DNA of 31,818 nucleotides, taken from positions 1-31,818 of the forward strand of contig CALIFM010000185.1 of NCBI GenBank assembly GCA_938021685.1, given 5' to 3'. Positions 1 to 31,818 of this stretch are shown piece after piece (the stretch's first letter is position 1; each line of letters opens with the position of its first letter). Source of the DNA: an uncultured Gammaproteobacteria bacterium. GTDB lineage: Bacteria; Pseudomonadota; Gammaproteobacteria; Arenicellales; Poriferihabitantaceae. The translations under genes and the position numbers were made by a program. The notes beneath the pieces are model-generated. The model was not told the DNA's origin and ran no database searches. It saw nothing but the letters and a program-made list of their open reading frames with translations.

Positions 1-30
1 TAATAATACAAACAAATTGCAAAGGAAACA

Positions 31-1008
31 CTATTTGAAACATGTTAACAAACTCAGACTTGATTCATAGTTAAGCATAGTGCGCACTTTAGAATTATCA
101 AACTGACGGTCTTTGGTATAAAAGCCCACTCGTCGTCGATAGATTGGGGGTTGAATCCCTAGCGGTGTGCAAATTGCTTTAGATACATCGGCGGCCAAGA
201 AAAAGGGCCAAATGGGCAAGCGAATGGTGCGCGGGGTTTTGCCAATGGCGCGGCCAATAGATTTGCCCATCTCGATGATGGAGATGGGCTCATCGGCGGC
301 AGCGATGAAAATTTCTGATGCAGCCTTATCGCTGGTGGCCGCCAGCATAAACACATTAACCAAATCTTCAACGTGCACTAAATGATACATGCCCTTGCCG
401 CTGCCGAGCATCAAGGTGAAGCCGCGGTCGGCCATTTTGAAAAACTTCAGTAAGCGTTTGTCGCCCGGGCCATAAATGGGCGTGGGACGTACGATGCTGT
501 AAGGGAAGTTATTTTCTTTGGCAAATTCAGCCAACCACAGTTCGCCTTCTAGTTTAGTGCGCTGATAACCGTCACCCGGTGCAAAGCGGTAGGTTTCATC
601 AGCGCGGTCAACTTCAATGTGGCCATGTACGCCTACCGTTGAAACGTGCAAAAAACGCTTAAACTCAGGGCGGCCTAGCAGTAGCTTAGCTAAAATCTGG
701 GTGCTGTAAACATGCACTTTGCGGTAGTCTTCGTCGGTGGCTTTTTCTTCATTAAAGGCCGCTGCGACATGAAACACATAATGCACGCCTTTGGCTGCTT
801 CAGTGAGCACGGCTTCGTCAAACACGTCGCCGTGTATCCACGTAATGTCGAGGTTGCTTAGACCGCTTAGGTCGGACGATTCGCGCGCAATACAGCGCAA
901 GTTGGCGCCCGCTGCCGCTAATTTATGACACAAAGCTTGGCCCGTAAAGCCGGTTGCGCCCGTGACCAAAACGGTTTGGTCTTTAAATTTTTTCAACACT
1001 TCTTGCAC
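31..1008 (-). CDS. NAD-dependent epimerase/dehydratase (extended SDR); C-terminus possibly truncated
   Basis: Rossmann motif VLVTGATGFTG, HVAA, VSTVGVHG, catalytic YQRTK (YxxxK), RPTPIYGPGD; ends abruptly after LNYES in AT-rich sequence. Confidence 0.88.
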   Translation of the reverse strand: MQEVLKKFKDQTVLVTGATGFTGQALCHKLAAAGANLRCIARESSDLSGLSNLDITWIHGDVFDEAVLTEAAKGVHYVFHVAAAFNEEKATDEDYRKVHVYSTQILAKLLLGRPEFKRFLHVSTVGVHGHIEVDRADETYRFAPGDGYQRTKLEGELWLAEFAKENNFPYSIVRPTPIYGPGDKRLLKFFKMADRGFTLMLGSGKGMYHLVHVEDLVNVFMLAATSDKAASEIFIAAADEPISIIEMGKSIGRAIGKTPRTIRLPIWPFFLAADVSKAICTPLGIQPPIYRRRVGFYTKDRQFDNSKVRTMLNYESSLSLLTCFK

Positions 1009-1079
1009 TGTGTGTGATCGCTTTATTTAAAACACGCGAATTCTACACTAAAGCTAGCCCAGCACCTTAGGTTTTCTGT

Positions 1080-1787
1080 GTGTATACAGCCCAATTAAAA
1101 TTTGTTTATGTTGGTCTTAAGACCTCTTACCTCTGCCTGCAGACGCGGTACAATCGCACAAGTTTAAATTTGACGCTGTCTAGATTTTTGCAATATCCTG
1201 ATTTTAGCTCGCTGGTTTTTGACCATACTCAGCACCCACCCATTGCACACCCGTCAGGCGATGTGTGGCTGTTTGGTTATGGTTCATTAATGTGGAAGCC
1301 TGAATTTGATTATTTGGAGTCAGCCCCAGCGCGCCTGTATGGCTTTCACCGCAAGCTGTGCTTGTGGTCGGTGGAATACCGCGGTGATGTCAGCCAACCA
1401 GGCTTAGTGATGGGGTTGGATCGCGGTGGTTCTTGTGCAGGGATGGCATTTAAATTGTGCGAAAGTCGGGTGGGGGTCATTATGCCGCCGCTCAACCGCC
1501 GCGAAATGATTACAGGGGCCTATGAGTCAGTAATAAAGAAATTATATTTACAAGATGGTCGCTGTGTAAATGCGGTCACCTTGATCGCCAGACAAGGCCA
1601 TCCGCAATATGTGCAGCCGCCATTAAGCACTGCACAAACCGCCGAGATCGTAAGCAAAGCACGTGGCAAAATGGGGCCAAATGTTGATTATGTATTTAAT
1701 ACCTTAAGCCACCTGCGGGAGTTGGGTATTCACGACCGCCGCTTAGAAGCGTTGGCTGCCTTGTTAGAAGGAGGAAGCAATCAGTGA
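1080..1787 (+). CDS. chaC: ChaC-family glutathione-specific gamma-glutamylcyclotransferase; true start probably downstream of 1080
   Basis: WLFGYGSLMWKP, YRGDVSQPGLVMGLDRGGSC, RREM with conserved Glu, GPNVDYV; the first ~50 aa of the ORF do not look like part of the domain. Confidence 0.88.
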   Translation: MYTAQLKFVYVGLKTSYLCLQTRYNRTSLNLTLSRFLQYPDFSSLVFDHTQHPPIAHPSGDVWLFGYGSLMWKPEFDYLESAPARLYGFHRKLCLWSVEYRGDVSQPGLVMGLDRGGSCAGMAFKLCESRVGVIMPPLNRREMITGAYESVIKKLYLQDGRCVNAVTLIARQGHPQYVQPPLSTAQTAEIVSKARGKMGPNVDYVFNTLSHLRELGIHDRRLEALAALLEGGSNQ

Positions 1788-1817
1788 TGTACTCTTGTAG
1801 TAATCCAAGTTGCCGTT

Positions 1818-2867
1818 GTGGATAGCTTAAGCCAACTTGCCTTAGGCAGTGCCGTTGCTTATGTGGTGGCGGGCAAGCAAGCGCCGCGTTTGGCTTTAGT
1901 CGCGGGCGCTACGCTTGGCACACTGCCTGACTTAGATGTAATGGTGAAGTATGTCGATCCCATGCAAGACATGATACGGCATCGTACTTGGTCGCATTCT
2001 TGGTTGGTGCAAACAGCCGTGTCACCGCTGCTGGCGTGGGGTGCGCAGCGGCTGTGGCCGCAGCTAAGTTTTGCCCGTTGGTGGTGCTTGGTTTGGCTGT
2101 GTTTGATCACTCACAGCATGTTGGATGCCTTTACTGTGTACGGCACAGCAGTATGGTGGCCGTTGCCATTACTTAACGTGATGCAAGGTTCTATATTTAT
2201 TATCGACCCGCTGTTCACGGTGCCATTAGTGGCTGCTGTGGTGCTGGCCTGGCGCAGGCACAAAGCGCCGCCCGACAAGCTTAAAAAAGCAAGAAAGTGG
2301 GTGACTTTAGGTCTTGGTTTAAGCTGTGTGTATTTGCTTTGGGGTCTTATAGCCCAGCAGCATATGTTGGGGCGCTTAAGCCAGCAGCTGGCGCAGCAAG
2401 GTATCAATGCTGAGCAAACATTGGCTATGCCTATGCCGTTTAATTCGCTGCTTTGGCGTGTGATGGCCATTGATGGTGATACCTATGTAGAAGGCGTTGC
2501 TTCGGTGCTAGATGAAAACTCCACTATTGCTTTAGACGCGCATCCGCGTCATTTTGCAGGTGCATCTTCAATGGATGATTTGCCCAGCTTTAATGACTAT
2601 AAGCGCTTTTCTCATGGCTTTTACCGCTTAGACGAGGTGGATGGTGAAGCCGTGATTCGTGACTTGCGCATGGGCTATACGCCGTATTTTGTTTTCCAGT
2701 TTGTGCTGGCGCAAAAAGTAGCGGATCGTTTTATTGGTGTGCCGCCGCGTACGGCGGATGGCCCAGTATTTACGCTGCATCATTTTGGTCAGCTATTGTC
2801 AGGCACAATTAAGCGCATTTTTAATCAAGATCAACCAATCCATATAACGCCGCCGCCGGAGAGCTAA
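1818..2867 (+). CDS. YdjM-family inner-membrane metal-dependent hydrolase
   Basis: MDSLSQLALG start, LPDLD, HRTWSHS, HSMLDAFTVYGT, IFIIDPLFT, several hydrophobic helices. Confidence 0.85.
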   Translation: MDSLSQLALGSAVAYVVAGKQAPRLALVAGATLGTLPDLDVMVKYVDPMQDMIRHRTWSHSWLVQTAVSPLLAWGAQRLWPQLSFARWWCLVWLCLITHSMLDAFTVYGTAVWWPLPLLNVMQGSIFIIDPLFTVPLVAAVVLAWRRHKAPPDKLKKARKWVTLGLGLSCVYLLWGLIAQQHMLGRLSQQLAQQGINAEQTLAMPMPFNSLLWRVMAIDGDTYVEGVASVLDENSTIALDAHPRHFAGASSMDDLPSFNDYKRFSHGFYRLDEVDGEAVIRDLRMGYTPYFVFQFVLAQKVADRFIGVPPRTADGPVFTLHHFGQLLSGTIKRIFNQDQPIHITPPPES

Positions 2868-2928
2868 AAATAAACGCTGTGTGAAAAATCGCCTATACTT
2901 ATAGGCTGGATATTCAAATTAAAGCCAC

Positions 2929-4053
2929 ATGAGAATTGAAGAAGACAACAAGCTCGATTACAAAAGCGTGCTCATTCGCCCTAAGCGCAGCACCTTGGGC
3001 AGCCGCAAAGAAGTAGACTTATACCGCGAGTTTAGTTTTCGCAATGGTGCGCCTGATATAAAGCGGCCGCACTATAATGGTGTGCCATTAATGGCCTCGA
3101 ATATGGATGGAGTGGGCACTTTTGAAATGGCTGATGCCTTGAGTGAGCACGGTATATTCACTTGCTTAGTTAAAAGTTACTCGGCAGAAGACTTGATCGA
3201 TTTTTTTAATAAAGCGAATGCCCAGCGTATTGATAATGTTGCGTATTCAATGGGTATCGCCAAGCGCGACTATGAGAAGTTTAAGCAGGTTTATAAAGCC
3301 AAAGGTGTGCACTTAAAATACGTTTGCGTGGACGTAGCCAATGGCTATTCCGAAGGCTTTTCAGCTTTCATCAAAAAGCTGCGCAAAAACTACGCCGACA
3401 TTGTCATTATTGCAGGTAATGTGGTCACGGGTGAGATGACGGAGGAGCTGCTGTTAAGCGGTGCTGATATCATCAAGGTGGGCATTGGCCCCGGCAGTGT
3501 ATGCACTACACGCATCAAAACTGGAGTGGGTTTTCCGCAGTTATCGGCTGTGATTGAGTGCGCCGATGCCGCACATGGTTTGGGTGGTCACGTGATTGCC
3601 GATGGCGGTTGCACCTGTCCAGGCGACGTAGCCAAAGCGTTTGCAGCGGGTGCTGACTTTGTAATGTTAGGGGGCATGTTAGCTGGGCATGACGAGGGCG
3701 GTGGCGAAGTGATTACGCAATACTACAAAACCGGCGAAGTGCAAAAGGCTGCAGACGGTTGGCAGGACGTGATCGAAGAACGTAAGTTTGTGCAGTTTTA
3801 TGGCATGAGCTCAAAGGCAGCTAACGACAAGCATTTTGGGGGGCTAAAAGAATATCGCTCGTCTGAAGGCCGTGATGTGTTAGTACCGTATCGTGGGCAA
3901 GTGGCCACCACGGTGCTGGACATACTGGGTGGCATCCGTAGCACCTGCACTTATGCTGGGGCTAAGAAGCTTAAATGGCTGAGCAAATGCACCACATTTG
4001 TGAAAGTGCAAGAGCAGTACAACGCTGTTTTTTCAGCCACGGACAAGGTCTAG
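2929..4053 (+). CDS. guaC: GMP reductase
   Basis: [44 protein letters not shown] (catalytic Cys), FYGMSS, YRSSEG; no CBS pair, as expected for GMPR rather than IMPDH. Confidence 0.95.
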
Positions 4054-4076
4054 TAGTTACACGGTTGGGTAATACA

Positions 4077-4790
4077 ATGAAGCGCAAGGTGTTAGTGGTT
4101 GAGGATGATCCAGACATTGGCAATTTGCTACAAATGCACCTTGAGGATGCTGATTGTGAAGTTAAACTTGCAAGCACGGGCCCGGATGGAGTGAAGGTAT
4201 TTAGCGAATGGCAGCCAGACTTAGTGGTGTTGGATATAATGCTGCCGCAGATGGATGGTCTCAGTGTGTGCCGTGAAATGCGTAAACAAAACGAAGCGGT
4301 GGCGATTTTGATGCTGACAGCTAAATCTACTGAACTAGACCGCGTGTTGGGTCTAGAGATGGGCGCAGATGACTATCTTACCAAGCCGTTTAGCCTGGCT
4401 GAATTGATGGCGCGGGTCAAGGCGTTATTTCGGCGTAGTGATGCTTTGCTTAAAGCGCAAGAACACCAAGACAAGCAAAGCAGTGAGCAGGTGGTGCTGA
4501 CACGGGGCCGCTTACAGATCGACACCCAAAAACATCAAGCAATTATTGATAGCAAGGTGGTTGAATTGACTGCACGTGAATTTGATTTGCTGCTGTATTT
4601 AGCTCAGCACCCTGGGCGAGTGTATTCGCGTGCACAGCTGCTGGATGCAGTGTGGGGCTATGACCATGACGGCTATGAGCACACTGTCAACACCCATATC
4701 AATCGCCTGCGTAATAAAATTGAATCTAATCTTTCTGAGCCTGAGTTTGTGCACACCGTGTGGGGTGTCGGCTATAAATTTGCCGAATGA
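4077..4790 (+). CDS. OmpR-family response regulator (start reassigned from 3975 to ATG 4077)
   Basis: VLVVEDD, LVVLDIMLP (phospho-Asp), MLTAK, GADDYLTKPF, winged helix TVNTHINRLRNKIE and TVWGVGYKF; the 3975 start would overlap guaC by 79 nt. Confidence 0.95.
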   Translation: MKRKVLVVEDDPDIGNLLQMHLEDADCEVKLASTGPDGVKVFSEWQPDLVVLDIMLPQMDGLSVCREMRKQNEAVAILMLTAKSTELDRVLGLEMGADDYLTKPFSLAELMARVKALFRRSDALLKAQEHQDKQSSEQVVLTRGRLQIDTQKHQAIIDSKVVELTAREFDLLLYLAQHPGRVYSRAQLLDAVWGYDHDGYEHTVNTHINRLRNKIESNLSEPEFVHTVWGVGYKFAE

Positions 4791-6253
4791 AGGCGTTTAG
4801 TTCTTTATTTGCTAAGTTGTCGATTGGCCTTGCTGCTTTGCTGCTGCTGGTGGGTCTGTTGTATGTTTTTTTAAGCGGCTTGGCCGCGCAGCGCTATGTT
4901 GAGCATTTAAGCCAAGACTTGCACCGCTCCTTAGCTGATAACTTAGTGGCCGACAAAAACTTGGTGCAACAGGGGCGCTTAAATCAAGACGCGTTAAAAG
5001 AAACCTTTCGTCAGTACATGGTGGTCAACCCCAGCATCGAGATTTACTTGTTGGACTTGCAGGGCGGCCTGATCGCTTATTCAGCTGACCCAGGCAAGGT
5101 TAAGCGAGAGAAGGTTTCTTTGCGGCCTATTTTTGCTTTCTTAGATGGCTCGGAGCAATATCCACTGGGAGATGACCCGCGTAGCCACGACAAGAAAAAG
5201 CCATTTTCAGTCACTACCGTGCCGAGCGCCGATCAGCCAGAAGGTTATTTATATGTGGTATTGCGCGGCGAGCAATTTGATGAAATTGAGAAAATGGCAC
5301 ACGACAACTACTTTAGGCGTCTAAGCGGCTGGGCTGTGGCCGCCAGCTTATTGGTAGGCTTGTTGACGGGCTTAGCGGTGTTTTATTGGTTGACCCGCCG
5401 CTTGCGTGGTTTGAGCCAGCAGATGGAGCACTTTGAGCATACCGATACGCCGCCGCAAGCCTTGCTGAATGACCACAGCGGCGATGAGATCGACCACATC
5501 AACCGCACTTTTAAGCGCATGGCACAGCGCATACGCTTGCAGCTCGATCAGCTAGAGGACAAAGATATCCAGCGCCGCCAGCTGGTGGCACAGGTGTCCC
5601 ACGATTTGCGCACCCCACTGGCCTCGATGCTGGGTTACATTGAGTCGCTAGAATTAAAACATGATCGCTTAAGCGTAGAGCAGCAACAGTCGTTTTTAGC
5701 GATCGCACATAAGCAAGGTAAGCGCCTTAGCCGTATGATTGAATCCTTGTTTGAGCTTTCCAGTCTAGAAGCACGTGAAACTGAGCCATTGCATGAAACC
5801 TTTATGCCTGCCGAGTGGCTGCATGATGTGGCGCAAAAGCACCGTATCCGCGCCGAAGCGCAAGGGGTGACAATTGAGGTGGACATTCAACACGCCAATT
5901 TATTGGCTGAAGCGGACTTATCCCTGCTAGAGCGCGTGATGGATAACTTAATAGACAATGCGCTGAGCCATGCAAATGATGCGCAATCCTTATCCTTATC
6001 TCTGGCGGACGATGGCGAGCAAGTAGCCATTGCGGTGACAGACCAAGGGCAAGGAATCGACCCGCAGCAGCTTGCAACCTTATTTGAACCTTTTGCACGT
6101 GGCGATACTCAAAATAATGAGCGCCACCATGCGGGCTTGGGTTTGGCCATTGCTAAACGCATTATGCTGTTACTGGGTGGCGACATCCGTATTGAGAGCC
6201 AGCTTGGAAAAGGCTCGGTGTTTACCTTATTACTACCTAAGGCGACAAAATAG
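4787..6253 (+). CDS. Sensor histidine kinase (TM-periplasmic-TM-HAMP-HisKA-HATPase)
   Basis: 4-nt overlap with regulator; two TM segments; H-box VSHDLRTPL, N-box NLIDNAL, G1 DQGQGI, FEPF, G2 GLGLAI. Confidence 0.95.
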   Translation: MKAFSSLFAKLSIGLAALLLLVGLLYVFLSGLAAQRYVEHLSQDLHRSLADNLVADKNLVQQGRLNQDALKETFRQYMVVNPSIEIYLLDLQGGLIAYSADPGKVKREKVSLRPIFAFLDGSEQYPLGDDPRSHDKKKPFSVTTVPSADQPEGYLYVVLRGEQFDEIEKMAHDNYFRRLSGWAVAASLLVGLLTGLAVFYWLTRRLRGLSQQMEHFEHTDTPPQALLNDHSGDEIDHINRTFKRMAQRIRLQLDQLEDKDIQRRQLVAQVSHDLRTPLASMLGYIESLELKHDRLSVEQQQSFLAIAHKQGKRLSRMIESLFELSSLEARETEPLHETFMPAEWLHDVAQKHRIRAEAQGVTIEVDIQHANLLAEADLSLLERVMDNLIDNALSHANDAQSLSLSLADDGEQVAIAVTDQGQGIDPQQLATLFEPFARGDTQNNERHHAGLGLAIAKRIMLLLGGDIRIESQLGKGSVFTLLLPKATK

Positions 6254-6268
6254 ATGGATAAAGTAACG

Positions 6269-6324
6269 ATGTTATAAATTTGTTAAGACTTTGTGAGGCG
6301 CTTGTCATACCTTAGGCTTACATT
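6269..6324 (+). promoter_or_regulatory. Four 11-bp-phased direct repeats (OmpR/PhoB/ArcA-type binding array) plus putative -10 element upstream of msrAB
   Basis: ATGTTATAAAT / TTGTTAAGACT / TTGTGAGGCGC / TTGTCATACCT with TGT at 6270, 6281, 6292, 6303; TACATT at 6319-6324 lies 10 nt after TTGTCAT. Confidence 0.65.
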
Positions 6325-6333
6325 AATCGGCAA

Positions 6334-7533
6334 ATGATTAACAAACAAATTATTATAGATATGAGCATGAACAGTATTAGTATGAATGGAAAGTGGAAAC
6401 CCGTTGCGTTGGCCTTAGTTGGCATTGGTGTGGCATGCGGTTTATCAACCAACACCATTACTGCGGGACAAACAACGGCAGCCGAAGGCCAAGCCACTGC
6501 GATTTTTGCGGGCGGCTGTTTTTGGTGCGTGGAAGCAGGCTTTGAAAAGGTGCCAGGCGTGATTGATGCCGTTTCAGGCTATACAGGCGGCATGGCTGAA
6601 AATCCCACTTATCGCCAAGTGGCCAGCGGCCAAACCAAGCACACTGAGGCGGTGAAGGTGATTTATGATCCGGAACAAATAACTTACGACGAATTGCTGG
6701 ACGCCTTTTGGAAGCAATTTGACCCAACTGATAACGAAGGCTCGTTTGTAGACCGTGGCCAGCAGTATCGTCCTGGTATTTTTTATGCAAGCGAAGAAGA
6801 GCGAGAATTGGCGCAAGCTTCGCGTGATAAGCTGGATGCTTCGGGGCGGTTTGAAAAGCCCATCGTCACCGAGATTACGGCAGCCACAGCATTTTATGAT
6901 GCCGAGGACTACCACCAAGACTATTACAAAAAGAATGCTTTACGCTATAAGTATTACCGTAAAGGTTCGGGGCGTGATCAATTCTTAACGCGTGTGTGGG
7001 GCGATGAGCTGAATGCAACGCCGACCAAGAAAGTATCCAAAGCTAAAGAAGCGGCTGCAACCATTAAAAAAGACCCTGAAATGAGCAAAAAATACACCAA
7101 GCCCAGTGACGAAGAGCTGAAAGCCAAGCTCAGCCCAATGGAATACAAAGTGACACAGCATGAAGGCACTGAGCCGCCGTTTAGCAGTGATTACCACGAT
7201 AGTAAAGAAGAAGGTATTTATGTTGATATTGTCTCCGGTGAGCCGTTATTTTCATCGGTGCATAAGTATGACTCAGGCACAGGTTGGCCAAGCTTTGATC
7301 GCCCGATTGATGAGCAATTTGTGGCGACTAAAAAAGACTTTAAACTGATTTTGCCGCGCACAGAAGTACGCAGTGTATATGGTGACTCACATCTAGGTCA
7401 TGTATTTAAAGATGGCCCATCCGCTACTACGGGCTTGCGCTATTGCATCAATGCAGCTTCATTACGTTTTGTGCCTAAAGATGAATTGGTTGCGCAAGGC
7501 TATGGTGAGTATGCAGGCCAATTTTCAGAGTAG
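6334..7533 (+). CDS. msrAB: Bifunctional peptide-methionine sulfoxide reductase MsrA-MsrB with N-terminal export signal (start may be ATG 6361, 6367 or 6382)
   Basis: MsrA: [31 protein letters not shown]; MsrB: [39 protein letters not shown]; basic plus hydrophobic N-terminus. Confidence 0.95.
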
Positions 7534-8331
7534 GTGATGATGAATACCATTAACACTGCCACTTCTGGAGGAGAGCGCCGTCGTTTTTCATTAGGACTTG
7601 CTCTTGCTGGTGCCTTAGCCTTAAGCGGGCAAAGTGCGCTGGCAGGTAAGCAAGTGATTACCAGTGGCACGACTAAAGCTTCGGTGGTTGAGTTATACAC
7701 CTCGGAGGGCTGCAGCAGTTGCCCGCCTGCGGATGATTATTTAAGCAAGCTAGAAGCCGCAATGGGTAGCGAAGTACAAGTGATGCCATTAGCCTTTCAT
7801 GTGGATTACTGGGATTACTTAGGCTGGAAAGACCCGTTTTCTAAGGCGCAATTTACCCAGCGCCAGCGCGAGATTGGTGCGATCAACAAGCAACGCACCA
7901 TTTATACACCCGAGCTGGTTGTCGATGGCAAAGAGGCGCGTAAACTCAATATGGTGAAAGCCATTGAAGAGACTAATGCCATGCAGGCGCAAGCGGATAT
8001 TCGTTTAGAGCTGGACCACAGTGGTCAACAACTGGCAGCGAATATTACTGTGGACAATGCGCCTGAGGGCCAAGCGAATGTGCTGTATGTGGCGGTATAT
8101 GAAAACAAGCTGGTTCGCGATATTGAAGCAGGTGAAAACCGCGGCCGCAAGCTACATCACAACTACGTGGTGCGTGAATTTCATGGTCCTAGCAAAGTGC
8201 ATAACGGCAAAGTCGTTAATATGAACCTAGCGATCGACCCAAGTTGGAACACGCAGAACCTCGGTGTGGTGGTGATGGTGAAAGCAAAAAACACCGGCGA
8301 GACTTTGCAAGCAGTGCGAGCCATCCTATAA
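7534..8331 (+). CDS. DUF1223-family exported thioredoxin-like CxxC protein
   Basis: VVELYTSEGCSSCPPAD, LAFHVDYWDYLGWKDPF, IYTPELVVDG, GENRGRKLHHNYVVR; RRRF plus hydrophobic leader; abuts the msrAB stop codon. Confidence 0.88.
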   Translation: MMMNTINTATSGGERRRFSLGLALAGALALSGQSALAGKQVITSGTTKASVVELYTSEGCSSCPPADDYLSKLEAAMGSEVQVMPLAFHVDYWDYLGWKDPFSKAQFTQRQREIGAINKQRTIYTPELVVDGKEARKLNMVKAIEETNAMQAQADIRLELDHSGQQLAANITVDNAPEGQANVLYVAVYENKLVRDIEAGENRGRKLHHNYVVREFHGPSKVHNGKVVNMNLAIDPSWNTQNLGVVVMVKAKNTGETLQAVRAIL

Positions 8332-8353
8332 AGTAGTTGCTGGCGGCTAAATA

Positions 8354-9625
8354 TTAGGGCTTCACCAAGGGAGTGTTTTCCAGCAAGCTATTGTAATGGT
8401 TTTTCACTTTGCTCATGTCGATGCCATTCAGAAACGACGAATACGCTAAATAGCTCAGTAAAAAACGTTTATCGGTAGCCCACGGCGGCAAGTATTTGGG
8501 CATTTTCAATAAGCCATCGTTGGCTAAATTGCACAACATGGGAATATCTTCCAGGTCCAGTTTGCCGCAAAACAACAGCGGCAAGCAATCCACCCGCTTA
8601 GTGGCGACAATGGCGCGGAAGAAATTGTGCACCCGCACCAAGCCATCAAGATAAACATTGTCTTTAGTAAATGGTGCGCCGCCAGTCAGCACGCCGCCGC
8701 GAAACACCCGACGAGTATTTTCAAAAGCTTGCTCGGTGTTTTCTACGTGCTTTAAAAAATAGCGGTACACCTCGATAAAATCCGCGCCGTCGATGGCCAT
8801 TTGAATACCCAGCACGCGATCGGATAAACGTCTCATGCGGTCGATATCCATGGTGCCGGTGATGAATTCGGCAAACACCGCCAAACCTTCTTGAGTGCGG
8901 GTGGTGCCGGGGTGGCTGGCGGCCAGCATCGGTAGCTCAGTCTGCGCTAGGCCGTTCAAGGAGGTGCCCACGTGAATGTAAGCCTCGTGGTTGATGAGCT
9001 GCACAATGTCGCGATCGGTAAAACAAGCAGTACGTTTGATGCGAATGCGTTTTGCACCCGCTAAAGCATTGGCGGATAAATTATCTTCAATTAATACAGC
9101 TGGTGCGCTATCGCCAAAGGCATCGCTAACCGCTTGACGCATCTGTTGCGCAACGTTTTCGGCTAAATGGCAGGCGTCGTCAGGTGCGCCTAGGTCAATG
9201 GTAGCGAATGACTCAATCAGCGAATCAAACTGCTTGGCTAAGGTTAAAGAAGTGGCCATGCCGTCGGTTAAGGGCGTATTCGGTGTGCCGTAAAGCTGTT
9301 GTGAGTAGTCAAAGAATGCGCGGGTGCCGCTGTTAGCTAGGATATGCGCGCTGGTTTCAAGCGCCTTTGCTTGTCGTTGTAGCCATGGCTGCGCTTCATG
9401 GCCTGTTAGTGCATCAAGCTCGGGCTGAATGGCGGTTAATTGCTCTAGGGTGTTGCTGGGGTCAAACTTTGGGTACTCCACGCTGGGCAGCTTTTGCGCA
9501 TTGTTTGCGAAAAAGGCATCGCGCACCTGCGGTGGCCAGCTGATATGGCGCAAAATGCGAATGCTTTTTGATGCCTTATACAGCTGCTTGCTGAGTTGCG
9601 AAATCTGTTGGTGATCGGGTTGCAT
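8354..9625 (-). CDS. QEGLA-motif / DUF1704 metallopeptidase (MATCAP-related fold)
   Basis: HEAYIH (HExxxH), TRTQEGLAVFAE, RVFRGG, FTKDNVYLDG. Confidence 0.88.
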   Translation of the reverse strand: MQPDHQQISQLSKQLYKASKSIRILRHISWPPQVRDAFFANNAQKLPSVEYPKFDPSNTLEQLTAIQPELDALTGHEAQPWLQRQAKALETSAHILANSGTRAFFDYSQQLYGTPNTPLTDGMATSLTLAKQFDSLIESFATIDLGAPDDACHLAENVAQQMRQAVSDAFGDSAPAVLIEDNLSANALAGAKRIRIKRTACFTDRDIVQLINHEAYIHVGTSLNGLAQTELPMLAASHPGTTRTQEGLAVFAEFITGTMDIDRMRRLSDRVLGIQMAIDGADFIEVYRYFLKHVENTEQAFENTRRVFRGGVLTGGAPFTKDNVYLDGLVRVHNFFRAIVATKRVDCLPLLFCGKLDLEDIPMLCNLANDGLLKMPKYLPPWATDKRFLLSYLAYSSFLNGIDMSKVKNHYNSLLENTPLVKP

Positions 9626-9628
9626 CTC

Positions 9629-10420
9629 TTAACCTAATTTATTTTTCACTAAGTCGAGCGCTTCATGCCATTTTGCAAAGGCGCCATCGGCTTCTAGTTG
9701 GTCGATGCCTAATTTGGTATATGTGCCGTCGCGAGCAATTTCATCGCATAAGTCTTGCGTGCTTTGCGCAGGCCGACCTAAGGCATAATGAGCTGCACCT
9801 AATATATTGTGCAACACCATGTCTCGGGCTAGTTTTGGGTCAAGACCTTGTTGTTCTAACCAGCTAATTTGCTCGGCAAAAAAACGATATAACCAGCCAT
9901 GCAAAACGGCATGAGTAGCGGCTAAATCAAATTGTGATTCATCGTCAAAGGCAATTGCCTTGCCAAGGTTGTTGGCTAAGTCCAGTGCTGGTTTTATGGG
10001 AGGATGTACGGGCACAAAACCTTGGGCATTTTCAGCCGCCACTGTCGGCAGCATCAGCGCTAACTGCTCAGGTAGCTCGGCTTTGGCGCGAAGCTCGTCC
10101 ATATCAATACCAGCCATAGCGGAAATAACGACTTTATCGCTCGCGCTCGCGAAGTCACATTCCGCCAATAAGGCATCAGCTTGAAAAGGCCGAACAGCTA
10201 GTAAAATCATATCGCTGTGATCGATCACTTCTTGGTTGTTACTGGCGATTTTGCAATTAAAGGCCTTAGCCAGCTTGGCCGATTGTGCTGCACCGCGTGG
10301 GCTTAACATGATATCTCTCGTATCTCCCGCATGACGCAAACCCTGAACGGTGTAGCTGGCTAGATGGCCCACGCCTAGAATGCCAAGACTGGGGTAGGTA
10401 GCAGCAGTGGGTGTGGTCAT
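9629..10420 (-). CDS. Divergent pyrroline-5-carboxylate reductase-like NAD(P)-dependent oxidoreductase
   Basis: LGILGVGHLA Rossmann motif, SNNQEVIDHSDMILLAVRP, VISAMAGI, FDDESQFD; ProC SPGGTT loop replaced by ARDGTYT. Confidence 0.72.
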   Translation of the reverse strand: MTTPTAATYPSLGILGVGHLASYTVQGLRHAGDTRDIMLSPRGAAQSAKLAKAFNCKIASNNQEVIDHSDMILLAVRPFQADALLAECDFASASDKVVISAMAGIDMDELRAKAELPEQLALMLPTVAAENAQGFVPVHPPIKPALDLANNLGKAIAFDDESQFDLAATHAVLHGWLYRFFAEQISWLEQQGLDPKLARDMVLHNILGAAHYALGRPAQSTQDLCDEIARDGTYTKLGIDQLEADGAFAKWHEALDLVKNKLG

Positions 10421-10576
10421 ATTAGTTATTTAGATAGGTTAAAAGGGATCGTGTGATGATAGCTTAATTTATGCGATTTGTAGTGACTAGGTGATTGCGC
10501 CTGTCGATCAATTAGTGGTAGTTTATCAGCGGAAAACAAGCAATGAAAATCAACAATATATTTAAAGGGCAATCAG

Positions 10577-11755
10577 ATGAAATTATGGCTTAACAAACAC
10601 CAAACATCGCAATATTCAGAACATGCCGCCACCATGATTGCGCAGTCGCATGTGCAAGATGCCCTTTCTTTGTTGCAGCATTGTCCTGCGCATGGCGTGA
10701 CCGATTTGCATTCGGCGCCGCCGATAGCCGAGCAATTAGGTGTAGGCGCGGTGATGGTAAAAGATGAATCTAACCGCATGGGGCAAGGCAGCTTTAAGGC
10801 ACTGGGCGGTGCTTATGCGGTGTTTGATCTAGCTTTGGCGCATCTCAAGAGCACTACAGGCAGTGATATTGACCCTGCTGATATACGTTCGGCAGCTTAT
10901 CAAGCACAGCTGGGTGAATTAACGGTAGCATGTGCCACGGCGGGCAATCATGGTATCTCGGTAGCTTCAGCAGCGCGCTTGTTGGGTATTGCCTGTGAGG
11001 TGTTTATTAGCGAATCAGTGCCGGAAGAGTTTGCACAACAGTTAAGCCAGCTAGGGGCGACAGTACACCGTGAAGGCGTGGACTATGAAGCCTCTTTTGC
11101 AGCATCGAAAGCCTTGTGTGCTGCACAAGGCGCAAGCCTTATTTCAGATACGTCATGGCAGGGCTATACCGATATTCCGCTAACCATTATGCGCGGTTAT
11201 TTGGTGTTGGCACATGAAGCCGCGCAGCAGTGTGAGCAGATGCATAATGGTGACGGGCCCACGCATATTTTCTTGCAGGCGGCAGTAGGCGGCTTGGCGG
11301 GTAGTGTGGCGGGTTATTTTGCTGATTGCTATGGAATGCAAACTGTTAAGTCGATTGTGGTGGAGCCTACAGGCGCCGCCTGTTTGATGCAAAGCACACA
11401 AGCGGAGAGGATTCAATTGATTGAAGGTAGCCATACCGTGATGGGCCGTTTAGATTGCTTATTACCATCTAAGGTTGGCTATGAGTTATTACGTGATACA
11501 GCTTATGCATTTAGCACCATAGACGACAGCGAAAGTTTTGCCGCCATGCGTTTGGCCAGTGACAATGGTTTACAAATTGGTGAGTCGGGCGCGGCGGGTT
11601 TGGGTGCGTTGATCAGTGCTTGCGCCGACCCTGGGCAGCGTGAAACATTGGGGCTGGATGCGCAATCTCGGGTGTTGCTTGTTGCCTCAGAAGGGCCAGC
11701 CGATTTGGCCTTATTTAGTGAAGTAACCGGACAACAACCCAAAGCCAAGAAATAA
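10577..11755 (+). CDS. Diaminopropionate ammonia-lyase family PLP enzyme (fold type II)
   Basis: VKDESNRMGQGSFKALGGAYA (PLP Lys), ATAGNHG, GVDYEAS, ISDTSWQGY, THIFLQAAVGGLA, IGESGAAGLGAL. Confidence 0.85.
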   Translation: MKLWLNKHQTSQYSEHAATMIAQSHVQDALSLLQHCPAHGVTDLHSAPPIAEQLGVGAVMVKDESNRMGQGSFKALGGAYAVFDLALAHLKSTTGSDIDPADIRSAAYQAQLGELTVACATAGNHGISVASAARLLGIACEVFISESVPEEFAQQLSQLGATVHREGVDYEASFAASKALCAAQGASLISDTSWQGYTDIPLTIMRGYLVLAHEAAQQCEQMHNGDGPTHIFLQAAVGGLAGSVAGYFADCYGMQTVKSIVVEPTGAACLMQSTQAERIQLIEGSHTVMGRLDCLLPSKVGYELLRDTAYAFSTIDDSESFAAMRLASDNGLQIGESGAAGLGALISACADPGQRETLGLDAQSRVLLVASEGPADLALFSEVTGQQPKAKK

Positions 11756-12600
11756 TGAAAAGCAGACGGTTTATCCAATGTGACGTGTTTAGCCGCATCT
11801 CGACTAAAGGCAATGCTTTGGCGGTGGTGGTAGACGGCGAGGGTTTGTCTGACGAGCAGATGCATGATTTTGCCAAATGGACCAACTTAGCTGAAACCAC
11901 TTTTTTGCTGCCACCTAGTGATGAGCGTGCTGACTATAAAGTGCGCATTTTCACCCCAACTCGCGAGATGCCATTTGCAGGTCACCCGACATTGGGCAGC
12001 TGTGCGGCCTGGTTGCACACAGGTGGTCAGCCAAAAGAAGTAGGCTTGGTGCGTCAAGAGTGTGTGATTGGTCTTGTGGACATTGACTTAAGCCTGTCAG
12101 AACCGGCTTTTGTGGCGCCACCTACGGCAGTAAGGCCTATGCAAGCTGCAAACCTAGCAGCGATTAGCGAAGCTTTGCAGCTGGATGCAGATAGTATCGT
12201 GCGTACTGCTGAGTTAGATAATGGCCCAGTGTGGCAGGCTATTGAACTGCAAAGCGCCGAGCAAGTGCTAGCGGTTGAATCAGCAGCAGTGAGATGGCCA
12301 GATTTTAAAGCCATCGGCTTGTTTGGCTCGCGTCAGGCTGGTGATGAATGCGATTACGAAGTACGCATGTTGGCACCTTCAAGCGGTATGAGCGAAGATC
12401 CAATTACTGGCTCGCTAAATTCGGCTTTAGCATGTTGGTTGCATCAGCAAGACCGCTTGCAGGAGCAACAAGTGATGGCGCAAGGCACGGTGATTGGGCG
12501 TCATGGCCGCGTGCACATCGGTTTGCAGCAGGGCGATGAGGCGCGGATTTTAATTGGTGGTCATACCGAGATCCTTATTCAAGGGCATGTGGTGATTTGA
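11755..12600 (+). CDS. PhzF-family isomerase/epimerase (DAP-epimerase fold)
   Basis: DVFS, GNALAVV, TNLAETTF, VRIFTPTREMPFAGHPTLG, EDPITGS; TAATG stop/start overlap with the upstream gene. Confidence 0.92.
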   Translation: MKSRRFIQCDVFSRISTKGNALAVVVDGEGLSDEQMHDFAKWTNLAETTFLLPPSDERADYKVRIFTPTREMPFAGHPTLGSCAAWLHTGGQPKEVGLVRQECVIGLVDIDLSLSEPAFVAPPTAVRPMQAANLAAISEALQLDADSIVRTAELDNGPVWQAIELQSAEQVLAVESAAVRWPDFKAIGLFGSRQAGDECDYEVRMLAPSSGMSEDPITGSLNSALACWLHQQDRLQEQQVMAQGTVIGRHGRVHIGLQQGDEARILIGGHTEILIQGHVVI

Positions 12601-12795
12601 TTGCTGAAAGAAACTGGCTTTTGCTGGTATTTAAAAGCATTGATTTTTTTGCAAGCTAAGAGAGATGCTCCTATAAAGGGACATTCAATTCTAGATAAAG
12701 CGTAGCTTGCTTGCTAGCGATATATGATGATTAAGAGCATTCGGGATATGGCTTATGTTATAAAGTAAGTTGTTGTTAATTTTATTTCTAAGTTA

Positions 12796-13314
12796 TTGAT
12801 GTTTTTTAACTCCCAATACGGTTCAACCGCAAGGCAAGTATTTGGCCTCTTGGGTTGGTTGTTGTTAAGCTTTTTAGCAGCAGCAGCAGGGGTGCTTGCT
12901 TCTGTTGATGTGCCAGAATTTTATGCCAGCTTAAACCAGCCTAGCTGGGCGCCCCCCGCGTGGTTGTTTGGCCCTGCTTGGACGGTTTTATATATACTGA
13001 TCGCCATTGCTGGCTGGCTAGTTTGGCGGCCGCGTGGCTTTGCGGGTGCCCCTTTTGCGCTAAGCTTATTTATAGTGCAGATGGTGTTTAATGCTTTGTG
13101 GACGTGGCTGTTTTTTGTCTGGCACTTAGGGGCATGGTCGTTTGCAGAAATACTCTTTCTGTGGGTGCTGATTGCTAGTACGATCGCTGTGTTTTGGACA
13201 CACAGCCGCAGCGCAGCCTTATTGCTGGTGCCTTACCTAATGTGGGTGACCTTTGCTAGTGCGCTTAACTATGCAATGTGGACACTTAACCCAGAAAAAT
13301 TAGCTGGGTTTTGA
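12796..13314 (+). CDS. tspO: TspO/MBR tryptophan-rich sensory protein
   Basis: FYASLNQPSWAPPAWLFGPAWTVLY, NALWTWLFF, LLVPYLMWVTFASALN; five TM helices. Confidence 0.95.
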   Translation: MMFFNSQYGSTARQVFGLLGWLLLSFLAAAAGVLASVDVPEFYASLNQPSWAPPAWLFGPAWTVLYILIAIAGWLVWRPRGFAGAPFALSLFIVQMVFNALWTWLFFVWHLGAWSFAEILFLWVLIASTIAVFWTHSRSAALLLVPYLMWVTFASALNYAMWTLNPEKLAGF

Positions 13315-13367
13315 GTGGTGAATTAAGCTCTGCCATTGCTGGTGTGTCTTAAGTATTGTAGTAAATC

Positions 13368-14201
13368 ATGGGAAATTCGAGCGTCTCAATTATAAAAAGC
13401 TTTCACTACATCGCAACTCCAGCGGGGATGATGGTGCTTTGTTTATTGTTGTACGCGCTTTTTAGGTTGCTAGGTTGGCGCCGTTTGGGCCATAACATGA
13501 TTGCACTTTGTATCGCTGTGTTTTTAGTGTTTGCGACACCGATCAGTGCTCGATGGATAGAACACCAGTTTATGAATTATATGTATCCGGATGGTCTTGG
13601 TGTGGGCAATAAGCAAGACCATGATGCGATTATTGTGGCAGGATGGCAACAGGCATTTTTACCAGATAATCCTGAAATGGATCGCTTTTGGTCAGACCGG
13701 TTGTGGGTGGCTTCGCGAGTGCATCAAGTTTCTGGTAAGCCGATTGTAATCATCTCTAGCCAATTTCCTATGCCAGGCGCGCCTGATTTAGGCGAGCAGC
13801 CCTATGCGGTTAATAAGCTAACACAATGGGGCGTTGCGCAAGAAAGCATCGTGAATGCTAAGCCCGGTAGAACGACTTATGAAGCGATGTTGCATGGTAA
13901 AAATGAGCTAGTACGTTTGCAAGCAAAAGAAGTGTTGTTGGTGGGGTATGCGCTGCGCACAGCGCGCAAAAAACAAACCCTAGAAAGCTTGCTGAACCAA
14001 GGACAGCCAACTGGCACTTATAAAGTACATTTGCAAACCACTGAATCAGAGCGGAATTTTCGGTTGCTAGACCCGGGGTATTTAGCGGTATGGTTGCCTA
14101 ATGAGAATACGCTTAAGCGCAGTGCTGAAATAATCCATGAAATCGCAGGGCATTTGGGTTATCGTTTAAGTGGCTTGATTAAGGGTGCCGACACAAAGTG
14201 A
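13368..14201 (+). CDS. YdcF/ElyC (DUF218)-like membrane-anchored protein with degenerate motifs
   Basis: Two N-terminal TMs, DAIIVAG, DRLWVA, LGEQPYAVNKLTQWGV, RTTYEA, VLLVGYA, WLPN...EIIHEIAG. Confidence 0.65.
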   Translation: MGNSSVSIIKSFHYIATPAGMMVLCLLLYALFRLLGWRRLGHNMIALCIAVFLVFATPISARWIEHQFMNYMYPDGLGVGNKQDHDAIIVAGWQQAFLPDNPEMDRFWSDRLWVASRVHQVSGKPIVIISSQFPMPGAPDLGEQPYAVNKLTQWGVAQESIVNAKPGRTTYEAMLHGKNELVRLQAKEVLLVGYALRTARKKQTLESLLNQGQPTGTYKVHLQTTESERNFRLLDPGYLAVWLPNENTLKRSAEIIHEIAGHLGYRLSGLIKGADTK

Positions 14202-14222
14202 CAATAGGACTAACTTAAATCA

Positions 14223-15347
14223 TTGCGGATGAATACGAATAAGGAGCCTATTAAAGTAGCGATTGTGCATTACTGGCTAGTAGGGATGCGTGGCGGTGAA
14301 AGGGTGCTGGAAGCGATTTGTGAGCTATACCCGCAAGCCGATTTATTTACTCATGTGGTTGATCATGACAACATCAGCGACACCCTAAAGCGTCACCCGA
14401 TTCACACCAGTTTTATCAATAAGCTGCCGTTTGCTAAAAAGTATTATCAAACCTATTTGCCCTTGATGCCGATTGCGCTAGAGCAGCTAGATTTAACGGC
14501 TTATGATTTGGTTATCAGCACCGAGTCTGGTCCAGCAAAAGGAGTGGTAACCCGCCCGGATGCAGTGCATGTGTGCTATTGCCACACTCCCATGCGTTAT
14601 GCATGGGATATGTATCATGAATATCTGAATCAGCAGAATATGATTAAACGCACTTTGATGCGGCCTTTGTTGCACTATATTCGTTCATGGGATTATCAAT
14701 CTGCTGCTCGTGTCGACCACTTCATCTGCAACTCTAATTATGTGGCGCAGCGGGTGCAAAAATTCTATCGGCGTGACTCGGTAGTGATTAACCCTCCAGT
14801 GGATACCGAGCGCTTTAGTCTTGTCGATTCTGCGAAGGAAAAAAAGCAAGATGCTTATTTATTGCTGGGCCAGTTAGTGCGCTATAAAAAAGCCGACATC
14901 GCCGTTGATGCGTTTAGTCAATTGGGCAAAAAACTGATCGTGATTGGTGTTGGTGAGCAGCTACAAGAACTGAAAAAAAACGCAGCTGACAATATAGAGT
15001 TTTTAGGCTGGCAACAGCAAGAAGACATTGCCATGTATTTGAGAACCTGCCGTGCGTTAGTGTTTCCTGGCATTGAGGATTTCGGCATTGTGCCGCTTGA
15101 GGCGATGGCTTCTGGCACACCGGTGATTGCCTATGGCCAAGGCGGCGCACTAGAAACTGTAGTAGACAAAAAAACAGGTGTGCTGTTTTATGAGCAAACT
15201 GCCGAAGGTTTAGCGCGAGCGGTCACTGAGTTTGAAAAGATTGAATCAAAGTTTTTAGCTGATGCCTTGGTTGCACATGCAGCGGGTTTTGCAACACCTA
15301 AATTCAAACAAAAAATCAAAGCCTTTATTGACAGCAAATTGATCTAG
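14223..15347 (+). CDS. GT4-family glycosyltransferase (mannosyltransferase-like)
   Basis: VAIVHYWLVGMRGGERVLE, HVCYCHTPMRYAWD, LVRYKKAD, EDFGIVPLEAMASGTPVIAYGQGGALETV. Confidence 0.93.
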   Translation: MRMNTNKEPIKVAIVHYWLVGMRGGERVLEAICELYPQADLFTHVVDHDNISDTLKRHPIHTSFINKLPFAKKYYQTYLPLMPIALEQLDLTAYDLVISTESGPAKGVVTRPDAVHVCYCHTPMRYAWDMYHEYLNQQNMIKRTLMRPLLHYIRSWDYQSAARVDHFICNSNYVAQRVQKFYRRDSVVINPPVDTERFSLVDSAKEKKQDAYLLLGQLVRYKKADIAVDAFSQLGKKLIVIGVGEQLQELKKNAADNIEFLGWQQQEDIAMYLRTCRALVFPGIEDFGIVPLEAMASGTPVIAYGQGGALETVVDKKTGVLFYEQTAEGLARAVTEFEKIESKFLADALVAHAAGFATPKFKQKIKAFIDSKLI

Positions 15348-15362
15348 TTAGGCAATTAGGTA

Positions 15363-16010
15363 TTATCCTACTGGGTCGTCGCTAAGAAAATCATATCCTA
15401 GCTGCTTCATCAAATCAGCATTTAGGCTTTGCTTAATGATGTCCTGTTCTTGCTGGTTGAGTTGCGGCAATTCAGTGACCTGCTGATAGTCTTTCTTTTG
15501 CTCGCCAAAGCCATTCACATAGCGCTCAAAAGGCTTGAAGTCCGTCTGTGGTGTGTTTTCGCCCAGCTCAATTTGTAACTTAGCAAATATATCGGCTTGG
15601 TCGGCGGCGAGCTCTTCAGCCTTGATGACCATACCATGCGGTACTTCTTCTAATAAGCGCAGATAGGCGTGGTATTTTTGATTCCACATTTGCAGCACGT
15701 TTTCATAATCTTCAATTGAGTGCTGCAAGAAAAATACAAATGGTAGCTTTTGCAGCATCGGCATATGCTGGTTATAGGGATCACGGTGCATCGCTTTTAG
15801 CCAAGAGTAGGGGTTGCGCACAGTGACCACTACCAAAGTTTGAGATAAATCACGCTTGCGCCATTCTTTCTGCTGCGGTGCAAGGCGGTGTTTCCAACCT
15901 AAAAAGCCATAGTCAAGCAGACGCTGAGAGAAGTTTTGCTGGATAAGCCCTGCGGCGGCGTTACTGGCGGTGTGGCGCTCGCCAAAAATTTTGATTTGCT
16001 CGATTCCCAT
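15363..16010 (-). CDS. Sulfotransferase-like protein (short P-loop fold)
   Basis: KIFGERHTASN (5'-PSB-like), GWKH, VTVRNPYSWLKAM (3'-PB-like), IKAEEL. Confidence 0.62.
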   Translation of the reverse strand: MGIEQIKIFGERHTASNAAAGLIQQNFSQRLLDYGFLGWKHRLAPQQKEWRKRDLSQTLVVVTVRNPYSWLKAMHRDPYNQHMPMLQKLPFVFFLQHSIEDYENVLQMWNQKYHAYLRLLEEVPHGMVIKAEELAADQADIFAKLQIELGENTPQTDFKPFERYVNGFGEQKKDYQQVTELPQLNQQEQDIIKQSLNADLMKQLGYDFLSDDPVG

Positions 16011-16027
16011 AACCGTATTGTAGTCGA

Positions 16028-17146
16028 TTAAGCGCGCAAGTCGGGGCGGCCAATTTGGCGGAGCATCAAATAAATATGCTGCGTTTTGTAGGCTAGAGAG
16101 CGCCGCAAAAAAAAGCGCATAATCCAGCGCGAGCGCAAACTAGGATATTGATTGCCTGCAAGGCTGCTGTGGACTATCTTTAATGTGAGTGTAGACAAAG
16201 CACTTAGTTTATAAGCGTTGAATGCAGCAGGTGGTGTTTGCCCAAACAGGCTGTGCGACAATTGCATCGCCAGTAGCGTGGGTTGCAGCAAGCCAGTTTT
16301 TTTAAGCTCATTTGCCAGTGCTTGCCAGTCGAAGCCTGTTTCGTGTGCAACCGTCGCTGCATTGTGCCAATCAAGCAGCCATTTAAGGCGGCCCCACATC
16401 GCCATGCTGCCATGAATGGGTAGATAGCGTAGATACAGAGGTAGTGAAAAGGTGGTGTAATCATGGCCGTGTAGCTGTACGGTGCTTAATGCAGCGCTGG
16501 CCTTTGCAAAATCAATATTGTAAGCATGCTTGTTCTTATCAAGCCGCCAATGCAGTTCCACTTCAACATGTGGCTTTTGGGGCGACAATAACACTTTGTC
16601 TTTGCGCACTTGTAAAGTTTCACGCCGCTGCTTAGTCTTTTGGGCGGTGATCTGTGTACCAATGGCGGTGTATCCAGCATCAATCAAAGCAGCTTCAGTG
16701 CGCTCTATATCATCAATGGCTACCCATATATCCAAATCTTTGCTATATCGACTAGAGCTGGATGCGCTCAATTGCTGTGACAATAATATCCCTTTGAATG
16801 GGATATAAACGATTCCGTGCTCACCTAATACTTGGTCGAGATGCTGCAATGTGGCTTGTTGTGCCAGTAGCTTAAATTGCATTTCGTGAAATTGCCGTTT
16901 TAAGGGCTGTATCAAGGCCTTAGGCAAGTGTTGAGATTGATCTTTAACCGCAAACCAAAACGGAATTTGCAAGTGATGCCAACGCAGCGCTTGCAATACT
17001 TCATCAGTGTCAAAGGCGGCTAGCTTTTCGAGCAGCGCAGAGAGATTGTCAGTGGTTGAAGCTTTTATGTTGACCGTAATTACCCTGCAAATCAGTGGCA
17101 GCGGGCCAGTGATAAGTTGTGAAGCTTGGGTGTTTTGCTTGGGCAC
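16028..17146 (-). CDS. Uncharacterised nucleotidyltransferase family protein (NTP_transf_5-like)
   Basis: YIPFKGILLSQQL, RYSKDLDIWV (DxD), EVELHWRL, HGSMAMWGRLKWLLDW. Confidence 0.82.
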   Translation of the reverse strand: MPKQNTQASQLITGPLPLICRVITVNIKASTTDNLSALLEKLAAFDTDEVLQALRWHHLQIPFWFAVKDQSQHLPKALIQPLKRQFHEMQFKLLAQQATLQHLDQVLGEHGIVYIPFKGILLSQQLSASSSSRYSKDLDIWVAIDDIERTEAALIDAGYTAIGTQITAQKTKQRRETLQVRKDKVLLSPQKPHVEVELHWRLDKNKHAYNIDFAKASAALSTVQLHGHDYTTFSLPLYLRYLPIHGSMAMWGRLKWLLDWHNAATVAHETGFDWQALANELKKTGLLQPTLLAMQLSHSLFGQTPPAAFNAYKLSALSTLTLKIVHSSLAGNQYPSLRSRWIMRFFLRRSLAYKTQHIYLMLRQIGRPDLRA

Positions 17147-17188
17147 TTTGTCGATGTAATTTAGGGCGATGATTTAATAGTGAAATGC

Positions 17189-18091
17189 CTAAGCAAGCTG
17201 CACATCAAAGTCTAATTTTGCAAGTTTTTTTGCAATTGGCTGCATGCCTAGATAGCGCGCTAAAAATATGTTTTGTGGGCATTGCACGTTCACATTTACG
17301 GTAGAAAATGCCGAAAATAAGCCGCTGGCACCTTGCTCGCTGAGGTATTGCTCGGCAGAATGATGAGTTTGAATTACTTCAAATATATCACTTAGCCAAG
17401 GCCGTTTTTGTTCACGCGGGTGGGGCAAATAGTTAACCGGTTGGTCTTTAAAATAATCCCTTAGTTTTTGTCGATAATGTGCTTCGTTAATGAGGGCGTC
17501 TTCAATCAGCGGTTGACCAATATAAACCAATTTTCCTGACTTAAGTGCAGTGACAGGGTAGTGTAAGTTATGATGGCGAAAACGGTCGCGTACTTGCAAT
17601 TGCTCGCCTCGGTAATTAGTGTCAAACAAGCCGCTTCGATAAAACCCCGCTGCCCATTTGGCCCACTCTTTTAAACGGTAGCGTTTTAGCATCGACTCCA
17701 TGCGCAAGTAATGGTTGAGGCCATCTTCCCACAGCTCCACTCGCTCTGGTCCTGCGTGATCGATAATAAAGCGAGTTATAGGTGTGTAATTGGCAGTTAA
17801 TATAAAGCGACAATTCGGGTGTTGAGCAATGAGATTTTTAATCAACATCGCCACACGTTCGTAGTAAGCGCGGTTGTTTGCGATAGAAAGCAGTGGTCGG
17901 CTTTGCTCAGTGCCAATCTTATGAATGGTATGGGTTAGCGCGTCGATACCGGCTTTTTCCAATGCGCCGTTGTTGCGGTAGTCAATTGCTGCCACCACTT
18001 GCCGAGGATTATGCTTTAGTAAAGCCAGCAGATGGGTACCCATTGGTACAATCACAACCGGTGCTGTTGTGGCGGCTTCGGTGTTTTTCAT
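17189..18091 (-). CDS. Sialyl/nonulosonyl-transferase-like glycosyltransferase (GT38/GT52/GT80-type motifs)
   Basis: ELWEDGLNHY (E-D-G motif), YIGQPL, YLPHPRE (HP motif), SAFSTV; directly downstream of neuB. Confidence 0.68.
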   Translation of the reverse strand: MKNTEAATTAPVVIVPMGTHLLALLKHNPRQVVAAIDYRNNGALEKAGIDALTHTIHKIGTEQSRPLLSIANNRAYYERVAMLIKNLIAQHPNCRFILTANYTPITRFIIDHAGPERVELWEDGLNHYLRMESMLKRYRLKEWAKWAAGFYRSGLFDTNYRGEQLQVRDRFRHHNLHYPVTALKSGKLVYIGQPLIEDALINEAHYRQKLRDYFKDQPVNYLPHPREQKRPWLSDIFEVIQTHHSAEQYLSEQGASGLFSAFSTVNVNVQCPQNIFLARYLGMQPIAKKLAKLDFDVQLA

Positions 18092-18131
18092 TACTAAGTT
18101 TTGAATGCAGCCTAAGCTTGCTTAGCTGTTT

Positions 18132-20396
18132 TCATGCAATCAACTGTGCCGCCATATTGGGCTCCAAGTGCTCAAAGGCTTGCCAAAAGCCTTCGCCACG
18201 GTTTTTATGTCCCTGCCAAATTTCAGGAATGAACATCACATTGGGCACGTGTTGTGCCAAGCTCTGGCCTAATTGCAAAAAATCCACGTTGCCTTCGCCC
18301 ATTTGTACGCCTTCGCCGCTATCGCCGAGGGCATCAGAAATATGCAGATGGGCAGTGTAAGGACCAACGGCATCAATAAACTCATTTAAAGACCAGCCAT
18401 AATAATTGCAGGCCATCATAGAGTGAGAGATGTCTAAGCAAATGCGCATTTTATTCTGCTTACAAAATTGCACGATCTCGTTTGGGTCGACAAATAAGTT
18501 GTGGTAGCGTTGGCCGCCGAAATGCCATGGGAAAGGCGGCATTGTTTGGACAATCACCTCCACCCCTTCTTGGTCTACTTGGCCAAGTTGCTTAGCAATT
18601 TGCTGATAAAGGGCGGGGCGCTCATCGGCGGCCATGAAACTTTTTTCAGTGAAACCACCTGCGTTGAGCACGATTACGGGCCGTTTAGTGGCAGGGAAAT
18701 AGCTTTTTAACTTTTGTGTTACTGCGATAGTTTGCTGCAAATTAGCGCGTGAGGTTTTCAAATAGCTTTTATCTTTCGAAGCTAAGTCAATTATATGGTC
18801 ACCAGCAAACAGCTCGGGTGCATGCACGGCTAAGCCCAGGCCTTGTGGCTCATCAAACACGCTGTCTATATCGACTTCTAAGTCTTGATAGCTTAAGTGA
18901 AACTCGACAAAATCTAGATTCGATAAATCAGATAGCTTGGCATAATCGTGGTAGCGCACTGGGATGCCGAAAGGGCGGTCGAAGTAATAATTACGTGCTT
19001 CAGTGATCGCGCCGTCGATGTCTGTTTGAAAGAAAAAGTCACCAGCATCAATGTCGCGCACTGCTGCTTTGCCAAGCAGGTCAGGTAGTAAATAAGGCTG
19101 TAAGCCTTGGCCTGGACTTTTGATTTCAATCATCTCGCGGGTGATACGCTCGCCTTTGGTAATCGTTGTTTTAGCAATCAAGCTTTTTGCCAAGGTTTCG
19201 CGATTCATCATCTCGCCTTGGCTGAGGCTGCGTTCAGATGCGTTGCCCAAGGCGGTCTCGATATTGCGAATTGATTGCACCATTTGCGCAAACTCATTTG
19301 GTAAGAGACTCACTTTGTGATCGTTGCCCTCCATGCCTTTGTCTAAGGTGAAATGTTTTTCAATCACGCGTGCACCCATGGCGACAGCTGCCACTGAAGT
19401 ATCAACTCCTAATTCATGGCCTGAATACCCAACTAGGCCGCCGCCGATTTGCTTTAAGCGCTCAAGATAGCGCAGATTAACGTCTTTTAAAGGTGCAGGA
19501 TAAGTTGAATTGCAATGCAACAGCACGAACTGCGTTGCGTGCTGATTGAGAAAATCTACCGATTGTATAATTTCAGTTTCGGTACACATGCCCGTGGAGC
19601 AAAGCAAAGGCTTGTTCGTTTCCGCCATCGCCTTTAGCAAGGGCAGATTGGTAAAGTCTGCCGATGCCACTTTGTAAGCGGGCATGCCGTAACCCTCTAG
19701 CACCGCGAGTGAAGTCTGATCCCATGGAGTGCATAGCGGAGTGACGCCTAAAGATTTGCAGTAATCGAAAGCTTCGATCAACTCGTCGTTGCTTAGCTGA
19801 AATTTCTCTAGTAAGTCAAAGACATATTGCGCGCCGAGATCAGCCGAATCATCACGAGTTTGGCCTTGGTTTTTATATACGCTGGCCATGTCACGCATTT
19901 GAAATTTTACGCAATCGGCGTTCGCAGCAGCAGCAGCATCCACTAGTTCTTTGGCATGTTTTAGACTGCCGTTGTGGTTGTTACCAAGCTCAGCAACGAT
20001 GTAGGTGGGTGTGGTTTGACTTAGCAAATGGCCATCAATGCTAATGCCTTCAAGGCCTTTTATAGCAATGGCTTTAAGCCGGTTTCCGGTATCCACCAAC
20101 GGCAGTAAATTGAACGAATCCTTGAAGCTCATGGCCAATGTGGCCGTAGAGCTATCAACCAGGCAGGCGGTAAACTGAGTATTCATCGCCTCGCTAACGG
20201 CGATGCTTAAGTCAGTTTGTTTGCTGTTAGTCAGCCACCGCCTGAAGTCACCATCGCTGAGTACACCGACTAGACAGCGATTGTTGTCAACAACAAACAC
20301 CGTACCAGATTTGTTCGCATCAATTTTCAGCAGGCAATCTGCCAGCGGAGAGGAATTGAGGACCAGATAAGCGTCTAAGTCAGAGATGATTTGCAT
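18132..20396 (-). CDS. neuB: Multidomain nonulosonate synthase: CBS pair + NeuB + SAF + xylose-isomerase/AP-endonuclease-2-like TIM barrel
   Basis: CBS: VGVLSDGDFRRWL; NeuB: YIVAELGNNHNG, VKFQ, KVASAD, LLHCNSTYPAP, GYSGHE, IEKHFTLD, DHKVSL; SAF: KSPGQGL; TIM barrel: VEFH, CLDISH, HLHISD, FIPEIW. Confidence 0.9.
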   Translation of the reverse strand: MQIISDLDAYLVLNSSPLADCLLKIDANKSGTVFVVDNNRCLVGVLSDGDFRRWLTNSKQTDLSIAVSEAMNTQFTACLVDSSTATLAMSFKDSFNLLPLVDTGNRLKAIAIKGLEGISIDGHLLSQTTPTYIVAELGNNHNGSLKHAKELVDAAAAANADCVKFQMRDMASVYKNQGQTRDDSADLGAQYVFDLLEKFQLSNDELIEAFDYCKSLGVTPLCTPWDQTSLAVLEGYGMPAYKVASADFTNLPLLKAMAETNKPLLCSTGMCTETEIIQSVDFLNQHATQFVLLHCNSTYPAPLKDVNLRYLERLKQIGGGLVGYSGHELGVDTSVAAVAMGARVIEKHFTLDKGMEGNDHKVSLLPNEFAQMVQSIRNIETALGNASERSLSQGEMMNRETLAKSLIAKTTITKGERITREMIEIKSPGQGLQPYLLPDLLGKAAVRDIDAGDFFFQTDIDGAITEARNYYFDRPFGIPVRYHDYAKLSDLSNLDFVEFHLSYQDLEVDIDSVFDEPQGLGLAVHAPELFAGDHIIDLASKDKSYLKTSRANLQQTIAVTQKLKSYFPATKRPVIVLNAGGFTEKSFMAADERPALYQQIAKQLGQVDQEGVEVIVQTMPPFPWHFGGQRYHNLFVDPNEIVQFCKQNKMRICLDISHSMMACNYYGWSLNEFIDAVGPYTAHLHISDALGDSGEGVQMGEGNVDFLQLGQSLAQHVPNVMFIPEIWQGHKNRGEGFWQAFEHLEPNMAAQLIA

Positions 20397-20485
20397 GGTT
20401 TTTATCAGCTTAATTGAGCATCAGACAAGTTCTTAGCATACATGAGTATGGCCTCTGTGATGGCTTCGGTTAAAGCTGTTAGGTT

Positions 20486-21367
20486 TTATAGGCCCAACCA
20501 AGCACGTAAGCCGTGCTTTTTAGGGCGCTCTGCTGTATTTGATGGGCTTCGTTTTTTTGAAAGATTATCAGCTTGGCTAATTACCGGTGTCATTAGTGGC
20601 TCCCCGTTTAATAAGCGCTTAGGGTTGCTATAAAATAAGGTATTGGCGGCCTTAATGCCAAAGTGCTTACACACATAGTCATAGGCATTAGCTAAATTAG
20701 GTGAGCGTCCATCAACGCGGTGAGCATCTGAGGCCACAATATGCACGCAGCCGTTAGCTAACCAATGATTTGCTACTTCTTGAATAGGTGGCCCAAAACG
20801 ACCAGTTAAGCTCAGTGCGGTTAGCTGCGTTTTACAGCCCCATTCGATCCAGTCGTATAAAATTTTGGGGTCACGAGCCAAGTCACCATTGCGTTCAGGA
20901 TGGGCAATAACCGGTGTGATGCCCATATTAATACAAGTGCCCAAGATAGCCTCCACGCCGAGCGGCAGGTGTTGCTTAGGCAGCTCAATAAGCGCTGCTT
21001 TTTTTTGGTCAGCATAGGTTAAAACTTGGCCCTGTCTTATTTGTTCAGGTAGCTCAGGGGTGAGATGCAGCTCAGACCCTAAGTGCAAACGGAGAGGGAT
21101 TCTTTGTTCAGCCAGCTGTTCTTCTAATTTCTGCTTTGCCGTGATGATGGCATCGTAATAATTGCTAAAGGCGCCGTTGCCATGGTGAGGAGTCAGTACC
21201 ACATCCGTGACGCCACAATTGACAGAAACCTGCGCCATTTGCAAAGCCATGTCTATGCTGGTTGCGCCGTCATCAATGTCGGGCAGCATATGGTTGTGGC
21301 AATCAATCATGCGCACTGCATTGCTTACAGCATTACTGTTCGGATCATATAAAATTTCTTCGCTCAT
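20486..21367 (-). CDS. PHP-family tyrosine-protein phosphatase (CpsB/CapC/YwqE type)
   Basis: IDCHNHMLPDIDDGA, LTPHH, GSELH, IAHPERN, VASDAHR. Confidence 0.9.
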   Translation of the reverse strand: MSEEILYDPNSNAVSNAVRMIDCHNHMLPDIDDGATSIDMALQMAQVSVNCGVTDVVLTPHHGNGAFSNYYDAIITAKQKLEEQLAEQRIPLRLHLGSELHLTPELPEQIRQGQVLTYADQKKAALIELPKQHLPLGVEAILGTCINMGITPVIAHPERNGDLARDPKILYDWIEWGCKTQLTALSLTGRFGPPIQEVANHWLANGCVHIVASDAHRVDGRSPNLANAYDYVCKHFGIKAANTLFYSNPKRLLNGEPLMTPVISQADNLSKKRSPSNTAERPKKHGLRAWLGL

Positions 21368-21373
21368 CTGTTT

Positions 21374-22789
21374 TTAGTACGCCGTTTTGGTAATAAAACC
21401 TTTGAACACGGTAAGGATTATAATCTTAATATCAAGCCAAATTGACCAGTTACGGATATAAAAAATATCATGTTCAACACGTTGCTCGATGCTGGTGTTG
21501 CCGCGTAAGCCATTAATTTGTGCCCAGCCGGTGATGCCCGCTTTAACATAATGTTTTTGCATATACTCAGGCACAGTGTATTGGAATTTCTCAACAAAAA
21601 ATGGTCGTTCAGGGCGTGGGCCCACCACTGACATGTCTCCCATCAGCACATTAAAAAACTGTGGCAACTCATCCAGACTGGTGCGGCGTAAAAAACTACC
21701 AAATTGAGTGGCACGGTTTTCACCTTTTTTGGCCCAAACGGGACCGCTATTTTGCTCTATACTTATAGGCATAGATCGGAATTTAAGCATCGTAAAAGGC
21801 CGGCCATTCAATGTTAAGCGCTCTTGGCGAAACAGCACTGGACCGGGTGAGCTGAACTTGACCCCAATGGCAATCAGCAAGAGAAGCGGTGACAGTAATA
21901 TCAAAACAAGTAGTGCAAAGCTGCGATCCATCAGTGATTTCAGCCAGCGATCTGCTGAGCGTAGTGGTTTTACTGATAGGCTAAGCATAGGTAAGTCAGC
22001 GCGGCGTTCTAACTCTGGGCGCAATATCGGCAGAAAGCTAAAATCAGGGAAGTAGCTAATTTGAATTAAGTTAGATTTGAAATGGCTGATAATATCGCGC
22101 ACACTGTTGTTGTCCAATTGTGCCCCCACTAACCATAATTGTTGAGTATTAGCGTCACTGATAAATGCATCTATCTTTTTCAGTTGGGCGGCATTGCTAG
22201 TTTTCTTTGGGCCCTTTTTACCTTGCCAATCCCAGCGACGTACGCTGCGGTAAGCATATGGGGCTTGATCGACTAGGCGATCCACTGTGGTGTTAAACTT
22301 GGGGCCGGTTCCAATGGCCAATACATCCAATTTAGATGCTGCATGGCTGGTGTCTAAGCGGGCTTTTTGGTCTAGGCCAATACGCCAGATCAAGCTAAAT
22401 AAATAGCTTAGGAAGATGGACACTAAGAACCAAGTGCGGGAGTAGGTATAATTGGTTTTTGACACCATGGCGATTAAAGCAATGGAAGAAATAATCACAA
22501 ACCAGCTAATGGACAAGCGACGCAGCACGTTCCACGAAAAAATGGAGCGACCGCCGTCATATAAACCAAAGGCTGCGGTACATAGCAGCACCACTAATGA
22601 CACCACTATGATAGGCGTGATATAGGCCTTAAGGATTAGGGGTTCGCTGCTGGTCAAAGCGATGACAGAAAGCACGCCCCAGCAAATTAAAGTTGTTGTC
22701 AGCACATCAAGAATGGCTAACAAGTACAAATTAGATGTGCGTTGTAGCCTGTAGGTAAGACCGGCAGAAGAATCAGTTTCTGGCAGCAT
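21374..22789 (-). CDS. wcaJ: Undecaprenyl-phosphate glucose phosphotransferase (priming glycosyltransferase)
   Basis: Four N-terminal TMs; SPGPVLFRQER, KFRSM, FLRRTSLDELPQFFNVLMGDMSVVGPRPER, VKAGITGWAQING, DIFYIRNWSIWLD. Confidence 0.9.
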   Translation of the reverse strand: MLPETDSSAGLTYRLQRTSNLYLLAILDVLTTTLICWGVLSVIALTSSEPLILKAYITPIIVVSLVVLLCTAAFGLYDGGRSIFSWNVLRRLSISWFVIISSIALIAMVSKTNYTYSRTWFLVSIFLSYLFSLIWRIGLDQKARLDTSHAASKLDVLAIGTGPKFNTTVDRLVDQAPYAYRSVRRWDWQGKKGPKKTSNAAQLKKIDAFISDANTQQLWLVGAQLDNNSVRDIISHFKSNLIQISYFPDFSFLPILRPELERRADLPMLSLSVKPLRSADRWLKSLMDRSFALLVLILLSPLLLLIAIGVKFSSPGPVLFRQERLTLNGRPFTMLKFRSMPISIEQNSGPVWAKKGENRATQFGSFLRRTSLDELPQFFNVLMGDMSVVGPRPERPFFVEKFQYTVPEYMQKHYVKAGITGWAQINGLRGNTSIEQRVEHDIFYIRNWSIWLDIKIIILTVFKGFITKTAY

Positions 22790-22942
22790 AGCTTGCGAAG
22801 AATAAAGCCTTTATTTTGATCAGCACTAAATTACATAATGCACGGTGATCTATTAATAGAATTGGGCTTTTATTCTAGCACAAGTATCAATGAGTTATTA
22901 TCAAGCCCTTATATTGTTTTATTCTATGATACGGGCTAGTGT

Positions 22943-24382
22943 TTACGAGCGCCCATAAAGATCTTCAAAGCGTACAATATCGTCTTCACCAAGGTAGGCG
23001 CCTGATTGTACTTCGATGAGTTCTAGTGGAATTTTGCCGGGATTTTCTAATGAGTGGGTTGTGCCAACTGGAATATAGACGGATTCATTTTCGCCGAGTA
23101 GCCGTTCTTCATCTCCTACGCGTACTTTTGCTGTCCCATTAACCACGACCCAATGTTCCGCACGGTGGTGGTGCATTTGTACGGATAGTTTTGCGCCAGC
23201 CCGTACAGAGATACGCTTAACTTGAAAGCGATCACCGCTGTCCATTGAGTCGTAGTGGCCCCAAGGCCGGTATACCACACGGTGGTGGGTTGCTTCGGTG
23301 CGTGTTTGCTGGTTAAGCCAATCAACCACCTTTTTGACTTCATCAGCATGCGGTTTGCTGGCGACGAGTAAGGCGTCCTTGGTATCAACGACTACAAGGT
23401 CGTCCACCCCTAGCATAGCTACCAATTTGTCTTCTGTACGCACTAAGTTGTTGTGACTGTCTACACATAGAGTGTCGCCTGAAGTAGCATTACCGTCATT
23501 ATCTTTAGGTAAGACTGAAGCTAAAGCGGCCCAGCCGCCGACATCGCTCCAACTGGCTTGCATTGGCATCACAAACGCTTTCTGGGTGTGCTCCATCACC
23601 GCATAATCAATCGAATCGCTAGGGCATTTTTCAAAGGCATCAACGCCAATCCGGATAAACTCAAGATCGATGCTTTGGTCTTGCCAAGCTTGCTTGCAAC
23701 AATTCACAATGTCATTATTGTGTTTGCTGACTTCAGCCAAAAAATCGTTTGCATAAAACATAAACAAGCCGCTGTTCCAAAGATAGTCACCGCTGGCAAG
23801 ATATTTTTCAGCTGTTTTTTGTTCGGGCTTTTCTACAAATTTCTCAACTGCATTGAGCGCACCCTGCTTAAGTTTTTTGGTTTTAATATAACCATAGCCG
23901 GTAGCAGGGCGGTCAGGGTTAATGCCAAATGTCACCATTTGACCAGCCTTAATTTGGCCAGCGGCGGTTTGTACAGTTTGACTGAAGCTTGTTTCATTAG
24001 CGATATGGTGGTCGGCGGGTGATACCAGCAGTAAAGGGTTGTCATGCAGCTCCAATGCGCGCAAAGCTGCTAAGCAAATTGCCGGTGCAGTGTTGCGACC
24101 AAAAGGCTCGAGTATTAAGCCGCTATGCACGCAGTCAAGTTGGCGAAGTTGTTCGGCAGCAATAAAGCGATGCTCTTCATTGCAAACCACAATGGGTGTA
24201 TATAGAGCTAAATTTGCGATACGTTGCACTGTTTGTTGTAGCAAGGTGTCGGTGTGCTGCTTGTTATTGCCGCTTGTGGTTAGCGGCAAAAATTGTTTGG
24301 GGTACATGCGTCGTGAAACAGGCCATAAACGTGTGCCAGAGCCGCCGGCGATAATAACGGGCTGTATAGGGCTTTTTTTCAT
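22943..24382 (-). CDS. manC: Mannose-1-phosphate guanylyltransferase / mannose-6-phosphate isomerase (start probably ATG 24382; ORF extends to 24409)
   Basis: PVIIAGGSGTRLWPVSR..YPKQF, EPFGRNTAPA, FVEKP, WNSGLF, SIDYAVME, WSDVG, cupin RPWG, QMHHHRAEHWVVV, IEVQSG. Confidence 0.95.
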   Translation of the reverse strand: MKKSPIQPVIIAGGSGTRLWPVSRRMYPKQFLPLTTSGNNKQHTDTLLQQTVQRIANLALYTPIVVCNEEHRFIAAEQLRQLDCVHSGLILEPFGRNTAPAICLAALRALELHDNPLLLVSPADHHIANETSFSQTVQTAAGQIKAGQMVTFGINPDRPATGYGYIKTKKLKQGALNAVEKFVEKPEQKTAEKYLASGDYLWNSGLFMFYANDFLAEVSKHNNDIVNCCKQAWQDQSIDLEFIRIGVDAFEKCPSDSIDYAVMEHTQKAFVMPMQASWSDVGGWAALASVLPKDNDGNATSGDTLCVDSHNNLVRTEDKLVAMLGVDDLVVVDTKDALLVASKPHADEVKKVVDWLNQQTRTEATHHRVVYRPWGHYDSMDSGDRFQVKRISVRAGAKLSVQMHHHRAEHWVVVNGTAKVRVGDEERLLGENESVYIPVGTTHSLENPGKIPLELIEVQSGAYLGEDDIVRFEDLYGRS

Positions 24383-24564
24383 CGCTATTGTGTTGTTTGT
24401 GATATGCACTAAAATTTGATTAAAGCGTGACTTTAACCAATTACCGAGTAAACAGCCACTGCTCTGATAGCTAAAGCTTCAGGCGCAATGCTGGAACAAC
24501 AAGATCATATCTTGCTTGTAGGTGCTCTATTTTTGAGGCTCAGTCCAATGGTGTGCACGGTTGC

Positions 24565-24594
24565 TTGACGCAAGTGCAATGGCCCATATAGAAT
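24565..24594 (+). promoter_or_regulatory. Putative sigma70 promoter for the GT9 gene
   Basis: TTGACG (24565-24570), 18-nt spacer, TAGAAT (24589-24594); AGAGG ribosome-binding site at 24622-24626 before TTG 24633. Confidence 0.5.
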
Positions 24595-24632
24595 TTAGTT
24601 TTAAAGCTAATTGATACACAAAGAGGCCACCA

Positions 24633-25757
24633 TTGGAGCAGCAATTAGCAGCACAAACTCAGCACTTGCAACATCGCTTGCAAAACCTAAGCAGTAAAAT
24701 TCGCCGGCAATTAGCATTGCCGCAACCGATGCGCGATGCCGGAATGATCACCTTTTTGCGTCAAGAGATTAATGTCTACCAGTTTGCGTTAGCGCAGCTT
24801 GAGCAGTTAAATGGTACACGAGTGGCATTGGCAGACCCATTAGGTTATGGCAGAGCGAAAGACATGTTGTCACCGCTTGCTAGCGGTAACCGCAGTAAAG
24901 GAAGTGCGGTGAGTGCCAACAATAGTGATGTGTTGCGTATTGGTGTGTTTGGGGGGTTAGGCGATGTTTTGTGCGTGACGCCGGCTTTGCAGGCACTAAA
25001 AAAAGCCAGGCCACAGCGTGAATTGCATTTACAGCTAAATGCAGAGCCGCACTTAGCTATATTTAAAAACAACCCCGATATTGACCACATAAGCGTGCTA
25101 AAACGCGGTAACAACAAAAACCAAAAGAAGCTAGATATCGAAGTATCAGTGGGTTTTCTCGGTACAGATATTCACTATCGTGAGCATGCGGCCTTTTTGC
25201 TAGCTGCAGCCTTAGGGGTGAGCATTGATAGCGAGATACCACGCTACTTCATAGGTGAAAGCGAGCAAGCTGCAGCCCAACAAGCACTAAAAGGTATCGG
25301 CTCATTGGTGGTTATTTCGCCTACATCACGAGCGCCGGCTAATCAAAACTGGCCCTTGCAGCGCTGGCAATCCTTGATGGCGTTGTTTCCTGATGTGACC
25401 TTTGCGCAAGTTGGCCTGCCAGATGAAGAAGTTATTGAGGGGGCTTTAGATTGGCGTACCGCGCAAGATGTGCGGTCATCGGTAGCTAAATTGGCAGTCG
25501 CCGGTGCTTATGTGGGAATGGACACGTTTTGGGCACACGCTGCGGCGGCAGTCAGCACCCCTGCCGTAGTGTTTTTTGGCGGCACTCATCCCAGTGTGTT
25601 TGGTTATCCTGGGCACGCTAAATTGTATAAGCACTTACGTTGCTCGCCTTGTCATCATACCTTGGCAGGGCGCCACTGCCCATACAACACTGAATGCATT
25701 AATGACATCACGGTGGATGAGGCTGCGCAAGCATTGCGTGAACAGCTGGCTGTTTAG
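24633..25757 (+). CDS. GT9-family glycosyltransferase with ~100-aa N-terminal extension
   Basis: GGLGDVLCVTPALQALK, WPLQRWQ, MDTFWAHAAAAVSTPAVVFFGGT, C-terminal CSPC..C..C; TTG start with AGAGG RBS. Confidence 0.85.
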   Translation: MEQQLAAQTQHLQHRLQNLSSKIRRQLALPQPMRDAGMITFLRQEINVYQFALAQLEQLNGTRVALADPLGYGRAKDMLSPLASGNRSKGSAVSANNSDVLRIGVFGGLGDVLCVTPALQALKKARPQRELHLQLNAEPHLAIFKNNPDIDHISVLKRGNNKNQKKLDIEVSVGFLGTDIHYREHAAFLLAAALGVSIDSEIPRYFIGESEQAAAQQALKGIGSLVVISPTSRAPANQNWPLQRWQSLMALFPDVTFAQVGLPDEEVIEGALDWRTAQDVRSSVAKLAVAGAYVGMDTFWAHAAAAVSTPAVVFFGGTHPSVFGYPGHAKLYKHLRCSPCHHTLAGRHCPYNTECINDITVDEAAQALREQLAV

Positions 25758-25831
25758 TGCTTATGCCTGCTGCTGCGGCCCTTTGTTAAGGCTAGTTTAA
25801 TACCAATTGCAGTGCTAGAATTAGTATTCTG

Positions 25832-25859
25832 AGGCGAATATCGATTCGCCTTTTCTTCT
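25832..25859 (+). terminator. Rho-independent terminator after the GT9 gene
   Basis: AGGCGAAT-ATCG-ATTCGCCT perfect 8-bp stem followed by TTTCTTCT. Confidence 0.7.
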
Positions 25860-25909
25860 AACGTAATGGCAGCTGCAGTGATTTTATTTGAGCTACCATA
25901 GCAAAAAGA

Positions 25910-27073
25910 ATGCTAATACCACGCATGCCTAGCTCTTCATTGATTGATTCGACTTTGCTAATTTGCATGCAATGCAAAACACCTTTGCAGGCTGCCCACC
26001 AGGCTTACCAGTGTAGTGAATGCGAGCGACTATATGATGCAGGTAAGGCACAAGATATACCATTGCCAATTGCCTTTTTTGAGGAGCCTAAACAGGTCTA
26101 TGCTGATGCTTATTTAGGTTTTTATCGCGCCTACAAGCATTTTGATCAAAAGGCCGTTCAACTGACCGAAGGCTTGAAAAAAAGTGGGCGAAAAAAGGAA
26201 TTACTGCCTGTATTAAAGGCATTCAAAGACAATCAAAAGTATTTTACAAGATTCGCAGAGGCATTAGCGCCCAGTGTAGATTTGCCTACCTTGTTAGAAA
26301 AAGCAGGTAAAAACGCGGGACAAAAATATGGTTATGACTTTAATTATCTTGAGCGTGATTGGTCACAGCAACCCCGAGCGCAGCTTGAGATTAGCAATTT
26401 GATGTCGATTGTTCAAAAAGCGGTTAAGCACTGCTCAGGCGAACATGCAGTGGTACTTGGCGCGGGCATGGGTCGCTTGGCAACGGAACTAAAAGCACAT
26501 CACAAGCAGGTTACGGCCATCGAAAACTCGCTTGGGCAGATTGCCCAGTTTTATGCTTTGTTACAGCAGCCTAACCATTTTTGGCGAGTGAACACAATCA
26601 ACACGCGCAAGGACAACGATTTGCTGAAAAAAGTAAACTTGCAGATACCTAAAGCGTTGCTGGCGGATGCAAAGTCAGTGGATTATATATGGGCTGATGC
26701 TTGCAACAGTCCTTTAGCCGATCGCTCGGTGGATGTGTTGTATTCAATTTATTTTTCAGATGTCGTGCCATTAACTAAGTTGCTTGCTGAAAGTAAGCGC
26801 TTGCTTACTGAGGGCGGTTGTTTTGTGCATCTTGGCCCATTGCATTATCATTTTTCTGACATCACTCAACATTACAGCCTAGAGACTTTTTGTGCACAGC
26901 TTGTGCAGCATGGTTTTGTATTGCAGCATCAATCTGAGCATGAGCCTGTCAATATAGATGATGAGGGCTTGCAACGCTCGCAGCAGTATTTCAATGCGCT
27001 GATCGTGGCAAAGTATGATTCTGCCCAAGACCAACATGCCGAAGATAAAAGCTCGGTGACTGAATCGAGCTAA
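25910..27073 (+). CDS. Class I SAM-dependent methyltransferase, N2227/carnosine N-methyltransferase-like, with N-terminal CxxC..CxxC Zn ribbon
   Basis: CMQC...CSEC; YLERDWS; motif I VVLGAGMGRLATEL; YSIYFSDV; GGCFVHLGPLHYHF. Confidence 0.7.
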   Translation: MLIPRMPSSSLIDSTLLICMQCKTPLQAAHQAYQCSECERLYDAGKAQDIPLPIAFFEEPKQVYADAYLGFYRAYKHFDQKAVQLTEGLKKSGRKKELLPVLKAFKDNQKYFTRFAEALAPSVDLPTLLEKAGKNAGQKYGYDFNYLERDWSQQPRAQLEISNLMSIVQKAVKHCSGEHAVVLGAGMGRLATELKAHHKQVTAIENSLGQIAQFYALLQQPNHFWRVNTINTRKDNDLLKKVNLQIPKALLADAKSVDYIWADACNSPLADRSVDVLYSIYFSDVVPLTKLLAESKRLLTEGGCFVHLGPLHYHFSDITQHYSLETFCAQLVQHGFVLQHQSEHEPVNIDDEGLQRSQQYFNALIVAKYDSAQDQHAEDKSSVTESS

Positions 27074-27078
27074 GCACG

Positions 27079-27831
27079 ATGCAAGGCTATATTTGGGATT
27101 CAGAATTTAGCACTAAGTTCGCTAAGCAATACTGGGAGCAACGCCCCTGTGTGTTTGATTATCCCGCTAAACAAGCGATTGCTAATTTAGATGAGTTGTT
27201 TCACGCAGTGGTCAACATGCCCAGCCGCGGCCCATCGGATCGTTTTTGGGTGGCCAAGAGCGTTCCACCGAAGCGCTACGATGATTTTCGTAATATTCAA
27301 GGAGAGGGCATTAATTTATTCGGCCCTAAAGCCGATGATGGAAATTTAATGGGCTTTTTTGAACGCATGAATGGCCGTCACTTTGGGTTTAATTCGCACA
27401 AACTTGGGGCAGGTTTACCAGTGATTGATGAACGCATGAAAGCAATCGTGCTAGGCTTACAGCAAGCGGGTTTGCCGCTTAAACCGCAGCAACGCGGCTG
27501 GGTAAGCGACACGTTTTTTGGCACCTATCACGCCACACCCTTTGGCATCCATCGTGACCCTGCTAGTGTGTTTTCGCTGACCTTGTTGGGTGAGCGTACT
27601 TATTATACTTGGCCGATGGACTACTTCCCCCTTGGTCATAAAGATTTGCAATGCCCAGATAACAATGCGATTAAGCGCCATATCCCGAATGCAGAGGTGT
27701 TTAAGCTTAGCCCCGGGAAAGTATTTTACTGGCCGTCTAATCGTTGGCATGTGGCCACGTCGAATGGCCAGCCTACAGCGGTGGTGCAGATGAGCACTTA
27801 CTTTGATTCTAAAGACGTTAATCAAGCTTAA
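27079..27831 (+). CDS. JmjC/cupin-type Fe(II)/2-oxoglutarate oxygenase
   Basis: QYWEQRPCVF start typical of Cupin_4/ROXA-like proteins; TPFGIHRD (HxD); LSPGKVFYWPSNRWHVA (distal His). Confidence 0.75.
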   Translation: MQGYIWDSEFSTKFAKQYWEQRPCVFDYPAKQAIANLDELFHAVVNMPSRGPSDRFWVAKSVPPKRYDDFRNIQGEGINLFGPKADDGNLMGFFERMNGRHFGFNSHKLGAGLPVIDERMKAIVLGLQQAGLPLKPQQRGWVSDTFFGTYHATPFGIHRDPASVFSLTLLGERTYYTWPMDYFPLGHKDLQCPDNNAIKRHIPNAEVFKLSPGKVFYWPSNRWHVATSNGQPTAVVQMSTYFDSKDVNQA

Positions 27832-27842
27832 GAGTAGCGTAG

Positions 27843-28751
27843 ATGTATCAATATAATGCCTTTGGTTTAAAAATCAGTTGTCAGTGGCCATTGTTTCAAT
27901 TGCCAACAGTTAATTTTGCTAGCAGTGAAGCACAAGTGACGATTGCGCGAGGTCGTGTAGATGATACTCGCTTTAATCAAACCGAAAAAGGTGAGCATTT
28001 TCAAGTATATGAGCAAGGCCGCCTTGCTTTTATGCAAGTGCGCGAGGTCGCCAACTTCTTGATTGAAAACGGCACGACGATTACTGTGGATGTGGATCAA
28101 GAAGCGGTCATGCAAACCGTTAATTTATATTTGCTTGGTTCGGGTTTGGGTACGATTTTGCATCAACGTGGTAGCCTGCCTTTGCACGGCAATGGTATCA
28201 ATATTGATGGGCATGCGGTGATTGTGACCGCGCATAGCGGAATAGGAAAATCGACCTTGGCCAGCGAGTTTTATCGCAGGGGTTATTCTTTATTGGCGGA
28301 TGACGTTTGTGCGGTTAGCGCTGAAAACGAAGTGCAGCCAAGCTATCCATTCTTGAAGCTGTGGCAAGAAGCGATTGACCGTTTAGATCTGCCCAAGGCT
28401 GATTTAATTCAGATCATGGCGCAAAAAGAAAAATTCTATGTGCCTTTAGGTGTGCAATTTAATACAAGCTCATTGCCTCTTAAATCAATTTACATATTGA
28501 TGCGGGGCGATATAGACTCACCGGAAATGAAGCCCTTAAAGGGGGTGAATAAACTGTTGATGTTACGTCCCCAAATTTACCGTTTGCATTATTTACGTTG
28601 CTTGGTTAAAGGTGCGCCAGCAATGGACCGGATGTCAGAGCGGCTAGGAAATATCCCTGTTTTTCATGTCGTGAGGCCGGTGGAAGGGATGCATGTTGAG
28701 CAAATTGCCGATATGATTTTGGCCAATGAAGCTGACAGCGGTTCAACCTAA
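27843..28751 (+). CDS. HPr-kinase-like kinase 1 (type found in phosphorylated lasso-peptide clusters)
   Basis: YNAFGLKI start, LYLLGSGLGTILHQRGSLPLHG, Walker A AHSGIGKST, LLADDV, PFLKLW. Confidence 0.82.
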   Translation: MYQYNAFGLKISCQWPLFQLPTVNFASSEAQVTIARGRVDDTRFNQTEKGEHFQVYEQGRLAFMQVREVANFLIENGTTITVDVDQEAVMQTVNLYLLGSGLGTILHQRGSLPLHGNGINIDGHAVIVTAHSGIGKSTLASEFYRRGYSLLADDVCAVSAENEVQPSYPFLKLWQEAIDRLDLPKADLIQIMAQKEKFYVPLGVQFNTSSLPLKSIYILMRGDIDSPEMKPLKGVNKLLMLRPQIYRLHYLRCLVKGAPAMDRMSERLGNIPVFHVVRPVEGMHVEQIADMILANEADSGST

Positions 28752-28768
28752 ACACCGCGTAAGCATTT

Positions 28769-29734
28769 ATGTCTAATTGTTACACTGCCTTTGGCTTATG
28801 CTTGCACTCAGATCTTGAACTGGTGCCTTTACAGGCTTGTCAAGACGCTGCTATTAACTTACCCGTTATACGTATCGAACAAGGTGAAGTAAGCAACACG
28901 GGTTTAAAAAATACACAGTCTAGCTTGGTGTATTGTGATGTGGTGGCTAACACGGTTTGGTTGCGTATTCCAAATGTTGCACGGTTTTTAATCGAGAATG
29001 GTGACCATGTAACTTATGAAGCAGAAAGGATCATTGCCTCGTTTGATGATGAAGATGGCAGGATGGTTAGCAATGAAGTTCAGTTAGTGCAAATAGCGCT
29101 GTATATCCAATCGCATTGTGTTCCTTATATTTGTTTGCAGCGTGGGCATCTTGTGTTACGCGGTAGCGCGGTGCGTTTTGGTGAGCAGTGTGCAGTTTTT
29201 TGTGGACCCGCTTCAAGTGGTAAAACTACTTATGCGGCGGCCCTTTATAACCGAGGCTTTGATGTAATAAGTGATGAGGTATGCGTGTTTAATGAGCACA
29301 ACGAAGTGTTGGCAGGCTATACTTATTTAAAGGTGTGGCACGATGTTTTGTCTTACTTGCGCCTTGAGCCCACTGATTTTTCGCCGCTATTTCCTGGTAT
29401 CAACAAATATGTTTTCCCGCTAGAAGCAGCCCAAGCAACTACAGCATTGCCGGTTAGCGCAATTTATTTGCTTTATCAGGACTACATTAAAGAGTGGCAT
29501 ACCAAGCCAGTGCGTGGTTTGGGAAAATTGAATTATTTAAAATCACCTAGCCATGCTTACCGCCCTGGGGTGCGTTCTAAGTTAGGCTTACCAGATCTAA
29601 TTGTTCAGCAAACAAGGTTGATGCAAGCCGTGAGCATAATTAAAACCAAGCGGCCCAAGAGTATTCGTGCAATTCGTATGTCACAGCAGCTACAGTTCTT
29701 TATCGATGACATGGGCTTGGGTGTTGATGACTAA
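28769..29734 (+). CDS. HPr-kinase-like kinase 2, with altered catalytic motifs
   Basis: YTAFGLCL start, ARFLIENG, LVLRGSAV (His to Arg), Walker A GPASSGKTT, VISDEV (DD to DE), YLKVW. Confidence 0.78.
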   Translation: MSNCYTAFGLCLHSDLELVPLQACQDAAINLPVIRIEQGEVSNTGLKNTQSSLVYCDVVANTVWLRIPNVARFLIENGDHVTYEAERIIASFDDEDGRMVSNEVQLVQIALYIQSHCVPYICLQRGHLVLRGSAVRFGEQCAVFCGPASSGKTTYAAALYNRGFDVISDEVCVFNEHNEVLAGYTYLKVWHDVLSYLRLEPTDFSPLFPGINKYVFPLEAAQATTALPVSAIYLLYQDYIKEWHTKPVRGLGKLNYLKSPSHAYRPGVRSKLGLPDLIVQQTRLMQAVSIIKTKRPKSIRAIRMSQQLQFFIDDMGLGVDD

Positions 29735-30683
29735 AGAAATAAATACTCAATATGACCAAGCGCGCCTTGTCTTGCTAGCGTCTTACCCGAAGTCTGGTAA
29801 CACATGGCTGCGCAGTTTTTTAAGCGCGCTCAATGTGTACGACCCATTGGCGGAACAACAGTTTACTGAGCAAGCCGCAAGTGATCCGCTTGACGATGAG
29901 ATTGACATGAACAAGATTCATCTTGGGACCCAACTATTTTCTCGTGAAGAAATTGAAGTACATGCGGGTTTTGACACCACAGATTTGACCGAAGCGCAGT
30001 TAGCCCATCTTCGAGTTGTTACTAATCGTCATTATGCCCAAGCTATTCCGATGGGCCAGGTTGGATACATGAAGGTGCATGATGCCTATACCGTGTTCGA
30101 TAACGGTGCATGCTTGTTTGACAAGCAATATGTCAAAGGTGTGGTTTATATCGTGCGTAACCCGTTGGATGTGGTGATTTCATACGCCAATCAATCCAGC
30201 TTTAGCATTGATGCAAGCATCGCCCATTTTGGCAGTGACCAAACATTGGGGGTAGACGAAAAAGCATATAGTGCCGAGAGTTCGGCGCGCCGCTGGATTT
30301 CGTCCTGGTCTGGTCATGTGCAGAGCTGGACAAGCGGTCATCCTTTGCCTTATCTGTTGGTGCGCTATGAGGATATGAAAAAACGAGGCATCGACACTTT
30401 TATGCAGGTCGTGCACTTTTTAAACTTAACTGCCAGCGAAGAAGAAGTGGCAAAAGCTTTGGACAAAGTGGCGTTTGAAAAATTCGCAAAACAGGAGAAG
30501 GAAAAACCTTTTGTGGAATCGGAATCGAATCCTGACGGATTTTTTCGCAAAGGCATCGTAGGGGATTGGCGTGAAGTGTTAAGTAGCGCGCAAATCAGCC
30601 AAGTCATCAGTGATCATGGTGAAATGATGCATCAGCTGGGCTATGTGGATGAATACGGTAAGCCTACACAGCTGATTTGTTAA
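29727..30683 (+). CDS. PAPS-dependent sulfotransferase (Sulfotransfer_1 type); start reassigned from 29667 to ATG 29727
   Basis: LASYPKSGNTWLR, KVHDAY, YIVRNPLDVVISY, WSGHVQSW, VRYEDM, FFRKGIVGDW; ATGACTAA overlap with kinase 2. Confidence 0.9.
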   Translation: MTKEINTQYDQARLVLLASYPKSGNTWLRSFLSALNVYDPLAEQQFTEQAASDPLDDEIDMNKIHLGTQLFSREEIEVHAGFDTTDLTEAQLAHLRVVTNRHYAQAIPMGQVGYMKVHDAYTVFDNGACLFDKQYVKGVVYIVRNPLDVVISYANQSSFSIDASIAHFGSDQTLGVDEKAYSAESSARRWISSWSGHVQSWTSGHPLPYLLVRYEDMKKRGIDTFMQVVHFLNLTASEEEVAKALDKVAFEKFAKQEKEKPFVESESNPDGFFRKGIVGDWREVLSSAQISQVISDHGEMMHQLGYVDEYGKPTQLIC

Positions 30684-30776
30684 TTTTAAAGCAGCTTTTT
30701 TGTTAATTCCAATTGATCTTGTACATGAAGGCATATTCAAGATCAGGTTAAGTATGAATAATGATGTTATAGGCTT

Positions 30777-31655
30777 TTATATTTCATGGCCTACATTTTC
30801 ACTTGTTTTAGCTTTGCGCCCATTTTCTCTTTTTAAAGTTTGTGCTGCATGCGGGCAAGTGCCACTATCAAGTGGTAATTCATCAAAGCTTGGTTTTTCA
30901 GGTAAAACGAGAGGGCATTTGTTCGGCGGCTCATTATTAGTAATAGGTAATGAATATTGATTCCATTCTGATTCTCCTATTTGGTAGTGTCCTAATAAGT
31001 GCGAATGCTGGATCTTGTCATACTCGTCGATGTTTGATCTAATCTTGTTTCTTATATTAATGCCCTTTTTCTCAAAGGCGCTTGCGACGATATCAAATCT
31101 TTTTCTTGGATTTATAACAAGTACTAAGGTATCGCAAAGGTTTCTGCTTTTTCTCAGTCGGTGTGCTGGATGGCTGACATTTATAAAGAGGGGTGTCTGT
31201 TGAAAGCAAAAACTCCAGAAAGGATCACTGGGGTCTGTGGGTAAATCATCAGGCCACCGTTGGGTGTCAGAATCGATAAGGTACTGCATAGCGCCGAAAG
31301 CAATGTCTTCATAAGCAGATTTATCATACTGTTTATTATTATTAGATTCAAAAATGACTAACAACGGTTCAGCTGAATTAACGTCTCCAGCCCATTTTGA
31401 GCAGCGTTTAAGATATAATTCTATGCCTTTTTTTAATTTTGAAAAGTTATGGTTACCTGATGGATTTAACTCAATGGGAAGAAAGCATAAAAGCTCTCTG
31501 GCACAAGCATTACGAGAAAAAACGCATGGAAAAGGTTTTTCTGAGCCTGTTAATAAAGATATAATGTTCTCGATGTGGTGAGCACACCATGCGTTTTTAG
31601 TGTTTTCGCCGTGGTCAAAAGTATTTTTAGATAGTTCAGTTTGTAGTAGCAACAT
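30777..31655 (-). CDS. YqcI/YcgG-family protein (family includes heme-dependent guanidine N-hydroxylases)
   Basis: FPCVFSRNA, EPLLVIF, WPDDLPTDPSDPFWSFCF, LFINVSHPAH..RKSRNL, LVINPRKRFD, EWNQY. Confidence 0.85.
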   Translation of the reverse strand: MLLLQTELSKNTFDHGENTKNAWCAHHIENIISLLTGSEKPFPCVFSRNACARELLCFLPIELNPSGNHNFSKLKKGIELYLKRCSKWAGDVNSAEPLLVIFESNNNKQYDKSAYEDIAFGAMQYLIDSDTQRWPDDLPTDPSDPFWSFCFQQTPLFINVSHPAHRLRKSRNLCDTLVLVINPRKRFDIVASAFEKKGINIRNKIRSNIDEYDKIQHSHLLGHYQIGESEWNQYSLPITNNEPPNKCPLVLPEKPSFDELPLDSGTCPHAAQTLKRENGRKAKTSENVGHEI

Positions 31656-31760
31656 AGATTGTGTTCTCTAGCTCACTCAAATTCCCTAATTCCGAGCAAG
31701 AGTATTATTGTTCTTTTTTTGTCTAAAAACTATAAGAATAAACTCATAAATGTTAATCAT

Positions 31761-31818
31761 ATGAACAAAATAACCAAGAGAGAGTCAGAAGTTTTGGCTA
31801 TCCTAGAAGAAGATGCGC
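31761..31818 (+). CDS. Probable Lrp/AsnC-family transcriptional regulator, N-terminal fragment (runs off the window)
   Basis: Translates MNKITKRESEVLAILEEDA(R), matching the usual 'D..D..IL..L..DAR' Lrp/AsnC start; divergent from the YqcI/YcgG gene; only 19 codons visible. Confidence 0.55.
   Translation, partial: MNKITKRESEVLAILEEDA

Follow-up and report, generated by a model that had tools for sequence, protein, structure and literature searches.

The five genes at positions 25910-30683 of a 31,818-nucleotide stretch of DNA from an uncultured gammaproteobacterium (the window) probably encode the tailoring enzymes of a lasso-peptide (RiPP) system of the kinase/sulfotransferase type whose genes are scattered through several loci of a marine genome, and their products most likely act on a peptide encoded elsewhere. 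The five open reading frames are intact and tightly packed on the + strand, with intergenic gaps of 5, 11 and 17 nt followed by an 8-nt overlap of the K2 stop and the sulfotransferase start:

25831-25852, + strand, hairpin resembling a terminator, separating the GT9 gene from the cassette (9-bp stem, 4 G-C pairs, T-rich tail; consensus scan match only)
25910-27073, + strand, CARME/N2227-type methyltransferase (MT); CxxC...CxxC Zn ribbon at the N terminus (PF07942)
27079-27831, + strand, JmjC-type Fe(II)/2-oxoglutarate peptide hydroxylase (AlphaFold model, Foldseek, invariant triad)
27843-28751, + strand, K1, lasso-type peptide kinase (HPr-kinase-like) that retains the His-Lys-Asp-Asp motif (PF07475)
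28769-29734, + strand, K2, a K1 paralogue with a changed motif (alignment; 28% identity to K1)
29727-30683, + strand, PAPS-type sulfotransferase (ST), ATG at 29727 (PF00685)

An earlier sequence-only reading had described the same five same-strand genes and spacing, and the coordinates found here match it. Its five enzyme classes (methyltransferase, JmjC, two HPrK-like kinases and sulfotransferase) agree with the profile, structure and motif evidence, and the terminator that it placed between the GT9 gene and the cassette corresponds to the hairpin above, a consensus match only. It had also seen no lasso core gene or precursor in the window; profile searches for PqqD, Transglut_core3 and lasso-type Asn_synthase likewise gave no match anywhere in the window, nor did a precursor-profile search.

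MT was recognised in a Pfam search by CARME (PF07942, 48.8 bits; cut-off, 27), and its Zn-ribbon cysteines (C19/C22/C35/C38) and G184xG186xG188 motif are invariant in 10 homologues. The above-cut-off profile match together with the class I SAM-binding GxGxG motif places it with CARNMT1/OvoM-type enzymes. The best solved relatives of the family profile are CARNMT1 (5yf0, E = 1.3e-11), OvoA, OvsM and OvoM, all of which are histidine-imidazole N-methyltransferases, and MT is a putative peptide-histidine N-methyltransferase, with histidine as the presumed methyl acceptor. The JmjC protein scores 21.9 bits with Pfam JmjC_2, just under the cut-off of 22, and a 40%-identical paralogue, which adjoins lasso core genes on contig C227 of the same genome, scores 27.3 bits. 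Its AlphaFold model (pLDDT 90) has the double-stranded beta-helix fold, and the top Foldseek matches are the JmjC protein hydroxylases YxbC (1vrb, E about 4e-11), NO66 (about 1e-10), FIH, YcfD and MINA53. The facial triad (H158-x-D160 and H224) is invariant in 6 homologues; fold and HxD...H triad together are those of a hydroxylase. The probable targets of MT and the JmjC enzyme are His or other side chains. Within the cassette it is this pair that is rare: across 400 genomes sampled from the class MT had a single distant match, and a set of 1.8 billion representatives contained only about six close clusters at 50% identity.

K1 matches Hpr_kinase_C (PF07475, 36.5 bits against a cut-off of 33.3), and the LHGN, GIGKS and LLADD motifs are conserved in the alignment, giving the complete His-Lys-Asp-Asp catalytic motif defined for lasso-tailoring HPrK-like kinases (PMC9266682). 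It most likely phosphorylates the C-terminal Ser of the precursor. A bona fide HprK/P assignment was rejected (TIGR00679 gave 35 bits where the cut-off is 240, and the P-loop region alone aligned). K2, which is 28% identical to K1 (tblastn E = 8e-27), does not carry the motif: the catalytic His is replaced by Arg (LRGS) and DD by DE (SDE). Within the alignment these changes are common only to the K2 copy of one other locus (L026), so the His-to-Arg exchange is an old state that has been kept. ST lies directly 3' of K2 in all 6 loci compared, with gaps of -8 to +11 nt. The predicted K2-ST complex scored 0.70 (best control, 0.00), and K2 is predicted to be a binding partner of ST. Among solved complexes 58 of 80 attained this mark, and among mismatched pairs 2 of 110. 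ST itself matches PF00685 (95 bits, E = 6.4e-27), and its YPKSGNTW (5'-PSB loop), H118 (catalytic His) and RNPLD (3'-PB) motifs, invariant in 6 homologues, are those of a PAPS-dependent sulfotransferase.

The five genes form a distinct unit that is conserved: the order MT-JmjC-K1-K2-ST recurs on three metagenomic contigs (L024, L025 and L048), and a fourth (L049) carries JmjC-K1-K2-ST without MT. At three loci, lasso core genes (cyclase, B1, B2 and exporter) adjoin or interleave with cassette genes. L026 has the order FGE, B2, C, FGE / K2-ST-B1-MT-JmjC-K1, where C is the cyclase; at L023, MT, ABC, B1, a 2OG oxygenase and B2 are divergent from K1 and a homologue of a 215-aa protein that is also encoded in the window; and at L024/L032, 3.5 kb containing transposase debris separate the cassette from C, B1, B2 and ABC. 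Of 401 genomes sampled from the phylum, 31 carry the kinase family. The 12 kinase loci fetched from species genomes of the phylum (L083-L094) all lie beside lasso-cluster genes, 11 of them beside a cyclase; a kinase is directly followed by ST in 10 of the 12, with K-K-ST in one genome (G440). K-K-ST or K-ST is an ordinary, common lasso tailoring module in proteobacteria.

The L025, L048 and L049 cassettes are surrounded by housekeeping genes, and for about 8-10 kb around them there is no lasso core, so a lasso pathway may not be what the cassette serves in every case; at L049 a candidate precursor lies at a distance of 3 kb, with no cyclase. These loci would suit a free-standing module for His methylation, hydroxylation, phosphorylation and sulfation that modifies a linear (non-lasso) ribosomal peptide or full-length protein in trans and has lasso neighbours only sometimes. 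Structurally, the JmjC protein is closest to ribosomal-protein hydroxylases, and CARNMT1, the solved protein closest to MT, also methylates protein His. We nonetheless regard this alternative as unlikely, because three independent loci interleave or join the genes with C, B1 and B2, because the kinase relatives in species genomes were in lasso clusters in every fetched case (12/12), and because the bacterium's own genome has core genes and a JmjC paralogue. The core genes and candidate precursors of that genome are:

C227:2103-4058, - strand, Asn-synthetase-like lasso cyclase (PF00733, 95-96 bits, plus GATase_6/7; 48% identical to the L024 cyclase)
C227:453-1040, B2 peptidase, transglutaminase-like (PF13471, 58 bits)
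C83:72-362, B1, lasso-type PqqD/RRE (PF05402, 64.5 bits; 47% identical to the L024 B1; lasso_PqqD_Bac 76.1 bits, below the cut-off of 80)
C40:1604-1873, candidate precursor (precursor profile match)
C269:9355-9546, candidate precursor (precursor profile match)

Contig C227 holds the JmjC paralogue, B2, an FGE-like gene and the cyclase together. The sequence-only reading had called the cassette a stand-alone unit and an orphan, representing a combination not recognised as a described system. In part this holds: no core gene accompanies the cassette in the window, and its gene order, whose recurrence that reading had proposed to check, is kept in full on three contigs and without MT on a fourth. 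The orphan label does not hold: C227 carries the cyclase, B2, FGE-like gene and JmjC paralogue, C83 carries a PqqD of the lasso type, and at L026, L023 and L024/L032 the cassette genes occur inside or beside lasso clusters. A complete lasso core elsewhere in the genome had been named in advance as an argument against the orphan reading; this is largely what was found, on separate contigs. The genome search suggested at the same time for B1, B2, C, PqqD and precursors thus yielded the core genes, along with two candidate precursors with weak scores. Tailoring and core genes are physically clustered at L023, L024/L032 and L026 and lie apart in the bacterium's own, fragmented genome, in which no dedicated exporter was found. 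Because the cassette contig (C185), C227, C83, C40 and C269 are five separate contigs with no overlapping ends, cassette and core are linked only by the genome bin, a marine MAG (89.6% complete, 316 contigs); the base composition of the contigs agrees with a single genome.

The precursor profile was built only from other genomes, using peptides encoded beside such clusters, and features a W-x-x-P-x-hydrophobic leader, an invariant Glu and a C-terminal GPS. Of 37,322 six-frame segments, the C269 and C40 peptides rank first and second (E = 2.4e-4 and 3e-4; third, 0.38), with scores that are modest (E about 1e-3 to 1e-4). Both have these leader, Glu and GPS features in common with the cluster-linked peptides. 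The ring-forming Glu position misfits the Gly1-Glu7-9 register in several members of the precursor family, and the C269 candidate has no ATG, GTG or TTG ahead of the leader motif. It is highly improbable that the cassette is what remains, decaying or silent, of a lasso cluster that fell apart in this lineage, as the scattered core genes, the loss of the catalytic His from K2 and the non-canonical start of the C269 peptide might suggest: each of the five frames is intact and has its full length relative to homologues at 28-61% identity, the catalytic and cofactor motifs are invariant, the operon spacing is kept across loci, and the His-to-Arg change in K2 is common to the L026 copy.

Upstream of the cassette, on the opposite strand, lie further genes with lasso-associated relatives:

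15363-16010, - strand, 215-aa protein with a sulfotransferase fold, encoded by the final gene of the minus-strand operon (model and Foldseek)
16028-17146, - strand, NTP_transf_5 nucleotidyltransferase, family of PsmN (PF14907, E = 6e-39)
17189-24409, - strand, sugar genes: GT52-like, NeuB fusion, CpsB, Bac_transf and ManC (Pfam)

The NTP_transf_5 gene has relatives in 7 of the 12 K-type lasso clusters that were fetched, as well as at the L032 supercluster's end, and this gene, 10 kb upstream, is a probable member of the same system. The 215-aa protein has no Pfam match; its model (pLDDT 84) gave sulfotransferases in all of the best 50 Foldseek rows, at E values of only about 2e-3, and a 49%-identical homologue lies directly 3' of K1 in the lasso locus L023. 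It is possibly a member of the system. Its family is widespread in marine metagenomes. Both genes, lasso-associated elsewhere, were absent from the earlier account.

The same sugar gene set lies 3' of the lasso core on L032 (57-75% identity), and Bac_transf is also found in the lasso loci L086, L090 and L093. A link of the sugar genes to the lasso system is possible; the synteny with L032 may also be simply inherited from a related organism. That the cassette puts methyl, phosphate and sulfate on a polysaccharide (capsule, LPS or nonulosonate glycan) from the ManC-Bac_transf-NeuB-GT52 operon and GT9 appears very unlikely. The glycan genes directly adjoin the cassette and accompany cassette and lasso core on L032, and PF00685 sulfotransferases include carbohydrate-specific enzymes, but the known substrates of the HPrK-like clade, JmjC hydroxylases and CARNMT/OvoM-type methyltransferases are peptides or amino acids, and the cassette occurs without nearby sugar genes on L025, L026, L048 and L049. 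Moreover, between the two genomes the sugar genes are 57-75% identical and the cassette genes 28-46%, a gap that fits inherited synteny and not a shared pathway. Among the peptide, protein and glycan targets previously considered, a peptide is the most likely and a glycan the least supported.

Phosphorylated lasso clusters with HPrK-like kinases include those of paeninodin (PadeK), ThcoK, SyanK (Sphingobium yanoikuyae) and BsfK (Bradymonas sediminis), and lasso-kinase chemistry has been described (PMC8498205, PMC9266682, PMC10368454). The present system resembles these in its YxxPxL-like leader motif (here WxxPx-hydrophobic), split B1/B2 and Asn-synthetase-like cyclase in the genome. It differs in that the kinase genes lie apart from the core genes, in having two kinase paralogues, one without the catalytic His, and in adding ST, a JmjC hydroxylase and an enzyme like the His methyltransferases, three activities for which no lasso product has been demonstrated. 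The pseudomycoidin cluster likewise combines a kinase (PsmK) with an NTP_transf_5 protein (PsmN, which adds hexose to phospho-Ser; PMC8498205, PMC9266682) in one genome region, whereas here the NTP_transf_5 gene is 10 kb off, on the other strand and inside a ManC/NeuB sugar operon, and a shared substrate is only conjectural. Linear lasso precursors are hydroxylated by CanE (the canucin A Fe/2OG beta-hydroxylase) and methylated by StspM/LasF (lassomycin-type C-terminal O-methyltransferases); the hydroxylase here belongs to another family (JmjC/cupin-4-like, related to NO66/FIH/YcfD), and the methyltransferase is CARNMT1/OvoM-like (imidazole N-methylation) and not a carboxyl O-methyltransferase. 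In the proteobacterial clusters L083-L094, as here, the kinase is directly followed by a PF00685 sulfotransferase, often overlapping, and the precursors end in Gly/Pro-Ser; unlike the present system, they are compact and have no MT-JmjC pair. That lasso clusters can contain sulfotransferase genes has been on record since 2014 or earlier. In the literature that could be searched we found neither a demonstrated sulfated lasso peptide nor a description of an MT and JmjC addition to lasso peptides. New here are the extra MT and JmjC enzyme pair and the split layout of tailoring and core genes.

For the preferred lasso-tailoring reading, we infer the chemical steps, the modified residues and the C40/C269 peptides as substrates as follows. 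Small precursors (candidates C40 and C269), with a W-x-x-P-x-hydrophobic leader, the invariant Glu and a C-terminal Gly-Pro-Ser, would be made elsewhere and their leader bound by the PqqD-type B1 (contig C83). K1 would phosphorylate the C-terminal Ser of the linear precursor, like PadeK, ThcoK and SyanK, and K2, without the catalytic His and made with ST, would probably serve as a peptide-binding adaptor for PAPS-dependent sulfation. A His side chain would be N-methylated by the CARNMT1/OvoM-like MT, and a side chain (His, Asn, Asp or Arg) hydroxylated by the JmjC enzyme. Leader removal and ring closure would fall to B2, the FGE-like enzyme and the cyclase (contig C227), and the NTP_transf_5 gene product may add a sugar to the phosphate.

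More speculatively, and with only a small chance of being correct, the cassette and the divergent ManC-Bac_transf-CpsB-NeuB-GT52-NTP_transf_5-sulfotransferase-like operon might jointly equip a ribosomal (lasso) peptide, at its C-terminal phospho-Ser, with a sulfated glycan that contains a nonulosonic acid; a lipid carrier may be the site of the glycan's assembly or its donor. N-methyl-His and a hydroxylated residue would be further features of this peptide, and the pseudokinase K2 would be the substrate adaptor of ST. If true, this would be a glyco-phospho-sulfo-peptide conjugate without a described counterpart.

The cassette offers a compact, conserved five-gene set for testing lasso-peptide sulfation, and a checkable idea, that ST receives the peptide from a kinase paralogue whose catalytic site has degraded. 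If the lasso-tailoring reading is true, imidazole N-methylation and JmjC-type hydroxylation would be two modifications new to lasso peptides. RiPP tailoring, core and precursor genes can be scattered over a genome, and cluster-based mining would miss them or mislabel them as orphans; the peptide family with a W-x-x-P leader and C-terminal GPS provides a search handle for substrates of the whole cluster group.

The genome that holds the window (contig C185) is a marine MAG of 2.29 Mb in 316 contigs, 89.6% complete. The ORF coordinates and the hairpin confirmed the five-gene, same-strand operon read from the sequence alone, with gaps of 5, 11 and 17 nt, an 8-nt overlap at the last junction and a terminator-like hairpin upstream:

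24633-25757, GT9 gene, upstream of the cassette
25831-25852, terminator-like hairpin, between the GT9 gene and the cassette
25910-27073 (+), carnosine-N-methyltransferase-like methyltransferase (MT)
27079-27831 (+), JmjC hydroxylase (JmjC)
27843-28751 (+), HPr-kinase-like protein K1
28769-29734 (+), HPr-kinase-like protein K2
29727-30683 (+), sulfotransferase (ST)
30777-31655 (-), YqcI/YcgG family gene (PF08892, E 5e-46), convergent with the ST gene
31762-31818 (+), start of a LuxR-like gene, beginning MNKITKRESEVLAILEEDA and cut by the contig end

The YqcI/YcgG protein weakly matches the guanitoxin N-hydroxylase GntA (E 5e-11); its gene is missing from the other cassette loci and is therefore probably unrelated to the cassette. 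The gene at the contig end resembles a LuxR/GerE-type HTH regulator and could regulate the neighbourhood.

The order MT-JmjC-K1-K2-ST, whose recurrence the sequence-only reading had left to be looked for, was found on a 189-kb ENA contig (L024), a 3.6-Mb contig (L025) and a JGI locus (L048), and JmjC-K1-K2-ST on L049/L050, with MT on a different contig of the same sample; junctions are short or overlapping at every locus. Such cassettes are uncommon. A search of 40 relatives turned up no close homologue of K1, 400 genomes of the class yielded a single, distant MT match, and close MT clusters number about six among 1.8 billion representatives. Four MT contexts lie on contigs too short to be informative.

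Lasso genes, namely those for the cyclase, the PqqD/RRE protein B1 and the transglutaminase-like peptidase B2, lie beside the cassette genes in other genomes, in places with formylglycine-generating-enzyme-like (FGE) genes:

L026: FGE, B2, cyclase and FGE, with K2-ST-PqqD-MT-JmjC-K1
L023: MT, ABC, PqqD, 2OG oxygenase and B2, transcribed away from K1 and from a gene homologous to that of the window's 215-aa protein
L024/L032: cassette, transposase and reverse-transcriptase debris, then cyclase, PqqD, B2 and ABC exporter

The kinase family is present in 31 of 401 sampled genomes of the phylum. All 12 kinase loci fetched adjoin lasso-cluster genes, 11 of them including a cyclase, and in 10 the sulfotransferase directly follows the kinase; in the species genome G440 the order is K-K-ST-B1-B2. 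Given these neighbours and the K-ST and K-K-ST orders, the K-K-ST part is an ordinary, biochemically unstudied lasso module, and the MT-JmjC pair is a rare addition to it.

No lasso core gene was found across the window. Core genes are present on other contigs of the same genome:

C227: JmjC paralogue (5'-truncated, 40% identity), convergent with B2, an FGE-like gene and a lasso-type cyclase
C83, contig start: PqqD protein, with a lasso PqqD model score of 76 bits and 47% identity to the L024 B1

The base composition of both contigs is in keeping with the genome. An attempt to join C185, C227, C83, C61 and C7 found no exact end overlaps among them, and a dedicated exporter was not found in the genome. 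The claim of an orphan, undescribed system had been made to depend on there being no lasso core elsewhere in the genome, and with cyclase and B2 on C227 and a lasso-type PqqD on C83 it falls. Of the proposed stand-alone, undescribed cassette acting in trans, what survives is the in-trans action of a conserved module and its new combination of enzymes; the orphan status does not. The system represents a variant within the kinase-type lasso family already known, and every chemical step in it is our inference.

The FGE-like protein of C227 has an N-terminal membrane segment. Its assignment as an OvoA/EgtB-type sulfoxide synthase was rejected, the match being E 7e-15 to true formylglycine-generating enzymes against 3.8e-4 to EgtB. 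FGE-sulfatase-domain genes recur with this lasso subfamily (C227:1098-2036 (-), L024:6862-7878, L026:1455-2378 and L026:5560-6525). On another contig of the genome (C88:1056-5242; L002), a PqqD-family gene that scores over the PQQ_PqqD cut-off has on its flanks the genes of three paralogous proteins of 120-160 aa, with Tat-like N-termini (RRNLLKGAAWSAPVVL...LPKHAQA) and tails rich in Ser and Thr. The surroundings showed no pqqA-E genes; this is possibly another peptide-modification locus.

The paralogues K1 and K2, at 28% identity, belong to the HPrK-like clade; their identity as true HprK/P was ruled out (35 bits against a cut-off of 240). The His-Lys-Asp-Asp motif, by which lasso-tailoring kinases are defined (PMC9266682), is retained in K1. 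In the window's K2 the His is replaced by Arg and the Asp-Asp by Asp-Glu; the L026 copy is the only other one with this Arg, and the remaining K2 orthologues keep the motif. ST belongs to the PF00685 sulfotransferases, has its PAPS motifs intact, and lies directly 3' of K2 at all loci compared, an adjacency that survives the rearrangement of the cassette in L026. Complex prediction for K2 and ST gave a score of 0.70 (best control 0.00). Of 80 solved complexes 58 attain this value, as do 2 of 110 mismatched pairs; these counts are only rough because our own alignments were used. The predicted complex lends support to a putative binding of ST by K2.

MT matches CARME (PF07942) with 48.8 bits against a cut-off of 27, and carries an N-terminal ribbon of four invariant Cys. 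With a family profile of ten homologues, the best solved relative was human CARNMT1 (E 1.3e-11), with OvoA, OvsM and OvoM next; each of these enzymes methylates a histidine imidazole nitrogen. The MT alignment gave no match when scanned against the genome contigs. A connection between the His content of precursors and the presence of MT was considered and dropped, as precursors of clusters lacking MT also contain His. The JmjC product falls slightly short of the Pfam JmjC_2 cut-off, and its family profile had no significant match among PDB sequences (E 0.14); the assignment was settled by fold search instead: the AlphaFold model (pLDDT 90) matches the residue hydroxylases YxbC, NO66, FIH, YcfD and MINA53. 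The residues H158-x-D160 and H224 are invariant among homologues.

A more distant branch of the MT family adjoins a LanB-type dehydratase, another RiPP context. A larger branch of the family (460-490 aa, ~30% identity) lies beside LanB-type dehydratases or 730-aa ABC transporters (L027, L041-L047), neighbours which suggest a general role for the family in RiPP tailoring methylation.

Known lasso precursor models (NF033524 and NF033521) gave only sub-threshold matches within other genes of the genome. Patterns combining Thr(-2), Gly/Ala/Ser/Cys(1), Asp/Glu(7-9) and C-terminal Ser, or fixed-spacing YxxPxL, returned only antisense or in-gene artefacts, and when the small ORFs of different loci were compared all against all by BLAST, matches from alternative frames of homologous genes drowned out the rest. 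A peptide family ending in Gly-Pro-Ser (GPS) is encoded beside the clusters, 5' of the L024 cyclase and 5' of the G440 kinases, with three copies in genome G453 and another three next to a methyltransferase on L034. Its common features are a W/Y-x-x-P-x-hydrophobic leader motif, comparable to the YxxPxL leader motif (PMC10368454), Gly/x-Lys, an invariant Glu and a C-terminal Ser, the residue phosphorylated by published lasso kinases.

A profile made only from peptides of other genomes had no match in the window, C227, C83 or C61, and ranked C269:9355-9546 (E 2.4e-4) and C40:1589-1873 (E 3e-4) as the top two of 37,322 six-frame segments of the genome (next E 0.38). By this ranking the two ORFs are candidate precursors; their E-values are modest, and the spacing between the Glu and the presumed first residue of the core varies. 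In the start region of the C269 candidate (C269:9340-9400; L096:2340-2400) there is no ATG, GTG or TTG before the W-x-x-P motif, and an A6 run lies just upstream; were this run one base shorter, the ORF would start with TTG and read MKNIKRIWHKPSII. A homopolymer error would account for this, or else a rare start codon (ATA/ATT). The profile also picks a candidate 3 kb from the L049 cassette, which has no lasso core nearby.

On C40 (294-1211; L095), a PhyH-family Fe/2OG dioxygenase gene (E 1e-28), possibly a further tailoring enzyme, lies 390 nt 5' of the candidate and is followed by a HlyU-like regulator. At L026:8920-9120 (-), an in-frame stop separates the leader (MKQQKLIWQKPKVIALFSAKLKGSG) of the cluster's precursor-family ORF from its GPS-ending core; an assembly error, a pseudogene or read-through could explain it.

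A sugar operon also lies in the window:

15363-24409 (-), ManC, Bac_transf, CpsB, NeuB fusion, GT52-like, NTP_transf_5 and sulfotransferase-fold protein (215 aa)

PsmN, the enzyme that glycosylates pseudomycoidin at its phospho-Ser (PMC8498205, PMC9266682), belongs to the NTP_transf_5 family. Of the 12 fetched clusters, 7 contain NTP_transf_5, and Bac_transf and ATP-grasp are found in 3 each. The operon is seen again after the lasso core on L032. The sugar proteins of the two genomes are more alike (57-75% identity) than the cassette and core proteins (28-48%), which suggests that the shared neighbourhood may be inherited synteny. NTP_transf_5 and the 215-aa protein are probable members of the system, and the remaining genes possible ones. 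The NeuB fusion (18132-20396 (-)) has an unusual four-domain architecture of CBS, NeuB, SAF and a xylose-isomerase-like TIM barrel; its counterpart on an unrelated metagenomic contig (L032:16959-19196) is 74% identical, with the same ManC and Bac_transf neighbours. A second NTP_transf_5 gene in the genome, at a contig end (C61:3-1566; L030) beside a GT4 glycosyltransferase and downstream of an ORF that is 5'-truncated and matches no Pfam family, may mark another fragment of the same system.

New here are the pairing of a CARNMT/OvoM-like methyltransferase with a JmjC enzyme, a predicted pseudokinase-sulfotransferase complex, the scattered layout of cassette, core and candidate precursor genes, and a precursor family with a GPS ending.

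Follow-up and report, generated by a model that had tools for sequence, protein, structure and literature searches.

A bacterial relative of the histidine methyltransferase CARNMT1 with a possible role in the tailoring of lasso-type peptides

Profile comparisons and structure modeling show that a gene within the window (the whole stretch of DNA analyzed, 31,818 nucleotides) encodes a true bacterial member of the family of CARNMT1, the animal enzyme methylating the histidine ring. Its gene neighbors and the genomic surroundings of its relatives point to the decoration of a ribosomally made, probably lasso-type, peptide, which would be a new use for the CARNMT1 family. Histidine N-methylation is familiar from animals (anserine, actin, zinc-finger proteins) and from ovothiol biosynthesis, while among ribosomal natural products it is to our knowledge confined to the thioamitides, where an unrelated enzyme is responsible. 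As our leading, though tentative, assignment we propose that the enzyme N-methylates a peptide histidine within a lasso-type pathway, where both the peptide and the histidine acceptor are inferred. The gene and the elements of its product are located as follows:

25910..27073, + strand: CARNMT1/CARME-family SAM methyltransferase without PqqD-like tail, 387 aa (open reading frame, Pfam, profile, model)
25964..26023, + strand: four-cysteine zinc ribbon (C19, C22, C35, C38), Trm112-like (conservation, profile, model)
26087..26305, + strand: N-terminal helical domain (residues 60-132), common to CARNMT1 (model, profile, VIA)
26354..26362, + strand: RDW motif (R149, D150, W151), aligned with RDW of CARNMT1
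26459..26476, + strand: SAM-binding GxGxGR (G184-R189), aligned with GAGLGR of CARNMT1
26750..26761, + strand: Y281-F282-S283-D284, equivalent to Phe313 to Asp316 of CARNMT1, of which Asp316 holds the imidazole (profile-to-5yf0 alignment)
26828..26854, + strand: H307-LGPLHYH-F315, with H314 equivalent to CARNMT1 His347 (alignment)

The reading frame is open and is the sole long one at its place, with M6 (25925) as a possible alternative start. All motifs listed in the initial annotation are present in the 387-aa translation, namely RDWS (residues 149-152), GAGMGRLA (184-191), GGCFVHLGPLHYHF (302-315), and the cysteines of CMQC-x12-CSEC, and their conservation in relatives goes beyond a chance resemblance. 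Within a set of 120 relatives, the four cysteines (106-108 sequences), RDW (D150 in 120, W151 in 119), GxGxGR (G184 and R189 in 120 each), D284, H307, and GPL vary little or not at all. The top-scoring Pfam family is CARME (PF07942, formerly N2227; E 7.9e-13, 48.8 bits, cut-off 27), ahead of Methyltransf_11 with 38.5 bits, and all five homologues tested likewise scored with CARME above the cut-off and above generic methyltransferase models. When tested, no generic small-molecule or sugar O-methyltransferase family fitted better. The identity to CARNMT1 amounts to about 16-18%; a family profile built on the 120 bacterial relatives matched human CARNMT1 (5yf0, chain residues 33-361) at E 1.5e-31 and the yeast enzyme (5x62) at E 8e-14.

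The AlphaFold (AF2) model of the protein (pLDDT 93) was superimposed on CARNMT1 by VIA with Z 25.0 (309 residues aligned, rmsd 3.8, model residues 40-371), compared with Z of about 18-19 for generic methyltransferases and 17-18 for peptide N-terminal methyltransferases (NTMT1) and other N- and O-methyltransferases. Ranks 1-8 of the Foldseek search were occupied by CARNMT1 and the yeast enzyme (E 9.8e-17), followed by the OvoA methyltransferase domain, OvoM, and OvsM, all being imidazole N-methyltransferases. Profile, VIA, and Foldseek recover the two-domain fold of CARNMT1, i.e., an N-terminal helical domain (long helices 60-89, 95-122, and 125-132 in the model) joined to a Rossmann core. Together with Pfam, they agree on the CARNMT1/N2227 membership proposed from the motifs. 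Along with both domains, CARNMT1 and yeast YNL092W (5YF0-5YF2, 5X62) have RDW, GxGxGR, and the GPLxYHF loop in common with the bacterial protein. The C-terminal domain of OvoA, OvoM, and OvsM (9BXL, 9BXH, 8KHQ) are class I methyltransferases of imidazole nitrogens as well, acting as N-pi-methyltransferases on the free amino acids 5-thio- and 5-selenohistidine; they rank after CARNMT1 by Foldseek and profile and have neither a helical N-terminal domain nor a ribbon. The idea that OvoM/OvsM are closer kin than a shared methyltransferase fold implies found no support, their Z of about 19.5 lying within about 1 of the generic value.

The N-terminal four-cysteine ribbon is an addition relative to CARNMT1. 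Its likeness to Trm112, also suggested beforehand, holds at the level of the family: profile positions 3-50 match the Trm112-like structures 2kpi (2.5e-4) and 2hf1 (8.8e-4), and homologue P0004 matches Pfam Trm112p at 4.4e-6, whereas a Trm112p search with this protein itself gave no match. In the model, the ribbon region forms three short strands.

For the substrate pocket, CARNMT1 residues were mapped via the profile-to-5yf0 alignment (chain offset 47). By this alignment, the imidazole-orienting Asp316, His347, and Phe313 have equivalents in D284 (120 of 120 relatives), H314 (94 of 120), and Y281 (aromatic in 119 of 120), so that the imidazole-binding residues are conserved, and the surrounding GPLHYH loop is maintained as well (G309 and P310 in 120, Y313 in 114 of the 120). 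From the carnosine-contacting tyrosines Tyr386, Tyr396, and Tyr398, only the last is kept, as Y360 (aromatic in 109 of 120 relatives), with N348 in place of Tyr386 and glutamine in place of Tyr396. Despite the family membership, a carnosine enzyme is not expected as a consequence of these two missing tyrosines. Position 348 is a histidine in 94 of 120 relatives, and the otherwise conserved lid position W363 is replaced by alanine; the combination of Asn348 and Ala363 is a trait of the small tail-less clade to which the protein belongs. With two lid positions replaced and a glutamine at the Tyr396 equivalent, the enzyme may act on a substrate other than that used by its relatives.

The bacterial family combining Zn ribbon, CARNMT1-like domain, and PqqD-like tail comprises at least 267 sequence clusters at E < 1e-30 and shares ribbon and catalytic domain with this protein, which nests inside it in the tree. 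A C-terminal tail of roughly 100 aa, matching PqqD and a lasso B1 chaperone, occurs in 85 of the 120 relatives; it is absent here, the chain ending at residue 387. Further differences from the tail-bearing family are the replacement of His and Trp by Asn348 and Ala363 and a partner oxygenase that is JmjC-like, not aKG-HExxH-like. The closest homologues (P0002-P0004) share 38-49% identity, the gene of P0003 being encoded on a 16 kb contig. The distribution is very sporadic: at E 1e-15 or better the family profile detected members in 4 of 399 other scored genomes of the class, the protein query gave no clear orthologue among 40 relatives (with a weak match in one, G026; E 1.1e-6, 24% identity), and scans of genomes and metagenomes with a six-sequence alignment returned no member of its own clade.

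RiPP-like or lasso contexts among bacterial relatives support the peptide acceptor that had been suggested for the enzyme. In Bacteroidota, the gene is accompanied by a C39-ABC exporter, HlyD, and an aKG-HExxH-like hydroxylase, and adjoining candidate precursors with GG leaders carry Cys-His in 24 of 25 unique peptides, compared with 1.8 in shuffles; the form [A/D]CH[P/D] is seen, for example, at loci L003 and L008. In two Legionellaceae MAGs, tail-less relatives directly adjoin a lasso cyclase gene (loci L009 and L010), each with YxxPxL-leader peptides containing histidine, the candidate precursors measuring 69 aa in L009 and 55 aa in L010; L009 additionally hosts NTP_transf_5, PqqD, and a B2 protease. 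The same MAGs contain one row of HPrK-like, sulfotransferase, and PqqD genes and another of HPrK-like, PqqD, B2, and cyclase genes. The Legionella methyltransferases share only about 29% identity with this protein and fall into a different clade of the tree. Around three gammaproteobacterial long-form relatives bearing the tail, no obvious RiPP context was found.

It is unlikely, albeit the best-surviving alternative, that such a ribosomal peptide is methylated elsewhere than on histidine, e.g., at a cysteine thiol, the N-terminal amine, a lysine, or a carboxylate. Since the conserved dipeptide of the Bacteroidota precursors is Cys-His, the cysteine is conserved equally with the histidine, NTMT1 and other N-/O-methyltransferases reach the Z of 17-18 given above, and the clade in question departs at two lid positions. 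However, what is retained in common with CARNMT1 is the set of imidazole-orienting residues, and the nearest solved structures by profile and fold are imidazole N-methyltransferases throughout.

The methyltransferase gene is the first of a tight five-gene operon, completed by a JmjC-like oxygenase, two HPrK-like kinases, and a sulfotransferase. These and the further features of the neighborhood are:

27079..27831, + strand: JmjC-like cupin oxygenase, beginning 5 nt past the methyltransferase stop (Pfam JmjC_2)
27843..28751, + strand: HPrK-like kinase 1 (Pfam Hpr_kinase_C, 36.5 bits)
28769..29734, + strand: HPrK-like kinase 2, a paralogue of kinase 1 with 29% identity
29667..30683, + strand: sulfotransferase (Pfam Sulfotransfer_1, E 6.4e-27), start codon uncertain
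25831..25852, + strand: terminator-like hairpin between the GT9-like gene and the methyltransferase operon (consensus scan only)
24633..25757, + strand: upstream GT9 (heptosyltransferase)-like gene (Pfam Glyco_transf_9, E 1.3e-8), link to the operon uncertain
16028..17146, - strand: NTP_transf_5 nucleotidyltransferase (Pfam, E 6.2e-39), about 9 kb from the methyltransferase gene

The match of the oxygenase to JmjC_2 (E 1.3e-4, 21.9 bits) lies marginally below the cut-off of 22; among 400 genomes of the class, a counterpart turned up in a single further one, and none was detected in the three genomes holding loci L009, L010, and L016. The sulfotransferase frame as listed overlaps kinase 2. Kinase 1 and the sulfotransferase have homologues in the Legionellaceae MAG G441, where a kinase (37% identity) precedes a sulfotransferase (39% identity) and a PqqD gene. 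In this MAG, a GT9 gene is likewise found near an HPrK-like gene. The GT9-like gene of the window was also considered as the counterpart of a conserved Bacteroidota neighbor (f1), which was rejected (hmmsearch E 1.4). In a tblastn comparison of the window's neighboring proteins with 19 related loci, the sole match was NTP_transf_5 in L009, where this homologue and the methyltransferase gene are about 2 kb apart with only the lasso cyclase gene in between; the distant NTP_transf_5 gene of the window is thus a possible partner.

The operon adjoins a polysaccharide locus (manC, wcaJ, cps4B, neuB, GT52-like, GT4, and NTP_transf_5 genes), and we regard it as improbable, ranking just behind a non-histidine target, that it belongs to this exopolysaccharide/nonulosonate locus and that a glycan or glycan-linked substituent is methylated, hydroxylated, phosphorylated, and sulfated. 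Apart from the adjoining genes and the GT9-like gene just upstream, the lowered GC content over the entire 14-31 kb stretch would fit this reading, as would weak matches of the kinases to the HprK-related kinase A/B models (TIGR04352/TIGR04355), which we take to describe cassettes of polysaccharide regions. These matches, however, reach 26-33 bits, far under the cut-off of 200, and the hairpin sets the operon apart from the GT9-like gene. Moreover, fold and pocket are of the imidazole N-methyltransferase type and not of the sugar O-methyltransferase type, and four components of the operon and locus have homologues in lasso clusters.

Next in rank among the unlikely readings is a free small imidazole substrate, such as an ovothiol-like histidine-derived thiol or a carnosine-like histidine dipeptide, instead of a gene-encoded peptide. 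Structurally characterized relatives do include small-molecule enzymes (CARNMT1 for carnosine, OvoM/OvsM for 5-thio-/5-selenohistidine), an NCBIfam model of the OvoA C-terminal domain gives a weak match (E 3.7e-6), and the protein has no PqqD-like tail. On the other hand, no OvoA, EgtB, or carnosine-synthase-like gene adjoins it in the window, the Z of OvoM/OvsM barely exceeds that of generic methyltransferases, and counterparts of the kinases and the sulfotransferase from its operon occur within lasso clusters. CARNMT1 also methylates some proteins, and ribbons of the Trm112 type are found with methyltransferases of proteins and RNA, but histidine methylation of a cellular protein with no link to natural products is very improbable, given a sporadic distribution that makes a housekeeping target a poor fit and a gene co-operonic with tailoring-type enzymes.

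For the lasso-type pathway, a ribosomal peptide encoded elsewhere in the fragmented genome is the most probable substrate. Contig C227 of this genome harbors a paralogue of the JmjC-like protein (40% identity), incomplete at its 5' end, together with B2, an FGE-sulfatase protein, and a lasso cyclase sharing 35% identity with Legionella cyclases; the two PqqD genes of the genome are situated on contigs C83, which starts with this gene, and C88. Within the window, no precursor, lasso cyclase, B1, B2, or PqqD gene was found, a precursor search in the window, C227, C83, and C88 (YxxPxL leader motif, small open reading frames) yielded nothing convincing, and no contig-end overlaps connect it with the contigs bearing lasso genes. 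These absences count against the lasso reading, as do the position beside a polysaccharide locus, the missing PqqD-like tail, the lid replacements, the low identity and separate clade of the Legionella methyltransferases, and the three gammaproteobacterial loci devoid of an obvious RiPP context.

The enzyme proposed for this pathway would be a SAM-dependent N-methyltransferase with a Trm112-like ribbon fused to a CARNMT1-type helical domain and Rossmann core. As in CARNMT1, the invariant D284 would hold the N-epsilon2-H tautomer of the histidine side chain, with H314 and Y281 closing over the ring, and SAM would donate its methyl group to N-delta1 (N-pi). The JmjC-like enzyme may act as Fe/2-oxoglutarate oxygenase in the same tailoring pathway. 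In contrast to CARNMT1, the enzyme has an operonic setting with oxygenase, kinases, and sulfotransferase, and its likely substrate is a gene-encoded peptide rather than carnosine.

A broader proposal, which we hold with less confidence than the assignment of this single enzyme, is that histidine N-methylation by an enzyme of the CARNMT1 type takes place on a lasso peptide or another RiPP, which the JmjC hydroxylase, the two kinases, and the sulfotransferase would turn into a heavily decorated product, and that the whole bacterial Zn-ribbon/CARNMT1-like family serves histidine-directed RiPP tailoring, including an undescribed Bacteroidota Cys-His class paired with the aKG-HExxH-like hydroxylase. 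If the family does methylate peptide histidines, this would represent a new tailoring reaction, help to mine genomes for lasso peptides and the Bacteroidota Cys-His class, and offer a bacterial model of peptide recognition by CARNMT1-type enzymes; the "orphan" five-enzyme operon of the window would become a testable pathway.

We found no literature linking carnosine N-methyltransferase, N2227, or CARNMT1-type enzymes with RiPPs or lasso peptides. A functional analogy exists in the thioamitides, reported as the only RiPPs with bis-N-methylated histidine, in which TsaG/ThoG and TsaJ/ThoJ catalyze histidine bis-N-methylation and subsequent beta-hydroxylation (bioRxiv 10.1101/2020.12.17.423248). 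There, too, a SAM methyltransferase and an Fe/2OG oxygenase act on one histidine of a ribosomal peptide, with TsaG (PF06325) and TsaJ (PF05721) belonging to families unrelated to the present methyltransferase and oxygenase. Established lasso tailoring enzymes comprise HPr-kinase homologues (ThcoK/SyanK), nucleotidyltransferases (PsmN), and Fe/2OG hydroxylases (CanE), and sulfotransferase genes flanking lasso clusters are reported as putative tailoring genes (PMC8498205); partners of these kinds, i.e., kinase, nucleotidyltransferase, sulfotransferase, and oxygenase, are found around this methyltransferase or its Legionellaceae relatives. The sole characterized lasso methyltransferase, StspM, modifies the carboxyl group at the C-terminus (PMC8498205) and is therefore an O-methyltransferase, in contrast to the N-methylation proposed here.

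The methyltransferase heading the operon is encoded by a real ORF (387 aa), with a second ATG at 25925 as a possible alternative start. The initial annotation had described a bacterial N2227/CARNMT1-like enzyme fused to a Zn ribbon, and all motifs named there are found in the translation: RDWS (149-152), GAGMGRLA (184-191), GGCFVHLGPLHYHF (302-315), and CMQC-x12-CSEC, the cysteines being C19, C22, C35, and C38. Pfam agrees with the family assignment, as CARME (PF07942, formerly N2227; cut-off 27 bits) is the top model (E 7.9e-13) with 48.8 bits vs 38.5 bits for Methyltransf_11. Five relatives only were obtained from a word-indexed search; an exhaustive HMMER search, using their alignment as query, yielded 267 representative clusters at E < 1e-30. 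Human CARNMT1 (5yf0; E 1.5e-31, chain residues 33-361) and the yeast enzyme (E 8e-14) were both matched by a profile built from 120 of these clusters. The first 50 positions of this profile match the Trm112-like structures 2kpi and 2hf1, and the last 100 positions match PqqD (5sxy) and the lasso PqqD chaperone 9x90_B. We consider CARNMT1-family membership of the window methyltransferase as secure.

The AlphaFold2 model, calculated on the 120-relative alignment, reached a mean pLDDT of 93 and a pTM of 0.91. CARNMT1 entries and the yeast enzyme occupied the top Foldseek ranks against the PDB (E 1e-16 to 4e-13), followed by the OvoA methyltransferase domain, OvoM, and OvsM. Superposition of the predicted model on CARNMT1 with VIA-align gave Z 25.0 (309 residues, rmsd 3.8), compared with ~19.5 for OvoM/OvsM/OvoA and ~18 for generic class I methyltransferases. 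Based on these ranks and on the Z score relative to generic enzymes, the kinship to CARNMT1 is clear; judged from the model, kinship to the ovothiol enzymes is indistinguishable from the general class I fold.

QM/MM calculations have identified Phe313, Asp316, His347, Tyr386, Tyr396, and Tyr398 as key CARNMT1 residues, with Asp316 fixing the N-epsilon2-H tautomer and thereby pointing N-delta1 at SAM (bioRxiv 10.1101/2024.07.18.604158). These positions were mapped by aligning the 120-relative profile to CARNMT1 (chain number + 47) and counting columns:

Asp316 of CARNMT1: D284 in the window protein; 120/120 relatives
Phe313: Y281; Tyr/Phe in 118 of the 120 relatives
His347: H314; 94/120 relatives
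Tyr398: Y360; Tyr/Phe in 109 of the 120 relatives
Tyr386: N348; His in 94/120 relatives
Tyr396: Gln; variable among the 120 relatives

Concerning the histidine N-methylation proposed initially, the pocket is conserved in its imidazole-orienting half and not in its carnosine-specific half. Position 363 is Ala in the small clade of the window protein vs Trp in 88/120 relatives.

A C-terminal PqqD-like tail of about 105-120 aa is carried by 85 of the 120 relatives and is absent from the window protein and from 48 further members of the tree, having been lost or gained at least 16 times (FastTree, 165 rows). Ten tail-less proteins, the window protein among them, form a clade (SH-like support 87); closest to the window protein are P0002 and P0003 (46-49% identity). 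Within its own genome the gene is single-copy. A protein query among 40 relatives returned one weak match (G026; E 1.1e-6, 24% identity), and the family profile found members in 4/399 other scored genomes of the class at E 1e-15 or better. Given this sparse distribution, it is an accessory gene.

The surroundings in the window comprise:

25831-25852, terminator-like hairpin dividing the operon from an upstream GT9-like gene
25910-27073, + strand, methyltransferase
JmjC-like gene, + strand, starting 5 nt after the methyltransferase stop, in the same tight operon

Next come a pair of paralogous HPrK-like kinases and a sulfotransferase (gaps of 11 nt and 17 nt, then an overlap). On the opposite strand upstream lies a polysaccharide locus (manC, wcaJ, cps4B-like, multi-domain NeuB, GT52-like, NTP_transf_5, and GT4). 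PqqD, B2, and cyclase genes are missing from the window, as is any credible precursor. Between 14000 and 31000 the GC content drops to 0.43-0.47, about 3-5 points below the 0.48-0.51 of the first 12 kb, consistent with an accessory region of polysaccharide and tailoring genes that was possibly acquired horizontally.

Lasso core genes are present in the same genome on other contigs. C227 (6.2 kb; locus L030) carries:

L030:1-433, JmjC_2-like paralogue cut by the contig end, 40% identical to the window JmjC-like protein
L030:453-1040, B2, lasso core
L030:1098-2036, FGE-sulfatase-domain protein with a hydrophobic segment at its N terminus, between B2 and cyclase
L030:2103-4058, lasso cyclase, 651 aa, 34-35% identical to Legionella cyclases

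The 5' part of the C227 paralogue is absent from the assembly, and a 96-aa PqqD gene opens contig C83. In this assembly of 316 contigs (90% complete), no overlap between contig ends joins the window to the lasso contigs; the operon may be linked to the C227/C83 genes. On contig C88 (L032:1056-5242), a 114-aa PqqD-family protein (L032:4466-4810) is flanked by three paralogous small proteins (~120-160 aa) with a common N-terminal signal-like segment, "...SAPVVL..SLP.HAQA".

Tail-less forms of 365 and 369 aa from two Legionellaceae MAGs directly adjoin an Asn-synthase-type lasso cyclase; one of these loci, L009, additionally encodes a PqqD protein of 96 aa, a B2 protease (Transglut_core3), and a nucleotidyltransferase (NTP_transf_5). 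Small ORFs adjoining each methyltransferase are, from their sequences, candidate lasso precursors:

L010:1431-1598
L009:8714-8923, - strand

Both have a YxxPxL leader motif, a core His in E-x-H, and a C-terminal Ser, the residue that HPrK-type lasso kinases usually phosphorylate. In the same two MAGs, consecutive HPrK-like, sulfotransferase, and PqqD genes occur on contig C196 of G441, and HPrK-like, PqqD, B2, and a cyclase fragment on C183 of G440; homologs there share 37% (kinase 1) and 39% (sulfotransferase) identity with the window proteins. On G441 contig C158 (L060:5604-8961), a 386-aa HPrK-like gene is preceded at ~1.2 kb by a gene of the GT9 heptosyltransferase family, an arrangement that recalls the GT9-like gene ahead of the window operon. 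At one Cyclobacteriaceae locus (L016), a tail-less methyltransferase is paired with a JmjC_2 protein.

In Bacteroidota, the long form is adjoined by a ~400-aa protein in 13 of the 19 genome loci and at least four metagenome loci. This neighbor is a distant member of the aKG-HExxH-type peptide beta-hydroxylases (TIGR04267, 31 bits vs a cut-off of 40; Atlas structural TM 0.74). The loci also encode a C39-peptidase ABC exporter, HlyD, an aldo-keto-reductase-like protein, and, as candidate precursors, small ORFs with double-glycine-type leaders, one to six per cluster and almost all with Cys-His:

L003, L004, L008, L013, L015-L021, L038, L044, and L045, Cys-His peptide clusters (e.g., L008:3693-5922, L003:3229-3366)

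Cys-His, usually as [A/D]CH[P/D], appears in 24 of 25 unique GG-leader peptides (13 distinct loci), against 1.8 on average and at most 7 in composition-preserving shuffles, same-locus paralogues not being independent. The motif is kept across families and the remaining peptide sequence diverges. Peptides, hydroxylase, CARNMT1-like/PqqD methyltransferase, C39-ABC, and HlyD together represent a candidate for an undescribed RiPP class.

Established lasso tailoring comprises HPr-kinase homologs phosphorylating the precursor C-terminal Ser, nucleotidyltransferases, and an Fe/2OG hydroxylase; a putative tailoring role is also reported for sulfotransferase genes that flank lasso clusters, and the sole characterized lasso methyltransferase acts on the C-terminal carboxyl group (PMC8498205). 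The window operon combines similar kinds of enzymes, headed by a different kind of methyltransferase. Three Fe/2OG-type oxygenase lineages recur as partners: JmjC-like (window, C227), JmjC_2 (L016), and aKG-HExxH-like (Bacteroidota). This pairing recalls the thioamitides, in which TsaG (PF06325) N-methylates a His that TsaJ (PF05721) then beta-hydroxylates (bioRxiv 10.1101/2020.12.17.423248), although the enzyme families are unrelated. The lasso-type operon partners and the recurring oxygenase, as in thioamitides, therefore favor a peptide histidine N-methyltransferase, whose acceptor atom and substrate we infer. Four possible alternatives fit fewer observations: the enzyme may use a different acceptor atom of a peptide, a free imidazole compound, or a cellular protein, or the operon may decorate the neighboring polysaccharide. 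On the favored reading, hydroxyl, phosphate, and sulfate groups would come from the downstream genes. No CARNMT1-type enzyme in RiPP biosynthesis was found in the literature searched; new are an operon of JmjC, kinase, and sulfotransferase genes headed by a tail-less form, the location of Legionellaceae relatives directly in lasso clusters, the Cys-His motif of the Bacteroidota precursors, and the recurrence of an oxygenase partner in this family.

Two further window genes were recorded:

30777-31655, - strand, YqcI/YcgG-family protein (Pfam E 4.8e-46), convergent to the sulfotransferase
8354-9625, - strand, bacterial protein matching Pfam MATCAP (E 4e-125)

The former, which may or may not be part of the tailoring set, weakly matches GntA (E 5e-11, well under cut-off), a haem-dependent N-hydroxylase of guanitoxin biosynthesis. 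MATCAP, formerly a DUF, denotes the microtubule-associated tyrosine carboxypeptidase.
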